A stretch of DNA of 64,000 bases from Magnetococcales bacterium (GTDB lineage: Bacteria > Pseudomonadota > Magnetococcia > Magnetococcales > JADGCL01). Below the pieces are notes generated by a model that saw nothing but the letters and a program-made list of their open reading frames with translations, did not search any database and was not told where the DNA came from. The stretch spans positions 50,216-114,215 of the forward strand of contig JADGCL010000001.1 in NCBI GenBank assembly GCA_015229005.1, written 5' to 3'. Of the stretch, positions 1 through 64,000 are shown piece by piece; within the stretch, counting starts at the first letter, position 1, and each line of letters begins with the position of its first letter. Both the position numbers and the translations under genes were made by a program.

Positions 1-680
1 CGGTCTCGGTTCTCCACTATCGTGACGCCGGTTTTCTTCCCGAGGCGGTCAACAACTATCTCGTCCGCCTTGGCTGGTCCCACAAAGACCAGGAGGTCTT
101 CACCATGGAGGAGATGATCCGCCTCTTCGAAATCGGTGAAGTCGGTCGCTCGGCGGCGATCTTCGATCTGGCCAAGCTGGAATGGCTGAACGGCCAGCAT
201 CTTCGGGCAGCGTCCCCGGAGCGGCTCGCTCCCCTCCTGGTCGAGGCCCTGCAACGGCAGGGGATCGCCAATCCCGACCCCGGCCTTGCCAAGGCGGTAC
301 TGCCGCAGTTCGTCGAACGGGCCAAGACCCTTGTCGAGATGGCGGAAAAGGCCCGGTTCTATTTTCTGGAGGCCCACCCCGAGTTCGATCCGGCGGCTGC
401 GGCGAAACACCTGACCCCGCCCATGGCTCCCCCTCTGCAAGAGTTGCGCGCTCTCCTTGCCGATGCCGATCCTTGGGATGTGACCACGGTAGAGGCCCAT
501 TTCCGCACTGTACTCGAACGGCATCACTTGAAGACCGGACAATTGGCGCAACCGGTGCGGGTCGCCCTGACCGGGGGTACTGTCTCGCCGGGTATCTTCG
601 AGGTGTTGCACTGCCTGGGGAGGGAGACCTCCCTGGCCCGACTCGACAAGGCCATCGCCTTTCTGTCCCGACCGGGGTAA
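1..680 (+). CDS. gltX: glutamyl-tRNA synthetase, C-terminal part (5' end outside window)
   Basis: Frame 3 is open from nt 3. The translation reads ...LHYRDAGFLPEAVNNYLVRLGWSHKDQEVF... and continues into ORF 105..680. This matches the end of the GluRS catalytic core plus the anticodon-binding domain. Confidence 0.85.
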   Translation, partial: VSVLHYRDAGFLPEAVNNYLVRLGWSHKDQEVFTMEEMIRLFEIGEVGRSAAIFDLAKLEWLNGQHLRAASPERLAPLLVEALQRQGIANPDPGLAKAVLPQFVERAKTLVEMAEKARFYFLEAHPEFDPAAAAKHLTPPMAPPLQELRALLADADPWDVTTVEAHFRTVLERHHLKTGQLAQPVRVALTGGTVSPGIFEVLHCLGRETSLARLDKAIAFLSRPG

Positions 681-713
681 CCCGCTGCAACCCGCTTCGG
701 GTGAACCTCGCGG

Positions 714-762
714 TTGGAGATCGATCGGGTCGACGGCTTCGAGCGGCATTGGAGATCGATCG
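714..762. repeat. 14-nt direct repeat TTGGAGATCGATCG (714-727 and 749-762) upstream of ampG
   Basis: Two exact copies read directly from the sequence. Each contains the palindrome GATCGATC. They lie in the gltX-ampG spacer. Confidence 0.5.
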
Positions 763-826
763 TGAATGGTTTTATTAGTCACCTTGGCAAGGGTGATCGG
801 GCTCTCCGGTCTGAGTGGGAGACGCC

Positions 827-2161
827 ATGACCAGGAAGTCCGGCTGGGGAGAAGCCCTGGCTGTCTATCGCCACCCGCGGGTCGTGGCCATCCTCTTTCT
901 GGGCTTCTCCAGCGGGCTGCCGTTGGCGCTGACGGTGGGGACGCTCTCACTTTGGCTTGCCGAGGTGGGGGTCACCAACACGACCATCGGTCTCTTTGCC
1001 CTGGCGGGGACCCCCTATACTTTCAAGTTTCTCTGGTCGCCATTGGTCGACCGGATGCCGATCCCTTTTCTCACCCGGTGGTTTGGTCGACGCCGCGGGT
1101 GGGCGCTGGCGACACAGCTTGCCCTGGTGGCGGCAATTGTCGGTCTCGGCAACAGCGACCCGGCTGTCGCACCTATGACCACGGCCCTCTTCGCCCTGAT
1201 CACCGCCTTCTGTTCCGCGAGCCAGGATATCGTTATCGATGCCTACCGGGTCGAGATCCTGGAGGAGCGTCAGTTCGGCGCCGGAGCGGCGATGATCGTC
1301 CTTGGCTATCGCCTGGGTATGCTCGTCTCCGGGGCTGGGGCGCTCTATCTGGCGACCGCAGCCGGCTGGCAGGTCACCTATCTGGTCATGGCAGCCTTGG
1401 TGGGGGTGGGCATCCTGGCGATTCTCCTCAACCCCGAACCGGAAGCCTCGGTTCGGGTGATGGGGAGGGCATCCGAAGCGGAACCCATCGGTATTGCCGC
1501 GACCCGCCCCGCCCCCTGGAGTCGGCGGCTGATGGCCTCCCTCAAGCTGGCGGTGATCGATCCCTTTGCCGAATTTCTTCGCCGTCCAGGCTGGGGGCTC
1601 GTGCTGCTGTTCATCCTGCTCTACAAGTTCGGGGATGCCTTGGCTGGGGTGATGAGCAATCCCTTCTATCTGGACCTTGGGTTCAGCAAGATCGAGATTG
1701 CCAACGTTTCCAAGGTATTCGGTCTGACGGCCACCATCGTCGGCAGCGCCCTCGGGGGAGTGCTGGTGAGCCGTATCGGCATCATGAGGAGCTTATGGTA
1801 CGGGGGATTGTTGCAGATGGGGTCCAACCTCACCTTCGTTCTCCTGGCCGAAGGGGGACGGGATTTGACCTATCTGACCTTGGCGATCGCCATCGAAAAC
1901 ATCAGCGGCGGGTTGGGGACAGCCGCCTTTGTCGCCTACCTTTCGGCGTTGTGTCATGTGGCCTACACGGCGACCCAATATGCCCTTCTCTCCTCCTTCA
2001 TGGCATTCGGGCGGACCCTGCTTGCCTCCGGGGGTGGGTGGCTCTCGGAGCAGATGCCTTGGTCGGATTTTTTCTGGACCACGGCGGCAGCGGCCCTGCC
2101 CGGATTATTGCTCCTCCTGTGGATGCGGCGACGCTACCCTCCGGATGCGGAATCGGTTTGA
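827..2161 (+). CDS. ampG: AmpG-family muropeptide/MFS permease
   Basis: The N-terminus (RHPRVVAILFLGFSSGLPLALTVGTLSLWLAEVGV...LFALAGTPYTFKFLWSPLVDR) is typical of AmpG, and the protein is multi-TM. ATG at 827 is preceded by GGGAGA; the ORF track begins at GTG 815. Confidence 0.8.
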   Translation: MTRKSGWGEALAVYRHPRVVAILFLGFSSGLPLALTVGTLSLWLAEVGVTNTTIGLFALAGTPYTFKFLWSPLVDRMPIPFLTRWFGRRRGWALATQLALVAAIVGLGNSDPAVAPMTTALFALITAFCSASQDIVIDAYRVEILEERQFGAGAAMIVLGYRLGMLVSGAGALYLATAAGWQVTYLVMAALVGVGILAILLNPEPEASVRVMGRASEAEPIGIAATRPAPWSRRLMASLKLAVIDPFAEFLRRPGWGLVLLFILLYKFGDALAGVMSNPFYLDLGFSKIEIANVSKVFGLTATIVGSALGGVLVSRIGIMRSLWYGGLLQMGSNLTFVLLAEGGRDLTYLTLAIAIENISGGLGTAAFVAYLSALCHVAYTATQYALLSSFMAFGRTLLASGGGWLSEQMPWSDFFWTTAAAALPGLLLLLWMRRRYPPDAESV

Positions 2162-2180
2162 CTTCCCGGGATACTCTCCA

Positions 2181-2681
2181 ATGATGGACTCCCTCCTCAT
2201 CAGTGCCGATCCCGATGACCTCGCCAGGGAGCGGCAGAAGGCCAAGATCCTCAAGCGTTCGCAGTGGTGGAAGGGACGCCTGGGGCAGGGCAAGTGCCAC
2301 TATTGTGGCAGACGTTTTTCCCCGCGCGAACTGACCATGGATCACATGATTCCCTTGATCCGAGGGGGTGAGACGAGCCGCCGCAATTGTGTCCCGTCCT
2401 GTGTGGAATGCAATCGCCAGAAACAGAATCTCCCACCGGGGGAATGGAAGGGACGGTTGGAGCAGCTGCGGGAGATGACCGGAGAGGATTCCTCCTCGGG
2501 GCAGGCCTGCGTTCCCAGCCCGAAACCGCCCCGGCAACACGGGGAAGCCGAGGCAGGGAAAATGGAGGTCGCGAAATACAGCGGCAGCACTCAGCCTGAA
2601 CCAGGTCACGCGAAGCGGGAGAGGCGCCCTCGAGAAGAGGAGGGGGGGGGCTCCGGAGAGAGTTCCGGAGGATCAGCCTGA
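2181..2681 (+). CDS. HNH endonuclease with a Gly/Glu/Ser-rich tail
   Basis: CHYCGRRF...LTMDHMIPLIRGGETSRRNCVPSCVECNRQK is a Cys4/HNH motif. Start taken at MMDSLL (2181), inside the longer track ORF 1929..2681 that overlaps ampG. Confidence 0.7.
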   Translation: MMDSLLISADPDDLARERQKAKILKRSQWWKGRLGQGKCHYCGRRFSPRELTMDHMIPLIRGGETSRRNCVPSCVECNRQKQNLPPGEWKGRLEQLREMTGEDSSSGQACVPSPKPPRQHGEAEAGKMEVAKYSGSTQPEPGHAKRERRPREEEGGGSGESSGGSA

Positions 2682-2887
2682 TCGGAGTGGGGGGCAGGCG
2701 CTCTTTCCCGGGACTGAAACAGGAGACACGGCTCCCCCGAGGCCTGCAGCACCTGTTGCGAGGGCATGAGGCGGCTCTTGAACCCCATGGCACGGCATCC
2801 CCGCGGATGATCCGGATCCCAGGTCACATGGAAGAAGCGGCAGGTGAGACAATCCCCCCCGCCCTTCCTGGTGGCATCGCTGTCCAT
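2606..2887 (-). CDS. small Cys-containing hypothetical protein (CxxC...C...C)
   Basis: MDSDATRKGGGDCLTCRFFHVTWDPDHPRGCRAMGFKSRLMPSQQVLQASGEPCLLFQ resembles, from memory, a small conserved proteobacterial family. No clear RBS is present, and the 3' end overlaps the HNH tail. Confidence 0.3.
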   Translation of the reverse strand: MDSDATRKGGGDCLTCRFFHVTWDPDHPRGCRAMGFKSRLMPSQQVLQASGEPCLLFQSRERAPAPHSDQADPPELSPEPPPSSSRGRLSRFA

Positions 2888-3052
2888 GGGCGATGACCAT
2901 GCAAAAAAGAGGCCGCTGCCGCAAAAACCCAACCGCAAGCGAGGAGACGCCCACGCCACCGCAAGCTGGGAGACGCCCATGCCATCGGGAGAGGCGGGTT
3001 CAACCTGCGGGCCACCGACCCGCAGGTTGAATCCCGGAGACCGCTGCCGTCA

Positions 3053-3454
3053 TCATGCTGTGAGATCGATGATGGAGCGCACCCCGTTGCCCTTCTCGTT
3101 GCCACCGGAGGCACTCTCGCTGGCGGGGGCTCTGACCGCGGCACTGAGAAAGAACTGTGTGACCGCCTGCTGTGTCTGGCTCACCCGTTCCTGTCCGGCC
3201 TCGACGGCCTCCTTGAGCGGAGAGGGCTTGGCGGGGCCGAAACCCGACCTTGTCCCTTCCTTGGCTCTTGCCCGCTCTTTGCGTTCACGTGTCTCGGTGT
3301 TGTCCGCCCCCTCCTTGGACTCCTGGACATTCACCGATGACGCCTGTTCCCCGTTGTTGGTACGAATATTCTCTGCCACCCTGGCATGGCTCGACTGCTC
3401 TTGCAACGGGTTGGAAATCCCGAGCAGACCGGTTGCCGGCAAGGAATTGATCAT
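3053..3454 (-). CDS. hypothetical protein (133 aa, charged/low complexity)
   Basis: The ATG is preceded by a strong GGAGGT 5 nt upstream on the minus strand. No family was recognised. Confidence 0.4.
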   Translation of the reverse strand: MINSLPATGLLGISNPLQEQSSHARVAENIRTNNGEQASSVNVQESKEGADNTETRERKERARAKEGTRSGFGPAKPSPLKEAVEAGQERVSQTQQAVTQFFLSAAVRAPASESASGGNEKGNGVRSIIDLTA

Positions 3455-3759
3455 GGCTCACCTCCGCAGCTTACACGTTACCCTGATCTCCTCATCGGCA
3501 GCACCTTCCCTGGGGTTGAGCCCTTTTCTCACCCCTGGGGCATTTTTTTCCCGAGGAGGCCGTGGCCCGCACGCATCCCCGTCGATCCGGACCGTAATGG
3601 GGAGATGCCCAACCAGACTGTGATAGGGAGAGGCCCAAGGCTGGGTGGGCCGAGTCGATTAATTGAATCCCTCCCGCGATTTCTTTATCCTTGCCGGGGG
3701 TGGCAGCGCATGGCCACCATTCCCCGATCGCCCCTGGCCCAACCTGACGGAACCCGCTT

Positions 3760-4413
3760 ATGCCCTTGGCCCTGTTCGACCTGGACAACACCCTCATTGC
3801 CGGTGACAGCGACTACCTGTGGGGCCGTTTCCTCTCCCAACGGGATGGCAGGGACGGTCCCGCCTATGAAATCAGAAACCGACAATTCCTCCGGGAGTAC
3901 GAACAAGGAAGCCTCGACATTCACGCCTACCTTGCCTTCCACCTGGGATATTTGGCCCGGAAAGAGATGACGCAGCTTCTCGAGTGGCGCCGGATCTTTT
4001 TGGAGGAGATCATCTCACCGCTGGTTCTGCCCAAGGGGGTAAGCCTGGTGGAGGAACATCGTCACCGGGGAGACACCCTGGTGATCATCACTGCCACCAA
4101 CCGGTTCGTGACCGAGCCGATCGCCGCCCTCTTCGGCATCGAGACCCTTCTTGCCACCGAGGTCGAGATGGTCGATGGCCGCATCACCGGGGTCTCTCCG
4201 GGGGTGCCTTGTTTTCGTGAGGGCAAGGTGACCCGTCTCCGGGCCTGGATGCAGGCCGCTGGTCACGGGCTCAGCGGAAGCCATTTCTACAGTGACTCCC
4301 ACAACGATCTCCCGCTCCTTGCCCTGGTGGAACGACCGGTGGTTGTCGACCCTGACCCGAAACTTGCCGATCACGCCAAACGTCGGGGCTGGCCGATTTT
4401 GAGCCTTCGTTGA
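3760..4413 (+). CDS. HAD-IB family hydrolase (phosphoserine-phosphatase-like)
   Basis: N-terminal LFDLDNTLIAGDSD is HAD motif I. VIITATNRF is motif II. YSDSHNDLPLL is motif IV. Confidence 0.8.
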   Translation: MPLALFDLDNTLIAGDSDYLWGRFLSQRDGRDGPAYEIRNRQFLREYEQGSLDIHAYLAFHLGYLARKEMTQLLEWRRIFLEEIISPLVLPKGVSLVEEHRHRGDTLVIITATNRFVTEPIAALFGIETLLATEVEMVDGRITGVSPGVPCFREGKVTRLRAWMQAAGHGLSGSHFYSDSHNDLPLLALVERPVVVDPDPKLADHAKRRGWPILSLR

Positions 4414-4415
4414 CC

Positions 4416-4910
4416 TCAGCCGCCGAAGGCTTTTTTGTGCAGTGCTTTGGCCAGAGCGTGGTTCATCTCCTTTTGTCGGACCAGAGCCTGGTTGGTCTCC
4501 TCCAGGCGACGCACGACAATCTCGATCAACTGTTGTTTGACCTTGACCTGGAGGACGGGATCCAGTCCCTCTCTTTCCATGGTCTGACCGTCTACCCGGA
4601 AGGTGGTTACCTCACCTTGGGCGACGATGTTTGTCGAACGCTGGCGATGGGTAAGAAAGGAAATTTCTCCCATGACGGCGCCCGGATCCAGGACGGCGAT
4701 GACATTGTTGGGATGGCTCTCCTTGGTTACCGCCACCCGTCCCTGGATCAGGATGAAGAGGGCGTCGTCGGTGCTTCCCTCATGGATCAGGTATTCGCCA
4801 TCCTTGAACGAGGCGAAAAAGCTGTCATTGTCCGCGAAGACCGCACGCTCTTCGGGGGTGAATTCCCAAAAAAAGGGGATCTCTTCCAGAAGCTTCAGGA
4901 GTAGCTTCAT
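4416..4910 (-). CDS. cyclic-nucleotide-binding domain protein
   Basis: The cNMP-binding fold is visible in IPFF...FKDGEYLIHEGSTDDALFILIQGRVAV...GAVMGEISFLT. The start could be 4910 (MKLLL) or 4937. Confidence 0.75.
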   Translation of the reverse strand: MKLLLKLLEEIPFFWEFTPEERAVFADNDSFFASFKDGEYLIHEGSTDDALFILIQGRVAVTKESHPNNVIAVLDPGAVMGEISFLTHRQRSTNIVAQGEVTTFRVDGQTMEREGLDPVLQVKVKQQLIEIVVRRLEETNQALVRQKEMNHALAKALHKKAFGG

Positions 4911-5033
4911 CTCGTATCTCTCCCCTCTGGGAATCACAAGCGAGGTGGCCGGGACTTGGCGAAGGCCGAGGTGACGTGACGAAAAGAAAACGCCACACGG
5001 GCCGGGGAGTCTACCCTTTCAATTGCCTGGGGA

Positions 5034-6146
5034 TCAACCCGGAAGGATGGGGGAGGGGTGCCACCGGCGGATCCATCCTCCCCCGAGCATCCGCCTCTCA
5101 CGATAGAAGACGCAGGCCTGACCGGGGGTGATCGCCCGTTCCCTCTTCTCGAAGCGGACCCGTGCGCACCCCTCCGCGCCTGGTTCGACCCAGGCGGGAA
5201 CGGCTGGTGAAGCGTAGCGGACCCGTGCCTCGATGCGAATGGGAGCAACCAGGGGGGTGTCGTCGATCCAGTTGACACCCTCCAGCTCCAGCGATTCCCC
5301 CTGGAGTGCCTCCTCGGGGCCGACGATCAGGCGGTTTCCGATGGGATCGATCGCCACCACATAGAGGGGGTGGGGAGAGGCGATCCCCAGGCCGCGACGT
5401 TGACCGATGGTGTAGAGGCCGATCCCCCGGTGTTGTCCCAGGCGGCGTCCGCTCAGCTCTTCTATCGGTCCCGGTCGCATGGCGTGAGGCTGGTGGCGGG
5501 CAAAAAAATCCGCATAATCGCCCCCGGGGACAAAACAGAGATCCTGACTTTCGCGCTTTTCGGCCACTGGCAGCGCCAATCGGGCGGCCAGCCGGCGGGT
5601 CTCGTCCTTGGTCAGCTCCCCCACGGGAAAGTGGAGCCGGCGCATCTGGTTTGCCGTCAGGGTAAAGAGGAAATAGGACTGATCCTTGCGGGGATCAACC
5701 CCGCGGAGAAGCCGCGGAATCTCCCTCCCCGTTCGTTCGAGGATGGCGTAATGTCCGGTGGCCAGGGCCGTGGCGCCGAGGCTTTGTACCCTCTCCAGGA
5801 GGATGGTGAACTTGAGAAATTGATTGCAGCGGATGCAGGGGTTCGGGGTTTCCCCCTCCTGGTAACGGTCTATGAAATCGTCGACGACGTGGTGTCGAAA
5901 GGCCGCCTCCAAATCGATCACGGTAAAGGGGATGTCGAGGCAGTCGGCAACTCTCCGGGCATCTTCGAGATCGCGGCTCCCGCAGCAGGCACGATTCCCA
6001 TCCGCACCGGAATCCGCCACGCTCCCGTCCCAGAGCCGCATCGTTACGCCAAAGACCTCGTAACCCTGGGCCTGGAGTCTGGCCGCGGCGACTGCGGAAT
6101 CGACCCCACCCGATAGGGCCACGGCCACCCGTTCGGTGCTGCTCAA
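5034..6146 (-). CDS. mnmA: tRNA 2-thiouridine(34) synthase
   Basis: VAVALSGGVDSAVAA is a PP-loop. CCGSRDLEDARRVADCLDIPF, NPCIRCN and KDQSYFL are canonical MnmA motifs. Confidence 0.9.
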   Translation of the reverse strand: MSSTERVAVALSGGVDSAVAAARLQAQGYEVFGVTMRLWDGSVADSGADGNRACCGSRDLEDARRVADCLDIPFTVIDLEAAFRHHVVDDFIDRYQEGETPNPCIRCNQFLKFTILLERVQSLGATALATGHYAILERTGREIPRLLRGVDPRKDQSYFLFTLTANQMRRLHFPVGELTKDETRRLAARLALPVAEKRESQDLCFVPGGDYADFFARHQPHAMRPGPIEELSGRRLGQHRGIGLYTIGQRRGLGIASPHPLYVVAIDPIGNRLIVGPEEALQGESLELEGVNWIDDTPLVAPIRIEARVRYASPAVPAWVEPGAEGCARVRFEKRERAITPGQACVFYRERRMLGGGWIRRWHPSPILPG

Positions 6147-6256
6147 CGGATCATCCTTCCCCTGACCAAATCGCGACTGTTCACCGAGATCCAGAACCAG
6201 CTAATTCGATCGGACTGATCGGTGTCACAACAAACAAGCATCGCAACGGCTCGTAC

Positions 6257-7348
6257 TCATGGCGCGAACGGCGTCAAATCGAGGCCCGGATCTCGCCCTG
6301 TAACCAGATCGCGAATGATTTCACCGGTGATCGGCGCGAGGAGGATGCCGTTTCGGAAATGGCCGGTTGCGAAGAAGAGTCCCGCCAGCGGCCCCCGACC
6401 GAGGATCGGACGACCATCCCCGGTTGACGGGCGCAACCCTGCCCAGGCCTGATCCCAGCGCGCTTCCCCCAGGGCCGGGACCAGCTCCAGGCCCATGCCG
6501 ACGATCCGGTTCAAACCGGCAGCGGTCACCGCCTTGTCGAATCCCCGATCTTCCAGGGTCGACCCCAACAGGACCCGACCATCGGCGCGGGGGACGACGT
6601 AGCCCTTGTAGCCGTAGACCACGTGCCGGAAGAGTGGCGGGCGGGTGATCCACTGCAGGATCTGCCCGGACATCGGCTTGACCCAGGTACGTAAGGGTGG
6701 CAGGCCGTCGAGCAGGGTACTCCAGGCGCCTCCGGCCACCACCACCACGTCCGCTCCCAGAGTCGCACCCCCCAGGCGAACCCCTTCGACCCGATCCGCC
6801 ACCACCGCCACTCCCTGGACATGGCTTCCCGAGAGGAACTTTCCACCCAGGCGTGCGACCAGGGAAGCCTGGGCCCGGGAGAGGGCCACCGGGTCCACCT
6901 GGTGATCCTCCGGGTAGAAATTGGCCCCCACCATGGCGGTCGTCAGAGCCGGTTCCAGCCGGCGGGCCTCTTCCCGATCAAGGAGTTCGACCCGCAGGCC
7001 CCTGGCCAGCATCCATTCCGCCCGCCCCGCCGCGAGACGCCCTTCCGCCGGATTCAGGGCCACCTCCAGGACCCCCGAGGCCTCGTAGCCGACGGAGATA
7101 TCGGTTGCCTCTTCCAGTTCCCTGGCGAACTGGCGGTAGCGTTCCCGGCTTGCGAGACACAATTCCAGAAACGGCCCGTCCTCCGAGACCTCGGACTGGG
7201 CCCCGAGGATTCCTGCCGCCGCTGCGCTCGATTCCGCCCCGGGCAGAGATCGCTCCAGGAGGGTCACTCGCCAACCCGCCTCCAGCAGGCGGTGGGCGAC
7301 GGCACACCCCATTACCCCGGCGCCGATGATTATCGCGTGTTCAGGCAA
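6257..7348 (-). CDS. thiO: FAD-dependent glycine/D-amino-acid oxidase (ThiO-like)
   Basis: IIIGAGVMGCAVAHRL is a dinucleotide-binding motif. The C-terminal GHFRNGILLAPITG is typical of the ThiO/DAO family. Confidence 0.65.
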   Translation of the reverse strand: MPEHAIIIGAGVMGCAVAHRLLEAGWRVTLLERSLPGAESSAAAAGILGAQSEVSEDGPFLELCLASRERYRQFARELEEATDISVGYEASGVLEVALNPAEGRLAAGRAEWMLARGLRVELLDREEARRLEPALTTAMVGANFYPEDHQVDPVALSRAQASLVARLGGKFLSGSHVQGVAVVADRVEGVRLGGATLGADVVVVAGGAWSTLLDGLPPLRTWVKPMSGQILQWITRPPLFRHVVYGYKGYVVPRADGRVLLGSTLEDRGFDKAVTAAGLNRIVGMGLELVPALGEARWDQAWAGLRPSTGDGRPILGRGPLAGLFFATGHFRNGILLAPITGEIIRDLVTGRDPGLDLTPFAP

Positions 7349-8514
7349 GGCTCTTCTCCCTGGGCCGTTTCGGGTGGATCTCCGGCTCCGACCATGACTC
7401 TACTCAGCTCCCGGCGCATGCAGGTCACCTGACGGCGGCGTTCCGGATCGTAACGGTGCCACTTGGCATCAGGGACCTCGCCTCGGGAAACCGGTCGAAA
7501 ACCGTGGCGTCGAAAAAAATCGACCACCCGCAGATGCGTGGTCACCGCAAAGAGATAGGACAGCCCCGAGCGGGCGCCATCCTCGACGATCCGCTTCAAG
7601 AGGTAGCCGCCGATCCCTTCGCCCTTGAACCGGGTCAAGGCATAGATCCCGGCGATCTCCCCGGCCCTCTCCTCCCGGTAGGGGGTGGTGAGGAGTGCCG
7701 CCAATCCGGCCAGGAAGCCGTCACCGATGAAGGCGCCGTACCCGGAGAGAATCAGTCGTGCTGAATCCTCCGGGCTTCGAGGCAGGAGAAACCCCTCCTT
7801 CTCGCCGCGGCGGATAAGGGCCATGACCGCCGGGGCGTCGTCCCATCCCAAGGGTCTGACCCGGCAATAGTGATGCCGGGAAAAGAAAGTGCCGCTCCCC
7901 TCGAAAGTGAAGAGTTCCCGACCGACCTCTCCCAACCGGCAGAGACTGACGGCCTCGACTCCCCCATCCAGCATTGCCCGGATCGATGTCAGGAACTCCT
8001 GTTGCCGCGCCGCGCCGTTCCCTGTTTCGGGTACCAGGGGTGAATCGGCCAGTTGGGCCGGGTTGAGATAACTGATGAACCTGCCCGAACCATTCGTGAG
8101 ACCTCCGGTGGCCGCCAGGACGATCACCCGGGGCAGCCTCAGCGCAATGGCTGCTGCTGAGGCTGTTGCGAGAAAAGAGTTCGACGGTGCCCCAGCCAGG
8201 GTTACTGCATGAAGCATCGGCGAACCGTGCCTCCAAAGGACCGCCGCCAGGGCCGGATGGGAACTCTCGGGAAGAAGACGGATTGCAGCCCCAGGCAGCA
8301 GCGAGAACTTTTCCCCGACCCAGGAGATGACCCGAGCGTCGTCCGGATGCAGCACCAGCACCCGGACTCCCGCCTTGACCAGTTCGTCGACGACCGCCGC
8401 GAAGCCTTCCGACCCACTCTCTCCGAGACCGCTCTCCTCACCCAGGAAAAAGGTCAGGGTATGGCCGCGAAAGGCACGCAGGAAGAAGGATTTTTCCTCG
8501 AATGGGGTGACCAT
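7330..8514 (-). CDS. N-acetylglutamate-synthase-like protein (amino-acid-kinase fold plus GNAT)
   Basis: The N-terminus FLRAFRGHTLTFFLGE resembles ArgA. The C-terminal GNAT region reads GIYALTRFKGEGIGGYLLKRIVEDGARSGLSYLFAVT. Start taken at MVTPFEE (8514); the track ORF extends to 8643. Confidence 0.6.
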   Translation of the reverse strand: MVTPFEEKSFFLRAFRGHTLTFFLGEESGLGESGSEGFAAVVDELVKAGVRVLVLHPDDARVISWVGEKFSLLPGAAIRLLPESSHPALAAVLWRHGSPMLHAVTLAGAPSNSFLATASAAAIALRLPRVIVLAATGGLTNGSGRFISYLNPAQLADSPLVPETGNGAARQQEFLTSIRAMLDGGVEAVSLCRLGEVGRELFTFEGSGTFFSRHHYCRVRPLGWDDAPAVMALIRRGEKEGFLLPRSPEDSARLILSGYGAFIGDGFLAGLAALLTTPYREERAGEIAGIYALTRFKGEGIGGYLLKRIVEDGARSGLSYLFAVTTHLRVVDFFRRHGFRPVSRGEVPDAKWHRYDPERRRQVTCMRRELSRVMVGAGDPPETAQGEEPCLNTR

Positions 8515-8641
8515 ATCAAGTAGTCCAGAAGCGGCAGACGACCTGCGCTCGAAGGTGAGCGGTGAAGTGAACCGGGAAGGATGAAGGAGCCGTGCCAGGG
8601 GGGCAACCGCAGAGGGGAATGCGGCCGGTTTTGCGAAAGAC

Positions 8642-8676
8642 AAAAAAGGAAACGCCCGAAACCGTGGTCCCGGGCG
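8642..8676 (-). terminator. candidate rho-independent terminator downstream of cspA
   Basis: On the minus strand, a CGCCCG...CGGGCG stem is followed by TTTCCTTTTTTG. Confidence 0.4.
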
Positions 8677-8710
8677 CCTCCCTTCGGCTACACCAGCTTT
8701 GCGTGATGCG

Positions 8711-8923
8711 TCAGTCGGCGATCATCACGTTCGCGGCCTGCAGCCCTTTCTGGCCACGCACCACCTCAAACGAGACCTTCTGTCCCTCGTCGAGGGACTT
8801 GAAACCCTCTGCCTGAATTGCGGAAAAGTGGACAAAAACGTCCTCACCGCCGTCATCCGGGGCAATGAACCCGAAGCCCTTGGAGTTGTTGAACCACTTT
8901 ACCGTTCCGTGCATCTGCGACAT
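8711..8923 (-). CDS. cspA: cold-shock protein (CspA family)
   Basis: [33 protein letters not shown] contains the RNP1 and RNP2 motifs. Confidence 0.92.
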
Positions 8924-9081
8924 TACGTTGACTCCTGCTCGTGGAAAGCCGTTACAAAGAGGCCCGGGAGCCTGATCTGGCCGACTCCCTCCCCCTAATG
9001 GTCAGGCACCATAATTTGGAACCAATCCGGAACGCAAGAAAAAAATTCACGCCCGCCCCTTTTTCCTGCACTTTTCGGGGG

Positions 9082-12036
9082 TCACCTCCCCCCCTCGGAG
9101 GGATTTCCCGTCTCTTCGGGAAGCTGCCAGTGGCGGATTTCCAGCTCCGGGTCGGCGAGCCCGGCCAGACTCTCGGCGTTGGAAACGATGCCGACACTGG
9201 CGCGGGCCGGGACCAGGTGACGAGCAGCGACCCGGCGCATGGATTCGACATCGACGCCGAGGACCCCATCGCGGAATCGTCGGCGAATTTCCGGACTCTT
9301 GCCGTGGTAGGCGTCGTGGAAGGCCCGCTTTGCCTCGCCAGCCGGAGACCCGGGACGATCCAGGGCGCCGATGACGCCGAGAATCGCCTCCTCCAGGGCC
9401 CGTTCGTCGTGACTGGTCGAGAAGAGCCAATCGAGTGAGCGGTCGAAATCCGCCAGCGTTTCGGCCAGGCGCGGATCGCGATAGGAATAGAAGCGGAAGG
9501 CGCCGGCATCGGCATCGAAGCCGGCGCCACTGCCATAGGCCCCGCCCTGCTCACGGACGGCCCGGTGCAGAAACCCGTTCCTGAGAAATTGAGCCAGAAC
9601 CGTGAGGGAAGGGGCGTCTTCGTGGGTGAACGGGACGACCGGATAGGCCTTGGAGACAAAATGGACCTGGGTCGGGGTTACCCAGCCTGTATGGACACGT
9701 CGTATCTTGGCGGCAAACGCAAAGGGCGCGGGTGGGGAAGAGGTCCCACCATCCCCCCACGCCGCCGCCAGTCCCTCGCGGATATTCTCGAAGCTCTCCT
9801 CTTCTCCAACCACCAGGATCTGCGGAGTGATCCGTCCCAGGATATCGCGGAGTCTTTCCAATCGCGCCGCAAAGGTCGTCAAGGCCTCCGGGTTTTGCAT
9901 CGATTGATCCAACAGTTTCAGAGATCTGAGGCCTGTCAGTCCCCCCCACCGCTCGTTCAGAGCCGCAGTCGGGCTCATGCCGCTCGAGGCCGTAGACATG
10001 GCCAGGACGTGGCCATTGTCGGTGACCCGCAATTCCGAGCTGGCCCGCATCTGCGCGATCAGCTCCCGGAGACGGGGAAGTTCGTCGAAACGGGCACTGC
10101 GGAAGGTCTCGGTCAGCAACTGGCTCAAGTGCTGGTGATTGCGCGTCAGCGCCTTGCCGGAAACGAGAAAGACTCCGCGAAACCGACCGACGTCGTCGAC
10201 CCGGCTGCGAACGGATCCCCTGGCGATGACCCCGCCACTGACCAGGGATTGCCAGGCCTGGGTCTCCAGATAGCTGCGATTACCACAGCCCACTTCGGTC
10301 AGGCACGAGGCGAAGACCGGCAGAAGATCGGTCAATTCAGGGTCGAGCTCGGGCAGATCGATGAGGAGCTGGATGTAGACCAAGCCATTGGTCGGTTGGT
10401 TGTACCAGTGGGTGGGAAGCCCTGCCACCTCCTTCAATCTCCCCTGGGCGACCGGTGGGTGTTCCGGGATGTCAGTGATCCGGAGACGCGGGAGGATTTC
10501 GGGATCATCCACCTCTCCCTGGCGTCGTTTGAGCGCTCGGCTTCGAGCCAGAATTTCTTGCCGGTCGGCTTCCGAAAGTCCCTCGGCGATGGCTGCCAGG
10601 CGTGCGCTCTCCTTCTGTCGTTTCCGCACGGCGAGGCCGGGATCGGGCATCAGGACCAGCCGCACCCGGTGAGGATTGTCGAGAAACCAGCTCCGGACCA
10701 ATCCCTGGATGAAGCCGGGCGACTGGATATCCTCCCGGAGCCGGACCAGAACCTCGTCCATTGCCAGGGCCGATACCGGGTCGCCGCCATGAAGGGCCGG
10801 GGTGAGGGCCGTCAACATCAGCTTCAGGCCATAGGGCATGCCATCACCGCCGATCTCCCGGCGGCTCATCTCCAGCTGGTGCAGCACTGCCTCCACCCGT
10901 TCCGGTTCCACCCCCTCGACCGCAACCTTTTCGAGGACCGCGAGGATCATCGCCTCCACCTGGTCGGCGTGCTCCGGTTCGGAGCCCTCGAGGCCGCAGG
11001 CGAAGACCATCTCCCGGGAGGAATCGTCGAGGCCAATGACCGGGGAGGGGGCACTCCCCAGTTCGGAGGTCTCCAGGGCCCGGAGGAGCGGCGAGGAGCT
11101 GTTGTCAAGAAGGATGCCCGTCAAGAGATGGGCCCGAAGGAGGGTGGTAAGGTCAGCGGACTTGCCGAGAAGCCAACTCAGTGTGATATAGCTCTTGGCC
11201 TGGGTCGCGCTCCCTTCGTCCACGGCGTAGGGGCGAGTTTCCCGGACGGGTGCGGCAAGGCGCCTCTCGTCGGGGACCGCGAGATCGAGCGCCAACGGTT
11301 GGAACCGGCTCAGGACCCGGGACTCGAAGACGGCCTGGTGTTCGGCAGCCCGGATCGAGCCATAGGTCAAGAAAACGGCATTCGACGGATGATAGTGGCG
11401 GCTGTGAAAGGCCTTGAGATCCTCCCAGCGCAGCTCCGGTATCTCCTCCGGATCGCCGCCGCTGTTGAACCGGTAGGTGGTGGTGGGGAAGAGGTGCCGG
11501 CTCAGTTCCTCCCAGAGGACCCGCGCCGGAGAACTCATCGCACCCTTCATTTCGTTGTAGACGACCCCACGCCAGACCAATCCCGAGCCCGGATCGTTGG
11601 GATCGGTGAATTCCACGCGGCATCCCTCCTGGGCGAAATCCAGGTAGTCCAGTCGCGGGAAAAAGGCCGCATCCAGGTAGACCTCGAGCAGATTGTCGAA
11701 ATCCTTTCGTGACTGGCTGGCGAAGGGGTAGGCCGTCCAGTCGCTCGAGGTGAAGGCGTTCATGAAGGTGCAGAGCGAACGCCGGAGCATCATGAAGAAT
11801 GGATCGCGAACCGGAAAGCGCTCGCTGCCGCAGAGAGCGGTGTGTTCCAGAACATGGGCGACCCCGCTTGAATTGGCGGGAACAGTCAAGAAGGCCACCA
11901 GGAAGGCGTTGTGATGATCCTCGGCCGCCAAGTGCAGATGCCTGGCCCCCGTCCGACGATGGCGGTAGGATTCCACCGTCAGGTTGAGGGCCTCCACTCG
12001 TTGCCGCTCGAGGCATTCAAAAGGGTCGTCGTGCAT
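9082..12036 (-). CDS. M16-family metalloprotease (PreP/insulinase-like, ~984 aa)
   Basis: HVLEHTALCGS is the inverted zinc motif HxxEH. Start set at MHDDPFE (12036). The upstream 163 aa of the track ORF are Arg/Pro-rich and non-homologous in appearance. Confidence 0.85.
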   Translation of the reverse strand: MHDDPFECLERQRVEALNLTVESYRHRRTGARHLHLAAEDHHNAFLVAFLTVPANSSGVAHVLEHTALCGSERFPVRDPFFMMLRRSLCTFMNAFTSSDWTAYPFASQSRKDFDNLLEVYLDAAFFPRLDYLDFAQEGCRVEFTDPNDPGSGLVWRGVVYNEMKGAMSSPARVLWEELSRHLFPTTTYRFNSGGDPEEIPELRWEDLKAFHSRHYHPSNAVFLTYGSIRAAEHQAVFESRVLSRFQPLALDLAVPDERRLAAPVRETRPYAVDEGSATQAKSYITLSWLLGKSADLTTLLRAHLLTGILLDNSSSPLLRALETSELGSAPSPVIGLDDSSREMVFACGLEGSEPEHADQVEAMILAVLEKVAVEGVEPERVEAVLHQLEMSRREIGGDGMPYGLKLMLTALTPALHGGDPVSALAMDEVLVRLREDIQSPGFIQGLVRSWFLDNPHRVRLVLMPDPGLAVRKRQKESARLAAIAEGLSEADRQEILARSRALKRRQGEVDDPEILPRLRITDIPEHPPVAQGRLKEVAGLPTHWYNQPTNGLVYIQLLIDLPELDPELTDLLPVFASCLTEVGCGNRSYLETQAWQSLVSGGVIARGSVRSRVDDVGRFRGVFLVSGKALTRNHQHLSQLLTETFRSARFDELPRLRELIAQMRASSELRVTDNGHVLAMSTASSGMSPTAALNERWGGLTGLRSLKLLDQSMQNPEALTTFAARLERLRDILGRITPQILVVGEEESFENIREGLAAAWGDGGTSSPPAPFAFAAKIRRVHTGWVTPTQVHFVSKAYPVVPFTHEDAPSLTVLAQFLRNGFLHRAVREQGGAYGSGAGFDADAGAFRFYSYRDPRLAETLADFDRSLDWLFSTSHDERALEEAILGVIGALDRPGSPAGEAKRAFHDAYHGKSPEIRRRFRDGVLGVDVESMRRVAARHLVPARASVGIVSNAESLAGLADPELEIRHWQLPEETGNPSEGGR

Positions 12037-12312
12037 GGATGTCGCCTTGGCCGGTGGGGGTGGAAGGAGTAACCTGCCCGGTGCGGGGTGGCTGGCCCGC
12101 CTCGGAGGGGGAAGCGTTCCGGCGCGGGGGCACTCCGGCGCGGAAGAAAAGCCCCATGACGGGGGGAGAAGCCGACCTCCCCGTCTCGGAGGGGGAACCT
12201 CCCGCCTGGAAGAGAACGTTTTCCGAACGACACGTTCGCCCGGGTGAAAATAGCCAAGCCACCGCACCAAAGTAAACCGGGCGGACGGGTTTGCAAAATT
12301 TTTTATTGGTCG

Positions 12313-12341
12313 TTGAAAAATGGCCTGAGGGTACCTACAAT
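12313..12341 (+). promoter_or_regulatory. candidate sigma70 promoter TTGAAA-N17-TACAAT for the qmo/hdr operon
   Basis: Both hexamers and the 17-nt spacer were read directly. The element lies in an AT-richer patch about 165 nt upstream of the qmoA-like ATG. Confidence 0.35.
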
Positions 12342-12360
12342 CCAGCCAAAATCGAATTAT

Positions 12361-12408
12361 CACGGCATCACAGCACTCTATCCCTTTCGTGAATGCCGTG
12401 TTTCTTTT
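12361..12408 (+). promoter_or_regulatory. leader hairpin plus T-tract (attenuator-like) in the qmoA-like 5' UTR
   Basis: CACGGCATCAC...GTGAATGCCGTG forms a stem with one bulge, followed by TTTCTTTT. It lies between the candidate promoter and the ATG at 12506. Confidence 0.3.
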
Positions 12409-12505
12409 GGGGTATTCGCCGTTGCCGGGCTTCCGGTCGGGGCGGCGCCCCTCGGTGGACAGTCGATCTTCATTCTGATCCTCAAACCCCCTCCGGAGGT
12501 GTATC

Positions 12506-13780
12506 ATGGCGGATGGAAAAGCCACGGGCCAAACGATTCTGGTCGTGGGTGGCGGGTTGACGGGGCTGACAGCGGCGGTGGAATCCGCCGAGGTGGGCCA
12601 TCACGTCATCCTTCTCGAAAAGGAACCCCAGTTGGGGGGCCGGGTCTCCCAGCACAACAAGTACTTCCCCAAGCTCTGCTCTCCGTCCTGCGGGTTGGAG
12701 ATCAATTACCAGCGGATACGCAACAACCCGCGTATCACCGTCCATACCCTGGCGGAGGTCACGAAGATCGAGGGACAGGCCGGCAACTACCGGGTGAGCG
12801 TCCGCAAGGCTCCCCGATTCGTCAGCGACAAATGCACCGCCTGTGGCGACTGCTCCCGCGCCTGCTCCACCGAGGTGGAGGATCCCTTCAACCTGGGAAC
12901 CGCCAAGGCCAAGGCGATCCGCAACGCCCACGCCTTCGCCTTTCCGAGCCACTACTTCATGGATCCAGGCTTCGCCGGGAGCGAGGAGGCGAGGAAACTC
13001 GTCGAGGTCTGCCCGGTGGGGGCCATCGAACTCGACCAGCAGGCCGAAACCTTGGAACTCTCCGTCGGCAGCATCGTTTGGGCCACAGGCTGGAAACCCT
13101 ACGATGCCGAGAAGATCCGCCCCTATGGGTTCGGTCGTCACGCCAATGTCACGACCAACATGCGCTTCGAGCGTCTGGCGAGCCCATTCGGCCCCACTCA
13201 GGGCAAGCTGGTGCGTCCCTCGGACGGCAAAGAGGTCCGCAAGGTTGCCTTCGTTCAGTGCGCCGGTTCGCGGGATCACAATTACCTCGCTTTCTGCTCC
13301 CGCATCTGCTGCCTCGCCTCCATGAAGCAGGCCACCTACGTCCGGGAGCAGTATCCCGACTCCGAGGTGACCATCTACTACATCGACCTTCGGGCCATGG
13401 ACCGCTACGAGGCCTTCCTCAAGAAGGTCGAGGCCGATTCCCAGATTCGCTGGACCAAATCGAAGCCGGCCCGGATCGACGAGGATCCGGCCACCAAAGA
13501 CCCGGTTGTCGTCGGCGAGGACACCCTGACCGGGGTCCGCTATGCCGAACGGTACGATCTGGTGGTCCTGGCCACGGGCATGGAGCCCATGAGCAGCAGC
13601 GCCAAACCTCCCGCCGATGGCGTCACCCAGGATGCCTACGGCTTCGTCGTCAACGACGGCGGCCCGGTCATCGCCTGCGGTTGCAGCGCCGGACCGGTGG
13701 ATGTGGCAAGCTCGGTTCAGACCGGCACGGCGGCGGCCCTGAAGGCGATTCAAACCGCGCTCAAGGCAGGGGGTAGATGA
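12506..13780 (+). CDS. qmoA: HdrA-like flavoprotein, QmoA-type
   Basis: ILVVGGGLTGLTAAVESAEVGHHVILLEKEPQLGGR is an FAD-binding motif. HdrA signatures include CSPSCG, CTACGDC and FVQCAGSRD...CSRICC. GGAGGT RBS. Confidence 0.8.
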   Translation: MADGKATGQTILVVGGGLTGLTAAVESAEVGHHVILLEKEPQLGGRVSQHNKYFPKLCSPSCGLEINYQRIRNNPRITVHTLAEVTKIEGQAGNYRVSVRKAPRFVSDKCTACGDCSRACSTEVEDPFNLGTAKAKAIRNAHAFAFPSHYFMDPGFAGSEEARKLVEVCPVGAIELDQQAETLELSVGSIVWATGWKPYDAEKIRPYGFGRHANVTTNMRFERLASPFGPTQGKLVRPSDGKEVRKVAFVQCAGSRDHNYLAFCSRICCLASMKQATYVREQYPDSEVTIYYIDLRAMDRYEAFLKKVEADSQIRWTKSKPARIDEDPATKDPVVVGEDTLTGVRYAERYDLVVLATGMEPMSSSAKPPADGVTQDAYGFVVNDGGPVIACGCSAGPVDVASSVQTGTAAALKAIQTALKAGGR

Positions 13781-15993
13781 CGATGGAAAAGAAGATCGGT
13801 TGTTACATCTGCAAGGGCTGCGGCATCGGCGACAATCTCGACGTGGGTGCCCTGGAGAGCGTGGCCAGGAAGGATCAAAAGATCCCGGTGGTCAGGAACC
13901 ACGAGTTCCTCTGCGGCAGCGAGGGACTGGAGCTGATCCGCAAGGATATGGAGTCCGAGGGAGTCAACGCCCTGGTGATCGCGGGCTGCTCACCGCGGGC
14001 CAAGGTCGACGAATTCCGCCTGGGGGCGGCCCTCATGGATCGGGTCAACCTGCGTGAGCAGGTGTTATGGGTCCAGCCTGTGGCCGAAGGCGACGACACT
14101 GCCGAGGAAGACCGGCAGATGGCGGCAGTGGACTATCTGGCCATGGGATGCGTCAAAGTCAAGAAGATGGATGCCCCCATTCCCTTCGAGGATCCCGGCT
14201 TTTCGAAGGATATCCTGGTGGTTGGCGGTGGTGTCGCCGGTCTCACCGCGGCGAAGAACATTGCCGACACCGGCTATAAGGTCGTCCTCGTCGAGAAGAG
14301 CGATGACCTGGGCGGAATGCTGTCACGGATGCACAAGGTCTCCCCGACCAAGCCCCCCTACAAGGATCCCGAAGAGAATCCGATCGCCGGTTTGATCGCG
14401 GCGGTGAAGGGCAACGGGGCGATCAAGATCCATACGGGTGCCACCATCAAAAAGACCGCCGGCGCCCCGGGGCTTTTCGATATCACCATCGTCAAGGGCG
14501 GCAAGGAGTCCACCGAACGGGTGGGAGCCATCGTCGTCGCCACCGGCTTCGGGCTCTACGATGCCGGCAAGCTCCCGGCCCAGCTCGGCCATGGCTCCTC
14601 CCCGGATGTCATCACCAGCCTGCAATTCGAGGAGATGGCCAAGGCCGGAAAGATCGTCCGTCCCTCCGATGGCCAACCGGCCAAACGGGTGGCCTTCTCC
14701 CTCTGCGCCGGTCAGCGTTCCACCGAGCATCTGGAGTACTGCTCGGGCGCCTGCTGCGTCTATTCCCTGAAGCAGGCGCTCTACGTCAAGGAGCAGTATG
14801 CCGATGCTTCCACCTACCTGATCTATCAGGAGGTGCGGACCCCGGGACAGATGGAGGATTTCTATCGCAAGGTCCAGGATGAGGGCGGGGTCTTCATCAA
14901 GGGCGACGTCACCCAGGTCGCGAAGGGCGCGGGTGGCGGCCTTTCGGTCGAGGTCAACGACAAACTCCTCCGCGGCAAGGAGAAGCTCGAGGTCGATCTC
15001 CTGGTCCTGGCGGTGGGGATGACCCCCTCCCTCGACACGGTCGATCCCAACAAGGCATCACCAGTGGGGGCGGGAGAGTTCGATTATACCAAATCGGTAC
15101 TCAATCTCGACTATCGCCAGGGGCCGAGTCTGCCGGAGCTGAAGTGGGGCTTCCCGGACTCCCATTTTATCTGCTTTCCCTACGAGACCCGGCGGACCGG
15201 CATCTACGTCGCCGGTCCGGCCAGGAGGCCGATGGGGATCGCCGCCAGCGTCAGTGATGCCACCGGCGCCGCCCTGAAGGCCATTCAGGTGGTGGAGTCG
15301 GTTGCCCGGGGGGCTGCGGTTCACCCGCGGGCGGGGGATCTCTCTTATCCCTCCTTTCGCAAGGAGGGATGTACCCAGTGCAAGCGCTGCACCGAGGAGT
15401 GTCCCTTCGGGGCCATCAACGAGGACGACAAGGGCAATCCGCTCTTCAATCCCACCCGCTGCCGGCGCTGCGGCACCTGCATGGGGGCCTGCCCGCAGAA
15501 GATCATCTCTTTCGCCAACTATTCGGTGGACATGATCGGTTCGATGCTCAAGGAGGTCGAAGTCCCCGAGGAGGACGAGGAGAAGCCGCGGATTCTTATC
15601 TTCGCCTGTGAGAACGACGCCTATCCGGCCATGGATCAGATGGCGCAGAATCGTGCCAAGATCAGCCCCTATGTTCGGGTCATTCCGTTGCGTTGCATGG
15701 GTTCGATGAACCTCGTCTGGGTCGCGGATGCGATGTCCTCGGGTTACGACGGCGTTCTTCTCATGGGTTGCCGGCACGGCGACCAGTACCAGTGCCACAA
15801 CGTCCGCGGTTCGGCCCTGGCGGAGATCCGCCTGAGCAAGGTGTCGGAGACCCTCGACCGCCTGCAATTGGAATCGGCGCGGGTGCGCATGGTCGAGGTC
15901 AACATCATGGACGCCGACAAGCTTCCGGAAGTGATCAACGGCTTTGTCGACGACATCATGGAATTCGACCCGAACCCCTACAAGGCGTTCTGA
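13777..15993 (+). CDS. qmoB: HdrA-like flavoprotein with 2x[4Fe-4S] and an MvhD domain, QmoB-type
   Basis: ILVVGGGVAGLTAA is an FAD-binding motif. CTQCKRCTEECP and CRRCGTCMGACP are ferredoxin motifs. The C-terminal IFACENDAYPA...LRCMGSMN...LMGC is an MvhD-like domain. ATGA overlap with the upstream gene. Confidence 0.8.
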   Translation: MTMEKKIGCYICKGCGIGDNLDVGALESVARKDQKIPVVRNHEFLCGSEGLELIRKDMESEGVNALVIAGCSPRAKVDEFRLGAALMDRVNLREQVLWVQPVAEGDDTAEEDRQMAAVDYLAMGCVKVKKMDAPIPFEDPGFSKDILVVGGGVAGLTAAKNIADTGYKVVLVEKSDDLGGMLSRMHKVSPTKPPYKDPEENPIAGLIAAVKGNGAIKIHTGATIKKTAGAPGLFDITIVKGGKESTERVGAIVVATGFGLYDAGKLPAQLGHGSSPDVITSLQFEEMAKAGKIVRPSDGQPAKRVAFSLCAGQRSTEHLEYCSGACCVYSLKQALYVKEQYADASTYLIYQEVRTPGQMEDFYRKVQDEGGVFIKGDVTQVAKGAGGGLSVEVNDKLLRGKEKLEVDLLVLAVGMTPSLDTVDPNKASPVGAGEFDYTKSVLNLDYRQGPSLPELKWGFPDSHFICFPYETRRTGIYVAGPARRPMGIAASVSDATGAALKAIQVVESVARGAAVHPRAGDLSYPSFRKEGCTQCKRCTEECPFGAINEDDKGNPLFNPTRCRRCGTCMGACPQKIISFANYSVDMIGSMLKEVEVPEEDEEKPRILIFACENDAYPAMDQMAQNRAKISPYVRVIPLRCMGSMNLVWVADAMSSGYDGVLLMGCRHGDQYQCHNVRGSALAEIRLSKVSETLDRLQLESARVRMVEVNIMDADKLPEVINGFVDDIMEFDPNPYKAF

Positions 15994-16079
15994 CGGCGCC
16001 ACGGGAGTCGCGGGCCGGTCCCTTGTTTCCGTAGAGGATCGGGCCGGCCCGGGTTCCCCCAGACCAGGAGTATGACGCT

Positions 16080-16673
16080 ATGGCTTATGACCTCTCTTTT
16101 GCTAGAGAAGTCTACAAGAATTCGGAAATGGGGCACTGGATCAAGATGTGCATGCAGTGCGGCGTTTGCGCCGGTTCCTGCCCCTTGGGTCCCCACTGGG
16201 AACACTCTCCTCGACAGCTCTTCCAGATGGTCCGTGCCGGGAAGAAGGAGGAGGTGTTGAAGAGCAGTTCCATGTGGATGTGCACCTCCTGCTACAATTG
16301 TATCGTCCGCTGTCCGCGGCACCTGCCCATCACCCACATCGTCCATGGCCTTGCCCGCTATGCGATGGAACAGGGGATGGCCAACCCGCAACAGCCGACC
16401 CACCGGTTCGCCTCCAAGGTCTTCTGGGAGAACATCGTTGCCACCGGTCGTGTCGGCGAGGCAGGGTTGACGATGAAGCTCTATTTCCTGGATGGCCTTG
16501 GCGCCGGTATCCGGATGGGGCTCGAGATGAAGGATGTCGCCCTGGGGATGGTCAAGACCGGTCGGCTCAATCCGATCCCCTTCCGGGGCAAGATCAAGGG
16601 TTATGCGGGGTTCCAGGCGATGCTGCAAAAGGCCGCCGCCATTGAGAGCAAGCACAAGGAGGCCAAGGCATGA
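16080..16673 (+). CDS. hdrC: heterodisulfide-reductase subunit C-like 4Fe-4S protein
   Basis: CMQCGVCAGSCP and CTSCYNCIVRCP are cluster motifs. The size is about 197 aa. Confidence 0.75.
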   Translation: MAYDLSFAREVYKNSEMGHWIKMCMQCGVCAGSCPLGPHWEHSPRQLFQMVRAGKKEEVLKSSSMWMCTSCYNCIVRCPRHLPITHIVHGLARYAMEQGMANPQQPTHRFASKVFWENIVATGRVGEAGLTMKLYFLDGLGAGIRMGLEMKDVALGMVKTGRLNPIPFRGKIKGYAGFQAMLQKAAAIESKHKEAKA

Positions 16674-17554
16674 AGGAGTACACTTTCTATCCGGGGTGCA
16701 GCTCGGAGAAGGGGGCCTCGGCCGCCAACATGGAGAACTCGGTCCATGCGATGTGCCAGATGCTCGGTATCAAGCTGCATGAAATCGACGACTGGAACTG
16801 TTGCAGCGCCTCCATCGGTTATGCCGGTGGCGGTGAGTTGCCACGCATGGCCCTGTCGGCGCGGAATTTTGCCCTGGCCAAGAAGCAGTTCGGCAATCGC
16901 GACCTGGTGGCGACCTGTGCCGCCTGCTGGCTTGGGATGCGGGAAACCCACGAGCGCCTGGAAGAGGACCAGCAGGTCAAGGCCGACCTCAACGAGGCCC
17001 TCCAGGCCGCCGGCCTCTCCTATGACGGCGGCATCAAGACCCGGCACATGGTCGAGGTCCTCATCGAGGATTTCGGTTTCGATGCCTTGAAGGCCAAGGT
17101 GACCAAGCCCCTGACCGGGATCAAGGTTGCGGGCTACGTCGGCTGTCAGACCAACCGTCCTTTCGGGGTGGCGGGGGATAATTTCGAGAATCCGCAATAT
17201 CTCGACAAAATGACCGAGGCGTGCGGGGCGACGGCGGTTCCTTTCGAGAAGAAGGTGGCCTGTTGCGGCGGGGCCCTGGCCTTCTCGGAGAACGAGAAGT
17301 CCTGTGCCCTGATCCGGGACATCCTCCAATCGGCGGTGGACAACGGCGCCGATGTCATCTCCACACCGTGCCCGGTCTGCCAGTTGAATGTCGAGGTCTA
17401 CCAGGACAAGGTCAACAAGATGTTCGGGACCCGCTTCCGGATCCCGGTGGTCTACTATTCCCAGCTCTTCGTCCTGGCCTGGGGGGGAGGTTGGCAGAAG
17501 GCGGCCCTGCACCAGCAGGTCGTCCCGGCGGATGTGCTGAAGAAGTTCGCCTGA
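16670..17554 (+). CDS. hdrB: heterodisulfide-reductase subunit B-like protein (two CCG domains)
   Basis: FYPGCS...NCCSA...CAACW and GCQ...CCGG...PCPVCQ are CCG-type cysteine motifs. ATGA overlap with hdrC. Confidence 0.8.
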   Translation: MKEYTFYPGCSSEKGASAANMENSVHAMCQMLGIKLHEIDDWNCCSASIGYAGGGELPRMALSARNFALAKKQFGNRDLVATCAACWLGMRETHERLEEDQQVKADLNEALQAAGLSYDGGIKTRHMVEVLIEDFGFDALKAKVTKPLTGIKVAGYVGCQTNRPFGVAGDNFENPQYLDKMTEACGATAVPFEKKVACCGGALAFSENEKSCALIRDILQSAVDNGADVISTPCPVCQLNVEVYQDKVNKMFGTRFRIPVVYYSQLFVLAWGGGWQKAALHQQVVPADVLKKFA

Positions 17555-17582
17555 TCCGACCCGCGATCCGTCGCTTTGGTTC

Positions 17583-17617
17583 GGCGCCGCCCGCCTGTCG
17601 CGGGCGGCGCCTTTTTT
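17583..17617 (+). terminator. rho-independent terminator of the qmo/hdr operon
   Basis: GGCGCCGCCCGC-ctgtc-GCGGGCGGCGCC forms a perfect 12-bp GC stem, followed by TTTTTT. Confidence 0.8.
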
Positions 17618-17660
17618 GTGATACCGGATCCTTGTCGCTGCCGGATCCTCTTTGTCCCGA

Positions 17661-20600
17661 ATGCCGATGATGGACCAAGTGGAGTCCCCCCCCATTCTGC
17701 GCTTTCCCGAACACCTGCCGATCGTGGCCAGACGGGGAGAGATTCGCGAGGCCATCGCCCGCCATCCGGTGGTGATCCTCTCGGGCGAGACCGGTTCGGG
17801 AAAGACCACGCAATTGCCCAAGATCTGCTTGGAGATGGGCCGGGGTACGGGGGGACTCATCGGCGTCACCCAACCCCGACGAATTGCCGTGAAGAGTCTT
17901 TCGGCCTTCATCGCCAGGGACCTGGGAAGTGCCCTGGGGGAGGCGGTCGGCTTCAAGATCCGCTTCCAGGATCGGTTGAGCGCAAAGACCCGCATCAAGT
18001 TCATGACCGACGGCATCCTCCTTGCCGAAATCCAGGGCGATCCACGCCTCACCGCCTACGATACCCTGATCATCGACGAGGCCCACGAGCGCAGTTTGAA
18101 CGTCGATTTCATTCTCGGTCACCTCCACCGGATCCTCCCCCGGCGTCCGGATCTCAAGGTGATCATCAGCTCGGCAACCCTCGATCTCGAAAAATTCTCC
18201 CGCCATTTCAACGATGCCCCCATGATCGAGGTCACCGGTCGCAACCATCCGGTGGAGATTCGCTACCGTCCCCGGGAGCGGTCGTCGCGGGAGGGAGAGG
18301 AGTCCTCCCCGGAAGAGTCGGTCGGCAGGGGGGCGGAGGCAAAAAGGGGAGGGGAGGAGAAGGAACCCGTCGACCTCGAAAGCGCCGTCATCACCGCCGT
18401 CGACGAGTTGAGCCGGGAGGAGATCACGGGCGATATCCTGGTGTTTCTCCCCGGGGAACGGGAGATCCGCGAGATCGCCGGTCTTCTCCGGCAGCATCAT
18501 CCCCCGGCGACCGAGATTCTGCCCCTGTATGCCCGGCTCTCGACTGCGGAGCAGGATCGGATCTTCTCGCCCACCGGTCGGCGCCGCATCATCCTGGCGA
18601 CCAATGTCGCCGAGACTTCGATCACCGTCCCCGGCATTCGCCATGTCGTTGACTCGGGTCTTGCCCGGATCAGCCGTTTCAACGGTCGCAGCCAGATCCA
18701 ACGCCTGCCGATCGAACCCATCTCCCGATCGGCCGCCGATCAGAGGGCGGGGCGTTGCGGGCGCCTGGGACCGGGGATCGCGATCCGCCTCTTTTCCGAG
18801 GAAGATTACCTCGCTCGACCGCGATTTACCGATCCGGAGGTGCGCCGAACCTCTCTGGCGGCGGTGATTCTTCACCTCAAGGCCTTCGGTCTGGGGGATG
18901 CGGAGAGTTTTCCCTTCGTCGATCCGCCCTCACCGCAATCGTTGCGCGAGGGGATGCGCCTCCTTCGGGAACTCACGGCGATCGGGGCCGATGGTGAAAT
19001 CACTCCGTTGGGGCGGAAGATGGCCCGACTGCCGGTCGACCCGCGCTTTGCACGCATGCTTCTCGCAAGCGACCGCCTGGAGGCGCTGACGGAACTCCTG
19101 ATCCTGGTCGCGGCCCTCAGCACCCAGGATCCCCGGGAGAGGCCGGAAGAGGCACGAGAGGCGGCGATGACCGCCCATCGGCAACATCGGGACAAGGTCT
19201 CGGATTTCACCTCGCTCCTGCGCCTGTGGGGATTCGTCCAGCAGGGACGTCTCAGTGCCGGGTCGAAGAATAAATATCGCAGGCTGCTCAAGGAGAATTT
19301 TCTCTCCTATTCCCGGGTGCGGGAATGGGAAGAGGTCCACGGGCAACTCCACCGCCTGGTGAAGGAGCTTGGCCTGAAGCCCAATGATCGGCCTGCCAGT
19401 TACGAGGCGATCCACGCAGCGCTTCTCCCGGGGCTCCTTGGTCAGGTCGGCATGAAGCTCGAACGTCGCGAGTTCCTGGGGGTGCGCGACACCCGCTTCG
19501 GCCTCTTTCCCGGTTCCGGACTCTTCCGTCGACCTCCCGCCTGGGTGGTATGCGGGGAGCTCGTGGAGACCTCGCGACTCTTCGGGCGCACAGCGGCTCG
19601 GGTCGAGCCGGAGTGGATCGAGACCGCAGCCAGCCACCTGGTCGGTCGTCACTATCTCGAACCCCACTGGGAAAAAAAAAGCGGTCGGGTAATGGCCTTC
19701 GAGAAGGTCACCTTCCAGGGGCTCACGCTCATCACCCGGCGCAAGGTCCACTACGGTCCCATCGATCCCGTCGAAGCGAGGAAGATCTTCCTCCAGTCCG
19801 CCCTGGTCGAGGGAGAGACAACCCTCGATGCCCCCTTTCTACGCCACAACCGTGCCCTCATCGAGGAGATCGAGGGACTCGAACACAAAACGCGGCGGCG
19901 GGATATCCTGATTGACGATAATGAGTTATTCGCCTTCTTCGACGAGAGGGTTCCCGAGAGTATTCATACCCAGAAGGGCTTCGATCATTGGCGCCGACAT
20001 GTGGAGCGGCGCCGCCCCCGGATCCTTTTCCTGGATCGGGAAACCCTGATGCGTCATGACCTCTCGGGGTTCGATCCCGGGGGATTTCCGGGGCACCTGA
20101 CCATCGGCGAGCGGGAAATCAGGCTCACCTACCACTTCGAGCCCGGCAGCCGTGAGGCCGACGGCGTCGATGCGACCATTCCCCTCTCCGAACTGGGAGA
20201 AGTCACCGCCCTGGCCTGGATCTTCGAATGGCTGGTCCCGGGTCTTCTGGAGGAAAAGATCATCCACCTCCTGAAGCTCCTGCCCAAACCCCTGCGCCGA
20301 CCGCTGGTACCGGTCCCCCGGAGCGCCTCCGAGCTGACGCACCTGCTGCGTGCGGAGAACGACCCCCCGAAGCACGCCCTCTGTTCGGCTCTCGGTCGTG
20401 CCATCCACCGCCGCCTGGGGCTGGTGATCCCGATCGAAGCCTGGCGGGAGAGCGAGCTTCCGAACCATCTCAGGATGCACTTCTCCGTCGTGGAGGATCA
20501 CTCCGGGCGGGTGGTGGCACAGGGAAGGGACCTTGCCGAACTCCACCAGCGCCTGGGGTTGCAGAACCGGGAATCCCTCACCCGGATCGTCCGGGCCCCT

Positions 20601-21473
20601 TTCGAGAGGGAGAACATCAAGGGTTGGGACTTCGGTCCCTGGCAGGAGCGCCTTACCTTGACCGAGGGCGGACAGGTGATGTTCGCCTATCCCGCCCTTG
20701 AAGATTGCGGCCACGCGGTTGCTCTTCGGCTCCTCGACACGGCCCCTGCCGCCCGGGAGATGACCCGGAAAGGGATGATCCGCCTCTTCCGCCTGCAACT
20801 TGCGCAGTTGGAGAAGGGGCTGGAGAGGGGGATCGGCATCGATGACGCGCTGTGTCTTATGCACCTGCCGCTCGGCGACTGCCGGACGTTGAAACGGGCC
20901 TTGACCGACCTTGCGGTGGAGCGGACCTTTCTTGCCGGAGGGGAGCTGCCGACCGACGCCGAGGCCTTTGCCGTTCGCCTGGGCCAGGAGCGGCATAAAC
21001 TTCTCCCGGAGGCCGCCGCGATTTCACGCCTGGCACGGGAAATTCTCCAGGCCTTCCACGAGTTGCACAAGGGACTCAAGGGGGCGACCCTGCCGTCGCA
21101 GAAGCCGGTGGTGACCGAGATCCGGGAACAGCTGTCCCACCTTCTGGTGACCGACTTTTGGTCCCGCACGCCGTGGGAATGGCTGGTACACTTCCCCCGT
21201 TATCTCACCGCCGCCCGTCTCAGACTCGAGCGGAGCGCCCTGGCTCCCGTTCGGGATCGGGAACGCCAGGCCCAGCTCACCCCCCATTGGCGGCGCTGGT
21301 TGGAACGATCGGGCGGGAGCGGGCGGCAGGGACCGGAACTGGCAACCTACCGCTGGATGATCGAGGAATACCGGGTCTCCCTCTTCGCCCAGGAACTGAA
21401 GACGGTCCTCCCCGTCTCGGCCCCGAGATTGGAGAAGGCCTGGAACCAGGCGCTGCTCGGCACACCCGACTGA
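17661..21473 (+). CDS. hrpA: ATP-dependent RNA helicase HrpA (DEAH box)
   Basis: GETGSGKTTQLPK, DEAHERS, SSATL, TNVAETSITVPG and QRAGRCGR are the DEAH helicase motifs, followed by the long HrpA C-terminal region. First ATG at 17661; the track uses TTG at 17652. Confidence 0.92.
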   Translation: MPMMDQVESPPILRFPEHLPIVARRGEIREAIARHPVVILSGETGSGKTTQLPKICLEMGRGTGGLIGVTQPRRIAVKSLSAFIARDLGSALGEAVGFKIRFQDRLSAKTRIKFMTDGILLAEIQGDPRLTAYDTLIIDEAHERSLNVDFILGHLHRILPRRPDLKVIISSATLDLEKFSRHFNDAPMIEVTGRNHPVEIRYRPRERSSREGEESSPEESVGRGAEAKRGGEEKEPVDLESAVITAVDELSREEITGDILVFLPGEREIREIAGLLRQHHPPATEILPLYARLSTAEQDRIFSPTGRRRIILATNVAETSITVPGIRHVVDSGLARISRFNGRSQIQRLPIEPISRSAADQRAGRCGRLGPGIAIRLFSEEDYLARPRFTDPEVRRTSLAAVILHLKAFGLGDAESFPFVDPPSPQSLREGMRLLRELTAIGADGEITPLGRKMARLPVDPRFARMLLASDRLEALTELLILVAALSTQDPRERPEEAREAAMTAHRQHRDKVSDFTSLLRLWGFVQQGRLSAGSKNKYRRLLKENFLSYSRVREWEEVHGQLHRLVKELGLKPNDRPASYEAIHAALLPGLLGQVGMKLERREFLGVRDTRFGLFPGSGLFRRPPAWVVCGELVETSRLFGRTAARVEPEWIETAASHLVGRHYLEPHWEKKSGRVMAFEKVTFQGLTLITRRKVHYGPIDPVEARKIFLQSALVEGETTLDAPFLRHNRALIEEIEGLEHKTRRRDILIDDNELFAFFDERVPESIHTQKGFDHWRRHVERRRPRILFLDRETLMRHDLSGFDPGGFPGHLTIGEREIRLTYHFEPGSREADGVDATIPLSELGEVTALAWIFEWLVPGLLEEKIIHLLKLLPKPLRRPLVPVPRSASELTHLLRAENDPPKHALCSALGRAIHRRLGLVIPIEAWRESELPNHLRMHFSVVEDHSGRVVAQGRDLAELHQRLGLQNRESLTRIVRAPFERENIKGWDFGPWQERLTLTEGGQVMFAYPALEDCGHAVALRLLDTAPAAREMTRKGMIRLFRLQLAQLEKGLERGIGIDDALCLMHLPLGDCRTLKRALTDLAVERTFLAGGELPTDAEAFAVRLGQERHKLLPEAAAISRLAREILQAFHELHKGLKGATLPSQKPVVTEIREQLSHLLVTDFWSRTPWEWLVHFPRYLTAARLRLERSALAPVRDRERQAQLTPHWRRWLERSGGSGRQGPELATYRWMIEEYRVSLFAQELKTVLPVSAPRLEKAWNQALLGTPD

Positions 21474-21608
21474 AGCGATCCCGTTCCCCGGGCCGGTCAT
21501 CGCCCCCATCGCGGGGACGGCCCGGAAGGCAATCCCCCGGGAAGTTTCCCGAAGGGAGGGAGACCCCTTCGGGTGGAGAGGGCCAATCCCGGGGGATGGA
21601 CGAGAGGG

Positions 21609-22019
21609 CTAACCCCGGGAGGGAAGAGTGGCCAAGGCGGCGCGTATCCTCCGATCTGCCTCGGTGGCGACCTCATCGACGGCCTTGTCGCTGATCATGG
21701 TGGCCATGGTCATGGGGGCGATGGCGGCGACCTCCACCCCGCCCTCTCCTTCCCGGACGACGACGTTACAGGGGAGGAGGACACTGATGTCCGGCGCCGC
21801 CACCAAGGCCTTGTGGGCCAGAGGCGGATTGCACGCCCCCAGGATCAGGGTGCGCGGGTGATCCACACCGAGCTTCTTCTTGAGGGTCGTGGAAACATCG
21901 ATTTCGGTGAGAATGCCGAACCCCTGGGCCGCCAGGGCCTGGCGAACCAACTCCACCACCTGGGAAAACTCTCCGGCAACAGGTTGCACCAGAGCATAGG
22001 TCGAATGGGTATCACTCAT
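21609..22019 (-). CDS. DUF302 domain protein
   Basis: The 136-aa length and the motifs GFGILTEIDV...LILGACNP...LLPCNVVV match the DUF302 pattern. Confidence 0.75.
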   Translation of the reverse strand: MSDTHSTYALVQPVAGEFSQVVELVRQALAAQGFGILTEIDVSTTLKKKLGVDHPRTLILGACNPPLAHKALVAAPDISVLLPCNVVVREGEGGVEVAAIAPMTMATMISDKAVDEVATEADRRIRAALATLPSRG

Positions 22020-22340
22020 GACTCGGGACCCGCCTTTCTGCGTATGATGGAATGCCGCACGAACCGCAGCTCGCTCGAGTTGCGCGAAGGGGTGAGCCGC
22101 CAGAACGCTGTCCGACAGTACCGCCGCCCGTCAGGATACGCCAAAACCGGTTCCGGTCTCCAGGAACGTCGGGGGACTCCGGGAGTTGTCCGACCCGGGG
22201 CGAGGGGAATTCGGATGGATTCGATGTGCCTGGCGAATTTCGGGGGGGGTCAAGGGCAGGGGGACTGCTCACAGTATCTTTCCCCCTCCCCCCCGGTATC
22301 CCATATCCCCGGAGCAGACCCAAGTGATGGCGCGGGATTC

Positions 22341-23897
22341 TCAGGAGGCCTCATCGGGACCGCCGCGGCTGTTCACCACCGGCAGGTAAAGCAGGATCCT
22401 GGCCAGGGATTCTTCGTCGATGTCGGCCGAGAGGGAGAGTCCCAACTGTTTTTCGAAGGAGATCAAGGCGCTCTTGGTTCGCACCCCGATGCGACCGTTG
22501 ACCGGACCTGGGTCCAGACCGATGGCGGCAAGGCGATCCTGAAGGTCGCGGATGCGATCCTGGAAGCGCTCCCTGGGTCTGCCTGGGTCGCCCAAGGCCC
22601 GCCGGTTGGCCGCCTCGACGAAGGAAAGATAGGTATTCCGGGCATCGACGCTTTGGGGGTGTTCGGCTCCCAGCCGCTTTACCAGGATGATCAGTGCCTC
22701 TCTCTGGTTGCGGATGGCTTCGGAGAAACTCTCCTGACGATCCTGAACCGAAGCGAGCCCGATCAAGGCCCTGGCCAACTCCGGGGAGAGAGAGCCGGAG
22801 GGCTGAGCGCGTAAGATTTCGACTGCCCGGACAAACATGAGTTTGGCCGGGACATATTCTTTTTCAAGGAGAAATGCCTCTCCAAGCTCGGTGGTGGCGA
22901 TGGCGGTGCCAGGGTGTTCCTTCCCCCGCACCCGCAGGGATATTTCGAGCGCCCGCGCCAGCCCAAGGCGCCCCTGAGAAGGCTGGCCCATGACCCTTTG
23001 GGAATGCCCCAATGCCGTCAGGAGGGGCATCAATTCCGGACTTTCCGTGCCGTATTCTGACTCGGTCAGGGCGATGGCCCACTGCAGATGGTCGATGGCA
23101 CGAGCCTCCTCTCCCAGTCCCTGCTCCAACAGCGCCAGATCCCGGAGCAGGCTGACCCGGGCAGCATGGTAGGGGCCATCACTGGCCATGAGGAGTTCCA
23201 ACGACCGGTGATAAAGAGAGATGGCCCGCCCCCAGTTCCCCTGTCGGCGGTAATGATCTCCCAGCCGCCTGAGTGCCATCGCCCTGGCGGGGGAGCCGGG
23301 GAGCTGTGCGTGGATTCTGGCCTTGAGATCGCGCAGAATTGCTTCGTTTCGGGCGTCACTCCCTTCGTCTCCGGCGGCACCCTCCGGGAGGGAGGCCTTA
23401 CGTGCGGAGAGGAGCGCGAAGAGTGGTCCGCGATTGCCGAAACGTTCGGTCACGATGCTTTCGGCCCGGGCCAGCAGAGACCGAGCCTCATTTTGGGATC
23501 CCCGGCGGAGGAGGAGATCCGTCAGACGCAGAAGATGGGGAAGAAGGATGGGGTGGACGTTTCCCAATTCGGTTTCGATGATCTTGACTGCCTGTTCGAT
23601 ATGACGATAAGACTTCTGCGGATCTCCCCTGAGGTCTTCCAGATCGGCCAGGCGTATCAACCCAGAGACTTGGTCGAGAAGGCGGGAAGAGTTGTCGTTT
23701 GCTTCATCGGCAGGCTGGGACCCGTCTCCCGGGCCGCCCCGGGGAAGAGGGGGGGGAGGAGTGCGCCGGGAGAGGGGGGTGACCGCAGACGGGGCAGGGG
23801 GGCCGGCCTCGGTCGCCCCATATGCGTGCCCCCACCAGGCAGGAGCCCCAGCTGCCAGCACCGCGATAACCCAAGTCGCCCGCTGATTCCTGCCCAT
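22341..23897 (-). CDS. secreted TPR-repeat protein with a C-terminal peptidoglycan-binding domain
   Basis: Signal-like N-terminus, multiple TPR-like A/L/Y repeats, and a C-terminus LQDRLAAIGLDPGPVNGRIGVRTKSALISFEKQLGL resembling PG_binding_1. Confidence 0.6.
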   Translation of the reverse strand: MGRNQRATWVIAVLAAGAPAWWGHAYGATEAGPPAPSAVTPLSRRTPPPPLPRGGPGDGSQPADEANDNSSRLLDQVSGLIRLADLEDLRGDPQKSYRHIEQAVKIIETELGNVHPILLPHLLRLTDLLLRRGSQNEARSLLARAESIVTERFGNRGPLFALLSARKASLPEGAAGDEGSDARNEAILRDLKARIHAQLPGSPARAMALRRLGDHYRRQGNWGRAISLYHRSLELLMASDGPYHAARVSLLRDLALLEQGLGEEARAIDHLQWAIALTESEYGTESPELMPLLTALGHSQRVMGQPSQGRLGLARALEISLRVRGKEHPGTAIATTELGEAFLLEKEYVPAKLMFVRAVEILRAQPSGSLSPELARALIGLASVQDRQESFSEAIRNQREALIILVKRLGAEHPQSVDARNTYLSFVEAANRRALGDPGRPRERFQDRIRDLQDRLAAIGLDPGPVNGRIGVRTKSALISFEKQLGLSLSADIDEESLARILLYLPVVNSRGGPDEAS

Positions 23898-24022
23898 GGG
23901 CCGTACCCCTCCGGCTCCCCCTTTGCTGCCACTTCATCGGCAGTTATGCTACACCAGCCTGGGGCGGATCAGGAACCCTTTCCTCGCCCAAAACGACAAC
24001 CACAATGGAATCCGGGAGGGGG

Positions 24023-26860
24023 ATGAATACCCGCGTATTGGAGTGGTTGCGCAAAGGGGCGACGGCTGTCACCGTAAATCGTCGTTCCGCCCGCTTTCTG
24101 GCTACCGCCTATGGGCGCTGGCGGACCTCTCTCGGAGAGAAGGTCTGGCCATCCCCGGTTGTTCTTCCCTTTGCCGCCTGGGTCGAGGAGTGCTGGCAGT
24201 CTCTTCTTGACCGCCCCCCGGTCGATTCTCTCGATTCCTGGCCGACCCTCTTGAGCGACCTTCAGGAGCGGCTCGTCTGGGAACAGATCATCGTCGCTTC
24301 TCCTTCCGGCAAGGGTTTGCTGAACCCGGGGACGACCGCGCGTCTGGCGGCCAACGCCTGGCGTCTGCAGCGCCAGTGGTTCCCGGAACCGACCGAGGCG
24401 GAGTGGCAGGGCGAGGATTCCCTGACCTTCCGGCGATGGTCGCGGACATTCGCCAAGGCCTGCCATCGGAACCACTGGCTCGATCGGGCCGGGCTTCTCG
24501 ATTTTCTGGCGACCCACGGCCACTCCCTGGTCTGGCCCCGCCATCTTCTTCTGGTTGGCTTCGACACCTTCTCTTCCCTGGAAGAGCGCTTTTTGCAGCA
24601 GCTGCGGGAGTGGGGGGTCTCCTGGGAGAAGGTTGACCATCCCGGCGCTGCGGGCCGCCCGGTCCGGCTCACCTTTGCCTCCGATCGGGATGAGCTTCGC
24701 GCCGCCGCCCTCTGGGCCGGGGAGCGGGTACGACAGGGAGATTCGGCCATTGGCGTCGTCATCCCCGATCTTTCCCGGCGTCTGCCGCAGGTGGTGCATC
24801 ACTTCTCCGAGGTCTTTCTCCCGGGCACACCGAGCACCCCTCCCAGTCCGCCGGTCTCCCCCCCGGGCAGAGCCGGGAGGTCGGTCCCGCCTCCGGCGAC
24901 CCCCTTTGCGGAGGCAGGCGCCAGGGTGGCCTTCGACATCTCCCTGGGAACACCTCTTTCTGCCCAGCCCCTGGTCGGCGATGCCCTGCTCTTTCTCTCC
25001 CTGAGCCAGGGCGAGGTGGCGGCCAATACCTGGAGCCGGATCTTGCGTTCTCCCTTTTGGGCAGGGGCCTCCCAGGAAGGGAGTGCCCGCGCTCGCCTCG
25101 ATGCGGCGTTGCGGGAGGGGGGACTCCATCAGGCCTCCCTGGCCGAGATCGGCGCCTGGATCGGTCAGCGGGCGGACGCGGGAGGGGGGGGGGGCCGGAT
25201 CGCGGCGAAGACTCTGACTCACTTGGCCGGGCTTCTGGAAAAGGAGGGGGAGGATCCCCGCCATCCCAGCCTCTGGGCGAGGCGCCTGGAACGCTGGCTG
25301 CGGGAAATGGGCTGGCCGGGCGAAAGAACCCTGGATTCGGTGGCCGCACAGGCGATGCAACATTTCCAGAATGGTCTGACGACCTTGGCCGGGCTGGATT
25401 CGGTGCTGGGAGCGGTTTCGCGCCCGCGGATACTGGGGCGTCTGGCCGAAATCATGGACGAGAGCATCTTTCAGTCGGAGAGCCCGGTCACCCCGGTCCA
25501 CGTCCTCGGGAGCCTGGAGGCGACGGCGGAGCGGTTCGAACGTCTGTGGATCCTGGGTTTGAGTGATGATCTTTGGCCTCCACCGCCATCCCCGAACCCC
25601 TTTCTTCCCCTCTCCTGGCAGGTGCGGATGGCGTTGCCGAAGTCGTCGGCTGGACGGGAACTCGTCTTTGCCAGAAATGTTACCGAAAGATTATTGGGTT
25701 CGGCTAATGAAGTTATCGTAAGCTTCTCGGCCAGCGATGGCGACCGAGAGCGGCGCATCTCCCCCCTTGTCCAACATCTGCCCCAGGTCGAGACCTCGAC
25801 CCTTGCCTTCCCGCAACCGCCGACCTATCGGCTCCTGGTCCACCGGGCGGCCCCCAAACTTCTGCGCCTCGACGACCCCAGAGGCCCGGCGCCGGTGATC
25901 ACTCAGGATCCGGTCAAGGGCGGCGCCGGTCTGATCCGGGCCCAGGCGCAATGTCCCTTCCAGGCCTTCGCCCGCTATCGCCTGGGGGCCAAATCCCTGG
26001 TCGAACCCAGGCCGGAGGCCGACGCCGCTTGGCGCGGAACCCTGGTCCATGCGGCGCTTCGCCGCCTCTTCGAGGAGGTCACCACGGGAGAGAAACTTCG
26101 GGCGCTCTCCCCGGAGGCCCGCCACACCCTGGCGGCGATGACAAGCGAGCGCACACTCCGTGAAGTGAACCGTCCCTTCCCGGCTCCACACCTGCCACCT
26201 CTCCTCATCCCCCTCGAACGATTGCGCCTGACACGGCTGCTCCTTGGGTGGATGGAGGTGGAAAGCAGGCGAGAAGAGCCGTTCGAGGTCATGGAACGGG
26301 AAACGGAGAAGATCCTTACCGTCGGAGGAGTGGTGGTTCGCCTCCGCATTGATCGAATCGATCGACTGCCGGGAGTGGGGCTGGTGGTGGTGGATTACAA
26401 GACCTCGCAGCCGAGGGTGGGCGACTGGTTCGGAACTCCACCCGCCGAGCCGCAGATGCCGTTGTACCTCCTGGCCTTGGGGGCGGAGCAGGTGGCGGCT
26501 CTGGCCTACGCGGAGCTGCGTCCCGGGTCCCTCCGGCATCTGGGAATTTCGGCTCGGGGCGATCTCCTGCCGAATGTCCAGGGGCCCGGGGTGTGGCAAT
26601 CGGAGGTCCTCTCTCCGGGAGAGTCGGGGGGGCGTTCCCCCTGGGAGGAGCTGGGGCAGCGGTGGCAGGCCTCGATCGAGGGCCTGGTGCGGGGGTTCCT
26701 CCAGGGAGAGGCCTCCGTGCAGCCTCTGCCCCGGGCCTGCGATCATTGCGACCTGGTGCCTCTCTGCCGAAAGTGGGCCGATTCCGACGCAGACAGCGCC
26801 GATGCGGACGGTCCCGAGGGGGGCGACGACAGCGCCGAACCGGGGGAGAGATCGCCATGA
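24023..26860 (+). CDS. PD-(D/E)XK nuclease family DNA-repair protein (AddB-like, no P-loop)
   Basis: C-terminal VVVDYKTS is a nuclease motif and CDHCDLVPLCRK is a Cys cluster. Translationally coupled to the downstream UvrD-type helicase. GGAGG lies 4 nt upstream of ATG 24023. Confidence 0.7.
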   Translation: MNTRVLEWLRKGATAVTVNRRSARFLATAYGRWRTSLGEKVWPSPVVLPFAAWVEECWQSLLDRPPVDSLDSWPTLLSDLQERLVWEQIIVASPSGKGLLNPGTTARLAANAWRLQRQWFPEPTEAEWQGEDSLTFRRWSRTFAKACHRNHWLDRAGLLDFLATHGHSLVWPRHLLLVGFDTFSSLEERFLQQLREWGVSWEKVDHPGAAGRPVRLTFASDRDELRAAALWAGERVRQGDSAIGVVIPDLSRRLPQVVHHFSEVFLPGTPSTPPSPPVSPPGRAGRSVPPPATPFAEAGARVAFDISLGTPLSAQPLVGDALLFLSLSQGEVAANTWSRILRSPFWAGASQEGSARARLDAALREGGLHQASLAEIGAWIGQRADAGGGGGRIAAKTLTHLAGLLEKEGEDPRHPSLWARRLERWLREMGWPGERTLDSVAAQAMQHFQNGLTTLAGLDSVLGAVSRPRILGRLAEIMDESIFQSESPVTPVHVLGSLEATAERFERLWILGLSDDLWPPPPSPNPFLPLSWQVRMALPKSSAGRELVFARNVTERLLGSANEVIVSFSASDGDRERRISPLVQHLPQVETSTLAFPQPPTYRLLVHRAAPKLLRLDDPRGPAPVITQDPVKGGAGLIRAQAQCPFQAFARYRLGAKSLVEPRPEADAAWRGTLVHAALRRLFEEVTTGEKLRALSPEARHTLAAMTSERTLREVNRPFPAPHLPPLLIPLERLRLTRLLLGWMEVESRREEPFEVMERETEKILTVGGVVVRLRIDRIDRLPGVGLVVVDYKTSQPRVGDWFGTPPAEPQMPLYLLALGAEQVAALAYAELRPGSLRHLGISARGDLLPNVQGPGVWQSEVLSPGESGGRSPWEELGQRWQASIEGLVRGFLQGEASVQPLPRACDHCDLVPLCRKWADSDADSADADGPEGGDDSAEPGERSP

Positions 26861-29800
26861 CGGGAGTGCCTGCGGATGCCGCGGTTCGCGAGAGCGCCAT
26901 CGACCCCAACCGTTCCTTCATCGTCCAGGCCCCGGCGGGATCGGGCAAGACCGGTCTCTTGACCCAGCGATTCCTGGTCCTCCTCACCCGGGTCAGGGTT
27001 CCGGAGGAGGTGGTGGCCATCACCTTCACCCGCAAGGCCGCCGCCGAGATGAAGGGGCGGATCCTCAAGGCCCTGATCGCCGCCGCCGAGGGGGGCGAAC
27101 CTGCGAAGGATCCCTTTTCGCGTCGCCTCCACGAGTTGGCGCTGGCGGTGCTGGCCTGCGACCGCGAACACCAGTGGAACCTTCTCGAAAATCCGGGGCG
27201 CCTCAGGCTCATGACCATGGATGCCCTGAATCTGGCCATCGCCTCACGATTGCCGGTGGTCTCCGGATTCGGTGGTTTCCCCCGCGTGGGGGACGAACAG
27301 GAGATTCTCCCCCTCTACCAGCAGGCCGCCCGTGCCGCCCTCGCCACGGCGATCACCGATAGCCGCTGGGCCCCCGCCGCCGAGCGCCTCCTCGACCACC
27401 TGGACAACGACCTTGCCCGGGTCCAGTCGCTCCTGGCGGAGCTGCTGCCCCGCCGGGATCTCTGGCTTCCGCACGTCGTCCCGCAGGAGGGAGGAGGGGG
27501 GGCCAGGGAGAAGATCGAGGCGACCTTGGCCGCCATTCGTGGTCGTGCCCTGACCGAGGCCAGTGCAGCGTTTCCCGAGGACTACAAGTCCATGGTGCTG
27601 CGCCTGGCCAAACTGGCCGCTCTCCATCTGCAGGCGGAGAGTGCGGGTGAAGCGTCGACCGGTGGCGCTTCGCGGCGGCCATCCTGCCTGGAATCCTGGT
27701 TGGAGGTCTCCCGTTTTCCTGGTCGCCGCCCGGAGGATTTCGAACATTGGCTGGGGCTGGCCAAATGGCTTCTGACCCGGGAGGGAGGCTGGCGCAAGCG
27801 GGTGGATCGGCGCCAGGGATTCCTTCCCCCGTCCGAGGGCCGCTCCGGCCAGGAGAAAGCGATGTTCCGCCAGGTCAGGGAAGATATGCTCGACCTCCTG
27901 GCCAGCCTTGCCCACTATCCGCGGTGCCGTGAGCGCCTTGCGGCCCTGAGAGAGCTGCCCCCGGCCACCTATGATGAGGATTCCTGGTCGATTCTCTCGG
28001 CGCTCGTCGGGATTCTGCCGATGGCGGCGGCGGAGTTGGATCTCCTCTTCGCGGCCCGGGGGATCGTCGACCACCCGCGCCTGGCCATGGCCGCCCGCTT
28101 CGCCCTCGGTCCTCCGGAGGCCCCGACCGATCTGGCCCTGGCGCTCGATCATCGACTGCAACACCTCCTGGTCGACGAGTTCCAGGACACCTCCAAGGGG
28201 CAGTGGCAACTCCTGGAACGGTTGACGGCAGGGTGGGATGGGAGCGATGGCCGGACCCTCTTTCTGGTCGGGGATCCGATGCAGTCGATCTATCGCTTTC
28301 GGGAGGCGGAGGTCGGCCTGTTTCTCCAGGCACGGCGGACGGGTCTGGGGACCATCCCGCTCGGGCCCCTCTCGTTGAGTGTCAACTTCCGTTCCGACGG
28401 GGGGCTCATCGACTGGATCAATCAGGCCTTCGTTCCCCTCTTCCCCGGGGAGGAGGATGCCTTCACCGGCGCGGTTCCCTATTCCCCTTCCGAGGCGTTT
28501 CACGCGGCGGTGGTCGAGGTTCCGGTGACGCTTCATTCGCTGGTGGGGGACGGGGATTCGACCAGAGAGGCGGAATCGGTCCTGGAGGTGGTGACCGAGG
28601 CCCTGGCCCGGGAAGGGGAGAGCATCGCCATTCTGGTCCGTTCGCGCAGCCATCTGGCACAGATCGTCCCGACCCTGACCCGGGCGGGGATCCCCTTTCA
28701 GGCGGTGGAAATCGATTCCCTGGGGCAACGCCCCGAGGTCAGGGATCTCCTGGCCCTGACCCGGGCCTTGCTTCACCCCGCCGACCGGCTGAGCTGGCTT
28801 GCCATTCTCCGCGCCCCCTGGTGCGGCCTCACCTTGAACGAACTCCATGCCCTCGCCGGGCAGGATCACGAGGCGGTCATCGCCGATCTCTGGCGCTCGC
28901 CCCATTGGCTGCGGGGAATGAGCCTTTCCGGGCGTCAGCGCCTTGAGCGGGTGCGAACGATCATCACTGCCGCCCTCGAATCCCACCGACGGGTGCTCCA
29001 CCCTCGCGGCGGGCGGATCCTGCGTCCCTGGATCGAGGGGGTCTGGATCGCCCTGGGGGGGCCGGCCTCGCTCGCCACCCCCAAGGAATTGGAAAATGCC
29101 GAAACCTTCCTCGACCTCCTGGACCAACTGGATGATGGCGGTGAGGTGACCGATTTTCAACGCCTGGAAGCAGGGGTCGAGCGTCTCTTTGCTACCCCCG
29201 AGGCCACTCCCGAGGCGAGTCGCCTCAAGCTCATGACCATTCACAAGGCCAAGGGACTCGAATTCCACACCGTCCTTCTTCCCGGTCTGGGAAGGAGCCC
29301 CAGGGGCGAGAGCAGGGAACTCCTCTCCTGGCTGGAGCCGGTCGAGGCCGATTCCTCGCAATCACCGCTCCTCGCCCCCATTCCCCGGACCGGGGACAAG
29401 GAACCCGAACCGATTGGTGCATTCATCCGGAGTGTTCATAAACGCCGCGCCGCCCACGAATCGGCCCGGCTCTTCTACGTGGCTGCCACCCGTGCCCGCC
29501 GCCACCTCCACCTCTTCGGCAATATCAAAAGCCCGGGTTCCCCCCCCAGGGCGGGTTCGCTTCTGGCGGAGATCTGGAGTGCGGTGGAGGCCGATTTCCG
29601 CCCACTCGATCCCGGAGCCGGATCGGATTGGAATGCGGCGCTCCAGACGGATGGCCGTGAGGAATCGGCAGCCGACGCACTGCTACGCCCCCAACCCGCT
29701 ACCCCACCCCGACCGCTCCTGCGCCTGCCCAACGGCTATCGGTTACCGCCACCGCCACCGCCTCTCCTTGTGGGCCGGGAGACGGTTGCCATCGGCGAAC

Positions 29801-30393
29801 CCACGGAATCGGTGGTCTTCGACTGGGCCGGGGAGGAGGTCCGCCTCGTGGGGATTGTCGTCCACCGCTTCCTCAAGATCATTGCCGAGGAGGGGATCGA
29901 CCAGTGGACCCCCAAACGGATCGAAGCTGCGCACGGGCTTTTTCGGGCGCAGCTGACCCATCTCGGGCTTGCCGACGTTCGGGCGGAGGCGAGGGGCGAG
30001 GCCCGCTCTTCTCTGGGGAATGCCGTTCTGAAGGTTGCACGGGCGCTGCAACTGACCCTGGAAGATCCCAGGGGGAGCTGGATTCTCGATGATCGTCATC
30101 AGGATTGCCACAACGAGTACCCCTTGACTGCGGCCACGCCTGGGGGAATCTCCCGAGTGGTGGTGGATCGGACATTTATCGATACTGACGGAGTGCGATG
30201 GGTGATCGACTACAAAACCGGAATCCACGACGCACGAGAGCGGGAGGCCTTTCTCGACAATGAATTTTTGCGCTATCGGCAACAACTCACCCGCTACGGT
30301 GAGTGGATCCGCCACCTGGAACCGCGGCGGCGCCTCCGCCTGGGGCTCTACTTTCCCATGCTCCAGGGGTGGCGCGAGTGGGCTTTGGAGTAG
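26857..30393 (+). CDS. addA: UvrD/AddA-type helicase-nuclease
   Basis: APAGSGKTGLLTQRF is a Walker A motif. Also present: DEFQDTS, VGDPMQSIYRFR, and a C-terminal VIDYKTG nuclease motif. ATGA overlap with the upstream gene; the track ORF start at 26593 lies inside the previous gene. Confidence 0.8.
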   Translation: MTGVPADAAVRESAIDPNRSFIVQAPAGSGKTGLLTQRFLVLLTRVRVPEEVVAITFTRKAAAEMKGRILKALIAAAEGGEPAKDPFSRRLHELALAVLACDREHQWNLLENPGRLRLMTMDALNLAIASRLPVVSGFGGFPRVGDEQEILPLYQQAARAALATAITDSRWAPAAERLLDHLDNDLARVQSLLAELLPRRDLWLPHVVPQEGGGGAREKIEATLAAIRGRALTEASAAFPEDYKSMVLRLAKLAALHLQAESAGEASTGGASRRPSCLESWLEVSRFPGRRPEDFEHWLGLAKWLLTREGGWRKRVDRRQGFLPPSEGRSGQEKAMFRQVREDMLDLLASLAHYPRCRERLAALRELPPATYDEDSWSILSALVGILPMAAAELDLLFAARGIVDHPRLAMAARFALGPPEAPTDLALALDHRLQHLLVDEFQDTSKGQWQLLERLTAGWDGSDGRTLFLVGDPMQSIYRFREAEVGLFLQARRTGLGTIPLGPLSLSVNFRSDGGLIDWINQAFVPLFPGEEDAFTGAVPYSPSEAFHAAVVEVPVTLHSLVGDGDSTREAESVLEVVTEALAREGESIAILVRSRSHLAQIVPTLTRAGIPFQAVEIDSLGQRPEVRDLLALTRALLHPADRLSWLAILRAPWCGLTLNELHALAGQDHEAVIADLWRSPHWLRGMSLSGRQRLERVRTIITAALESHRRVLHPRGGRILRPWIEGVWIALGGPASLATPKELENAETFLDLLDQLDDGGEVTDFQRLEAGVERLFATPEATPEASRLKLMTIHKAKGLEFHTVLLPGLGRSPRGESRELLSWLEPVEADSSQSPLLAPIPRTGDKEPEPIGAFIRSVHKRRAAHESARLFYVAATRARRHLHLFGNIKSPGSPPRAGSLLAEIWSAVEADFRPLDPGAGSDWNAALQTDGREESAADALLRPQPATPPRPLLRLPNGYRLPPPPPPLLVGRETVAIGEPTESVVFDWAGEEVRLVGIVVHRFLKIIAEEGIDQWTPKRIEAAHGLFRAQLTHLGLADVRAEARGEARSSLGNAVLKVARALQLTLEDPRGSWILDDRHQDCHNEYPLTAATPGGISRVVVDRTFIDTDGVRWVIDYKTGIHDAREREAFLDNEFLRYRQQLTRYGEWIRHLEPRRRLRLGLYFPMLQGWREWALE

Positions 30394-30562
30394 ACAATAT
30401 TATAATACTAGATAATATTAAAAGTGGTTGAGGGAGTCCGATGGGGGGGCGGGGGCGAACCCCCTGAAATAAATGGAATGATATCCATGCCCCTTGAACG
30501 GTTATAAAAAGTCTATAGGTGGTTTTTTCGGCCTCCTGATAAAGCTTCGGACAGGAACGACA

Positions 30563-31204
30563 TCAGGCCATCTCCACGATGGGCGGCAAAGCCAAAAGTG
30601 CTTCCAGTCCACTCTTGAATGCCTGAAAGCTGGAGGAAATGTTATTGCTTGGAACCATGTTTGCGGAAATATTCCTGGCTACATCGTGTTTTGGGAAATG
30701 GTCTTTGAAATATCCTGCCTTTTTCATTTCCCGATGCAGGGCTTCCCAGGTCCCACCCCGTATCGCATCGGGATCCTGGTATTTTTTATTGTTGCCAAAT
30801 GTTGCAGGTATGCGCGGATAGCCCTTCCGGACAGCGTCGATATCACCGAAAAACCAGGCCTCCAATTCCTCGACAACAACCCGGTTGACCACCAGAAAAT
30901 GGCCGTGATAGTCCGGCCTCTTTTTTGTAGCCAGCCCCTTATTGGATGCCATCCGTTCCAGTTTTTCTTTGAGCTCATGGCAGTCTTCTCTATCCCGATC
31001 CACCAGGATCAGTATTCCCAAATCCTTGGTCCGAGCCATGTCTTTGTATCCTTCCAACCGCTGCGAGATGTTCTTCAGGAGTTGGCTTTTTGACCCATGA
31101 TTGATGATTTTCCATTTCGCTCTGTTATCGATTATGCGTGGCAGCAGAGACTGCAACGCTAAGTCCATGGAATGCTCTTCCACATGGCAGAAAATGGTGC
31201 GCAT
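30563..31204 (-). CDS. DUF4276-like protein with Toprim-like acidic motifs (candidate nuclease effector)
   Basis: MRTIFCHVEEHS supplies Glu after strand 1. ILILVDRDRED is a DxD motif, and VVVEELEAWFFGD is also present. AGGAGG lies 7 nt upstream of ATG 31204; the track ORF starts at 31240. Confidence 0.7.
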   Translation of the reverse strand: MRTIFCHVEEHSMDLALQSLLPRIIDNRAKWKIINHGSKSQLLKNISQRLEGYKDMARTKDLGILILVDRDREDCHELKEKLERMASNKGLATKKRPDYHGHFLVVNRVVVEELEAWFFGDIDAVRKGYPRIPATFGNNKKYQDPDAIRGGTWEALHREMKKAGYFKDHFPKHDVARNISANMVPSNNISSSFQAFKSGLEALLALPPIVEMA

Positions 31205-31225
31205 GATCCGACCTCCTGGCAGCCT

Positions 31226-31371
31226 GTTGAAAAAGCCCATCCATGGACTTTTTCAACCCGGGAAGGCAAAACGCGGTTTCGCCTTCCCTCCAAAATTCAA
31301 AGGGTTACACCATCCCGTTGAATTTGGCCGGCCATCCCTGGAAGGCTCTGCCCGTTTATCAACGGGCTGCT
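31226..31371. repeat. structured repeat, copy A (fills the ATPase/DUF4276 spacer)
   Basis: An ungapped hand alignment of 31263-31371 against 54841-54949 gives 79/109 identities, with further similarity to the left. It contains four hairpins, including the 10-bp stem GTTGAAAAAG/CTTTTTCAAC. Confidence 0.65.
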
Positions 31372-32581
31372 AGCGTGGATCGCCCATGTCGAAGTAGCCC
31401 TCCATCCACAGATCGCCCAATTTGGCCCCTTTCCGCATCATCTCCCGGATACCAGGCATGTCCGCCGCTCTTTCAACCCGGGTGTAGCCATTCACGCCAC
31501 GTCCCAACGCCCAGACCTGTTCCGGTTGCATCCCATTGATGAAGAAAGGCGAATGGGTGGTGATCAGCATCTGAGATTGTCCCGATGTTTGATTGCACTC
31601 CTCGGCAAGTTCGATGAGCAACTTGGGATGCAGATAGTTTTCCGGCTCCTCCAGGCCGATCAGCGGTGACGGGTTCGGATCGTTGAGCAGCACCAAATAG
31701 GCCAGCATCTTGAGGGTGCCATCGGAAAGGTATTTAGCCTGGACGCCGGTGGAAAACGGCGCATCCCTGACCTTCAGGAGCAGGTGTCCTGATTCGAGCA
31801 TGTCCGCATCGATTCCCTCCAGGCGTGGCACACGGCGGCGCAAGGTTTCCGTGATCGTATTTAGCCTGTCCGAATGTTGTTCCTTGAGGAACTGGATAAC
31901 GTTGGCCAAGTTGTCGCCGGTTTGCGAGAGCTTTTCCACGGGTCCGGCGTCCGGGATGATACGAGCGGAGTTGGCCGAGAGGTAGGAGAGATGCCAACCG
32001 GTGATGAATTTCTTGAGAGCCATTACCCGGGGATTTTCCCTCAGGTTGCCCAAGGTTCCAACGGCCAGCAGATCTTGCGACCCCAACGATTTTTCAATCC
32101 GGCTATCCTTGAACTCCGGCTTCTCCCCGGAAATGACCTGCCCTTTGCCTTCCTTGAAATTCAGGAAATGAAAGGGTGCTGCCGGTTGCTGGCGTTTCCA
32201 GCGCATCCACTCGTGTGCAACGACAGGCCGCGCCCCTTCCTCCCGTATCTCCAGATGGTAGGTGATCCTGGGATGTTTGATGCCGGAAAAATCCGCATGT
32301 TCCCGATAGGCCAGTTCGATGACGATGTTGCCATCCTGATCCCGACTGCGCAACTCCTTGAAACGACCGCGCTTGTCCCAGGCCCGACGCAAACCTCCCT
32401 CCTGGAAGCATTCGGAAAGAAAGGCAAACACATCGAACACGGTGGATTTGCCACTGCCATTGGCGCCGAGCAAGACGGTCAGGGAGGGTAGACTTTTGAA
32501 AGTCACATCTCGCAGGGCACGATAATTTTTCACCGTCATCCGCTCGATGCGGGATGGAGACTGGTCGTTCTGTTGATTCAT
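31370..32581 (-). CDS. ABC/SMC-like ATPase (AAA_15/AAA_21-type)
   Basis: GANGSGKST is Walker [13 protein letters not shown] is signature-like, [13 protein letters not shown] is Walker B and ITTHSP is the H-loop. GGAGA RBS. Confidence 0.85.
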
Positions 32582-32735
32582 CGGGCATTCTCCACTGCCA
32601 CTCGGGCGTCCCGGACCCGGATCTCACCGGTGATCAGCCTGCGGTGCAATCGGAAACAGCCGGGATGAACGGAAGGGATGGTCGGCTTGGGGAGGGGGTC
32701 GATCACGGGTCGAAACAGGAACGCTGGCCGAGGTC

Positions 32736-33620
32736 TCACTGCTCCGCCCCTTCGGGGGTTCCTGTCCCGGTCGCGGCCCCGCCCCCGACCGCCCCGGCCC
32801 CGGGAAAGACGAACTTTTCACCCCCCATGGAGGGGGTCTTCACAGGGGATTCACCATCAGGGGCGGATCCCTCGGGGAGGGTCCCGGCAACCGGGGCCTT
32901 TTTCGCGGCGCCGGGCACATCCTCGACCTCGGTTGCAGGCACCGACCGGTCACCCTCGACGACGGCCAACCAGGTGATCCGGGCCGATTTGATGCGGTTG
33001 CCGCCGGGAGAGCTCACAACCAAAGAAAAGCCCGACGCATCGACCTGTTCCGCCGCCACCGGGACGAGATGGGATCCTTCTTTTTCCAACTCCAGGGAAC
33101 CGATGCTGAGCAGAATCTTCGGAATTCCCGGCATGGGTCGGGAAAAGGTCACCTGTTTGCGAATCGTGATATTCGCGGCGAACAGATCCGTCATCTTGAG
33201 GGAAAGATCACCTTTGCCGATGACAACCCGCCCCATGCGCAGGAAGGGACCAGTCCGGGCCAAGGAGGCCTCAAGCGCATTCAGGCGTTGTTGCCATTCG
33301 GCGAGATCGCTCGTCCTGCTTTCGATCAGGGCGGCGAGCCTCAGTTCCTGCTCCTGAAGCCGCTGTTCCACGAGTTCCAGGCGTTCCCTCGCCTGGTCCA
33401 ACCGCTCCGCCGAGGATTCACCCGCGACCGTCGACTGGGAGCCGTTGTCACCCGCAATGGAGGAGTTCTCTCTGCCGGGGGAAGGCTCGGGCGACGACGC
33501 TCCCCCCACACCCCTCGTCAGAGGCCAGGGACCGATCCCTGGGACCCCCGGCAAGCCGAACCACAACACCAGCCCGGCAGTCAGCAACGCCAACAGCAAC
33601 AACAGTGGAACACGACGCAT
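32736..33620 (-). CDS. membrane-anchored coiled-coil protein with an H-type-lectin-like C-terminal domain
   Basis: MRRVPLLLLLALLTAGLVLWF is an anchor. ERLELVEQRLQEQELRLAAL is coiled coil. The C-terminus VTFSRPMPGIPKILLSIG...VDASGFSLVV...ITWLAV resembles the lectin pattern. The start could be as far upstream as 33665. Confidence 0.45.
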   Translation of the reverse strand: MRRVPLLLLLALLTAGLVLWFGLPGVPGIGPWPLTRGVGGASSPEPSPGRENSSIAGDNGSQSTVAGESSAERLDQARERLELVEQRLQEQELRLAALIESRTSDLAEWQQRLNALEASLARTGPFLRMGRVVIGKGDLSLKMTDLFAANITIRKQVTFSRPMPGIPKILLSIGSLELEKEGSHLVPVAAEQVDASGFSLVVSSPGGNRIKSARITWLAVVEGDRSVPATEVEDVPGAAKKAPVAGTLPEGSAPDGESPVKTPSMGGEKFVFPGAGAVGGGAATGTGTPEGAEQ

Positions 33621-33783
33621 TCCCCATCCCCCATGATTTCTTCTGATCATTCGGGCTGATCCCAAGCCCCCGCGACGGCCTCACCGAATTTTCTGGATCG
33701 TAGGCATGTTCCGAAACAAGGAACCAGGATTCTCGATCGGATTGACCGATATCAAAACGAGAATCGACAAACACCTCTCCCGC

Positions 33784-34599
33784 TCAGGCGCCCTCCCAGG
33801 ACCACAGGCGACGCCAGAAGGGTGGTTTGTTGGCCTGAATCAGGGTGTCGACGAACTGATCCCATTCCAGGGACATCCGCTCTCCCAGGGAAACAGCCCG
33901 TCTGCGGCAGGATTCAAGGTCACGCCATCCCGTTCGCCGTCCGAAGGCCAGGGCGATTTCATTGCGGGTGTGGGGAACGGGAAGACGCAGCCAGGAACGG
34001 GGAAACACGGCATCGAGGGAGGTCAGCACCTGCGAGCGAAGGGCCTTATTACTTTTCCCCAGGTTGATGCCGATAACTCCCCCGGTTTCAAGCAGGGCGT
34101 GACACCCGGAAATCATCGATCTCCCATAGACCGGGGCAACCATACCGGCCTCGTCAAAGGCATCGATCAGCACCAGGTCGTAGGGCCAGGCGGGCCGTTT
34201 CTGTGCCGCACGAATGAAATGGCACCCATCATCTTTGTGAATGGATAACCTCTCCGTCCGGGGCAAATAAAAAAACTCGTGGCTCGTCCAGATGACCTGG
34301 GGATCGGGCTCCACTACGTCGAGACCCAACGCCGGAAGGTGGTGCAGCAGGTACTTCGCCACGGATCCCCCACCCAATCCGATCATCAATGCCCGGGTCG
34401 GGGAAGGTAGAAACAGGAGCGATGCCATGAGAAAACGGGTATAGGGGAGGACAAGCGCCAGAGGATCATCCAAGGCCATGCGACTTTGGACGCTGTGGCG
34501 GTCGAAATGAAGCGAGCGGAACCCATCGTGGTCGATGACCTCGATGGGGTGTCTGCCCGTCTCCCTTCGATAGATCACTTGGTTCGAGGGGGGGGCCAT
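33784..34599 (-). CDS. spermidine-synthase-like SAM-dependent methyltransferase
   Basis: ALMIGLGGGSVAKYL is a SAM-binding motif. DVVEPDP and LVLIDAFD are also present. Confidence 0.65.
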   Translation of the reverse strand: MAPPSNQVIYRRETGRHPIEVIDHDGFRSLHFDRHSVQSRMALDDPLALVLPYTRFLMASLLFLPSPTRALMIGLGGGSVAKYLLHHLPALGLDVVEPDPQVIWTSHEFFYLPRTERLSIHKDDGCHFIRAAQKRPAWPYDLVLIDAFDEAGMVAPVYGRSMISGCHALLETGGVIGINLGKSNKALRSQVLTSLDAVFPRSWLRLPVPHTRNEIALAFGRRTGWRDLESCRRRAVSLGERMSLEWDQFVDTLIQANKPPFWRRLWSWEGA

Positions 34600-37142
34600 A
34601 CCGGACCACTCACATCTTCGGGCGGCTGTTCCCGTCGTGGCCGGGGCGAAGCGCTCTGCCCGCGCCTTTGCGCGGATGCCGTCTTACCTCGGAATCTCCG
34701 CCCGCCACCGGTCTTGTTTTCACCGCTTCCCCATTGCCGGCGACGTCCACCCGGGGAGGCCGCCTCCCCCCCGGTTGTCTCCACCGACACGGCCTGACGC
34801 GAGGGCGGCGGAGTGGAAAAGGGAGCCTCACGGCTACTCTCTCTTCCACCACGCACCCAATGGCGCCGACCCCGCCGATTCCGTTCCCAACAGGGGTCGC
34901 AGAGGCGAAAGGCGTGTCCCTCGGTCAGGGGCTCACCGCAGGTTTCACAGCGACGGTCTCCCTGAGGTTTCTGGCGCAACTGGCGGTTGATGCGACGATT
35001 GATCTCCCGCCGGTTCGCCTCGGCGGCCTCGAGGTCGGGAAAGATGGCCGGAAAACGATAATGCAGCCAGCTGTAAAGGTTGACGATCCGCATCGCTGTT
35101 TCCAGCCACTCCAACGGCCAGTTCGCCTCTTCGGGGGGAGAGGGAAGCAGAGAGTCGAGCTTCAGCGCGGCCTCCGTTGCGACCGCCACCACCATCCGCT
35201 CGTATGCCCGGACCACCGGCAGGACCCGCAATGAAACCGGTGCTGCCGAAAGGGCGAAACGGGTGCCGAGATCCAGCTTGGGGTGGCGATCGGTGATACG
35301 GGCAAGGATCGTCTGCTCTTCGAGATCGGCGATCCGGTAGATCCGGGGATCGGGCTTGACGGTCTTGACGAAGAGATCCAACAAATGCGCAAGTGCCGGT
35401 TTCTTCCGTTCACGCAGGGCCGCGATGGCCAGCAGGTGATCCAGGTTGGGGGCCAGTGGCGCTCGTCGCACCGAGTCCGGGGTCGCCTCCAACGCCTCGC
35501 GGATACGGGTCACCGGAATCCGAAAGGTGCCGACGAACCCGATCTCGTTCTTACCGTAGCGACCCGCCCGTCCGGCGATCTGTCTCACCTCCAGAGGCGT
35601 CAGGGGGTGTTCCCGGCGGTCGATCGACTTGCTGTCCTGAGCAAAGAGGAGGGTGCGGATCGGCAGGTTGAGCCCCATGCCGATGGCATCGGTCGCGACC
35701 AGAAAGGGGGCTTCGCCGCTGGCAAAGAGATAGGCCTGATCGCGACGCACCTCCGGGGGCAAGGCGCCGTACAGCACCGCCACCCGCTGCCCGGTCTCCC
35801 GCTCCAGGCTCTCCTTGAGGGTCAGGACCCCGGAACGGGAAAAGCAGATGATGGCCGTTCCCGGTTCCAGTTGGTGAAAATGGCGCACCGACCGCTCCAG
35901 GGGTTCCAACGGCGCCAAGCGCTCCAGGGTCGTCACGGTGTAGGGATCGCCGGTCAGGGCCAGGAGCTTTTCCACCGCCGGCAAGGCCTCCGGCGCCCCG
36001 ACGACGCAAACCTCATCGGCCTGCACCCCCAGAATCGCCTGGGTCCAGGCCCACCCCCGGTCGGGATCTCCCAACATCTGCGCCTCGTCGATCACCGAGA
36101 CCTGGTGCCGATGGCCCAGGGCCAACATCTCGATGGTACTCGCCGTATGCCTCGCCCCGGGGACTTCCAGCCGTTCCTCCCCGGTCACCATGTGACAGGG
36201 GACCCCCCAACTGTTGAGGGTATCGGCCACCTCCAGGGCGAGGAGCCGGAGCGGCGCCAGATAGGTTCCCGATTCAGCCTGGGCCAGCTTCTGCAAGGCC
36301 TGGTAGGTCTTGCCCGAGTTGGTCGGGCCCAGAAACAGATGAAATTGCCGCCGCTGCTCGCGGGCACGAAACAGGGTATGAAAATGGCGGATCTGGGTGA
36401 CATCGGCCACCTCCCGCTCAAAGCGGGCGGCGTCCAGCGCCTTCATGAAGCGACCGAAATATTGCCAGTAGGTCACCAGATGGTAGGGATCGGCGCGTTC
36501 CTCCTGGCGAATCATCGCCCGGTCGACCGTCTCTGCCAGGCGCAAGACCACGGGGTCGACGGGTGCGGAAGCGAGAGTTTCGGTCGTCCCGGTGCCCTCT
36601 CCCTCTGCCCAAGACGACTCCGCAAGCCCGGCCTCCACCAGGATCAGGCCGAAGCGATGTTCCCGAAAGAGTCTTACTGCCTCTCTCCACGTCTCTTCCT
36701 CAAGGGTCGGGAACAACTCAAGCTCTGCGACGCCGCCGGCCCGACTCGCCATGTCCTGCCAGCGATCCACCAGCTCCTCTCGCTCCTCCAGGAGCTTCAT
36801 CAAAGCATTTTCCGCCTCCGGTCCGTCCAAGGCCGACAGCCGTTCGCGCCAGGAGTCGAGGGCGGCCATCAAGGTGAGCCAGCGCTCTTTCCAGGCCTGG
36901 CGGAGTTCGGCCCGCCAGCTCTCCTCGCTGATCGTCTGGCTCGCAGCAAAGAGCCGGGTCGTCGTCCCCCGTTCATCCACTTCGGTCCGAATCGGGCGAC
37001 ATCCTTGAGGGACCCGCCGCCCGACCTTGCGCCAGGCCTTGGCGCTCTTCAGAATCTCGGCATCCTTTCCGCCCCGGGCGACAAGGGGCGCACTCTCTTC
37101 GGGCGCACCTTCTTCCCGGGTAACAAGGGGGGGGGGGCGCAC
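34575..37142 (-). CDS. SUV3-like superfamily-2 RNA helicase with an N-terminal extension and a C-terminal Cys4 plus Arg/Gly-rich tail
   Basis: GPTNSGKTYQAL, VIDEAQML, ATDAIGMGLNLP and QIAGRAGR are helicase motifs. CETCGEPL...CDPCW is a Cys4 motif. The start is uncertain: the track uses GTG 37142, followed immediately by a C11 run. Confidence 0.7.
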   Translation of the reverse strand: MRPPPLVTREEGAPEESAPLVARGGKDAEILKSAKAWRKVGRRVPQGCRPIRTEVDERGTTTRLFAASQTISEESWRAELRQAWKERWLTLMAALDSWRERLSALDGPEAENALMKLLEEREELVDRWQDMASRAGGVAELELFPTLEEETWREAVRLFREHRFGLILVEAGLAESSWAEGEGTGTTETLASAPVDPVVLRLAETVDRAMIRQEERADPYHLVTYWQYFGRFMKALDAARFEREVADVTQIRHFHTLFRAREQRRQFHLFLGPTNSGKTYQALQKLAQAESGTYLAPLRLLALEVADTLNSWGVPCHMVTGEERLEVPGARHTASTIEMLALGHRHQVSVIDEAQMLGDPDRGWAWTQAILGVQADEVCVVGAPEALPAVEKLLALTGDPYTVTTLERLAPLEPLERSVRHFHQLEPGTAIICFSRSGVLTLKESLERETGQRVAVLYGALPPEVRRDQAYLFASGEAPFLVATDAIGMGLNLPIRTLLFAQDSKSIDRREHPLTPLEVRQIAGRAGRYGKNEIGFVGTFRIPVTRIREALEATPDSVRRAPLAPNLDHLLAIAALRERKKPALAHLLDLFVKTVKPDPRIYRIADLEEQTILARITDRHPKLDLGTRFALSAAPVSLRVLPVVRAYERMVVAVATEAALKLDSLLPSPPEEANWPLEWLETAMRIVNLYSWLHYRFPAIFPDLEAAEANRREINRRINRQLRQKPQGDRRCETCGEPLTEGHAFRLCDPCWERNRRGRRHWVRGGRESSREAPFSTPPPSRQAVSVETTGGEAASPGGRRRQWGSGENKTGGGRRFRGKTASAQRRGQSASPRPRREQPPEDVSGPVWPPPRTK

Positions 37143-37447
37143 ACTCCGGAGGTCGGCTCCGTTTGGTCGTCGTTGGTCATCAGGTCAGGAAATCCCATCC
37201 GGGCTGTCTTGAAGCCGACTTGAGCGATCCCGACGGGGGATCGGCAACAACCGTCGGGGTGGAAATCGATCCGGTCCCAGCATACCATCGTTTCGCCCCG
37301 GGAGGGAGTCGGGAATCACCCCGGTGGGGCCGGATCGGTCGCAGAGATCCCTTCCCGAAGCGGGGGGAGGGGGCTGCGTCTGTTGTCGTTAAACGGGAGG
37401 CAACCATCGAGGGGCCGGCTTCGTCCGTACCGGTCGGGAGGTTGTGC

Positions 37448-38443
37448 ATGATGCGTCCATGGCGTCTTGGCATCGATCTCGGTGGAACGAAGATCGAGGC
37501 GGCCATCCTCGACGGCAATGGCCGGATACGGGTACGCCGGCGGGTGCCGACGCCCCAGGGGGATTATGGCGCCACCGTCCGGGCCGTGGCTGACCTCGTC
37601 CGCACGGTCGAATCGGAGTTGACCGGAAGGGAAGGGGAAACAGGAGCGGAAAGGGGGGCGCTCCCCGTGGGCGTCGGCATCCCCGGGACGATTTCCCCGG
37701 CAACGGGGTTGGTTAAAAACGCCAACTCCGTCTGCATGATCGGGCACCCCCTCGACCGGGATCTTGCCGAGGCCCTCGGACGACCGGTGCGGTTGGCCAA
37801 TGATGCCGATTGTTTCACCCTGTCCGAAGCGACCGACGGCGCTGCCCAGGGGGGACGGGTCGTCTTTGGGGTGATCCTCGGGACAGGGGTCGGCGGCGGG
37901 ATCGTCATCGACGGGCACCTGGTCAACGGTCCCAACGCCATCACCGGGGAGTGGGGGCACAACCCCCTGCCATCGCCATGGGGGGAGGAGGTCCCCGGTC
38001 CGAACTGCTATTGCGGGCGGTCGGGCTGTATCGAGACCTTCTGCTCCGGCCCGGGGATCACGCGGAGCTACGGGGAGAGGACAGGGCTGACCCTCTCCGT
38101 CGAGGAGATCGTCCGTCGGGCCGAGACCGGGGAGGAAACGGCGCAGGAGACGCTCCGTCGGCACACCGACCGCCTGGCCCGCTCCCTCGCGACGGTGATC
38201 AACATCCTCGACCCTCATGTGGTGGTCCTGGGTGGAGGCGTTTCGCACCTGCCGGGACTGGTCGCGGGGATCCGCGCCTGTTGGCGCCGGTACATCTTTT
38301 CGGATCGGGTGGCGACCGAGCTGGTCCTGGCGCAATATGGTGATTCCAGCGGCGTTCGTGGCGCCGCATGGCTCTGGCCGGCAAACGAACTCGGGAGGAT
38401 CCGGGACGAAGGGATGCGGGACGAAGGGGGAACGACGGCATGA
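37448..38443 (+). CDS. ROK-family sugar kinase (fructokinase/NagK-like)
   Basis: LGIDLGGTKIEAA, NDADCFTLSE and the zinc motif CYCGRSGCIETFCSG are present. Start at MMRPW; the track ORF begins at 37163. Confidence 0.8.
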   Translation: MMRPWRLGIDLGGTKIEAAILDGNGRIRVRRRVPTPQGDYGATVRAVADLVRTVESELTGREGETGAERGALPVGVGIPGTISPATGLVKNANSVCMIGHPLDRDLAEALGRPVRLANDADCFTLSEATDGAAQGGRVVFGVILGTGVGGGIVIDGHLVNGPNAITGEWGHNPLPSPWGEEVPGPNCYCGRSGCIETFCSGPGITRSYGERTGLTLSVEEIVRRAETGEETAQETLRRHTDRLARSLATVINILDPHVVVLGGGVSHLPGLVAGIRACWRRYIFSDRVATELVLAQYGDSSGVRGAAWLWPANELGRIRDEGMRDEGGTTA

Positions 38444-39195
38444 AACTGACGGTTCTCGGCAGCGGCACGGGGATCCCCTCGGCGGCACGGAACGCCCCGG
38501 GATATCTCCTGGAGGTTTCGGGGCACTCCTTCCTGATCGATTGCGGCAGCGGTATCCTGCGCCAACTCGAACGGGCGGGGCGTCATTTCGAGGAATTGAC
38601 GGGGATCTTTCTCACCCACACCCATCCCGACCACATCGGCGATGTCGTCCCCCTGGTCCATGCCTGTCGTCTGCCGGGGGTGACCCGGAGCCGACCGCTG
38701 CCGATCTTTGGTCCGACCGGGATCGACCATTTCTTTGCCACCTTCGTGACCCCGCTGACGGGGCTTCCGAGCGCTTTCCCCCTGGAGATCGCCGCGGCTG
38801 CCGCGGAAGAGTGCCTCGGTCCCGTCCGCGTCGTCTCCGCGCCGACGGTGCATTCCGACGCCATGGCGAGCCTCGCCTACCGCTTCGAGGCGGGGGGCCG
38901 CGCCGTTGTTCTCTCAGGGGATTGCGACTGGGATCCGGGGATCGTCAACCTGGCCGAAGGGGCCGACCTTGTCGTCCTCGACTGCTCGACCCTGGCCGCA
39001 GGCAAGGTCCGGGGACACCTCTCCGCCGAGGAGTGTGGCCGGGTTGGCGCCGCAGCCGGGGCGAAGAGACTTCTCCTATCGCATCTCTACCCGGTGGCTG
39101 CGGACGACGCGGATGAGGCCAGACTCCAGGAGTGTCGAACCCTATTCGCAGGCGACATCGCCATCGCCCGGGATTTTCAGGAAATCGAGATTTAG
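38440..39195 (+). CDS. MBL-fold metallo-hydrolase (RNase Z/ElaC-like)
   Basis: MKLTVLGSGTGIP..., THTHPDHIGD (HxHxDH) and LLSHLY are present. ATGA overlap with the ROK kinase stop. Confidence 0.8.
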   Translation: MKLTVLGSGTGIPSAARNAPGYLLEVSGHSFLIDCGSGILRQLERAGRHFEELTGIFLTHTHPDHIGDVVPLVHACRLPGVTRSRPLPIFGPTGIDHFFATFVTPLTGLPSAFPLEIAAAAAEECLGPVRVVSAPTVHSDAMASLAYRFEAGGRAVVLSGDCDWDPGIVNLAEGADLVVLDCSTLAAGKVRGHLSAEECGRVGAAAGAKRLLLSHLYPVAADDADEARLQECRTLFAGDIAIARDFQEIEI

Positions 39196-39348
39196 CCGCA
39201 TTGCCCCGATCGGCAAAGGGACCGACAGGCAGTGATGGCATCGGAAGCGGTTTGGGTGAGCCTAAAGGGGAAGGCTCTCGCCTGCCCCCTTGGTCGTGAA
39301 GAAACTTCAGGGCGAAGACCCTGAAAAATAAGCGAAAGATGTCCCTTT

Positions 39349-39380
39349 CCAGCCCCCCGGGCGGGTTGCCGGGGGGCTGG
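39349..39380 (-). terminator. glnA terminator hairpin
   Basis: CCAGCCCCCCGG-gcgggttg-CCGGGGGGCTGG is a perfect 12-bp stem lying 12 nt after the glnA stop. A second small hairpin and a TTATTTTT tract follow on the minus strand. Confidence 0.6.
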
Positions 39381-39391
39381 CAGTGGAGTCG

Positions 39392-40813
39392 TCAGCAGCT
39401 GTAGTACATGGCCATTTCGACCGGGTGGGGCGAATGCTCCCAGCGATAGACCTCTTCCATCTTGAGGTTGATCCAGGCATCGATCAGGTCATCGCTGAAG
39501 ACATCACCCTTCTTCAGGAACTCCCGATTGGCCGACATCGTCGCCAACGCCTCGCGCAGCGAGCCGCAGACCGTGGGAATCTGCTTCAACTCCTCTGGAG
39601 GCAGATCATAGAGGTTCTTGTCGATGGGGGCGCCCGGATCGATCTTGTTCTCGATGCCGTCGAGTCCTGCCATCAGAAGGGCCGAAAAGGCCAGGTAGGG
39701 ATTGGCGGAAGGATCGGGGAAGCGAATCTCGCAACGCTTGCCCTTGGGCGTGGTCGTCGCCGGGATGCGAATGGAGGCGGAACGGTTGCGGGCCGAATGG
39801 GCCAACAGCACTGGCGCCTCGAACCCCGGGATCAACCGCTTGTAGGAGTTGGTCGAGGGATTGGTGAAGGCATTCAGCGCCCGCGCATGCTTCTTGATCC
39901 CGCCGATGAAGTACAGAGCTGACTCGGAAAGATCGGCGTACTTGTTGCCGAAGAAGGTCGGCTTGCCATCCTTCCAGATCGACATGTGGACGTGCATGCC
40001 GGAGCCGTTATCACCCGACATCGGCTTGGGCATGAAGGTCGCGGTCTTGCCGTTCTGGTGGCAGACGTTGTGAACGACGTATTTGTACTTCTGGATGTTG
40101 TCGGCCATCGTCAGGAGATCGTTGAATCGCATGTCGATCTCGCATTGGCCGGCGGTCGCCACCTCGTGATGGTGGAACTCGATGATGATCCCCATCTCAT
40201 CCATGACCAGCGCCATCTCCGAGCGCAGATCCTGGAGGGAATCGATCGGCGGTACCGGGAAATAGCCCCCCTTGACGCCGGGACGGTGGCCCAGATTGTT
40301 ACCATCCTGGTGGGCCATGGAGTTCCAGATGCCCTCGTTGGAGTCCAGGTGGTAGGCGACGTGGTTCATGTCCGTGGCGAAGCGCACGGAGTCGAAAACG
40401 AAGAATTCCGCCTCGGGTCCGAGGTAGATCGTGTCGCCGATACCGGTGTACTTGAGGTAGTTCATCGCCCGTTTGGCCACCGCACGGGGATCGCGGCTGT
40501 AGGGCTCACCGGTGAAGGGATCCACCACGTCGCAGATGAAGATCAGGGTGGCCGCCTCGGCGAAGGGATCCATGACCGCCGAAGCCGGATCCGGGAGGAA
40601 GACCATGTCGGATTGATTGATCTCGCACCAGCCGGCGATGGAGGAGCCGTCGAAACCGAAGCCGGATTCGAAAACCTCCGCGCTGATCATCCGGGCCGGA
40701 GCCGAGAGATGTTGCCACTTGCCGCGAAAATCGGTGAAGCGAAAATCGACGAACTTGACGTTATGGGTCTCGATCATCGACAAGGCCCTGTTCACAGCCT
40801 CTTGGTCAGCCAT
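39392..40813 (-). CDS. glnA: glutamine synthetase type I
   Basis: [30 protein letters not shown] and [17 protein letters not shown] are present, including the adenylylation-loop region. GAGGAG lies 4 nt upstream of ATG 40813. Confidence 0.95.
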
Positions 40814-40849
40814 GTGTCTCCTCACTTGTTCCAGGTATCTGGTGGTCTA

Positions 40850-40891
40850 AAAATCCGTATCCGTGTGGTCAGAAAATCCGTATCTCCGTGT
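40850..40891. repeat. tandem imperfect repeat AAAATCCGTATC(TC)CCGTGT x2 in the glnA leader
   Basis: Copies at 40850-40866 and 40873-40891 were read directly. They lie 37-78 nt upstream of the glnA ATG. Confidence 0.5.
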
Positions 40892-40978
40892 CGGCGATCC
40901 GGCGGGCGGAGCTCCGAAAACCGCCCCCCCACGCCATTCCGCCCTTGCAACAAACGCCGCTCCGAGCCTTTCTGCGGG

Positions 40979-41005
40979 CCGATTCAACCGGACCGATTCA
41001 ACCGG
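40979..41005. repeat. tandem exact repeat CCGATTCAACCGG x2
   Basis: Copies at 40979-40991 and 40993-41005 were read directly, in the amt-glnA spacer. Confidence 0.5.
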
Positions 41006-41245
41006 TGAAAAGCCAAGCCGGACGCTGCGTCCCCGACCGGAGCCAACAGGCTGCGCCCGCCCCGTCGACCGCGCCCGGCCTACCCGACCGACAGCCCTTG
41101 CCGGGGCTACAGGACGAGGCCGGCGCCCCATCTCCCCGATGATCACCCATAACCCGTTGAAAATGCAAGGATTGGGAAACACACCTCCGCTGCAGCGGTC
41201 GGGGAGGGGATGGGCACGACCCTCCCCGACCGCTGCCAGTATGAA

Positions 41246-42604
41246 TCAGGATCGACCGAAATCAAGGTTGTATCCCCGTTCGTCATAGCCGGCCAGGTCG
41301 AGACCCTCCGATTCGTGATCGACCGGGACGCGCAGTCCGACCAGGATATCCAGCCCTTTGAAGATGAGGTAGCTCCAACCGCCGCACCAGAGCATGGTGG
41401 CCACCACCCCGATGAGTTGGACCCAGAGCTGGTGGAGGAGGGAATAGCTGCTTGGATCGGAAAATCCTCCGAAGGCGGGGGCGGCGAAGATTGCGGTCAG
41501 GAGCGTGCCGATGATTCCCCCCACGCCGTGAACCGGGAAGACATCCAGGGAGTCATCGATGTGCCACTTCTGTTTGACGATCTGGGTGGCCCGGTAACAG
41601 ACGACCCCGGCGATCAGGCCGATTGCCACTCCCCCCAGCGGGCCGATGAAGCCCGAGGCGGGGGTTACCGTTCCCAACCCGGCCACCATCCCGGTGATGA
41701 TTCCGAGGATGCTCGGCTTGCCGTGGCGAATCCACTCCATTCCCATCCAGGCCAGCGAGCCGGCGGCGGCCCCCATGTGGGTGACCAGGATCGCCATGCC
41801 CGCCGAGCCGTTCGCCGCCAGGGCGCTGCCGCCGTTGAAGCCGAACCATCCCACCCAGAGCATGGCCGCGCCGCTGAAGGCCATCGTCATGTTGTGGGGC
41901 AGCATCAGGGTCGTTGGGAATCCCTTGCGCTTGCCGATGACCAGCGCCGCCACGAGGGAGGCGATGCCGGCGTTGATGTGAACGACACTGCCTCCGGCAA
42001 AATCCATGAACCCGAGGGAGGCGAGCCAGCCGCCTCCCCAGACCCAGTGACAGACCGGGGCATAGACCAGAAACGACCACAGCAGAGTGAAAAGCAGCAC
42101 TGCCGAAAAACGGGTCCGCTCGGCGAACCCGCCGATCACCAGGGCCGGGGTGATGATGGCAAAGGTGAGCTGGAACATGGAAAAGACGCTCTCGGGGATG
42201 CTCCCCTTGAGGGTATCGACGCCCACGGCGGTGTGGAAGAGGCGGTCGAGCCCGCCGATGCCAGCCTGCCAGTTCCCGCCGTCACCGAAGGCAAGGCTGT
42301 AGAGGAGCGCCACCCAAAGGATCGATACCAGACAAGCGATGGCAAAACACTGCATCAGCAACGACAGAACGTTCTTGGTGCGGACCAAACCCCCGTAGAA
42401 CAGGGCCAGCCCCGGCATTGTCATGAAGAGGACAAGGGCCGTCGCCGTCAGGAGCCAGGCCGTATCGGCGGCCGAAAAGTGCGGGTCGACGGTCGCCGCT
42501 CCTGCTGCCGACGCCCCGAAAAGGATCAAGATCCCTCCCAGACCAGCGACCAAACCCCTGCCGATTGCCATCACCACGAGTCTTTTCTCCCTGTTCAGGA
42601 CCAC
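41246..42604 (-). CDS. amt: ammonium transporter (Amt family), copy 1
   Basis: DTAWLLTATALVLFMTMPGLALFYGG, VDFAGGSVVHINAG and FPVHGVGGIIGTLLT are Amt signatures. Confidence 0.9.
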   Translation of the reverse strand: MVLNREKRLVVMAIGRGLVAGLGGILILFGASAAGAATVDPHFSAADTAWLLTATALVLFMTMPGLALFYGGLVRTKNVLSLLMQCFAIACLVSILWVALLYSLAFGDGGNWQAGIGGLDRLFHTAVGVDTLKGSIPESVFSMFQLTFAIITPALVIGGFAERTRFSAVLLFTLLWSFLVYAPVCHWVWGGGWLASLGFMDFAGGSVVHINAGIASLVAALVIGKRKGFPTTLMLPHNMTMAFSGAAMLWVGWFGFNGGSALAANGSAGMAILVTHMGAAAGSLAWMGMEWIRHGKPSILGIITGMVAGLGTVTPASGFIGPLGGVAIGLIAGVVCYRATQIVKQKWHIDDSLDVFPVHGVGGIIGTLLTAIFAAPAFGGFSDPSSYSLLHQLWVQLIGVVATMLWCGGWSYLIFKGLDILVGLRVPVDHESEGLDLAGYDERGYNLDFGRS

Positions 42605-43154
42605 TCCGGGACCGCCGCAGTTGAGAGATCACCACCGGGTCGTCGTCCCCATCCCAATCCACACCCGAATCCGTCCGGGTACTCCGTGCCACACACATGG
42701 TGCCAGGCGCTGTCAGCAATTCCCGGGCCGTGCGATTATTTCGATCATTATCAAGGAAATCAATCCGGTATCCCGGACCGGGCAACGAATGAGAAGCTGC
42801 CATGGTGAACAATAATTGGTCAGCATGCCCGCTCATTGGGCAATGCTGGCATGGAATGCCCAATAAATCGCCACCCACCGAAGCGGTGGTACCGGTGTCG
42901 TAGCCGTGGAAGCCATTGCACCGGAGTTGTTCTCCGTTTATAGTGCCGGGTCCCGAGGGGAGGGTCATCAGCGGCGCATCTTCTCCGGTCGGGTCGTCGT
43001 GGTCCGGTTCGCCGGTTTTCGTCGGATCTGGCCTCGATCACCGCTGTTTACTCCCCTTCCCCTCCACTATGTCGGGATACCCTGGGCCTTTCCCGTCCGA
43101 GGCCGGACGGGCTTGTCGTCGGCCCTTGTCAGCCCTCAGGTTTCAGGAGTCGCC

Positions 43155-44111
43155 ATGTCGGACGTAATGATCGAGATGACGGAGATCAGCCGCTTCTTCG
43201 GTCCCACCCGGGCCCTGGCGGGGGTCAACCTCCAGGTTAAACGCGGCGAGGTGGTCGGCTTTCTCGGCCCCAACGGCGCCGGCAAGACCACCGCCATGCG
43301 CATCCTGGCCGGGATCCTCGCCCCCACCTCCGGCGGCGCCCGGGTCGCCGGGATCGACCTTCTCTCTGATCCGGTCGAGGCGAAGGCCAAGGTCGGCTAT
43401 CTCCCGGAGAGTCCTCCGATCTATGCCGACATGTCCGTCCGCGAATATCTTGCCTATCTGGCCTCTCTGCGCCGCGTCCCGCGCAAGCGCCGGCGGGATG
43501 CCGTCGACCGGGCCATGACCCGGTGCGGCCTGGATCACGTCGCCGATCGTCTCCTGGGCAATCTCTCCAAGGGTTACCGGCAACGGGCCGGGATCGCCCA
43601 GGCCATTGTCCACGACCCGCAGGTGGTGATCCTCGATGAACCTACTGTCGGCCTCGATCCCATCCAGATTCGGGAAATCCGTGAGCTGATTCGCAATCTC
43701 GGGGGGGAGCACTCGGTCCTCCTCTCCACCCATATTCTCCCCGAGGTGCAGATGACCTGCCATCGGGCCGTCCTGATCCACAACGGCACCATCGTCTCCG
43801 ACGACACCCTGGAGGGGCTGGAAAACCGTGCCAAGAGCGGTCATGAGCTCTTCGTCCGGCTGGCTCGCCCGCCCGAGGTCTCGGTTCTCAAGTCCCTTCC
43901 GGGCATCCGCCAGGTGGAGGCCCTCCGGGGGGGGTGGCGGATCCTCGTCGAGGCCGGCGCCAATCCGGCCGAGGCGCTGGTCAAGCGATCGGTCGAGGAG
44001 AACTGGGGGTTGAGCGAGTTGACCCCGGCCTCCCACTCCCTCGAAGAAGTCTTCGTCAATCTCACGACCCGCGAGCCGCAGGCGGTCGCTGTCCAGGAGA
44101 GTGCCCAATGA
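43155..44111 (+). CDS. ABC transporter ATP-binding protein (GldA-like)
   Basis: GPNGAGKTT, LSKGYRQR, LDEPTVGLD and STH are present. AGGAG RBS. The track ORF start at 42906 is an upstream extension. Confidence 0.85.
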   Translation: MSDVMIEMTEISRFFGPTRALAGVNLQVKRGEVVGFLGPNGAGKTTAMRILAGILAPTSGGARVAGIDLLSDPVEAKAKVGYLPESPPIYADMSVREYLAYLASLRRVPRKRRRDAVDRAMTRCGLDHVADRLLGNLSKGYRQRAGIAQAIVHDPQVVILDEPTVGLDPIQIREIRELIRNLGGEHSVLLSTHILPEVQMTCHRAVLIHNGTIVSDDTLEGLENRAKSGHELFVRLARPPEVSVLKSLPGIRQVEALRGGWRILVEAGANPAEALVKRSVEENWGLSELTPASHSLEEVFVNLTTREPQAVAVQESAQ

Positions 44112-44875
44112 AACCGATCGTTGCCATCGCCCTCCGCGAATGGCGGAGCATGTTCCTGTCGCCGTTGGCCTGGACCCTCCTGGCCGTTCTTTTCGCCATC
44201 ACCTCCTGGATGTTCAGCGCCGCGACGCGCCTGTACCAGATTCAGCAGATGCAGTTTCAGGCCTTCGGCGGCGGCGGGGCCTCCCTGACCGACTCGACGG
44301 TGGCGCCGATGTTGGGCAATGCCGCGGTGCTTCTCCTCCTGATCAGCCCCCTCCTGACGATGCGCCTCATCGCCGAGGAGAAGCGGCGCGAGACCTGGCC
44401 GGCGGTCGCCTCGTCGCCGCTTTCGCCGATGCAGATTCTATTGGGCAAGTATTTCGGCCTCCTGCTCTTTCTGGCCGTTACGGTGGGACTCCTCGCCATC
44501 CCGCCGCTCCTCCTCTTCGCGTATGGTTCCCCGGATGGCGGCCAGATCTTCTCCGGCCTCCTCGGTCTCTTCCTGGTCGCCGCGACCTTCGGCGCCGTCG
44601 GTCTTGCCGCTTCCGCCGCTACCGACAACCCCATCGTGGCCGCCGTCATCAGCTTCGGCGTCCTCCTCTCCCTCTGGATCGCCTCCTGGATGGGCGAGGC
44701 GGGGGGCACGGACACCGTCGACCAGGTGTTGGCCTACATCTCCCTGACCGGCCACTACGAGAAATTCCTGACCGGGGTCATCTCCAGCGCCGATCTGGCC
44801 TATTTCGTCATCGTCTCCCTTCTGGCCCTGGTCGCTGCGCGCTACCGGCTGATGGCCGAACGGGTCCGGGGTTGA
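44108..44875 (+). CDS. ABC-2 type permease (GldF-like)
   Basis: Multi-TM protein whose start MKPIVAIALREWRSMFLSPLAW is typical. ATGA overlap with the ATPase gene. Confidence 0.75.
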   Translation: MKPIVAIALREWRSMFLSPLAWTLLAVLFAITSWMFSAATRLYQIQQMQFQAFGGGGASLTDSTVAPMLGNAAVLLLLISPLLTMRLIAEEKRRETWPAVASSPLSPMQILLGKYFGLLLFLAVTVGLLAIPPLLLFAYGSPDGGQIFSGLLGLFLVAATFGAVGLAASAATDNPIVAAVISFGVLLSLWIASWMGEAGGTDTVDQVLAYISLTGHYEKFLTGVISSADLAYFVIVSLLALVAARYRLMAERVRG

Positions 44876-44905
44876 GCATTTTTTGCGACTGGGGAGATAT
44901 CGTCC

Positions 44906-46288
44906 ATGGAAATGAATCGTTCCACGCGCCTGAACTTCAGGACCCAGAACCTCGTTCTGGGGTTGTTACTGGCCGCCATCCTGGGGGTCGCGGCCTATGC
45001 CACCCACCGTTACCAGGTCCGCTGGGATCTGACCGCCAACAATCGCCACAGCCTCGCGGAACAGTCGGTCAAGGCGGTTCAGGCCTTCCCGGAGGGGGTG
45101 GCGCTCACCGTCTACGTCCAGGACAAGGGCGAACAGAAACAGGGAATCCTCGAACTCCTGGAACGCTATCGGGTGGAAAACACCAAGTTGACCATCCGGT
45201 TCGTCGATCCTGACCTCGACCCGGCTGCGGCCCGCCGCGAGGATGTCGCCGTCTACGGGACGGTGGTCCTGAGAAACGGCGAAAAGTCCGAAAAGGTGAC
45301 GGAGGTCACCGAGGAAAACATCACCAACGCCCTGATCCGTCTCTCCAAGGGGTCGGCAAAGGTGGTCAGGATGGTCTCCGGCCACGGCGAACACCCGTTC
45401 GAGGAGTCCGCCCCCGCTCCCGGCATGCCTGGCCAGCAGGCCAGCCGACAGAGCTACAACACGGTCGTCACCCTCCTCAAGGGGGAGGGGTATCGTGTCG
45501 AGAAGCTCAACCTGGCCGAAGTGGAGGCCGTTCCGGAGGAGACGGGGCTGGTGGTCCTGGCCGGGGCTCAGGGGCCTCTGTTTCCCGTCGAGGTGGAGAG
45601 GCTCACCCAGTGGTTCGGCAAGGATGGACGCCTCCTCCTGCTCCTCGAACCCGGGATCAACACTGGCCTGGAGCCCTTCCTCGCCGACCAGGGAATCACG
45701 CCGCTCGCCGGCACGGTCATCGACCCGACCGCCCGCCTCTTCGGCGCCGGGGTCACCACCCCCCTGATCACCCGATATGACGCCAGCCATCCGATCACCA
45801 AGGGGATGAGCGATGCCTCGTTCTTCCCGGAGGCCGTGGCCCTGGAGCTGCAACCGTCGGATTCCCGGAAGGAGGGTTCGCCGCAGCGGACGCGCCTCCT
45901 GACCGGGGCTGATCGCGGCTGGTTGGAGGTCGGTTCCCTGGCGGGGGGTTCGGTCGAGTTCAACGCGGGGGAGGACAAGCAGGGGCCTCTGCTCCTGGGG
46001 GTCGCCACCGAGGCTGAGAAGCGGCGTCTGGTGGTGATCGGTGACTCCGATTTCGCCGCCGATGCCTATGTCGACTTTTCCGGCAACAGCCGGCTCGTCC
46101 TCAACGCGGTCCGCTGGCTGGCCGCCGACGAAAATTTCATCGCCATCAAGCCGAAGCCGGTCACCGACGGTGGCCTCGTCCTCTCCGGTATCGACGCCAT
46201 CATCCTCTCCTGGGGGCTTGTGGCGGTGATCCCTCTCCTCCTCGTCGGGACGGGGCTCACGCTCTGGCTGCGGCGGAAGCGTCGCTGA
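44906..46288 (+). CDS. GldG-like ABC-system auxiliary protein
   Basis: N- and C-terminal TM anchors flank a large periplasmic domain, and the protein ends WLRRKRR. It follows the gldA/gldF-like genes. Confidence 0.7.
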   Translation: MEMNRSTRLNFRTQNLVLGLLLAAILGVAAYATHRYQVRWDLTANNRHSLAEQSVKAVQAFPEGVALTVYVQDKGEQKQGILELLERYRVENTKLTIRFVDPDLDPAAARREDVAVYGTVVLRNGEKSEKVTEVTEENITNALIRLSKGSAKVVRMVSGHGEHPFEESAPAPGMPGQQASRQSYNTVVTLLKGEGYRVEKLNLAEVEAVPEETGLVVLAGAQGPLFPVEVERLTQWFGKDGRLLLLLEPGINTGLEPFLADQGITPLAGTVIDPTARLFGAGVTTPLITRYDASHPITKGMSDASFFPEAVALELQPSDSRKEGSPQRTRLLTGADRGWLEVGSLAGGSVEFNAGEDKQGPLLLGVATEAEKRRLVVIGDSDFAADAYVDFSGNSRLVLNAVRWLAADENFIAIKPKPVTDGGLVLSGIDAIILSWGLVAVIPLLLVGTGLTLWLRRKRR

Positions 46289-46316
46289 ACGGCATCGGCT
46301 GAAGGAGGCATGCGCC

Positions 46317-47759
46317 ATGGTCAAAGGCTGGTGGGTCAATCTCTTCCTTCTCGCGGTTCTGCTTGCGGGGGGCGGGGGTCTGTGGTGGGCCGATCGTGAA
46401 GAGGCGGCACGCCAGGAGGCCGATACGGCCTTCCGCAAGGTCTCTTCCTGGCCGGTCGAGGCCCCGGTTCGGATGGAGTTTCGCGACGAGAAGGATGCCA
46501 TTGCCGTCCTGATCCGGGAGGGTGGCTCCTGGCGCCTGGCCGAGCCGGTCGCGGCCCCTGCGGACGAGGGGGCCGGGAAGCGGCTGGTCGAGGTTTTGCA
46601 GGCCACCTACGAACGGGTGGCGGCGCCGGCGCCGGTGGCGGACGTCGCCCCCTTCGGGCTGAATCCCCCGAAGGCCAAACTTTCCCTGGTCGACGACAAG
46701 AGTCAGGAACTCGTCCTTCTCCTCGGCGAGAAGAGTCCGACCGGGGGCAAGCGCTACCTGCGCATCGGCGAGGAGGGGCCGGTCGTGCTGGTCGACGAGA
46801 CGAGTGTCGCCGGCATGACCCAATCCCTGGACGAACTGCGTGACAAGCGGCTCCTGCCGGGCCTGACCGCCGATCGTGTTGCCGGCGTCACCCTGATCCG
46901 CGGGGAGGGTGTCCTGACCCTGGAGAAGGCGCAGGAGGGCGGGGGGTGGCAGCTTCTTTCGCCGTGGACCACGCCCGCCTCCGCGACCCGGGTCTCCGCC
47001 TGGATCGGCGGTCTGGTCGAGACCCGGGGATCCAGTTTCGAGGCCGTTTCCCCGCCGGCCAACCCTGATTGGCGCCTTGCCCTGACCGATTCGGCCAAGG
47101 CGATCCGCACCCTCGATCTCTGGCGGCGGGGGGAGCAGATCCTGGCCCGGGGGAGTGATTCTCCCGATGCCATGGTGCTTTATTCCTATCTTGGTCGCGA
47201 TCTCGACAAGAAGGCGCTGGAGTTGGTCTCTCTGGCTCCCTGGGAGACTCCGGACAAGGATCCAGAGTCCCTGGCTGTGACCCTGAAGGAAGAGACCCTG
47301 AAGAGTGACCCCAAGGAGGCCTCCTGGCAACAGCCGGGGTGGCAGGCGCTGCGTGATTTCCTCAAGCAGGAGGGACAGCAGGGGGTCGAACCCGAGGATC
47401 GGGGTCCCCCGTGGGTGAAGGTGGGCCTCGAGGGCTCCCGGGAACTCTCCCTCTGGAAGAGTGGGAAGGGGGATGAGGCGACCGCCTGGCTTGCGGTGAG
47501 TGACCGGCCTTACCACATTCAGTTGAGCCGGGCCCAGCTCATGGCCCTGGAGGAGGCCGTGACCCGCCTCTTTCCCTCTGCCGGGGGGGAGACGCCGCCC
47601 GTGTCCGACGGGGCCTCTGCCGCTGAGGAGCCGACCAGCGGCGAATCGCCGGCGACGACGGAGAGCGGCGCTCTCCCCGGGGAGGGGGAGAGGCTCCAGG
47701 TTGAGGAGATCCCGCCCGTCTCCTCCGGGGCCGATACGGCATCTCCCACTTCCCAATAG
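46317..47759 (+). CDS. DUF4340-like protein
   Basis: An N-terminal anchor is followed by a beta-rich repeat body. The position after the gldG-like gene is the usual context for DUF4340. AAGGAGG RBS. Confidence 0.55.
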   Translation: MVKGWWVNLFLLAVLLAGGGGLWWADREEAARQEADTAFRKVSSWPVEAPVRMEFRDEKDAIAVLIREGGSWRLAEPVAAPADEGAGKRLVEVLQATYERVAAPAPVADVAPFGLNPPKAKLSLVDDKSQELVLLLGEKSPTGGKRYLRIGEEGPVVLVDETSVAGMTQSLDELRDKRLLPGLTADRVAGVTLIRGEGVLTLEKAQEGGGWQLLSPWTTPASATRVSAWIGGLVETRGSSFEAVSPPANPDWRLALTDSAKAIRTLDLWRRGEQILARGSDSPDAMVLYSYLGRDLDKKALELVSLAPWETPDKDPESLAVTLKEETLKSDPKEASWQQPGWQALRDFLKQEGQQGVEPEDRGPPWVKVGLEGSRELSLWKSGKGDEATAWLAVSDRPYHIQLSRAQLMALEEAVTRLFPSAGGETPPVSDGASAAEEPTSGESPATTESGALPGEGERLQVEEIPPVSSGADTASPTSQ

Positions 47760-47917
47760 GGGCTGGGGGGGCCGGGGGGAGGCTCTGCCGCCCCCTCGGG
47801 CTCCCCCAACCACCATTAATATTACTTTTCTTTGTTGATTTTTGTTCGGTCTCGGCCAATCCGATCAAGAGTTCCGGTTTTGTACTTCGGTAACCGCTTG
47901 TCTTTTCTGGAGATAGT

Positions 47918-49363
47918 TCAGGGCGGGGAGACCTCCGGCGTCACCAGCGGTCCCACCTTGTCGAAAAGCGTGACCACGCCGTCGTCCCAGCCATCCCAGA
48001 GGAAATCGTCGGCGATGCCGTCGGCAATCAAGCGGAAGGCGTAGCGGGTCTGTTCCTCGTAGAAGGCACAAAAGGCCCCGGGACGATCCATTCCCCCGTT
48101 CATTTCGTGGGCCTCCGCCGGGCAGGGTGATCCACAGAAATGGCGGATGGCGCATCGCCGGCAGGGGTCGATGGTCTCTACCGTCCGACCCGTGACCCGG
48201 TGAAAGGCTGGACTGGTCAAGGCTGCATCCAGACCTCCGGCAAAGAGGTTGCCACCGCGAAAGGAGTCCAGACCGATAAATTCACTGCAGGGAAAAAGGT
48301 CGCCGTTGGCCGCCAGGGCGAAGAAGGCCCGACCACCACCACAGGGGGAGATGTCGCACATCAGCCTTCTCGCGGTGGGGGCCAGGATCGCGAGGAGGAT
48401 GTTGGCAAAATTGGCGACCACCAGTTTGCGTCCGCTCTGCCGGAAGAGTTCATGACTCCTCTCCAGTGCGGCGATGAACGGAGTTGCCGCCTCTTCGTCG
48501 GCCAGACGCACCTCCCGAGCCGCCGGCAGGGTGCATCGGGTCATGTTGAGCAGGCAGTTGGGAACCTGGCGTTCGTGGAGAAACTCCACCATTTGCGGCA
48601 ATTCGCTGGCATTTTCCCGGGTCACGGTTACGATAACGCTGTAGTAAGGGTAGCCAGCGAGGCGCTCCATTGCCTCCAGAACCTTTGCATGGACGTTGAG
48701 GTTTCCTGCCCAGGATTTTCGGGTTCGATGGGTCGTCTCGGCCCGAATACCATCCAGGGAGAGTCCGATGCTGACCCCCCGGGAGGTGAGAAAATCCACC
48801 GCCTCGCCATCCAGGAGGGTCGCATTGGTCTGGACGCCGAAATCGAACTCGTTGTTGTAAGCGGCAATGCCCGCAAAGAGCGCCTCCTTGTTGAGGAGGG
48901 GTTCGGCGCCGTGGAAGATGACCCTTGGCCGACGCGAGGGCGGCAGGGTCTTGGCAAAGTGGCCTTGCAGAAGACGCAACGCCTCCAACAGCTTCTCTCG
49001 ACTCATCTCCGTTCCGTGCCTGCGCATGGTTTGCGGGATGTAGCAGTAGGAACAGTCGAGATTGCATCGGTCCGTCGGATTGAAATAGACCGCAGAGGGC
49101 TGGAGGCCGAACCTCAGGGTTTGCATCTCTTCCTGGAACGATGCCCGCTTCTGGTGAAAGGAAGTCAGGAGTTCCCCTCCTTCCAGGGCGTCCGCCAGGC
49201 GATCCTTGTGAACCAGGGCCCAGAAGGCCGTATCGGGATCCACCAGTCCCATATAAGCTGGGTGACCGATGTCCAACGGCAACAGGGTCGGTCCCTCACC
49301 GGTGTTGAGATGTGATCCGCTTGGCCGGTTTCCCGCATCCCGGGAGGCGTGCGTCACGGCCAT
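47918..49363 (-). CDS. radical SAM/SPASM-domain peptide-modifying enzyme
   Basis: CNLDCSYCY is the CX3CX2C motif. The C-terminal CDISPCGGG...LFPCSEF...DPCRRCAIRHFCGSPCPAEA carries the SPASM auxiliary-cluster cysteines. About 100 aa precede the SAM cluster. Confidence 0.85.
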   Translation of the reverse strand: MAVTHASRDAGNRPSGSHLNTGEGPTLLPLDIGHPAYMGLVDPDTAFWALVHKDRLADALEGGELLTSFHQKRASFQEEMQTLRFGLQPSAVYFNPTDRCNLDCSYCYIPQTMRRHGTEMSREKLLEALRLLQGHFAKTLPPSRRPRVIFHGAEPLLNKEALFAGIAAYNNEFDFGVQTNATLLDGEAVDFLTSRGVSIGLSLDGIRAETTHRTRKSWAGNLNVHAKVLEAMERLAGYPYYSVIVTVTRENASELPQMVEFLHERQVPNCLLNMTRCTLPAAREVRLADEEAATPFIAALERSHELFRQSGRKLVVANFANILLAILAPTARRLMCDISPCGGGRAFFALAANGDLFPCSEFIGLDSFRGGNLFAGGLDAALTSPAFHRVTGRTVETIDPCRRCAIRHFCGSPCPAEAHEMNGGMDRPGAFCAFYEEQTRYAFRLIADGIADDFLWDGWDDGVVTLFDKVGPLVTPEVSPP

Positions 49364-49518
49364 CAGTGCCCCTTTCGCTCGGTCAGGATGTAATGGGAGA
49401 GCCCCACGCCGTCGGCGGCGCAGCTCTTACGGGTGGCGATGACCTGGTCCTTCCGGGGGGCACGATGTTCCGGTGAGGGATTTTTGAGCATTGTTTTTTC
49501 AGGGGAAACAGGGTTCAT
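49363..49518 (-). CDS. 51-aa candidate precursor peptide
   Basis: MNPVSPEKTMLKNPSPEHRAPRKDQVIATRKSCAADGVGLSHYILTERKGH. GGAGGA lies 4 nt upstream of the ATG. The stop overlaps the rSAM start (TGATG). The 132-aa track version would run through the riboswitch and terminator. Confidence 0.6.
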   Translation of the reverse strand: MNPVSPEKTMLKNPSPEHRAPRKDQVIATRKSCAADGVGLSHYILTERKGH

Positions 49519-49545
49519 GACATCCTCCGTGGTTGGGTGTTGCGC

Positions 49546-49594
49546 AAAAAAAAAGGCCCCAGAGGAGCGGTGATGACACACCCACTCCCCTGGG
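49546..49594 (-). terminator. riboswitch expression-platform terminator
   Basis: On the minus strand, CCCAGGGGAG...CTCCTCTGGG forms a 10-bp stem with one G-U pair, followed by GCC and T9. The 5' arm overlaps an alternative GGGACC/GGTCCC hairpin. Confidence 0.75.
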
Positions 49595-49625
49595 ACCTTT
49601 TTCCATGGGGTCCCGGAAACGGCGT

Positions 49626-49780
49626 CCTTGCAACGTCTTCTGACTTTCCGGATCAACCGCAGGTCCCGCGCCTTCCCGCCGGATTTTCTCCGGCAGTGGC
49701 TGACTCGCGTCACGCGGACTGCGTCCCCGGTCACAGCGGCGGGACCGTCACGGATTGGCACCGTGTTCCGTTCTGCAAGG
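49626..49780 (-). promoter_or_regulatory. cobalamin (B12) riboswitch aptamer
   Basis: The minus strand reads CCUUGCAGAACGGAACACGGUGCCAAUCCGUGACGGUCCCGCCGCUGUGACC...AGCCACUGCCGGAGAAAAUCCGGCGGGAAGGC...AAGUCAGAAGACGUUGCAAGG. The conserved GGUGxxAAUCC, CCCGCCGCUGU, GCCACUG and GGGAAGGC blocks and a B12-box-like AGUCAGAAGAC are present. A P1 helix CCUUGCA/UGCAAGG closes the aptamer. Confidence 0.85.
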
Positions 49781-49797
49781 ACCCCTGACCGGCCCCG

Positions 49798-49827
49798 ATT
49801 ATCCGCACAAACGGGGCATCAAGGCAA
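49798..49827 (-). promoter_or_regulatory. candidate sigma70 promoter TTGCCT-N18-GATAAT upstream of the riboswitch
   Basis: Hexamers and spacing were read on the minus strand. The -10 element ends about 17 nt before P1. Confidence 0.4.
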
Positions 49828-50047
49828 TCCTTTTTCGCGATTGATGCTCTTGTCGTGGGGTCGCCCGAGCCGGCCAGGGATGCTCCGGGGCTTTGCCTCC
49901 GACTCGATGGGCCGGGGAATGGCTTTTTTCTTGGCGTGATCGAGACTGATGGAGGATAGCCTCCTTCCACTGGGAACGGTGGTAGAGTAGCATGTCCCCT
50001 CTTTTCCTGGCGTTTTTGGGCAGTGAATCGGCCTGCGGATAGGTGTT

Positions 50048-51706
50048 ATGACGAACTTGGGCGATTTGGAACATACCGTTCGCTATTTCCGGCAGATCCT
50101 GCTTTGGCCATTGCAACTCTTGCCCATGGCGGAGGAGGATGGTCGGCGTCATTGGCAGGTCCTGGAAGAGACCCAGGAGCGATCCGTGTGGCAACGGGTG
50201 GTCAATGAATTTGCCGACGCCAGCCGGGTCTCCCAGGAACAGTATTATAAAGAATTCGTGGTGTTCTTGCCGTATGTGCGGCGGTTTCTCTATGGTGAGA
50301 GCCGAGGTCCCTGGATCCATGATGAGAAGGATCCGGCCGGGGAGTCGGCGCTGAAGGTCTTTCGCCGCCGGGATGTCGCTGCCCTGCGCCTGGTATTGCG
50401 CACAGGAACGGCGCCGATCCTGCTGTCCGTCGATGGGGTCGAGTTGATCTTCTTCGACGACATCGATCTGGTCTTTCTCAAGGTCGAGATCAGCGCCACC
50501 GATCTTCTTCTGACAACCGTTCGGGAGATGCTCTACCGCTTCGGACGGGCCTATCCGACGAGTTGGAACGAGGCGGGCCAGGGAATCCATAATGTCCTCT
50601 CCGCAGAATGGTTGGGGACAGGGGGACAGGCGCTGGCGGCCTCGGATTCGGACAACCGGATGAAATTCCTGGCCTTCAGTTGCCAGCATCGGGCCCCTTG
50701 CACCTCGGCCCACTGGAGCTTTCTGCTTCAGCCCCTGGTCCCGGCGCCGGCAGTGGAAAAGGGATTGATCCGGTTTCATCAGGTGGAGTATCACCGGATA
50801 CCGATGATGGCCTATCTGGCGGTCGACGACCCCAGGAGCATCACCCGGGATACCTGGTTGCGGTTGGGCATGATCGCCTCGCTGCATCCCGACGAGCCGA
50901 TCCCCCGGAATGACCCCGATGTTTTCGGATTCGAGTCGCATTACTGTTATGATCGCTATTGGACCGATACCGAGGCCGGTCCGAACAGTCGGTTCCTCTG
51001 CAGCGGTCGGGTGCTGCTTGTGGTGGGGGATGCGCGGGAGAGTTATTTCATCAATGCCTACCGCGGGATGCTGGCCAAGTTTCGCCACCAGTATTTCATC
51101 GTCTTTCTCATCGCTCACCTCCATCGGGCTTCCCTCCTGATTTTTTCGGACCGCCTGGTGGACGCCATCCACGACCTGGATATTCGGCAGGGCAACTCCG
51201 TTCGGACCTTCCGCCATCGGATCCATTTGAGTTTCGAGACCTTTCTGCGGTTTACCCATCGCTATTGGTTCCACAAGATTTCGGAGCGGGATGATATTCA
51301 GTCCCTCCTTGGGCTCTGCGGGAAATGGCTGGGCAATGACAGTCTGTACGAAGAGGTCAAGGAAGAGTTGTGGGACATGAGCCAGTATCTGGACAGCGAC
51401 ATGCAGCGGCGGCAGTCGAAAACAGTTGTGCAGTTGACGGTGGTCACCGCTTTCAGTCTGATCGGAACGATCGCCACCGGCATTTTGGGGATGAACATCA
51501 TCGACGAAACGGGCGCACCCTTTTGGGTTCGCTGGGGCTACTTCTTCCTGACGGTGGTAGTCTCGGCAACGATCATGCTCCTCACGGTGACCAAATCACG
51601 GTGGCTGTGGGACATGATGGAGATCATCTCGGACAATCGGCTGTCGATGCGGGCACGACTTCGGCAAATCTTCCAGACCAAGGAAAACCCCGGGAAAACG
51701 CACTAG
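50048..51706 (+). CDS. CorA-like (GMN-motif) divalent-cation channel family protein with a long N-terminal domain
   Basis: The C-terminal TGILGMNIID lies between two TM helices, as in the CorA signature. The soluble region of about 450 aa is longer than in classical CorA. Confidence 0.6.
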   Translation: MTNLGDLEHTVRYFRQILLWPLQLLPMAEEDGRRHWQVLEETQERSVWQRVVNEFADASRVSQEQYYKEFVVFLPYVRRFLYGESRGPWIHDEKDPAGESALKVFRRRDVAALRLVLRTGTAPILLSVDGVELIFFDDIDLVFLKVEISATDLLLTTVREMLYRFGRAYPTSWNEAGQGIHNVLSAEWLGTGGQALAASDSDNRMKFLAFSCQHRAPCTSAHWSFLLQPLVPAPAVEKGLIRFHQVEYHRIPMMAYLAVDDPRSITRDTWLRLGMIASLHPDEPIPRNDPDVFGFESHYCYDRYWTDTEAGPNSRFLCSGRVLLVVGDARESYFINAYRGMLAKFRHQYFIVFLIAHLHRASLLIFSDRLVDAIHDLDIRQGNSVRTFRHRIHLSFETFLRFTHRYWFHKISERDDIQSLLGLCGKWLGNDSLYEEVKEELWDMSQYLDSDMQRRQSKTVVQLTVVTAFSLIGTIATGILGMNIIDETGAPFWVRWGYFFLTVVVSATIMLLTVTKSRWLWDMMEIISDNRLSMRARLRQIFQTKENPGKTH

Positions 51707-51982
51707 ACCGGCGGGTTCTTGCAGGATGGGCACCCTTCACTGAAGATGGCATCAGGAGAGGCCTGGGGAGTCCGAGGGGGAGGCTCCGTCTCTCCCCCCT
51801 GCGGGGGGATTCGGGGACGAAGCCCCTAAAACAACGGGATAGCATCCTTCACCCCAACGGGATGACGAAGCCAAGCAGAGAGCCTCTGTCATCCCGCCGG
51901 GAGGGGGAGCGATACCAAGGGTTCGACGCGTCGTGTCCCGAAACGGGACGCGACGCGCCTTGGCGCGGCCGCGCTGCTTGAA

Positions 51983-53047
51983 TCAGCCGCGTTCCTTGAT
52001 CCAAGCGGCGATCCCGGGGGGGACCTCCTTCTTGGAGCGACCACTGGTGAAGAGTCCGATGTGCCCGCCGCCGAAGGAGAGTTCCGAATAATCCTTGGAA
52101 CCGATGAGATCCTTCAGCTTGAGGGTGGAGGAGGGGGGAACCAGGTGGTCCTTGGTGGCATAGACGTTGAGAACCGGCATCGTGATCCGGGAAGGATCCA
52201 CCGTCTTGCCGCCGATCTTGAGGCCGCCCTTGACCAGACCATTCTGCTGGTAGAAAAACTTGACGAACTGCCGGAAGGCTTCACCGGCCTGGTCCGGACT
52301 GTCCGCGACCCATTTCTCCATGCGCAGGAAGTTCAGGAGGGTCTTCTGGTCCTCGAGGAAGTCGATCATCTTCATGTACTTGTGACCGTCCGAGAAGACC
52401 GAGCGCATGGAAGCGAAGGCGGTATTCAGCATGGTACCAGGCACATTGCCGACGGCATCCACCAGGGCGTCCACATCCATGCCCTTGGCCCACTTGCCGA
52501 AGAGATTCTCACCGGCATGGAAGTCGATGGGGGTGACGGTCAGCACGAGATTCCGGATCCGATCGGGATTGATCGAGGTGTAGCAGGTACTCAGGGTTCC
52601 GCCCTGACAGATCCCGAGCAGGTTGATCCGATAGAGCCCGTGACGCTCGCAGATTTCTTCCACGCAGTGGTGGATGTAGCTGTTGATGTAATCGTCGAGT
52701 TCCAGGAAACGATCTGCCCGATCCGGGTATCCCCAGTCGACGAGATAGACCTCGAGCCCTTCTTCCAGGAGGCCGCGGATGAGCGAGCGATCGGGTTGGA
52801 GATCGGCCACGTAGGGACGATTGACCAGGGCGTAGACCACCAGGACTGGAATCCGGTGGGGGGTCTCGACGAGCGGGCTGTACCGATAGAGGGTCATCTT
52901 GTCCTCATGGTAGACCGCGTCCTTCTTGCAGAGGCCGACATCGACCTCGCCGAGCTTTTCCAGCGCCTGAATACCCTTGGCGAACTTCTGATTGAATTGG
53001 ACCAGCTCCTGCGCTGCCTGGTCCGGTCTGATGGCGATAGGATTCAT
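51983..53047 (-). CDS. phaC: class III poly(R)-hydroxyalkanoate synthase, PhaC subunit
   Basis: The length (354 aa) fits class III. LLGICQGG is a lipase-box-like motif carrying the catalytic Cys. A PhaE gene lies next to it. Confidence 0.9.
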   Translation of the reverse strand: MNPIAIRPDQAAQELVQFNQKFAKGIQALEKLGEVDVGLCKKDAVYHEDKMTLYRYSPLVETPHRIPVLVVYALVNRPYVADLQPDRSLIRGLLEEGLEVYLVDWGYPDRADRFLELDDYINSYIHHCVEEICERHGLYRINLLGICQGGTLSTCYTSINPDRIRNLVLTVTPIDFHAGENLFGKWAKGMDVDALVDAVGNVPGTMLNTAFASMRSVFSDGHKYMKMIDFLEDQKTLLNFLRMEKWVADSPDQAGEAFRQFVKFFYQQNGLVKGGLKIGGKTVDPSRITMPVLNVYATKDHLVPPSSTLKLKDLIGSKDYSELSFGGGHIGLFTSGRSKKEVPPGIAAWIKERG

Positions 53048-53059
53048 CGCTGTCTCCCC

Positions 53060-54355
53060 TTATTCCTTGCCCTTGACTTTGATGGTTTTCCGGACGAGCC
53101 CCGCACTCTTCCCACCTTCACCGAGCTCAGCGGGATCCACCAGCTGGGCCTTCAGGAACTCGACTTCCTCCTGCAGGGCTTTGATCTGGGAGTCATAATC
53201 CACGCCGCCTTCCTTGGGCTGACTCTTCAGGGCGGCGAGCCCCTTCTTCAGTTCGGTTACCCCCAGTTGCTCCATATCATCGCGCAGGGAGCGCAACTGG
53301 TCCGACACGCGACCGAGACTCCGCACCTCCCGCTCCAGGGAGGTCATCCGCCGCCTGAGACCGTGGGCCACCTTGTGGGCGGCGTCCAGCTCCGAGCGAT
53401 TGGGAAGGTTCATCGACCCAAGATACTCGTCGATCATCGCCAGATTCTGGGCCTTGAGGCGATTCATCGAGTTCGAGAGCTTGGCGTTGGCCTCGGTGTA
53501 CTCCTCGCCGGCGATGGTCTTGGCGTGGGCCGAATCGGCACAGGAGACCCACAGATCGATCACCTTCTGCATGGTATCCAGCGGCTCGCCCTTTTCCGCG
53601 GCCTGGTTCAGACGCTTCTGCAGGGTCTCCAGGGCCAGCACCATCTCTTTGCCCTGCACCACCATCAACGCCTGCATCGCCTGCTGATACTCCATCGTCA
53701 GGCGGCTGATCTCCTTCATCCGGGTATTCATCTGGTTCACGGATGGAGGGGAGACGATGCTGAGAAAACGATTGACTCCGGCCATGGCCGGAACATCCTG
53801 CATGAACGGCTGCGTCAGGGTGGACATCGCCTGCAAGAACTCGCCGCCCGGAAAGGCCGGCATCGACGGCATTCCCATCCCGGAGAGTCCGGGCATCATC
53901 CCCGGCACCATCTTCGTCCAGTTCGAGAGCATCTCCTGATAGATCTTGGGGATTCCCGTCATGCCACCGAACATCGAGCCGTCTCCGCTCCACATGGACT
54001 TGGCCTGATCGATGAATTGGTTCAACCCCTTGGTCCAGTCTCCGGAGAGTTGACCGGCCTGCTGCATGGTCTGGAAGGCTTTCATCATGGTCTCGCCCAT
54101 CCGCATGAAGCCTTCGCCGGCGCCGAACATGTTCCGGAATATTGCCTGCTCTGGGGATTGGGCCGCCTGCCCCGGAGAAAGCAGGTTCATCCACTGGTTC
54201 ATCCCGTCACGCCAGAGATTTCCGGGCAGGGCCGTCCCGGACGTGCCCTCCATGGCCTTTCTGGCCACGGTCGCCCAGGTATTCCAGGCATTTTGCTGAA
54301 CGTCAGCCAAGCTGTTCAACCAATTCATGGTCATTTGTTGCGGGCTCTCAGCCAT
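53060..54355 (-). CDS. phaE: class III PHA synthase, PhaE subunit
   Basis: The N-terminus WLNSLADVQQNAWNTWATVARKAM resembles PhaE. The gene sits 12 nt upstream of phaC. The C-terminus is coiled coil. Confidence 0.75.
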   Translation of the reverse strand: MAESPQQMTMNWLNSLADVQQNAWNTWATVARKAMEGTSGTALPGNLWRDGMNQWMNLLSPGQAAQSPEQAIFRNMFGAGEGFMRMGETMMKAFQTMQQAGQLSGDWTKGLNQFIDQAKSMWSGDGSMFGGMTGIPKIYQEMLSNWTKMVPGMMPGLSGMGMPSMPAFPGGEFLQAMSTLTQPFMQDVPAMAGVNRFLSIVSPPSVNQMNTRMKEISRLTMEYQQAMQALMVVQGKEMVLALETLQKRLNQAAEKGEPLDTMQKVIDLWVSCADSAHAKTIAGEEYTEANAKLSNSMNRLKAQNLAMIDEYLGSMNLPNRSELDAAHKVAHGLRRRMTSLEREVRSLGRVSDQLRSLRDDMEQLGVTELKKGLAALKSQPKEGGVDYDSQIKALQEEVEFLKAQLVDPAELGEGGKSAGLVRKTIKVKGKE

Positions 54356-54388
54356 GTCGCCTCCCTCAGGTTGCCGGTGGCTTGCCGG

Positions 54389-54745
54389 TCACTCCTTTCC
54401 CGCTTTACTCATCGCGAGAAACGCTTTCAGGTTTTTTTCCACCAACTCGTTCAGTTCCAACTTGCTCTGGGTGAGCGTTTCCATGGCCTGTTTCGCGTGG
54501 CCAATCATCAGTTCCCCCAGTTCCGAGGCCATATCCGCCTGATCGACCATGGCCTCCTTGACGTCCTTGGCGCCACTGATCTTGCGGATTTGTTTGACCC
54601 CGGCACTCATGCAGCTCCCGGCCACTTCAAGCTGTTGCTTGGCCAGGTTCTGCACCGTTCGGTCGTTGATCTCCTGGAGCCGGAGCATGGAGTCCAGCAC
54701 CTTTTTGGTCACATCGGTCATCTGCTCGGCCAGCTTGCTGTCCAT
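54389..54745 (-). CDS. phaP: phasin family protein
   Basis: A 118-aa helical protein with a phasin-like sequence (VLDSMLRLQEINDRTVQNLAKQQLE...). It lies within the pha cluster. Confidence 0.7.
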   Translation of the reverse strand: MDSKLAEQMTDVTKKVLDSMLRLQEINDRTVQNLAKQQLEVAGSCMSAGVKQIRKISGAKDVKEAMVDQADMASELGELMIGHAKQAMETLTQSKLELNELVEKNLKAFLAMSKAGKE

Positions 54746-54804
54746 GGGGCAACTCCCTCAGAGTGAACATACCGGGATTCGGCGGAACGCTTGTTCAGAT
54801 GGTC

Positions 54805-54949
54805 GAAAGCGGTCCATCCGTGGACCCTCTCAGCCCGAGAGAGGCAAAACCCAGTTCTGCCCCTCCTTCCAAATTCAGCAGGCCATGCCGCCTCGTTGAA
54901 TTTGACCGGCCATCCCAGGCCGGTGCAGCCCGCTCATCAACGGCCTGCT
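54805..54949. repeat. structured repeat, copy B (phaR-phaP spacer)
   Basis: Homologous to 31226-31371, with 79/109 identities in the ungapped core. The helices are retained with compensatory changes. Confidence 0.65.
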
Positions 54950-54956
54950 GTGCTGC

Positions 54957-54979
54957 GCTGCAATATATTGCATTGCAGC
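54957..54979. promoter_or_regulatory. TGCA-rich palindrome (candidate PhaR operator) upstream of phaP
   Basis: The element reads GCTGCAATATATTGCATTGCAGC. It contains a perfect 14-bp palindrome TGCAATATATTGCA (54959-54972) and 8-bp outer arms GCTGCAAT/ATTGCAGC. Confidence 0.35.
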
Positions 54980-55023
54980 ATAAGGTAGTGCTACCCGACT
55001 GTCAAAGCTTTTTTCCGGATCCC

Positions 55024-55506
55024 TCACTCAGGGCTGGAACTTCCTTTCTGGTTGCCTTCCGGAAAGAGGCTTTCCTGCCAAGTCTTCCAAAGGGCGAAGT
55101 GGCGTTCGGCCATTTCGTGGATGATGGCCAGTGGGGTGGCTGCGGTGGCGGCCAGGGGAGCCTGCAACTGCTTGCGAAAGACCGCCTGCTGGTCGACGAA
55201 GAGCAGGAGACTTTTTTCCAGATAGTCGGTCAGGCTCGATTGAAGGGCGTCCCCCTGGAAATGGATGAGTCCCGACAGAAGGGCATTGCTGAACAGCGGC
55301 ATGCCTTTCTCCTCCTGCTCACTGATGATCTGGAGCAGGATGCCCCGGGTGATGTCCTCGCCGGTCTGATTGTCCACCACCTGGAAGGGGGTCTGGGCCA
55401 GGACCAGGGCCCTCACTCCCTCCAAGGTGATATACTGACTCGTGGCCGTGTCGTAGAGGCGCCGGTTGGGGTATTTCTTGATGATCCGCGGCTCTTCCAT
55501 TCCCAT
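55024..55506 (-). CDS. phaR: polyhydroxyalkanoate synthesis repressor
   Basis: IKKYPNRRLYDTATSQYITLEGV...ITRGILLQIISEQE is the canonical PhaR N-terminal region. Confidence 0.9.
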   Translation of the reverse strand: MGMEEPRIIKKYPNRRLYDTATSQYITLEGVRALVLAQTPFQVVDNQTGEDITRGILLQIISEQEEKGMPLFSNALLSGLIHFQGDALQSSLTDYLEKSLLLFVDQQAVFRKQLQAPLAATAATPLAIIHEMAERHFALWKTWQESLFPEGNQKGSSSPE

Positions 55507-55805
55507 CCCTTGGTCACATGACGACGGCCGAGGGCCGAGGTCCCCACTTCCGATACGTTCCTGAAATTTCTTTCCGCAATTTGTTCCTGCGATCCAGCCC
55601 CGGCACGACGAACCCCCGTCCCGGCTGCAGAAGACCCGTTTTGCAGGGCGTCCAGGAGATCCGACGGACCCCCCACGCCGGGGCAGGAGGCGGACAATTC
55701 CTCGACTGACCGCCCCCTGCCTGATGTTCCGGAGTCACCGACGACCCCGTCCCCCCGGTCTCGTTCTCCGACCGGAGCAACCGAACGGACGGGGGTGATG
55801 CCGGA

Positions 55806-56552
55806 TCAGTGGTGCATCCACATCCCGCCGTTCACGTCGAGATTGACGCCGGTGATATAGGCGGCATCATCGGAAGCGAGGAACTTGACTGCGGCAGCGA
55901 TCTCGCGGGGTTCGGCCAGGCGCTGCATCGGGATCCCCTTCTTGATGCCTTCCATCACCTTTTCCGGGATGGCGAGCATCATTTCGGTCGCCGTATAGCC
56001 GGGGGAGATGCAGTTGGCGGTAACCGCGTTACGGGCGCCTTCCTGGGCGATGGACATCGTGAAGCCGTGCATGCCGCCTTTGGTGGCCGCATAGTTGCTC
56101 TGACCGAACATGCCCTTCTGCCCGTTCATGGAGGCGATGTTGATGATCCGGCCCCAATTACGATCCAGCATACCGGGGAAGAACTGACGGGTGACGTTGA
56201 AGACGCTGTTCAGGTTCACCTGGATGACCAGATTCCAGTTCTCGACCGGCATCTTCTTCAGGGTCGAGTCCCGGGTGATGCCGGCGCAATTGACGAGGAT
56301 GTCCACGGGCCCCATCTTCTCTTCGACGGCCTTGGCCATCTTTTCGCAGGAGGCGAAGTCGGAGACGTCGGCCTCGAAGAGTTGGACATCCAGCCCTTCG
56401 GCCTTGAGCGGCTTCTGCCAGCCGTCGATCTTGTTTGCCTCGAAGGAGGCATAGGTGCTACCGGTCTTGTACCCGGCCTTGGCCAAAGTGTGGACGATCT
56501 CGGTGCCAATACCGCCAACGCCGCCCGTCACCAACGCTACACGCTGTCCCAT
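55806..56552 (-). CDS. phaB: acetoacetyl-CoA reductase (SDR)
   Basis: VALVTGGVGGIG, NCAGIT and YAATKGG are SDR motifs. Start at MGQRVA, preceded by GGGAGAG; the track ORF starts at 56576. Confidence 0.9.
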   Translation of the reverse strand: MGQRVALVTGGVGGIGTEIVHTLAKAGYKTGSTYASFEANKIDGWQKPLKAEGLDVQLFEADVSDFASCEKMAKAVEEKMGPVDILVNCAGITRDSTLKKMPVENWNLVIQVNLNSVFNVTRQFFPGMLDRNWGRIINIASMNGQKGMFGQSNYAATKGGMHGFTMSIAQEGARNAVTANCISPGYTATEMMLAIPEKVMEGIKKGIPMQRLAEPREIAAAVKFLASDDAAYITGVNLDVNGGMWMHH

Positions 56553-56626
56553 CTCGTTCTCTCCCTTGTAATCCATTTGGCTTTGATTCAGACCGCTTCA
56601 AACTCGACCTTCCGAGAAGATCCGCT

Positions 56627-57808
56627 TCAGATCCGCTCGACCGCCAGAGCCACGCCCATGCCGCCGCCGATGCAGAGGGTGGCCAGACCGCGATTGGCCT
56701 TCCGGCGTTGCATCTCGTAGAGGAGGGTCACCAGGATTCTGGCGCCCGAGGCGCCCACCGGATGGCCGAGGGCGATGGCGCCGCCGTTGACGTTCACCTT
56801 CGACATGTCGAGGCCCAGCTCGTTGCGGCAGGCGCAGGCCTGGGCGGCGAAGGCCTCGTTGGCCTCGATGAGGTCCAGGTCGCTCAGCTTCCAGCCCGCC
56901 TTCTCCAGACACTTGCGGGTCGAGGGGACCGGTCCCATGCCCATGATCTCGGGTTCCAGACCGGCGTTGGCATAAGCCACCACCCGTGCCAGCGGCTTCA
57001 GCCCCAATTCCTTGGCGCGGCTGGCCGAGGCCACCAGGACGGCGGCGGCGCCATCGTTCATTCCGGAGGCGTTGCCGGCGGTGACCGTTCCATCCTTCTC
57101 GAAGGCGGGACGGATCTTGCCGAGGGCCGCCGCCGTCACCCCATGGCGGGGGAACTCGTCCTGGGAGAAGACGATCGGCGGTTTGTTGCGCTGGGGGATC
57201 TCGATCGGGACGATCTCGTCGGTGAACCGACCCGCCTTCTGCGCGGCCTCGCACCGATTCTGCGATTCGGCGGCGAAGGCATCCTGCTCTTCGCGGGTGA
57301 TGTTGTACTTGCGGCGCACGTTCTCGGCGGTGACGCCCATATGATAGTTCTTGAAGGTGTCGAACAGGCCGTCGGCCAGAAGGCTGTCCTGCAGTTCCCA
57401 GGCGCCCATCTTGACGCCATTGCGGGAGCCGACCAGGATGTGCGGGGCGCGGGTCATGCTCTCCTGACCACCGGCCAGGATCATCCTGGCATCGCCGCAC
57501 TTGATCGCCTGGGTGGCCAGATGCACTGCCTTCAGGCCGCTGCCGCAGAGCTTATCGATCCGCAGCGCCGGGACCTCCGGGGGAATCCCGGCCCGGATGG
57601 CGGCCTGACGCGCCGGGTGTTGACCCTCGCCCGCTCCCAGGATCTGCCCCATGATGACCTCATCCAACTGGTCGGGCTTGATACCGGTCCGCTCCAGGAG
57701 GGCCTTCATGACGATGGTTCCAAGCTCACTCGCCTTGAAACCGGAGAGGGCCCCCATGAAGCTCCCGATCGGGGTCCTGACGCCACCACAGATTACGACA
57801 TCTTCCAT
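56627..57808 (-). CDS. phaA: acetyl-CoA acetyltransferase (thiolase II)
   Basis: [10 protein letters not shown] carries the active-site Cys. [17 protein letters not shown] and CIGGGMGVA are also present. Confidence 0.92.
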
Positions 57809-58218
57809 CGTTCAACCTCCATTCGACCACGGTTAGCCGGAATCGCCGACCTTTCTCGGCAATGACCTTTGCACTCGGCCTGCGCTTGCTGCCCGAAAGG
57901 GGTGTGCGCCGCAACCTTGCCAACGCGATCCGGAACTGCGCCAGCGCAGGACGGCTGAAGACCACCATCCGTCCCCCCCCTCTCCTGGCGGGCAATCATT
58001 GGCCAACACGGAGCAAATTTCAAGGCAAGACAAGAAAATTCCCGGGATATCCACAAGAAATGAGCGTTATTTGAGAAAGAAATGACGTTTCCCCGTTCGC
58101 AATGCACCGTCTCCGAACACTTTTTCGGACGAAGGGAAGGAAACGCCCCGGTTATCCCAACGCCTGGAGAATCGGTCGGACATCGGGGAGAACGCCCGGG
58201 CGGGGAATTCCTCCCCAC

Positions 58219-59922
58219 TCAGTTTTCGTAGCGGCGGATCAGCATGTCGGTTATGTGCAACCCGCTGGCCATGCGATCCCTGGCGGCAACCGCCTCGGCG
58301 GGACTCTCGAAGAGACCGGCGGTGACCCGTGTCGCTGGCTGTCCGGCGAGGTCGACCTGCTGGAGGAATACGGGTATTCCCAATTTTCTTACCCCCTCCA
58401 TGAAGGCATCAAGTCGCCCCACCTCGCGGAACAGGGCGACGTAAACCATATATCGTTCGTGAGCCAACTTGAGCCCGCGCAGGGCGGCGCTGTTGACCGG
58501 GTCGACGGCCAGGACCCTGCGAAACATCTCCCTGGCTTTTTCTCCCGACTCCAGATTGGGGCTTGTCCGGGTACGTGGGGATTGCAACCAGCCGTACCCT
58601 TCTGCCAACCAACGCGAGATTTCAGGCTGTTCAACTTCTTCCCCGGGTTGGACTGCCCCTCCCGCCCTTTCGCTCCCCTCTGCCTCAGTGGCATTGTTGC
58701 CGTCTGCGGCCTGTTCGGGAGGGTGCCCGGCGGAGCCTTCCTCCTCCTCGGACGACTCCGTCCCGGGCAAGGCGGCCTTGGATATTGCAGCCCAGGTTGC
58801 GGCCACGGACGATTGATCCGCTGTCTTCCCCCCGGTCTCCCGGGGAGCTTTGGCTGCATCGTCATCGGGCGCGACTTTGGTTGCATCGCCCGCTGGGGTA
58901 ACCTTGGCCGTATTGGCGGCGGACGCGACTTTGGCCGAATCGGTGGCCCTGGGGGCGGGCTTGGACTCCTCGGGGGAGGAAGCGCTCTCTTGGGGGCTCG
59001 CCGGACCCGGAGATTCCTCCATGGGGAGTGGGGCAGCCACTGGCCCGGGGGGAGGAAGGTCGAGGCCGAGGGAGGGGGTGGCGCCTGCGGCAAAGGGCTC
59101 CGAGGGCATGGCCTCGCGGCCATCGGAGGGAGCCGCTGAATCGGGGGAGGAAGGAGGACCTGAAACCGACTCTTCCGCTTTCGAGAGCGCCGGTGACGGG
59201 GCATCTTCGGTCTTGGCTGCGATGTCCGAACCCTCCGGGGGAGTCGCAGGTTCCGGGCTATCTTTGGTCGGGGTGGGGACCCCTTTGGTGGAGGGGGGCG
59301 TTGAGCTCTCCTCCCCGGAGGCCAGCAACACCACCTTGCCGCCCCAGTCGCGGTCGACGATGTCGATATAGCCGATCTCCTCCCGGAAGCCGGGGTGGGA
59401 CACCTTCACCGGATAGCGACCGGGAGGAAGCTCCATGCCCCGTCGGTAGGGCTCCGGGTAGGTGAGGAGGCTGACCTCGGCCTCCTCCGGCACTGTGATG
59501 ATCGTGAGATGGAATCGGGGCGAATCGCTTCCGCCGGGGTGGGCATCTCCCGTTTGCTCCGGCGTGACGGCGAGACGATCCAGGGCGAGATGAAGCTCGC
59601 TGACCCGGTTCTCGTGGATCCGAACGATCTTCTCCAGAGGCTGGTATCCCGGAAGGCTGGCACGGACTCTGACGCGTCCGGCCGGAACCCCGTCCAGTGT
59701 CAGCGGGGCCTTGCCCAGGGGTCTGTCGTCGACGTGGATCTCTGCCGCATCCGGGAGGGTGGTGACCGCGAGGCCGCCGGTGAGGCCCGGGCCGACCCCA
59801 GCGGGATCTGCCATTTCCCCACTCCGGAAGAGGAAAATGCCGCAGAGGGCGATGACCGCGACCAAGAGCGCCGTCAGGGGGAGAACAAAGCTGCGCAATC
59901 GGGGGGGGAAGTCCGGAAACAT
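58219..59922 (-). CDS. membrane-anchored PEGA-domain / SPOR-domain protein with a long Pro/Ala/Ser/Glu linker
   Basis: An N-terminal TM segment is followed by PEGA-like TLPDAAEIHVDDRPLGKAPL...VRVRASLPGYQP. The C-terminus YMVYVALFRE...ATRVTAGLFESPAEA resembles a SPOR domain. Confidence 0.6.
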   Translation of the reverse strand: MFPDFPPRLRSFVLPLTALLVAVIALCGIFLFRSGEMADPAGVGPGLTGGLAVTTLPDAAEIHVDDRPLGKAPLTLDGVPAGRVRVRASLPGYQPLEKIVRIHENRVSELHLALDRLAVTPEQTGDAHPGGSDSPRFHLTIITVPEEAEVSLLTYPEPYRRGMELPPGRYPVKVSHPGFREEIGYIDIVDRDWGGKVVLLASGEESSTPPSTKGVPTPTKDSPEPATPPEGSDIAAKTEDAPSPALSKAEESVSGPPSSPDSAAPSDGREAMPSEPFAAGATPSLGLDLPPPGPVAAPLPMEESPGPASPQESASSPEESKPAPRATDSAKVASAANTAKVTPAGDATKVAPDDDAAKAPRETGGKTADQSSVAATWAAISKAALPGTESSEEEEGSAGHPPEQAADGNNATEAEGSERAGGAVQPGEEVEQPEISRWLAEGYGWLQSPRTRTSPNLESGEKAREMFRRVLAVDPVNSAALRGLKLAHERYMVYVALFREVGRLDAFMEGVRKLGIPVFLQQVDLAGQPATRVTAGLFESPAEAVAARDRMASGLHITDMLIRRYEN

Positions 59923-60190
59923 GGTGTCTGGGATCCCATCATTCTGATGCCAGGGCCGCGGGAAGGGCGATGGCGACCGCGTTCGGCTGGATGGCGACCG
60001 GGGACGGTCTCCGCCGGGAGCCTCCGAATCCTTACCGTAGAACCGACCCTGAAATCGAAAATCCCATCACCGGCCAGCGCATCATCCTCGCATCCCCGCA
60101 TCCTAACTCCATCCCTTTCCGGAGGAAAGGGGGTATGCCAGAGGGGGGGGGTGGCGAGGGGACCGAGGTCGATGTATCCCCGGACAAACT

Positions 60191-60218
60191 CATGGCCGGC
60201 CATTGCTGGCCGGCCATG
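60191..60218 (-). terminator. candidate terminator hairpin after amtB
   Basis: CATGGCCGGCCA-ttgc-TGGCCGGCCATG is a perfect 12-bp stem about 60 nt after the stop. Only a weak T-tract (AGTTTGT) follows. Confidence 0.4.
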
Positions 60219-60278
60219 AGAGGGTTGGCGAAGGACCCGATGAAAAAAGGAGAGACTGCAGCGGATCGTGGCGGGGCT

Positions 60279-61583
60279 TCAGGGGTAGTAGCCACGCTCG
60301 TCATGGAGGGCCAGATCCAACCCCATGGTTTCTTGCTCGTCATCGACTCGGAGGCCGATCAGCAGTTGGACGATCTTGAGCAGGATGAAGGTCATGATGG
60401 CACCGTAGGCGATCGTCACCAGGGTCCCAATGGTTTGGGTCCAGACCTGCCCACCGAGGGTGACCCCCTCCGCGAAGCCGGTACCGCCCAGATCAGCGCT
60501 GACGAAGACCCCGGTCAGGATGGCGCCGACGATGCCACCGATGCCGTGGACTCCAAAGGCATCCAGGGAATCGTCGTAGCCCATTTTCCGTTTCAGGGTG
60601 GTGGCGCCGAAGAAGCAGACGACCCCGGCCACCAGGCCTATGACCAACGCCCCCATGGGACCAACGAAACCCGATGCCGGGGTGATGGCCACGAGACCGG
60701 CGACCGCACCCGTGACCAGTCCGAGAGCACTCGGCTTGCCGTGCGACATCCACTCCACCGACATCCAGGCGAGGGCAGCGGCAGCGGTGGCGAGTTGCGT
60801 GACGACCATGGCCATGCCGGCGGTATTGTCGGCGGCCAGGGCGCTGCCAGCGTTGAAGCCGAACCAGCCGACCCAGAGCATCCCCGCCCCGATTACCGTA
60901 AGGGGCAGACTGTGGGGCGGCATGTGGGTGGTGGGAAACCCTTTGCGGCGTCCCAGTACCAGGGCCGCCATCAGGCCCGCGACACCGGCGTTGATATGGA
61001 CCACCGTGCCTCCGGCATAGTCAAGAACGCCCATGCTGGCCAGCCAGCCGCCGCCCCAAACCCAGTGACAGACCGGCGCATAGACCAGGCTCAACCACAA
61101 ACCCATGAAGAGAAGCATGGCGGAAAACTTCATCCGCTCGGCGAAGGCGCCGACAATGAGAGCTGGGGTGATGATCGCGAAGGTCATCTGAAACGTCATG
61201 AAGACCGATTCCGGGATTGACCCCTTCATCGCGTCCACCGTGACTCCGGACAAGAAGATTTTGGCAAAGCCGCCCAGATAGGCATTCCACGACCCCGTGT
61301 CATCGAAGGCCAGGGAGTAGCCGAACAGCGACCAGAGCACCGTCATCAGGGCGGTGATGGCAAAGCACTGGGTCAGGACCGAAAGCACATTCTTCGAGCG
61401 GACCATTCCGGCATAGAACAGAGAGAGCCCGGGAATGGTCATGAAGAGGACCAGGGCAGTCGAGGTCAACATCCATGCCGTATTTCCGGAGTTCAATCCG
61501 TCGGCGGCCTCGACCGAACCGGGAGTGAGCAGCCATAAGCCTGGCAAAGCCCCTGTCAGGGCGGGTATCGGCAGTCGTTTCAT
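60279..61583 (-). CDS. amtB: ammonium transporter AmtB, copy 2 (signal-peptide form)
   Basis: NTAWMLTSTALVLFMTIPGLSLFYAG, LDYAGGTVVHINAG and FGVHGIGGIVGAILTG are present. The gene lies directly downstream of glnK. Confidence 0.92.
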   Translation of the reverse strand: MKRLPIPALTGALPGLWLLTPGSVEAADGLNSGNTAWMLTSTALVLFMTIPGLSLFYAGMVRSKNVLSVLTQCFAITALMTVLWSLFGYSLAFDDTGSWNAYLGGFAKIFLSGVTVDAMKGSIPESVFMTFQMTFAIITPALIVGAFAERMKFSAMLLFMGLWLSLVYAPVCHWVWGGGWLASMGVLDYAGGTVVHINAGVAGLMAALVLGRRKGFPTTHMPPHSLPLTVIGAGMLWVGWFGFNAGSALAADNTAGMAMVVTQLATAAAALAWMSVEWMSHGKPSALGLVTGAVAGLVAITPASGFVGPMGALVIGLVAGVVCFFGATTLKRKMGYDDSLDAFGVHGIGGIVGAILTGVFVSADLGGTGFAEGVTLGGQVWTQTIGTLVTIAYGAIMTFILLKIVQLLIGLRVDDEQETMGLDLALHDERGYYP

Positions 61584-61669
61584 GATCCTTTTCCTTGTGG
61601 CAAGTCCGTAAGCTGATCGACAGGCGGTATGGGCAGGCCGCAGAAGCGGAATGGGGAATTGCGTCCCCT

Positions 61670-62008
61670 TCAGAGAACCGATTCGCCGGACTCGCCCGTT
61701 CTCACCCGAATGGCCTGCTGGAGATCCAAGACGAAGATCTTGCCGTCGCCGATCTTGCCGGTTCGGGCCGTTTTCTGGATCGCCTCCACCACCTCTGTCA
61801 GCAATGCATCACTGACCGCCAGCTCGATCTTCAGCTTCGGCAGGAAGTCGACCTGATATTCCGCTCCCCGATAGAGTTCCGTGTGACCTTTCTGGCGTCC
61901 GAATCCCCGGACCTCGGTCATGGTGATCCCCTGGACCCCGAGGGTTGTCAGGGCTTCCCTCACTTCGTCCTGCTTGAATGGTTTGATGATGGCGATCACC
62001 CACTTCAT
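61670..62008 (-). CDS. glnK: P-II nitrogen regulatory protein
   Basis: MKWVIAIIKPFKQDEVREAL...GFGRQKGHTELYRGAEY includes the T-loop Tyr, and ...TGKIGDGKIFV follows. 112 aa. The track ORF has a 21-aa upstream extension. Confidence 0.92.
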   Translation of the reverse strand: MKWVIAIIKPFKQDEVREALTTLGVQGITMTEVRGFGRQKGHTELYRGAEYQVDFLPKLKIELAVSDALLTEVVEAIQKTARTGKIGDGKIFVLDLQQAIRVRTGESGESVL

Positions 62009-62160
62009 GTCTGAACTCCTTTCCCGAATACCCTTCCGAGGTACGGCACCATGGCACGGAGGCGATTCCACACACCCCGAACCAATCCTGCGACTGATCC
62101 TTCCGGGGCGGACAACAGCCGGCGGTAACGAGCTGCTTTGTGTTTGCCTGGTGTTAGAAG

Positions 62161-62177
62161 TGGCACTTGTCGTGCCA
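62161..62177 (-). promoter_or_regulatory. candidate sigma54 promoter for glnK-amtB
   Basis: The minus strand reads TGGCACG-acaa-GTGCC, against the consensus TGGCACG-N4-TTGCW. It lies about 150 nt upstream of glnK. The site is palindromic, TGGCAC-N5-GTGCCA. Confidence 0.5.
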
Positions 62178-62291
62178 AGAGACTACTGATTGATATTGAA
62201 GGGAATTTTTAGAAAGCCCGGAGATAAGGAGCATCCCGGACGCCCAAGGAATAGGCGTTTGATACACCTGCCGGGCAAACATCAGTCGGTA

Positions 62292-62308
62292 TGCACAATA
62301 ATCGGGCA
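62292..62308. promoter_or_regulatory. possible NtrC-type enhancer site
   Basis: TGCACAATAATCGGGCA matches 9 of the 12 specified positions of TGCACC-N5-GGTGCA. It lies about 120 nt upstream of the sigma54 candidate. Confidence 0.25.
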
Positions 62309-62387
62309 ATCCGGCTCGGACGTGAGGGAAAGGGGCGGCTGCTTCGAGGAGACCGGGAAATCTCGTTGGCTTCGGGCAGCCGGAAGT

Positions 62388-64000
62388 TCATCCTTTTTGC
62401 GCGAAGAGGTGCACGAACTCGTCCGCCGGACAGGGACGTCCGAAATAGTAGCCCTGGGCCATATGGCAGCCGCGCTCGGTCAGAAACTCTGCCTGGTCGC
62501 GATTTTCCACCCCCTCGCCGATGATCTGCCGGCCCAGACTCTTGGCCATGGACATGATCGCCTCGACCAGGACCCGCGACTCGGGATCGGTGGTGACATC
62601 GGGGACGAAGGTCCGGTCGATCTTGATGCCGTTGACGGGAAGGCGTTTGAGGATGCTCAACGACGAGTAGCCGGTGCCGAAATCGTCCAGCCAGAGGACC
62701 ACCCCCAATCGCCTGAGGTGGTTCAGCATCGACATCGCCCGCTCCTCATCCTCCATGAGGATGTTTTCGGTGATCTCCAGGACCAGACCCGTCGGGGGGA
62801 GACCGGACTTTCGCAATATTCCCGGGATCTTGTCGTCCGTCGACAGCTCCCGGCAACGAGTGCAGGAGAGGTTGGCGGTGACGAAGAAATCTTTCGGGGC
62901 CGGTCCCTGCCGCCAGATTTCGGCCTGGGCACAGGCGGTGTGCAAGGCCCACTCGGTGATTTCGGCGATGAGGCCGATCTCTTCGGCCAACGGTACGAAC
63001 AGCTCCGGGGAGACCCAGCCGCGCTGCGAGTGGTGCCAGCGCAGGAAACTCTCGGCCCCGACCAGGGCCCGGGTCTTGAGGTCGATGATGGGCTGATAGT
63101 GGATGATCAACTCTCCCCGGTCCATGGCCCGATGGAGATCCTTTTCCAGGGCCATGCGTTCCAGGGCCTCCGCGTGCATGTCGGGGGTGAAGAAGCGATA
63201 GGCATTGCGCCCGTCGTTTTTGGCCCGGTACATGGCGCTGTCGGCATTTTTCAGGAGTTCGGCGAGGTCTCCGGCGTCGTCCGGGAAGACGGTGACCCCG
63301 ATGGAGCCGGAGATGAAGGCCTCCTGACCTTCGAGGATGAAGGGGGTCGCCAACTGTTCGAGGATTTGCCCGGCCACCCGTTCGGCGAAGGGGCCCTTGG
63401 CCATATCCGGAAGGATCGCGGTAAACTCGTCACCGCCGAGACGGGCCACTGTGTCGGATTTCCGCAGACAGGTGGAGAGACGACCGGCGACCTCCTTGAG
63501 CAACTGATCGCCGGCGGCGTGCCCCATCGTGTCGTTGACCCACTTGAAACGGTCGAGGTCGATGAACATGAGGGCGACCCGGCTGCGGGTCCGCTCGGCC
63601 CGGATCAGTTCCTGTTTCAGACGCTCCAGGAAGAGGGTCCGGTTGGGCAAACCGGTCAGAGTGTCGTAGTTGGCCTGCCGGCGAATGGCCTCGTCGAGGC
63701 GCTTCCTCTGGGAAATGTCGTGCAGGGTGGTGAAGAGCACCGTCGTCCCCTTGAGGGCCAGACGACCGGTGATCGCCTCGACGATGGCCTGTCGTCCATC
63801 CCGGCAGGACAGGGTGGCCTCAAGAGCCCCGAACTCCTTGTCACCCTTCAAGATATCCACTGCCACGGCCTGGAAGTGGCCATGGGAATCCGGGTCGAAA
63901 AGAGAGTTGACCGGGGCCCCGATCAACTCCTGCGGAAGGGCTCCGATCAGCTTTCCGGTCGCCTCGTTGGCGTAGACGATCCTCTCCGTTTCGTGAATGA
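62388..64000 (-). CDS. PAS-GGDEF-EAL signalling protein (N-terminus outside window)
   Basis: RLGGDEFTAIL is the GGDEF motif. The EAL-domain motifs are GAESFLRW, DDFGTGYSSL, IKIDRTF and EGVE. The frame stays open to nt 64000 through PAS-like ...IVYANEATGKLIGALPQELIG. Confidence 0.85.
   Translation of the reverse strand, partial: IHETERIVYANEATGKLIGALPQELIGAPVNSLFDPDSHGHFQAVAVDILKGDKEFGALEATLSCRDGRQAIVEAITGRLALKGTTVLFTTLHDISQRKRLDEAIRRQANYDTLTGLPNRTLFLERLKQELIRAERTRSRVALMFIDLDRFKWVNDTMGHAAGDQLLKEVAGRLSTCLRKSDTVARLGGDEFTAILPDMAKGPFAERVAGQILEQLATPFILEGQEAFISGSIGVTVFPDDAGDLAELLKNADSAMYRAKNDGRNAYRFFTPDMHAEALERMALEKDLHRAMDRGELIIHYQPIIDLKTRALVGAESFLRWHHSQRGWVSPELFVPLAEEIGLIAEITEWALHTACAQAEIWRQGPAPKDFFVTANLSCTRCRELSTDDKIPGILRKSGLPPTGLVLEITENILMEDEERAMSMLNHLRRLGVVLWLDDFGTGYSSLSILKRLPVNGIKIDRTFVPDVTTDPESRVLVEAIMSMAKSLGRQIIGEGVENRDQAEFLTERGCHMAQGYYFGRPCPADEFVHLFAQKG

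Follow-up and report, generated by a model that had tools for sequence, protein, structure and literature searches.

A multi-hairpin non-coding element in a candidate defence cassette and in the phaP leader of a Magnetococcales genome

MITEs, such as Correia/NEMIS in Neisseria, are small non-coding elements that are inserted close to genes and co-transcribed with them. The ERIC/IRU sequences of enterobacteria have a 127-bp consensus, form one long hairpin and occur in tens to hundreds of copies, and the REP, BIME and REPIN sequences are mobilised by RAYT (Y1) transposases and defined by their high copy number. Here we describe a structured element present in two copies, A and B, in the window, as we call the whole stretch of 64,000 nt of Magnetococcales DNA that was analysed, and compare it with these families.

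The element resembles MITEs in its size of about 150 nt, its lack of coding capacity, its precise insertion near genes with which it would be co-transcribed, the 11-nt imperfect terminal inverted repeat of copy A, and the contrast of filled and empty sites at both loci against related genomes. It differs from them in the weakness of that repeat in copy B, in showing neither a clear target-site duplication nor an identified cognate insertion sequence, in the 26–29% divergence of its copies and in its apparently very low copy number. With ERIC/IRU it shares the character of a non-coding imperfect palindrome of about 130–150 nt in transcribed intergenic spacers of operons or untranslated regions, the presence or absence at orthologous sites, and the maintenance of stem-loops among diverged copies. 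However, it consists of four or five tandem hairpins, is known in two copies, belongs to a Magnetococcales host and has no sequence likeness by eye; ERIC/IRU is taken here as a functional analogue only. With REP and BIME sequences it has in common that short palindromic units are clustered in transcribed extragenic DNA and seem to be modular, as the string CCAYGGATGG recurs in a multi-hairpin unit of another genome, but a high copy number was not seen and no GTAG-type head was recognised. It resembles riboswitches and other leaders in that a structured RNA lies sense to the gene, within a 5′ leader or between two cistrons. On the other hand, it is not found upstream of orthologues (it is absent from the phaP leaders of the related loci L090 and L091 and from five related cassettes), its gene contexts are unrelated, and it shows no conserved alternative fold and no Rfam match.

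Sequence and structure of the two copies

The coordinates of the element, of its hairpins and of the neighbouring genes are collected in Table 1. A sequence-only reading of the window had reported that the spacer sequence of the ATPase/DUF4276 cassette has a second copy, and this copy is indeed present at about 54800–54950. The 165-nt gap from the ATPase stop codon (TAG) to the DUF4276 ATG was confirmed as well, and the ungapped comparison of 31263–31371 with 54841–54949 gives exactly the 79 identities in 109 positions that had been counted. The span first proposed, 31226–31371, corresponds to a real element, but its edges shift to those of Table 1 when copy A is set against related cassettes.

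Table 1. Positions, in the window, of the element, its hairpins and its surroundings
Feature	Position	Strand	Remarks
ATPase gene (AAA_21/AAA_15)	31370–32581	−	upstream gene of the cassette
ATPase stop codon (TAG)	31370–31372	−	adjoins the 5′ end of copy A; codon position shared by L092, L093 and L094
Copy A	31218–31369	−	152 nt; edges from alignment to the element-free cassettes L092, L093, L094 and L096–L098
DUF4276 ribosome-binding site and start	31202–31217	−	AGGAGGTCGGATC ATG, directly 3′ of copy A; TAG GAGGT...ATG in L092 and L093
DUF4276 gene	30563–31204	−	downstream gene of the cassette
phaR	55024–55506	−	gene upstream of copy B
phaP promoter-like site	54977–55005	−	TTGACA-17-TATGCT, upstream of copy B; 10/12 consensus matches, 0.2 expected
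TGC-rich operator-like repeats	54951–54983	−	TGCTGCAATGCAAT ATATTGCAGCGCA, between the −10 hexamer and copy B
Copy B	54800–54950	−	about 150 nt, in the phaP 5′ leader; 3′ boundary approximate
phaP (phasin)	54389–54745	−	downstream of copy B; followed by the class III synthase genes phaE and phaC
Conserved core	31318–31338 (A), 54896–54916 (B)	−	plus strand TTGAATTTGGCCGGCCATCCC, minus strand GGGATGGCCGGCCAAATTCAA; 20/21 bases identical
H1	31350–31367 (A), 54928–54945 (B)	−	GCCCGTT GATA AACGGGC in A; from folds and pair table
H2	54906–54923 (B)	−	copy B only, CCGGCC TGGGAT GGCCGG; from fold
H3	31290–31327 (A), 54869–54905 (B)	−	CCAAATTCAA...TTGAATTTTGG and inner stem in A
H4	31260–31288 (A), 54838–54866 (B)	−	GGGAAGGCGAAAC CGC GTTTTGCCTTCCC in A, 13 pairs
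H5	31226–31257 (A), 54802–54834 (B)	−	GTTGAAAAAGTCCA TGGA TGGGCTTTTTCAAC in A

The two copies are about 71–74% identical, that is, 26–29% diverged (blastn E = 3e-21), and a structure-aware alignment has 105 identical columns out of 148, with four one-base indels. Of the 39 substitutions, which affect each of the four bases (with A>G 12, U>C 8, G>A 6 and C>U 5 among them), 31 are transitions. A covariance model, R1, scores copy A at 182.9 bits and copy B at 164.7 bits. Both copies lie in the same sense, which is sense to the flanking minus-strand genes, with copy A ending 13 nt before the DUF4276 ATG and copy B about 55 nt before that of phaP. The GC content of each copy (0.54 in A, 0.62 in B) equals that of its own neighbourhood. 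The most conserved part is a core of 21 nt, partly unpaired and partly the 5′ arm of H3; the block TTGAATTTG(G/A)CCGGCCATCCC is found nowhere in the window but at its two positions, against 0.02 matches expected from shuffles.

A Magnetococcales metagenome-assembled genome (MAG), GCA_015229105.1, encodes a PhaP and an ATPase identical to those of the window and carries identical copies of the element. Its contigs are 99.7–99.85% identical to the window. In the comparison with the loci L004, L005 and L095, the difference amounts to 0.15–0.3%, with one indel per aligned block, so the window represents another assembly or strain of this species.

Four hairpins are common to both copies (H1, H3 with its inner stem, H4 and H5). 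The fifth, H2, is restricted to copy B; its site in copy A reads CCTTCC, and therefore the stem cannot form there. The H3 hairpin, first described as CCAAATTCA...TGAATTTGG, and the GCCCGTT/AACGGGC hairpin (H1) were found in both copies, as had been stated. The compensatory change from GGAAGGC/GCCTTCC to GAGAGGC/GCCCCTC also proved to be real: in H4, a G-C pair becomes A-U and the neighbouring A-U pair becomes G-C. Among the 13 pairs of this hairpin, seven are identical, four have one-sided changes that keep the pairing via G-U, two are double compensatory and none is broken. The inner stem of H3 contains two double compensatory pairs, and H5 has two of these, three one-sided changes and one broken pair.

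Over all 48 aligned pairs, 29 are identical, nine are changed on one side with pairing kept via G-U, six are double compensatory and four are broken. Copy B retains 45 of the 48 pairs, compared with 36.6 ± 2.1 expected when the substitutions are reshuffled (P < 2e-5), and the six double changes compare with 2.7 expected (P = 0.026); these counts come from a structural alignment of two sequences only, made by hand with the helices in view, which gives some favour to structure. In a plain MAFFT alignment, 93.6% of the cells are paired, against 32–61% with the partners slid.

Each copy folds far better than its shuffles on either strand (z = −4.9 to −5.3). The minus strand, sense to the genes, is the more stable, with fold energies of −81.6 and −85.4 kcal/mol against about −70 for the plus strand; for the consensus fold of both copies the corresponding values are −57.7 and −34.0 kcal/mol. 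The minus strand has nine G-U cells and the plus strand has three (one-sided binomial P ~0.07), a strand bias that is suggestive, not decisive. In the minimum-energy fold of copy A, and in this copy only, a CCUUC of the element pairs with the GGAGG ribosome-binding site of DUF4276. The alternative pairing that had been proposed for GCCTTCC is possible in copy A, where the second GGAAGGC string lies at 31340–31346 and not at 31341–31347. Copy B reads ACCGGCC at the GCCTTCC site, so the proposed switch is not conserved.

A search of Rfam 15 at gathering thresholds returned no family at either copy, in agreement with the earlier remark that the element was not recognised as a known RNA family, and permissive scans gave only chance-level matches, with E of at least 0.29. 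The only Rfam family above threshold in the window is a cobalamin riboswitch aptamer (RF00174; 49613–49824, minus strand; 75.1 bits, E = 1e-16). Consensus scans found no intrinsic terminator in either copy, no promoter at copy A, and no outward-facing promoter or terminator within the element.

Protein coding was rejected on the one-base indels between the copies, the stops in most frames and the distribution of substitutions over codon positions (8/13/9). Across the core, an open reading frame of 12 codons (31299–31337 and 54877–54915, minus strand; MAGQIQRDGVTL in A and MAGQIQRGGMAC in B, MAGQIQR...) has shared start and stop positions, and its first seven codons differ by only two synonymous changes. 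It is probably a chance frame, as it has no ribosome-binding site at usable spacing. No tRNA or tmRNA origin was found. An integron attC site was discarded because the polarity of H5 (GTTGAAA...TTTCAAC) is opposite to RYYYAAC...GTTRRRY, the flanking phaR and phaP belong to the core genes, and there was no sign of an integrase. A DGR TR/VR pair was discarded because the substitutions are not confined to adenine and hit all four bases, and both copies are non-coding.

The two sites and their counterparts in related genomes

The contexts of the two copies are unrelated, being a candidate defence cassette in one case and a PHA granule operon in the other. PADLOC assigns the ATPase/DUF4276 pair to the candidate defence system HEC-01 (HEC-01A, 6e-152; HEC-01B, 3e-74). 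In five related Magnetococcales cassettes (L092, L093, L094, L096/L097 and L098, of which L096/L097 and L098 come from two related samples), with ATPases 76–83% identical, the gap from stop to start is only 8–24 nt. Their junctions read TAG GAGGTGGAAAA ATG, against TAG, 152 nt and AGGAGGTCGGATC ATG in the window. Copy A is thus an insertion, since its 152 nt sit exactly between the TAG and the ribosome-binding site of a cassette whose relatives have the short gap; by comparison with these relatives, both the stop codon and the ribosome-binding site belong to the ancestral sequence.

The HEC-01 cassette stands in a different neighbourhood in every Magnetococcales genome examined (window 30563–32581; L092–L094, L096–L098). 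In the window it is GC-poor, with 0.49–0.56 against 0.62–0.68 for most of the sequence. Its varied neighbourhoods and low GC content suggest a mobile defence cassette.

At the site of copy B, the phaP promoter and two TGC-rich repeats (TGCTGCAnCGCAAT / ATGCTGCAnCGCA) are kept in three Magnetococcales genomes, namely the window, L090 (about 9900–9960) and L091 (about 215–275). These repeats probably represent the PhaR operator. In L090 and L091, whose PhaP proteins are 63% and 59% identical to that of the window, the phaR-phaP spacer contains the A-rich tract, the promoter and the TGC-rich repeats, and the element is absent from both. As these two spacers keep TTGACA-N17-TATGCT and the TGC-rich repeats without the element, copy B is also an insertion relative to them, with the limit that the relatives at this site are distant (PhaP 59–63% identity). 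The leader of phaP is about 45 nt long in L090, about 120 nt in L091 and about 225 nt in the window. With a predicted transcription start at about 54970, copy B would make up about 150 nt of the latter. Where the window has copy B, L091 carries a different GC-rich segment of about 75 nt (about 275–330), which is not unusually stable when folded, and the phaP leader is for this reason regarded as a variable region.

Because both sites are empty in relatives, the element is not a conserved leader of either gene. The option of a conserved cis-regulatory leader, one of the three in the sequence-only reading, is therefore not sustained: the downstream genes are unrelated, and the relatives keep the phaP promoter without the element.

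Termini and search for further copies

The ends of copy A form an imperfect inverted repeat, CAGCCCGTTGA / TCAACAGGCTG, with 10 matches in 11 positions, and that of copy B, CAGGCCGTTGA / TCGACCATCTG, is degenerate (7/11). Part of the terminal-repeat match stems from the arms of an internal GTTGA hairpin. The possible target duplication of copy A is AG, or CTAG/CCAG with one mismatch; nothing convincing was found for copy B, where the empty sites are too diverged. The inverted repeat of copy A suggests a transposable origin, and the weak inverted repeat of copy B and the ambiguous target duplication are the reasons why the element is not filed here as a proven MITE. The terminus motif has no further exact match in the window, and its matches with three mismatches are scattered, none of them like an end of the element. 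No RAYT gene was seen among the annotated genes of the window, and no partner transposase or cognate insertion sequence was identified within the sequence examined.

The copy number is two in about 73 kb of the host genome. Searches of the window with blastn, nhmmer and R1 gave no third copy, nor did R1 find one in L095, which adds 9 kb of the host genome, or in nine loci that cover about 100 kb of other Magnetococcales genomes. Single hairpins do not recur elsewhere within some 170 kb of Magnetococcales sequence; beyond the two copies, R1 hairpins matched only their own reverse strands and, weakly, one place in L096/L097. Exact scans with the core returned three matches in GTDB species genomes, 33 in JGI metagenomes and 51 in IMG/VR, none similar beyond the seed and hence ascribed to chance, the GTDB scan being a weak negative, as the host species' own genome may be masked or absent there. 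A chimeric six-frame peptide query, aimed at spurious ORFs on other copies, had no match at E ≤ 10, and the plasmid and phage collections had no blastn match. The sequence-only reading had held that finding these two copies alone would count against its proposal; further copies were looked for, none appeared in the sequence searched, and the objection stands.

Two weak R1 matches in the window, at 40969–41112 and 51740–51840, were rejected as unrelated and are not unusually structured (z ~0). The former falls in a divergent intergenic region of about 380 nt (40826–41209), which contains the direct repeat CGATTCAACCGGA twice (40978–41003).

Origin of the element and a possible relative

On balance, we lean towards reading the element, with its length of about 150 nt, as a palindromic repeat that is non-coding, non-autonomous and restricted to one lineage, similar to MITE, ERIC and BIME sequences. 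Among the options raised from the sequence alone, a REP-like or MITE-like repeat fits best, because the element is absent from both equivalent sites in relatives and both copies are then insertions. Such a repeat, which is or was mobile, would have landed in two unrelated permissive transcribed spacers of one Magnetococcales genome: between stop codon and ribosome-binding site in the candidate HEC-01 operon (copy A), and between the promoter/operator and the ribosome-binding site of phaP (copy B). The host mRNAs would carry it as a passenger, folded into four or five stable stem-loops, and its hairpins may have been kept for the needs of the mobilising enzyme, or be tolerated or useful in the RNA. 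In the cassette, the gap would have grown from about 10 nt to 165 nt, and tight translational coupling was probably lost; for phaP, the lengthening of the leader to about 225 nt would be likely to have side effects. Against a mobile repeat stand the only two copies found in the sequence searched, the divergence of 26–29%, which is unlike that of a recently active MITE, the weak inverted repeat of copy B, the ambiguous target duplication and the failure to identify a partner transposase. Selection acting on the resident RNA would likewise account for the compensated hairpins and for the G-U bias towards the transcribed strand.

This last explanation, a functional cis-acting RNA module copied once between the sites, whose stem-loops stabilise or process the mRNA or tune downstream translation, is the main rival, but we hold it to be rather unlikely. 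The sense orientation of both copies just upstream of a start codon would agree with it, as would the far better consensus fold of the transcribed strand (−57.7 against −34.0 kcal/mol), the nine G-U cells against three, and the 45 of 48 pairs kept by copy B despite 26–29% divergence. Further points in its favour are that each copy matches its surroundings in GC content (0.54 and 0.62), which points to long residence, that the minimum-energy fold of copy A pairs CCUUC with the GGAGG of the ribosome-binding site, and that only two copies were found. However, the downstream genes are functionally unrelated, relatives are free of the element at both sites, and the element matches no riboswitch or leader family. 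In addition, the pairing with the ribosome-binding site and the GCCTTCC alternatives exist only in copy A, and the strand bias is not significant (P ~0.07) and could also be produced by C-to-T deamination of the coding strand. A mobile repeat and RNA selection in place are not mutually exclusive.

The detection of only two copies, with no clear target-site duplication and no transposase found, would also be consistent with a one-off ectopic duplication by illegitimate recombination or repair, with neither function nor mobility. We consider this improbable: neutral decay to 71–74% identity should destroy the helices, yet pairing is retained far above expectation (P < 2e-5); one copy should be ancestral, yet both orthologous sites are empty in every relative examined, though these are distant; and the cut falls exactly between a stop codon and a ribosome-binding site. 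Least probable of all is an independently transcribed small RNA gene in two paralogous copies, which we regard as very unlikely in spite of the strong structure, the length of about 150 nt and the good sigma-70-like promoter at a short distance upstream of copy B. This site is the promoter of phaP, conserved also in element-free relatives, and copy A begins at the ATPase stop codon inside an operon and lacks a promoter. Neither copy has an intrinsic terminator or an Rfam match. The free-standing small RNA considered in the sequence-only reading thus found no support, copy A having no promoter of its own and neither copy a terminator.

If the element is a mobile palindromic repeat, a small structured repeat family would be added to the Magnetococcales, an order known almost only from MAGs. 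It would provide a clean natural case of such an element inserted in a candidate defence operon, precisely where a stop codon is followed by the next ribosome-binding site, and in the leader of the gene for the principal PHA granule protein. In annotation, the cassette's 165-nt gap and the long phaP leader would then be insertions and not conserved regulatory regions. Should the hairpins turn out to be under selection as RNA, the element would merit testing as a portable module that modifies expression. In either reading, it is an unsurprising kind of object for bacterial genomics.

A more speculative proposal, to which we give little credence, is that the host retains the element for a function at the RNA level, the element being either a structured RNA module that is portable or a single-strand transposon that is guided by hairpins and lacks classical inverted repeats and target duplications. 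Such a function might be the protection of the 5′ end of the phaP mRNA. At copy A it might be the uncoupling or gating of translation of the DUF4276 effector from that of its ATPase partner, which the CCUUC-GGAGG pairing would fit. The hairpin shared with L096/L097 would then mark an undescribed modular repeat superfamily in Magnetococcales.

This hairpin belongs to the only notable additional match of R1 (17.9 bits, rough E ~0.002), located in L096/L097 in the spacer upstream of another HEC-01 cassette. The sequence there is a different multi-hairpin unit of 144 nt from another genome of Magnetococcales type, present twice in tandem (99% identical) in L097 (9471–9766) and once in L096 (9615–9790). 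Its hairpin GGGCCATGGATGGCCC and the flanks resemble H5 (GTCCATGGATGGGC in A, GGTCCACGGATGGACC in B), the unit and the element having a near-identical GGCCATGGATGGCC hairpin, with the apical CCAYGGATGG of H5. Among the Magnetococcales loci, CCAYGGATGG is confined to the two copies and L096/L097. This one short hairpin hints at modular palindromic repeats in the order Magnetococcales, and the 144-nt unit, as a comparable element in another genome, counts in favour of the mobile-repeat reading.

A gene for a Y1_Tnp protein (PF01797, IS200/RAYT-type) is located in L096/L097 at 20830–21200, about 11 kb from the 144-nt unit. Tandem repetition of another kind was observed in the window itself, where three units of 27 nt, 64–72% identical, lie at 58842–58942 and, as mapped from L004, appear to be inside a gene for a PEGA/SPOR-domain protein.

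Follow-up and report, generated by a model that had tools for sequence, protein, structure and literature searches.

What does a cobalamin riboswitch do in front of a gene for a small peptide and a gene for a radical SAM (rSAM)/SPASM enzyme, and does its ligand turn such a pair on or off? This question is raised by a locus on the minus strand of the window (i.e., the whole stretch of DNA that was analyzed, 64,000 nucleotides in length), which an earlier note had described as a cobalamin-riboswitch-gated two-gene operon that encodes a small precursor-like peptide and a rSAM/SPASM maturase. Our analysis supported this description, and all the parts that had been named (aptamer, terminator, RBS, 51-codon ORF and 481-aa enzyme) were recovered at the positions given for them. 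The features of the locus are the following:

49798..49827, minus strand: sigma-70-like promoter candidate, UUGCCU (49827-49822), 18 nt, GAUAAU (49803-49798), by consensus scan
49613..49824, minus strand: cobalamin riboswitch aptamer (RF00174), Rfam cmscan, 75.1 bits
49592..49614, minus strand: P13-like hairpin, GGGACC (49614-49609), loop CCAUGGAAAAA, GGUCCC (49597-49592), -8.9 kcal/mol
49546..49599, minus strand: intrinsic terminator, 18-bp stem plus U9, -37.7 kcal/mol
49523..49528, minus strand: RBS GGAGGA, 4 nt 5′ of the cbpA ATG (49518), read from the sequence
49363..49518, minus strand: cbpA, 51-aa precursor peptide, TIGR04164 CbpA match
47918..49363, minus strand: cbpB, 481-aa radical SAM/SPASM peptide maturase, TIGR04163 CbpB match

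The aptamer, the peptide and the maturase

The RF00174 match was significant (75.1 bits against a gathering cut-off of 31.5, E = 1.1e-16) and covered the full model (1-189 of 189), as the earlier note had anticipated, and the window aptamer scored 144.8 bits with a custom model, R1. The hallmarks of the Rfam cobalamin riboswitch were all present, i.e., the B12 box AGUCAGAAGAC at 49645-49635, the L5 loop UCCCG at 49744-49740, which is the L5 consensus of corrinoid riboswitches (PMC10327014), and the closing P1 helix. This helix had been quoted with 7 bp, but 9 bp were found, formed by GUCCUUGCA (49782-49774) with UGCAAGGAC (49632-49624). From the promoter candidate, transcription would begin a few nt 5′ of P1; the candidate was the sole such site in 47500-50200 against a chance expectation of 0.4 in the consensus scan, which is weak evidence. 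The matches of the aptamer and of both proteins are well past chance, and the aptamer appears to be a real cobalamin (corrinoid) sensor that would control cbpAB.

The 51-aa ORF matched TIGR04164 CbpA with 45 bits (cut-off 35, E = 5.5e-12), and the 481-aa ORF, whose start overlaps the cbpA stop (TGATG, UGAUG in the transcript), matched TIGR04163 CbpB with 669.9 bits (cut-off 375, E = 1.3e-201). The names rSAM_cobopep/CbpB, which the earlier note had mentioned, do exist, with cobo_pep/CbpA as the partner, and both window proteins lie above the family cut-offs. The window pair is a member of this NCBIfam family and has its peptide-then-maturase order; the pairing is already catalogued there, defined in silico only, and our literature search for the chemistry, function or regulation of TIGR04163/TIGR04164 found no paper. 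An NCBI entry that already carries the name CbpB, from a MAG of the Magnetococcales, is 100% identical to the window protein. With the Pfam models the enzyme scored 68 bits for Radical_SAM and 20.8 bits for SPASM, slightly under the cut-off of 21.5. The radical SAM motif CX3CX2C (C100/C104/C107) was invariant in 20 diverse homologues, and so were all the SPASM cysteines between C336 and C432 (C341-X12-G-X4-C359, C401-X2-C404-X5-C410-X3-C414 and C432, plus C336).

What is conserved in CbpA is a C-terminal module of ~26 aa (VIATRKSCAADGVGLSHYILTERKGH in the window), in which R, C, G, G, L and H were invariant across 77 unique cores. This module is sometimes tandem-duplicated, with tandem cores in four precursors. 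The N-terminal "leader" varies while the core is conserved, which is the opposite of typical RiPPs.

CteB, the maturase of the SCIFF peptide, is a sactipeptide-type thioether synthase. The AF2 model of CbpB was nearest to CteB and anSME, and the nearest structures overall were CteB, TigE, ChlB, SuiB and SkfB. CteB (PDB 5WGG/5WHY) was the nearest solved structure and sequence, with a profile E = 1e-31 and a Foldseek E = 4e-16 over ~460 columns that include the N-terminal domain, but the sequence identity was only ~19%. These comparisons showed that CbpB is a RiPP-type rSAM/SPASM enzyme, whose N-terminal domain sits where CteB has its peptide-recognition element; the resemblance of the model to the CteB fold shows only that CbpB would work as a peptide rSAM/SPASM maturase. 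CbpB fell below every cut-off of the thioether (sactipeptide/ranthipeptide) maturase models, with PapB as the runner-up family (126.7 bits, cut-off 340), followed by the SCIFF maturase (80.9 bits, cut-off 425) and StsB (62.8 bits, cut-off 625). CbpA/CbpB and SCIFF/CteB both consist of a short, highly conserved peptide and a single rSAM/SPASM partner with no other tailoring genes, but CbpA has one invariant Cys and SCIFF has six, and SCIFF carries no riboswitch or B12 linkage. PqqA/PqqE and MftA/MftC also combine a small, very conserved precursor with a rSAM/SPASM enzyme and have an intracellular metabolic role; here the resemblance is one of logic only, since those systems require PqqB-F or MftB/D/E/F, none of which accompanies cbpAB, and the mycofactocin maturase model, whose cut-off is 265 bits, gave CbpB only 56.

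Conservation and gene neighborhood

The comparative set comprised 80 cbpB loci/genomes, 76 of which were evaluable for an upstream riboswitch. A strict "C..DG" motif detected cbpA in only 23 of the 80 loci and was hence replaced by a custom HMM, which found cbpA immediately before cbpB in 78. In 62 of the 76 evaluable loci, model R1 detected a cobalamin riboswitch on the same strand 5′ of cbpA, and RF00174 matched in 14 of the 15 loci that were searched with it directly. The conservation of a short ORF and a riboswitch in front of the orthologues, on which the earlier note had proposed to judge its reading, was therefore observed. CbpB sequences from Pseudomonadota, Myxococcota, Planctomycetota, Chloroflexota, Nitrospinota, Verrucomicrobiota and other groups share 59-73% identity, the 26-aa CbpA module is almost invariant over many phyla, and among the matches listed as many as 555 species genomes had a confirmed relative. 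These results showed that the riboswitch-peptide-maturase trio is kept across many phyla, and CbpA/CbpB are among the most conserved peptide-maturase pairs.

The link to corrinoid metabolism that had been suspected from the riboswitch was strongly borne out by the gene neighborhoods, and cbpAB is now tied firmly to cobamide metabolism. Ten of the 14 evaluable loci that lack the riboswitch lie inside cbi/cob operons (with CbiA, CbiC, CbiD, CbiM, CbiX, CobQ or methylase genes), and at least one B12 or cobalt gene was present within 6 kb in 32 of the 80 loci. The same-strand gene after cbpB was cobT in 4 loci, CbiX in 5 and CbiM in 3, and in one locus (L021) the order was riboswitch, cbiM...cbiO, cbpA, cbpB, cbiX. 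The recurrent neighbors of cbpAB in the 80 loci were cobamide and cobalt genes only, and no protease, transporter/exporter or receptor gene was conserved beside the pair. A divergent CorA-like gene in the window was considered as a functional partner and rejected, as it stands beside cbpAB in no other locus.

The expression platform and the direction of the switch

The terminator arms of the window leader are AAGGUCCCAGGGGAGUGG (49599-49582) and CCGCUCCUCUGGGGCCUU (49570-49553), followed by U9 (49554-49546). The intrinsic terminator and its U9 had been recognized before, but with a 10-bp stem, where 18 contiguous bp were found. The segment GGUCCC (49597-49592) is common to both structures, i.e., it is the 3′ strand of P13 and the 5′ base of the terminator, and hence P13 and the terminator are mutually exclusive. 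The P13 loop is the L13 candidate, and its UGGA is complementary to the U-C-C-(C)-G of L5. In the family, P13 has a stem of 6-10 bp and a loop of 9-11 nt, (C/G/A)A(U/C)GG(U/C/A)AA(A/G), its 3′ strand lies wholly inside the terminator 5′ arm in nearly all parsed leaders, and P13 averages -6.9 kcal/mol where the terminator averages -30.8 kcal/mol. An equivalent terminator (a strong stem and a U-run, ~50 nt past the aptamer) was found in 54 of the 62 riboswitch-bearing loci, and the 8 without a clear U-run are mostly from GC-rich Anaeromyxobacteraceae, with a run of only U3-4. The RBS lies 20-60 nt beyond the terminator, with no conserved sequestering helix.

In 40 aligned platforms, and with statistics taken without phylogeny correction, P13 showed 17 double-change cells against 7.7 in shuffles, a number reached by 0 of 500 shuffles, and the terminator base, which was 95.9% paired with double changes at 12 of 14 pairs, showed 73 against 21.8. 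The stem energy of cognate P13 strands was distinguished from that of non-cognate ones with p = 7.5e-9. Cognate-specific pairing was confined to the two P13 strands (X:X′) and the two terminator arms, and none was detected between the P1 3′ strand, the linker, the aptamer or the 5′ leader and either the terminator arms or X. Two other arrangements were rejected on this basis: an antiterminator made from the P1 3′ strand, the linker or the aptamer body with either terminator arm gave no cognate signal, and an anti-antiterminator made by the P13 5′ strand with sequence 5′ of P1 gave no cognate-specific pairing and would use a segment that is the 5′ strand of the 9-bp P1.

The natural system to which this platform can be compared is the one validated activating corrinoid riboswitch, which stands before cobT in Alkalihalobacillus halodurans (A. 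halodurans; described by Procknow et al. in 2023, PMC10653944) and was shown experimentally to activate on corrinoid binding (PMC10327014/PMC10653944); our search for later literature on activating corrinoid riboswitches found nothing relevant beyond that work. The published P13 of its platform was not reproduced by RNAfold alone, and therefore P13 and L13 were placed by mapping the numbered mutations of the paper onto the sequence, which gave U165-G169 with C180-A184 for P13 and CAUGGCAUAC for L13 (PMC10653944 Table S1, PMC10327014). In A. halodurans the terminator 5′ arm is the P13 3′ strand (PMC10327014, PMC10653944), and the same strand doubles in this way in the cbpA leaders. Both also have a L13 of ~10 nt with AUGG(C/U/A)A, complementary to a NCCCG-type L5, neither has a separate antiterminator, and the class of the cbpA leaders also precedes cobT. 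The cbpA leaders differ in having a more canonical RF00174 aptamer, with a standard GGUGC-AAUCC L4 (the A. halodurans L4 region is unusual), a longer P13 (6-10 bp vs 5) and terminator (12-20 bp vs 9), and cbpAB as the downstream genes. [quoted passage not shown]

A strict automated test for the A. halodurans layout, with P13 shared with the terminator, was passed by 47 of the 62 cbpA-linked riboswitches and by none of the 11 further cobalamin riboswitches that these loci contain. The separate-P13 layout was found in divergent, cob-driving riboswitches of the same intergenic regions (L066, L056, L055, L016 and L052), and in one locus (L075) the riboswitch in front of cbpAB is of the non-AUGG type that also stands before cbiA. 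A motif-biased metagenome scan for aptamer plus platform gave, among the matches listed, 19 instances, of which 5 lay before cbpAB, 8 before cobT, 1 before cobS and 3 before ThiC-family (BzaF-like) genes; none of these 19 lay before btuB, early cbi genes, metE or nrd.

The earlier note had concluded from the presence of the riboswitch that the pair is under B12 OFF-control and hence made when corrinoid is scarce. This was not supported, since P13 is shared with the terminator as in the activating A. halodurans cobT. The alternative hairpin that it had described as competing with the terminator does exist (it is the conserved, covarying P13 with its L13-like loop). The cbpA-cbpB pair, with cbpB translationally coupled to cbpA, forms a genuine, self-contained operon of the cobamide regulon of a Magnetococcales bacterium. 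Our main reading, to which we give a probability of about 0.55, is that this operon is switched ON by corrinoid, and that its product would have an intracellular role, either in the lower-ligand branch or with corrinoid intermediates. The control would most likely act through transcription termination. Without ligand, the weak P13 (~-7 kcal/mol) would be displaced by the ~-31 kcal/mol terminator, and transcription would stop before cbpA; with corrinoid bound, L5 (UCCCG) would kiss the conserved L13 loop (AUGG...), and this contact would lock P13 and withhold the terminator 5′ base, leading to read-through. The P13 hairpin is thus proposed to be a ligand-stabilized antiterminator. In the family, the GG of L13 is invariant and the base before it is always U or C, so that YGG is complementary to the invariant CCG of L5; the proposed kissing interaction is supported only by this complementarity, together with the AUGGNA shared with the validated L13, and the invariant bases cannot show covariation. 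A fourth pair, between the first base of L5 and the base after GG (G-C in 10 cases and A-U in 8), was rejected as a covarying pair (pairable in 20 of 43 against 17.9 expected, P = 0.13). The ON sign would follow from an architectural rule drawn from one natural riboswitch and synthetic designs, and from it we infer that corrinoid-induced control is likelier than OFF control.

A possible, though doubtful, alternative is a conventional OFF switch, in which the ligand would favor the terminator, the short hairpin would be the unbound antiterminator, and CbpAB would be made when B12 is scarce and help early synthesis, e.g., in the transfer of cobalt between CbiMNQO and the chelatase CbiX/CbiK, which would receive it. 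Repression is the rule for nearly all characterized corrinoid riboswitches (PMC10327014), cbpAB lies within de novo cbi operons in 10 loci (L021 included), and the gene right after cbpB is CbiX or CbiM in 8. If those 10 operons are B12-repressed, induction by complete B12 at the other loci would be physiologically inconsistent. In the window, moreover, the P13 5′ strand includes CGGGA (49615-49611), a perfect L5 complement that is identical to the repressing P. megaterium L13, and it is conceivable that L5 captures and sequesters this strand and frees the terminator. However, the CGG of this strand is unconserved over the family and behaves as a stem position (pair 6:26 is GC in 23, AU in 9 and GU in 7, and the third position of the 5′ strand, G/A, covaries with the 3′ strand), whereas the loop GG is invariant. 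"CGGRA" was consequently rejected as the true L5 partner family-wide, with the caveat that the window sequence itself would allow it. The OFF switch would also need a ligand-dependent partner for the P13 5′ strand or another antiterminator, and no such element with cognate-specific pairing was found; a hairpin of ~-7 kcal/mol could not by itself withstand a terminator of ~-31 kcal/mol, the strong conservation of the loop would be left unexplained, and the platform class precedes no classic repressed gene among the metagenomic matches listed.

Under ON control, feed-forward induction by an incomplete corrinoid would be the likeliest form, because the class precedes cobT, cobS and ThiC-BzaF-like genes and because the validated A. 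halodurans example responds to cobinamide (PMC10653944). The aptamer looks canonical, so a preference for incomplete corrinoids is no more than a guess.

The product and role of CbpAB

CbpB would modify the invariant Cys/His-containing module of CbpA, for which a thioether or a C-C cross-link is the nearest precedent. As a weaker inference, the product may stay in the cell and serve cobamide synthesis, plausibly in its lower-ligand/nucleotide-loop branch, or else help to handle corrinoid intermediates. The cobalt- or corrinoid-scavenging role that the earlier note had listed among its candidates was neither borne out nor refuted. Very unlikely, in our estimate, is an ordinary secreted RiPP that happens to be B12-regulated and has no intracellular cobamide role, e.g., an antimicrobial or a metallophore that scavenges cobalt or corrinoids. 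The structural neighbors of CbpB are those of a typical RiPP maturase, the tandem cores of four precursors recall some RiPPs, and the invariant Cys and His could bind metal. Against this, the transporter or protease that a secreted scavenger would be expected to bring does not accompany cbpAB (in the 80 loci, genes for a protease, an exporter or a receptor are not among the conserved neighbors, and the recurrent ones are those of cobamide and cobalt metabolism), the near-invariance of the 26-aa module and the 59-73% identity of CbpB over phyla fit housekeeping or cofactor-type peptides rather than diversifying natural products, and the variable leader with a conserved core is the reverse of the typical RiPP pattern. 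Least probable of all, and hardly to be expected, is that the switch acts on translation or mRNA stability or senses a non-corrinoid, which would make the hairpin/terminator reading irrelevant: the 8 loci with no clear U-run and a ligand identity that is beyond computation would leave room for it, but the strong terminators of the other 54, the distance of the RBS with no conserved sequestering helix, and the full-model RF00174 match, B12 box and L5 included, stand against it.

Intracellular action under ON control also invites a wider, tentative proposal, against which we would sooner bet than for it, in which the cbpA leader belongs to a widespread unrecognized class of corrinoid-activated riboswitches for the lower-ligand branch (cobT, cobS, bzaF-like thiC paralogues and cbpAB), and CbpAB is a missing peptide component of that branch in anaerobes, which might, e.g., make, carry or present a lower-ligand base or deal with incomplete corrinoids, under feed-forward control by cobinamide-type intermediates. 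The ON prediction says when the pair would be expressed, and it would make cobinamide or cobalamin the additive to reveal the product. If it is true, activating corrinoid riboswitches would be a broad natural class that governs lower-ligand genes and not an A. halodurans one-off, the way in which genome annotation and models of corrinoid cross-feeding interpret B12 regulons would change, and many natural parts would become available for corrinoid biosensors.

Against a placement in the lower-ligand branch alone, the adjacency of CbiM and CbiX to cbpAB indicates the cobalt step as well.

The cbpA-cbpB operon in the window

The earlier note had described, from sequence alone, a small peptide and a radical SAM/SPASM enzyme encoded in one operon behind a cobalamin riboswitch, and all of these elements were found on the minus strand where it had placed them. 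The Rfam search that it had proposed for the riboswitch gave a significant match, the sole Rfam family detected in the whole 64-kb window:

49824-49613, minus strand: cobalamin aptamer, full-length RF00174 match (75.1 bits versus gathering threshold 31.5, E = 1.1e-16)

We conclude that the window riboswitch is real and transcriptional; its aptamer looks canonical from its sequence, with a P1 of 9 bp, the L5 loop UCCCG and the B12 box AGUCAGAAGAC. The terminator was present as claimed, but with a stem of 18 contiguous bp followed by U9 (-37.7 kcal/mol) instead of 10 bp, and it is stronger than had been described. The alternative hairpin (P13, the short hairpin after the aptamer) consists of GGGACC, the loop CCAUGGAAAAA and GGUCCC. 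The ATG of the 51-codon ORF has a GGAGGA 4 nt before it, and the stop of this ORF and the first codon of the 481-codon ORF overlap in TGATG. A scan of 2.7 kb yielded one promoter-like site, that of the earlier note (0.4 expected), which points weakly to a promoter. At the B12 box segment (49641-49635, alignment A2), 13 of the 14 seed aptamers of the class read CAGAAGAC, the exception being that of comparison locus L010 (CAGAAGGC); the cbpA-linked class differs from the Rfam consensus, CAGGAGAC, by a G-to-A change that might mark the class and bear on ligand selectivity.

The enzyme family named in the earlier note does exist: the 481-aa protein matched TIGR04163 ('rSAM_cobopep, peptide-modifying radical SAM enzyme CbpB') with 669.9 bits (cut-off 375), and the 51-aa peptide matched TIGR04164 ('cobo_pep, modified peptide precursor CbpA') with 45 bits (cut-off 35). 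The pairing is already catalogued, since NCBI lists under the name CbpB a protein from a Magnetococcales MAG that shares 100% identity with the window protein. In the searchable literature no paper was found to mention this family, either by accession number or by the motif of the peptide, so that a function is not established there. The locus is a further member of a catalogued, uncharacterised family, and it is of interest for a strongly conserved peptide system and for the possibility that activating corrinoid riboswitches are widespread.

The window CbpB has 13 cysteines, and each of them is invariant across the family, those of CX3CX2C and of the complete SPASM motif included. Its AlphaFold model (pLDDT 76.9, pTM 0.82) was nearest to CteB, a thioether-forming enzyme, over ~460 columns, followed by anSME, TigE, ChlB, SuiB and SkfB, and a profile search of PDB sequences concurred (CteB 1e-31, anSME 1e-27). 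Residues 28-85 are predicted to form a strand-and-helix domain at the place of the CteB peptide-recognition element. In CbpA, a variable, Lys-rich N-terminus precedes a conserved C-terminal module, V-I-A-x-R-K-x-C-x-A-x-G-[TV]-G-L-S-H-Y-I-L-M-D-[KR]-K-x-K, of which 77 unique cores all share the residues R, C, G, G, L and H. Four precursors carry two copies of the 26-aa module in tandem, 6-16 residues apart, which implies that each module is recognised singly:

L008, 5531-5962: two-module CbpA precursor
L026, 2078-2464: two-module CbpA precursor
L029, 5483-5968: two-module CbpA precursor
L038, 5771-5968: two-module CbpA precursor

The module is nearly invariant across phyla, and it is the core that is conserved and the leader that varies, contrary to the usual pattern; both points argue for a product that would be of housekeeping type and not a diversifying natural product.

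Conservation and neighbours of cbpAB loci

A search profile built from 20 diverse CbpB sequences (59-73% identity with the window protein across phyla) picked up relatives, among the matches listed, from as many as 555 species genomes, and 80 loci were retained for comparison. As the earlier note had expected of orthologues, a short ORF was conserved: a custom HMM found CbpA directly upstream of cbpB in 78 of the 80 loci, and the two loci without a match have <205 nt of upstream sequence. The expected riboswitch was likewise present, with RF00174 just upstream on the same strand in 14 of 15 loci tested with Rfam. The covariance model built from these matches (R1) detected a same-strand aptamer upstream in 62 loci; four more were too short for judgement. 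Fourteen evaluable loci have no riboswitch next to cbpA; ten of these lie inside cbi/cob operons, and in two of the ten (L019 and L021) RF00174 was found ~3 kb upstream, at the operon head.

When all neighbouring ORFs were clustered, the specific recurrent ones were all cobamide or cobalt genes (CbiA/CobB, CobQ(+CobD), corrin methylases, CbiG, CbiC, CbiD, CbiB, CobS, CobT, CbiM and CbiX), the others being only generic ABC ATPases and signalling proteins. At least one cobamide or cobalt gene lies within 6 kb in 32/80 loci. The conserved riboswitch and these neighbours bear out the link to B12 that had been claimed for the operon. No conserved protease, exporter or receptor was found beside cbpAB among the 80 loci. 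In 27 loci the gene after cbpB lies on the other strand, so that cbpAB usually forms an operon by itself; four genome loci have cobT 3' of cbpB within one operon.

The expression platform and the sign of control

The platform of the cbpA riboswitches is highly conserved, and its order is P1, an A-rich linker, the P13 hairpin and the remainder of a long terminator. The family P13 is formed by GGAAUC, the loop (C/G/A)AUGG(U/C/A)AAA and GGGUUCC, and its 3' strand serves a second time as the terminator 5' base; the terminator 3' base, GGAACCC, leads into a U-run. In the window the three strands are altered in concert (GGGACC, GGUCCC and GGGGCC). Compensatory changes were observed in both helices across 40 aligned platforms; by statistics that ignore kinship, P13 had 17 double-change cells versus 7.7 in shuffles, and the terminator base (95.9% paired) 73 versus 21.8, values that were reached in 0/500 shuffles each. 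Cognate and non-cognate duplex energies also differed (P13, p = 7.5e-9; terminator, p = 7.6e-9). This duplex-energy test gave no sign that the P1 3' strand, the linker, the aptamer body or the 5' leader pairs specifically with either terminator arm or the P13 5' strand, so that P13 is the only conserved alternative to the terminator. Given energies of about -7 for P13 versus about -31 kcal/mol for the terminator, P13 is unable to win unaided.

Repressing and activating corrinoid riboswitches have been told apart by compensatory mutagenesis (Procknow et al., PMC10327014/PMC10653944). In a repressing corrinoid riboswitch, P13 is apart from the terminator and a distinct antiterminator is present. 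The only known activating one, that of Alkalihalobacillus halodurans cobT, is induced by cobinamide; there P13, stabilised by a kissing loop, acts as the antiterminator, since the P13 3' strand is also the terminator 5' strand (PMC10327014/PMC10653944). When the published mutations were mapped onto the Table S1 sequence, the cobT P13 was U165-G169 with C180-A184, its loop (L13) was CAUGGCAUAC, and the pair C181:G200 was in the terminator. The cbpA platform shares with that of cobT the P13/terminator overlap and the AUGGNA loop motif, which is absent from three validated repressing platforms. A strict automated layout test was passed by 47/62 cbpA-linked riboswitches and by 0/11 other cobalamin riboswitches in cbpAB loci.

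Back-to-back divergent cobalamin riboswitches with differing platform designs were observed in five loci (L066, L056, L055, L016 and L052), for example:

L066, 5311-5498, minus strand: cobalamin riboswitch of the divergent pair
L066, 5565-5751, plus strand: cobalamin riboswitch of the divergent pair

In the riboswitch before cobC/cobT/cobS/cobQ, P13 (CCUUC-GAGG-GAAGG) is separate and the terminator independent, and in the partner driving cbpAB P13 overlaps the terminator. Locus L075 is an exception to the platform rule, with two riboswitch copies (74.4 bits each) at 5216-5389, before cbpA, and 7572-7745, between cbpB and cbiA; both are of another type, in which the AUGG loop is absent and no obvious terminator is seen.

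From this sequence comparison, the cbpA riboswitch would be ON (corrinoid-induced) rather than OFF, with odds that we put at roughly two to one. The B12-OFF control proposed in the earlier note is probably wrong, since the P13 3' strand is the terminator 5' base, as in the activating cobT. Repression by corrinoid is the less probable reading. Against ON control and induction by an incomplete corrinoid stand four observations: the P13 5' strand of the window holds CGGGA, a perfect complement of L5; the L5-L13 kissing loop is supported by invariant complementarity without covariation; the aptamer looks canonical; and L075 uses before cbpA another riboswitch type, identical to that before its cbiA. 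With ON control, feed-forward induction of cbpAB by an incomplete corrinoid would be the most coherent physiology, and it would reconcile the loci in which cbpAB is co-transcribed alongside de novo cbi genes.

Genes behind this platform class and beside the window operon

Metagenomes were scanned with the platform motif (P13 and terminator segment), a motif-biased search from which only matches with an R1 aptamer directly upstream were retained. Among the matches listed there were 19 such instances: 8 before cobT, 5 before cbpA-cbpB, 3 before a ThiC-family radical SAM gene, 1 before cobS, 1 before DUF1329/DUF1302 genes and 1 truncated; none of the 19 preceded btuB, early cbi genes, metE or nrd. 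The ThiC-family genes directly behind the riboswitch were:

L105, 2415-3734: ThiC-family radical SAM gene
L086, 1638-2658: ThiC-family radical SAM gene
L110, 1-738: ThiC-family radical SAM gene

They pass the ThiC model and fail the BzaB model (499.6 bits versus 700), and are probably bzaF-like 5-hydroxybenzimidazole synthases. Hazra and co-workers reportedly found, in 2015, the bza lower-ligand genes through a thiC paralogue that stands behind a cobalamin riboswitch. In L127 (1-2683, minus strand), the same riboswitch and platform class stands before DUF1329 and DUF1302 genes, for which no link to cobamides is known. Because of the genes downstream (cobT, cobS and the ThiC family, and cobT after cbpB), the class looks dedicated to the lower-ligand/nucleotide-loop branch, as is the validated activating switch. 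Guilt by association hints weakly at a role of cbpAB in this branch rather than in cobalt delivery to CbiX/CbiK.

In the window, the gene for a 552-aa protein (50048-51706, plus strand) points away from the riboswitch promoter region. The protein matches CorA weakly in its C-terminal part, where a GMN-type motif is present (27.5 bits versus cut-off 27), and nothing in Pfam matches its long N-terminal part; this gene was not conserved beside cbpAB in any other locus examined. Convergent with cbpB (42906-47759, plus strand) lie genes for an ABC ATPase, a permease-like ORF, an ABC_transp_aux/DUF4350 (GldG-like) protein and a DUF4340 protein, a cluster that appears unrelated to B12. A 354-aa alpha/beta hydrolase with a PhaC N-terminal match (51983-53047, minus strand) resembles a class III-type PHA synthase.

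Follow-up and report, generated by a model that had tools for sequence, protein, structure and literature searches.

A CbpA precursor peptide gene and its radical SAM/SPASM partner cbpB, preceded by a cobalamin riboswitch in a Magnetococcales bacterium

What does a short reading frame that abuts a radical SAM/SPASM gene encode, and what would the enzyme make of its product? We asked this of a 64,000-nucleotide stretch of a Magnetococcales genome (hereafter the window), where a sequence-only reading had singled out a 51-codon ORF as a candidate precursor peptide. By itself such a frame means little, because the DNA is GC-rich and the 12-kb stretch that we examined overlaps 113 ORFs of 30 aa or more. 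The two genes and the ribosome-binding site are as follows:

49363..49518, minus strand: cbpA, encoding a precursor peptide of 51 aa if read from Met1, or of 42 aa from the annotated start at Met10 (49491)
49524..49528, minus strand: Shine-Dalgarno sequence GGAGG, 5 nt 5′ of cbpA Met1, read from the sequence and an SD scan
47918..49363, minus strand: cbpB, encoding a 481-aa radical SAM/SPASM enzyme predicted to modify the peptide; TIGR04163 at 669.9 bits vs a cutoff of 375

The frame opens with ATG and its translation is exactly the 51-aa peptide that had been described. In the HMM search this peptide matched a single peptide model, TIGR04164 (cobo_pep, 'modified peptide precursor CbpA'), at 45.0 bits vs a cutoff of 35 (E=5.5e-12), with residues 26-49 aligned to profile positions 1-24 of 25. 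Its TGA stop and the ATG of the 481-aa radical SAM/SPASM gene have base 49363 in common (TGATG, a 1-nt overlap), and this overlap, together with the TIGR04164 and TIGR04163 matches, bears out the view of a small precursor-type peptide coupled to a radical SAM/SPASM enzyme. The frame is a genuine gene, cbpA, and represents no new class. The earlier reading, which saw no likeness to the classes it considered, was incomplete here, as CbpA (TIGR04164) beside CbpB (TIGR04163; 'rSAM_cobopep') is a described and GenBank-named class. In the source Magnetococcales MAG the 42-aa form is already deposited as 'modified peptide precursor CbpA' (MBF0141906.1) and the enzyme as CbpB (MBF0141905.1), and RefSeq uses the symbols cbpA and cbpB elsewhere. 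Both window proteins score above the curated equivalog cutoffs, and gene order, core motif, riboswitch and GenBank/RefSeq naming all agree, so that the window locus is a member of this family, from which its copy shows no structural difference. The family is defined by bioinformatics only, and a full-text search of the literature found no paper or experiment on CbpA or CbpB.

With the gene pair named already in the source record, the sole correction to the annotation concerns the start: Met1, giving 51 aa, is likelier than Met10, giving 42 aa. The same CbpA/CbpB system could produce a peptide starting at Met10, the first nine codons being an untranslated leader. This is how PGAP annotated the gene, the protein collection holds the 42-aa form and has no entry for the 51-aa form, and in many family members no more than 5-12 aa precede the VIA block, which shows a short N-terminus to be functional. 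Against a start at Met10, which we consider rather unlikely, the GGAGG lies 5 nt upstream of Met1 while the SD scan found none for Met10, and the closest relatives, two Magnetococcales loci (L001 and L002), have an SD sequence and a start 25-26 aa ahead of the VIA block, like Met1. The originally proposed start is therefore at odds with the deposited protein and in line with the ribosome-binding site; both starts retain the entire conserved core.

Conservation of the short ORF in related loci, on which its reading as a gene had been made to depend, was evident. A motif scan found cbpA in 77 of 80 related loci and inspection revealed it in one further locus (L068), the remaining two (L026 and L075) being truncated by contig ends. 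In 53 of 75 loci, the stop codon of cbpA overlaps with the first candidate start of cbpB. Nucleotide entropy by codon position in the cbpA frame was 0.60/0.38/1.40, which indicates purifying selection in that frame. A profile searched against 1.84 billion proteins returned 196 clusters, all of 25-134 aa, and among the matches listed every one had the conserved core at or near its C-terminus and none was fused to a larger domain. We counted relatives of CbpB in at least 589 stretches from species-representative genomes and across 2,472 protein clusters. Among the cultured bacteria that carry the module are Aromatoleum toluolicum, Blastochloris sulfoviridis and Sedimenticola hydrogenitrophicus. 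As the sequence-only reading had suggested, aligning the short ORFs upstream of radical SAM/SPASM homologues (81 cores) located the invariant core residues:

49372..49443, minus strand: conserved CbpA core, residues 26-49 (VIATRKSCAADGVGLSHYILTERK), from the HMM match and column counts over 81 cores
49420-49422, minus strand: Cys33
49393-49395, minus strand: His42
49390-49392, minus strand: Tyr43

The conserved unit is the C-terminal block only, [VI]-I-A-x-R-[KR]-x-C-x3-G-x-G-L-[STA]-H-[YF]-[IV]-L, and in CbpA of the window it begins at V26. Arg30, Cys33, Gly37, Gly39, Leu40 and His42 are invariant in the 81 cores and in the divergent members from the profile search, and so is the spacing relative to Cys, with R at -3, G at +4 and +6, then L and H. 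The window peptide carries R30, C33, G37, G39, L40, H42 and Y43 and thus the core R-x2-C-x3-G-x-G-L-x-H-[YF]; its tail past Tyr is 8 aa, the modal length. At ILM the window copy has Thr in place of the common Met, and it has Glu in place of Asp; both substitutions occur in other members. The single Cys, the Asp and the HY pair of the C-terminal stretch had been picked out before: Cys33 and His42 hold as invariant, Tyr43 tolerates Phe (Y 78, F 3), and Asp36 is not conserved, C+3 being D in 26 cores, K in 22, E in 9 and other residues in the remainder. The basic, Pro-rich N-terminal half, formerly taken for a leader, ranges in length from 4 to 33 aa (median 11) across the 77 loci with a callable start, and its sequence is not conserved among them. 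A more probable recognition element is V-I-A-x-R-K, shortly ahead of the Cys, and the alignment suggests that both Asp36 and the N-terminal half may be dispensable. Some CbpA peptides have two cores, in which the whole VIAxRK...ILMD unit is repeated in tandem. An AF2 model of CbpA alone (8-sequence alignment) was disordered, with pLDDT 62 and no secondary structure, and therefore neither supports nor opposes a beta-hairpin.

Three parts would make up the enzyme, namely an N-terminal domain of RRE-like form, a radical SAM barrel and an eight-Cys SPASM domain:

49109..49282, minus strand: CbpB N-terminal domain, residues 28-85, RRE-like, putative peptide-binding; three strands and two helices in the AF2 model
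49043..49066, minus strand: radical SAM motif CX3CX2C (C100, C104, C107), invariant in a 42-sequence alignment
48068..48358, minus strand: SPASM region with eight Cys invariant in the 42-sequence alignment (C336, C341, C359, C401, C404, C410, C414, C432)

CbpB matched Radical_SAM (PF04055) at 68 bits; SPASM (PF13186) scored 20.8 bits in the window copy, just below the cutoff of 21.5, and CbpB homologues carry PF13186. The AF2 model (pLDDT 83.5) includes a beta3-alpha2 N-terminal domain. The N-terminal 94 aa gave no Pfam match at E<=10 and no RRE match, and because the Pfam match is absent it is the AF2 model that provides the RRE assignment; as modelled, residues 28-85 are suggestive of an RRE-like, putative peptide-binding domain. 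In a Foldseek search with the model, the best solved fold was CteB (E=1e-18, nearly full length) and the second was anSME (TM 0.8 on target). The alignment with CteB spans 460-477 columns and therefore includes the N-terminal domain of CteB. The best non-self HMM was PapB at 126.7 bits (cutoff 340), followed by DynA (112), anSME (92) and YhhB, FxsB and QhpD (about 87 each), all far below their own cutoffs, and homology does not discriminate between chemistries for CbpB.

Two elements lie upstream of the cbpA ribosome-binding site:

49546..49604, minus strand: intrinsic terminator, the putative riboswitch expression platform; a long hairpin rich in GC, then nine U
49613..49824, minus strand: cobalamin riboswitch aptamer RF00174; 75.1 bits vs a gathering threshold of 31.5, E=8.5e-18, full model 1-189

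The aptamer was the only Rfam match in the window, and a homologous aptamer lies directly 5′ of cbpA in 61 of the 80 related loci. In its minimum free energy fold the terminator has a stem of roughly 23 bp, then UUUUUUUUU; the terminator-like site consists of GCTCCTCTGGGGC plus CTTTTTTTTT. The hairpin stands 9 nt 3′ of the aptamer, between it and the ribosome-binding site of cbpA, which implies a transcriptional OFF switch. With this anatomy the cbpA-cbpB bicistron would be transcribed only when cobalamin is scarce, and cbpB would be translated by coupling to cbpA through the TGATG overlap.

The genomic context is linked to B12 as well. In the 80 loci the sole recurrent neighbours of cbpAB were cobalamin and cobalt genes (CobB/CbiA, CobT, CobS, CobU, CobC, CobA/O, CbiB, CbiF, CbiM, CbiO, CbiD, BluB, CbiX-like and CbiC-like). 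A verified B12 or cobalt gene within 4 kb was present at only 28 of 81 loci (the 80 and the window), and none was found near cbpAB in the window itself. An opposite-strand gene lies closely 3′ of cbpB in 22 loci, and the module is therefore self-contained. We considered the divergent CorA-like neighbour as a functional partner (a cobalt channel) and dismissed it, as no homologue stands beside cbpAB in the other 80 loci. Mobility was likewise rejected as the cause of the high conservation, since cbpAB turned up on a single plasmid record, that of a non-mobilizable megaplasmid of 278 kb. Taken jointly, the identity as cbpA, B12-repressed expression and CbpA as the substrate of CbpB are highly probable.

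CbpB would bind the conserved V26-I-A-x-R-K31 as a strand and modify the adjacent invariant core, C33-x3-G-x-G-L-S-H-Y43. By analogy with CteB and PapB, our best guess as to the modification, a tentative one, is one intramolecular thioether from Cys33 to a residue in G-x-G-L-x-H-[Y/F]. CteB resembles CbpB in combining a radical SAM domain with a two-cluster SPASM domain and in having as its substrate a small conserved peptide encoded just upstream. That substrate, SCIFF (six-Cys-in-45), has six Cys and no B12 link, whereas CbpA has one Cys, and the maturase model of the SCIFF/ranthipeptide class (TIGR03973/TIGR03974) gave CbpB 80.9 bits, below its cutoff of 425. In freyrasin, the PapB product, Cys is the donor, and CbpA of the window is alike in having an acidic residue downstream (C33...D36); PapA differs in its repeated CX3D, where CbpA has a single motif and no conserved acid at C+3, and the PapB model scored well below its cutoff. 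As a conserved feature of the family, a PapB-like Cys-Asp thioether via Asp36 was rejected, because no more than 35 of 81 cores have an acidic residue (D or E) at C+3. When CbpB was aligned to anSME and CteB, Cys336 coincided with the extra Aux-I ligand of anSME, and if Aux I of CbpB is fully ligated, a thiolate-to-cluster mechanism of the CteB style becomes less obvious.

A rather less probable course, and one we regard as doubtful, is that CbpB makes a C-C or C-N crosslink on His42/Tyr43 and leaves Cys33 free as a functional thiol, for example as a metal ligand. Candidates are a triceptide-like cyclophane of three residues (H-Y-I or Y-I-L) and a dynobactin-like bond from His-N to C-beta. His is invariant and the residue after it always aromatic, which fits a ring chemistry that does without the phenol OH; the best HMM neighbours include DynA and the cyclophane formers YhhB, FxsB, AmcB and GrrM (73-88 bits), and in a module linked to B12 a free Cys and His would be suited to binding cobalt or corrinoids. 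The aromatic-X-X motif of these families also occurs in CbpA, though the motif is trivial, and the triceptide maturase models scored below their cutoffs of 310-445 (73-112 bits with DynA included). The top matches of CbpB, PapB by HMM and CteB by fold, are both thioether formers, and to our knowledge the known cyclophane (triceptide) substrates offer no role for an absolutely invariant Cys. CbpA further differs from these families in its invariant Cys and single motif, and we know of no B12-riboswitch context for them.

Other residues of the core were weighed as well. Chemistry at the Tyr OH, as for PQQ or mycofactocin, is unlikely, as Phe is tolerated at position 43, and Ser41 is unlikely to be an essential site, as Thr or Ala also occurs there. 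PqqA/PqqE and MftA/MftC have a logic in common with CbpA/CbpB, a tiny conserved peptide with an adjacent radical SAM/SPASM enzyme, a housekeeping-type distribution and no exporter. At cbpAB, in contrast, no further tailoring genes are conserved, and the whole 24-aa block is conserved, not two residues, which favours a peptide product over an excised small molecule. The prior exclusion of SCIFF, PqqA, MftA and streptide was sound, since CbpA has a single Cys, the E-x3-Y of PqqA, the C-terminal GVY of MftA and the K...W of streptide are all absent, the MftC model gave 56 bits vs a cutoff of 265, and PqqE lay outside the best 25 HMM matches.

Distinctly unlikely is an anSME-like activity, in which CbpB would convert Cys33 to C-alpha-formylglycine or introduce some other Cys-centred change without a crosslink. 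The core C-x-[A 66 / P 7]-x-G (81 cores) recalls the sulfatase motif, C/S-x-P/A-x-R, the solved structure second closest in fold is anSME, and CbpB has an extra upstream Cys that aligns with an Aux-I ligand of anSME. Where the sulfatase motif has Arg (+4), CbpA has Gly in 81 of 81 cores, and the anSME substrate is a sulfatase, whereas CbpA is a peptide of 35-55 aa; the anSME model (TIGR03942) gave 92.2 bits vs a cutoff of 349, and the putative N-terminal peptide-binding domain of CbpB has no counterpart in anSME.

As to the fate of the product, the lack of a conserved protease or exporter and a 24-aa block almost identical between phyla make an intracellular whole peptide the most likely form. 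We infer, with confidence evenly balanced, that the whole modified peptide is kept in the cell and serves cobalamin or cobalt supply rather than an antibiotic role, for example by handling cobalt or corrinoids via Cys, His or acidic ligands. The Cys33-centred crosslink would then, on our best guess, be formed only under B12 scarcity, for the B12/cobalt supply of the cell. That the product is instead a secreted RiPP (an antibiotic, a signal, or an extracellular scavenger of corrinoids or cobalt), released by leader cleavage, we hold to be improbable. Most characterised radical SAM/SPASM RiPPs are exported, and expression at B12 scarcity could fit scavenging; yet no protease, exporter or immunity gene recurs beside cbpAB across the 80 loci, a cleavage motif before the core is not conserved, the N-terminus can shrink to 4-7 aa, and a core that is almost invariant from Chloroflexota to Pseudomonadota is atypical of antimicrobial RiPPs.

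It is very improbable that CbpA is no substrate at all and acts as a partner or regulatory subunit of CbpB, or as a uORF that delivers ribosomes, with CbpB working on some small molecule, a corrinoid or other. The stop/start overlap is indeed found very often, and the strong B12 context would fit an enzyme of corrinoid chemistry; on the other side, conservation is at the amino-acid level while third positions drift, the duplication comprises the whole core, the RRE-like/radical SAM/SPASM architecture and the closest folds are those of peptide maturases, and a uORF would have no need of invariant residues. Finally, the 132-aa ORF at 49363..49761 (minus strand), already called implausible by the sequence-only reading, stays open from a GTG start but is untenable as a gene because the cobalamin riboswitch and the intrinsic terminator precede the 51-codon ORF, so that it would start within the aptamer and cross the terminator; it has no Pfam match, is absent from the protein collection, and its upstream extension is not conserved at other loci.

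The conservation map can guide mutagenesis, with Arg, Cys, Gly-x-Gly-Leu and His invariant and Tyr to Phe and Ser to Thr or Ala tolerated. A bolder proposal, which we consider fairly unlikely, is that CbpB adds to C...G-L-x-H-[Y/F] a modification not yet described for radical SAM/SPASM enzymes, such as a Cys-to-His or Cys-to-aromatic link, and that the product is an intracellular housekeeping cofactor or chaperone for cobalt or corrinoids at low B12. If true, it would amount to a new functional class of RiPP, devoted to vitamin supply instead of warfare or signalling. The family offers a large and well-defined target, apparently under direct cobalamin control by a riboswitch and often located inside cob/cbi operons, and the action of CbpB on CbpA could bring to light an accessory step in the supply of cobalt or cobalamin that has so far gone unrecognised.

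The short ORF cbpA very probably encodes the substrate of CbpB, the radical SAM/SPASM enzyme specified by the gene downstream of it; the architecture, the coupling of the two genes and an invariant core in the peptide all point to this assignment. On the minus strand a riboswitch aptamer is followed by a hairpin with nine U, a Shine-Dalgarno sequence and cbpA:

49613-49824, minus strand: cobalamin riboswitch aptamer (RF00174), full-length, 75 bits against 31.5
49546-49604, minus strand: long GC-rich hairpin, then nine U, nine nt downstream of the aptamer
49524-49528, minus strand: Shine-Dalgarno sequence GGAGG, 5 nt upstream of cbpA Met1
49363..49518, minus strand: cbpA, ATG start, 51 aa, TGA stop
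47918..49363, minus strand: cbpB, 481 aa, its ATG sharing base 49363 with the cbpA TGA

The 51-aa peptide quoted in the sequence-only reading is the exact translation of 49363..49518. An ORF this long means little in GC-rich DNA, where the examined 12 kb overlaps 113 ORFs of 30 aa or more, and its reality must rest on other evidence. A scan of species-representative genomes turned up at least 589 stretches with a gene for a CbpB relative. The 80 loci fetched from among these represent Pseudomonadota, Thermodesulfobacteriota, Myxococcota, Planctomycetota, Chloroflexota, Verrucomicrobiota, Acidobacteriota, Nitrospinota and others. The short ORF whose conservation upstream of homologous enzymes had been left to be checked was found by motif scan directly upstream of cbpB in 77 of them. 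In one of the remaining three the motif is the variant GLAHY, and the other two are ended by a contig edge, so that cbpA is present in every locus with enough upstream DNA. The nucleotide entropy of the core at codon positions 1, 2 and 3 (0.60, 0.38 and 1.40) indicates purifying selection in the cbpA frame. Of 75 loci, 53 show an overlap (ATGA or TGATG) between the stop of cbpA and the first candidate start of cbpB, and in 62 the two are no more than 10 nt apart. The sole plasmid-borne cbpAB among 72,556 plasmid records is on pHY1 of Methylovirgula sp. HY1 (6804-8383), with pqqA-pqqD-pqqE a few kb away; no cobalamin riboswitch was detected at that locus by nhmmer.

The family itself is not a discovery, since it is curated and already annotated in this genome. 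The peptide matches the NCBIfam equivalog TIGR04164, 'modified peptide precursor CbpA', at 45 bits (cutoff 35, E=5.5e-12), residues 26-49 aligning to profile positions 1-24 of 25, and the enzyme matches TIGR04163, 'peptide-modifying radical SAM enzyme CbpB', at 669.9 bits (cutoff 375). Pfam reports a Radical_SAM domain in CbpB and a SPASM domain near threshold. GenBank names the enzyme CbpB (MBF0141905.1), and RefSeq uses the symbols cbpA and cbpB elsewhere, e.g., on the Methylovirgula megaplasmid. The earlier view that the peptide fits no known class was thus right in that it is not SCIFF, PqqA, MftA or streptide, but it overlooked membership in a described, routinely annotated family. Our literature search found no publication on the chemistry or biological role of CbpA/CbpB. 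The neighbouring accessions TIGR04159/60 date from release 13 or earlier (TIGRFAMs 2013 paper), from which we infer that the family has probably gone without characterisation for over a decade.

GenBank gives the peptide as 42 aa from Met10 (49491; MBF0141906.1, named 'modified peptide precursor CbpA'), and an exact-sequence look-up in the protein collection found no entry for the 51-aa or the 132-aa form. Initiation at another codon had been named as a refuting outcome, and the annotated start is indeed Met10, but only Met1 is preceded by a Shine-Dalgarno sequence, and in the two nearest relatives (loci L001 and L002) starts so preceded lie 25-26 aa ahead of the conserved block, like Met1. 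We therefore favour, with good confidence, a 51-aa product from Met1. The PGAP start (49491 versus 49518) is probably a mis-call, and the whole conserved core is kept whichever start is used. The 132-aa ORF, which the sequence-only reading had considered implausible, was rejected as a gene, as it would begin within the aptamer and run through the terminator. Aptamer and terminator would together form a transcriptional OFF switch, by which cbpA-cbpB would be expressed when cobalamin is scarce. The Rfam scan of the 64-kb window matched no other family. In 61 of 80 loci a same-strand riboswitch lies immediately upstream; most of the other loci are truncated or within cob operons.

The core pattern holds over 81 units and in divergent members that an HMM profile recovered among 1.84 billion proteins. 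It reads [VI]-I-A-x-R-[KR]-x-C-x-[A/P]-x-G-x-G-L-[S/T/A]-H-[Y/F]-[IV]-[LM], continuing as [M...]-[D/E...]-K/R-rich tail. The proposed alignment revealed as invariant the Arg(-3), the Cys, both Gly, the Leu and the His; three of the 81 cores have Phe at Tyr, Thr or Ala is also found at Ser, and two additional residues are tolerated between Cys and G-x-G-L. The Ser-to-Ala form GLAHY occurs in L068 (3750-3860), in an operon cbiC-...-cbpAB-cbiX-like-cbiM, and GLTHF and GLAHF are also seen among divergent database members. The N-terminal half, previously taken for a leader, did not hold up as one: the segment ahead of the VIA block is lineage-specific and unconstrained (4-33 aa, median 11, not alignable), being rich in Lys in some lineages and in Pro/Ala/Thr/Gln in proteobacteria. 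V-I-A-x-R-K, beside the Cys, is a better candidate for enzyme recognition. Two complete tandem units within one ORF (L027 2078-2464, L029 3483-3968, L038 3771-3968, and database proteins P0123-P0125, P0134 and P0135), each with its own VIAxRK and CxxxGxGLSHYILMD and joined by linkers of 8-15 aa, support a self-contained unit of ~24 aa. All 196 profile matches are 25-134 aa long; the core lies at or near the C-terminus in every match listed, and none in that listing is fused to another domain.

CbpB homologues form 2,472 clusters at E<=1e-30. Identity in an alignment of 42 sequences is ~60-70% across distant phyla, unusually high for a RiPP maturase. Three radical SAM Cys (C100, C104, C107) and eight in the SPASM region (C336, C341, C359, C401, C404, C410, C414, C432) are invariant, as are C270 and C277, outside known cluster motifs. 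The AF2 model is confident (pLDDT 83.5, pTM 0.85) and shows, before the barrel, an N-terminal unit of three strands plus two helices at residues 28-85. The best solved Foldseek match is CteB (E=1e-18), a SCIFF thioether synthase with an N-terminal peptide-binding domain, which must be included in the match given 460-477 aligned columns. The second is anSME (E=1e-16, TM 0.8 on target), followed by TigE, ChlB and SuiB, and a PDB sequence search ranks the solved relatives in the same order. The N-terminal domain has no Pfam match, so it can be called RRE-like only by inference from the model. The closest non-self HMMs are PapB (127 bits), DynA (112) and anSME (92), then cyclophane and thioether formers at ~73-88 bits; all these scores are far below their own cutoffs. 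Homology does not settle the chemistry.

We rank first, tentatively and at somewhat under even probability, a thioether within CbpA that links its single invariant Cys to one of the residues of G-x-G-L-x-H-[Y/F]. The Cys stands N-terminal to an invariant stretch, and PapB and CteB, the closest HMM and fold, are thioether formers. A PapB-type Cys-Asp link as a family feature was rejected, since the Asp pointed out earlier (Asp36, C+3) occurs in just 26 of the 81 cores. Second comes a rather unlikely C-C or C-N crosslink involving the His or the aromatic residue; tolerance of Phe at Tyr excludes phenol-O chemistry while still allowing ring or C-beta chemistry. Least probable of the three, and quite improbable, is anSME-like oxidation of the Cys, in favour of which are its C-x-[A/P]-x- context, an upstream CbpB Cys aligned to the extra Aux-I ligand of anSME, and the rank of anSME as second-closest solved fold. 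Other chemistries take the remainder. The part of the core at 49408-49422 (minus strand) is C-x-[A 66 / P 7 / T 6 / S 2]-x-G over the 81 cores, resembling the beginning of the sulfatase formylglycine motif, C/S-x-P/A-x-R.

When the neighbour ORFs were clustered all against all, CbpB was the only family present in more than 11 loci, and all recurrent families are cobalamin or cobalt genes: CobB/CbiA, CobT, CobS, CobU, CobC, CobA/O, CbiB, CbiF, CbiM, a CbiO-type ATPase, CbiD and BluB above or near HMM cutoffs, and CbiX-like and CbiC-like proteins below threshold. At least one gene of the first nine families lies within 4 kb in 28 of 81 loci (80 fetched and the window). One arrangement is cbiB-cobO-cobB-cbpA-cbpB-cbiM-...-cbiO-cbiD; in another, a divergent riboswitch pair has cbpAB in one direction and cobC-U-T-S in the opposite one. 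Such a back-to-back second cobalamin riboswitch was seen in L014, L016, L019, L051, L054, L055 and L065 (~3270-3510, minus strand) and L009 (2448-2647, minus strand), driving opposite-strand cobC-cobU-cobT-cobS where genes are identifiable, e.g., in L016, L019 and L051. An opposite-strand gene lies closely downstream of cbpB in 22 loci.

The neighbours in the window are unrelated. Divergently at 50048-51706 (plus strand) is a 552-aa protein, hypothetical in GenBank, with a CorA-like C-terminus (Pfam 27.5 bits against 27) and a GMN motif; the gene lacks its own riboswitch, and none of the other 80 loci has a homologue beside cbpAB. A polyhydroxyalkanoate cluster follows at 51983-56576 (minus strand), with class III PhaC and PhaE, phasin, PhaR and acetoacetyl-CoA reductase, all above NCBIfam cutoffs. 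Convergent with cbpB and unrelated to B12, 43158-47759 (plus strand) encodes a GldA-like ABC ATPase (286 bits, below the equivalog cutoff), a candidate ABC-2-type permease, a weakly matching GldG-like protein and a 480-aa protein with no family match.

Among the examined loci no protease, exporter or immunity gene recurs beside cbpAB. Together with riboswitch repression, embedding in cob/cbi operons and a 24-aa block near-invariant across phyla, this gives an even chance that the CbpA product would stay inside the cell as an accessory to the supply of cobalamin or cobalt; there is less support for a secreted product or for a replacement function independent of B12. Though not surprising as an observation, CbpA/CbpB is a reasonable experimental target.
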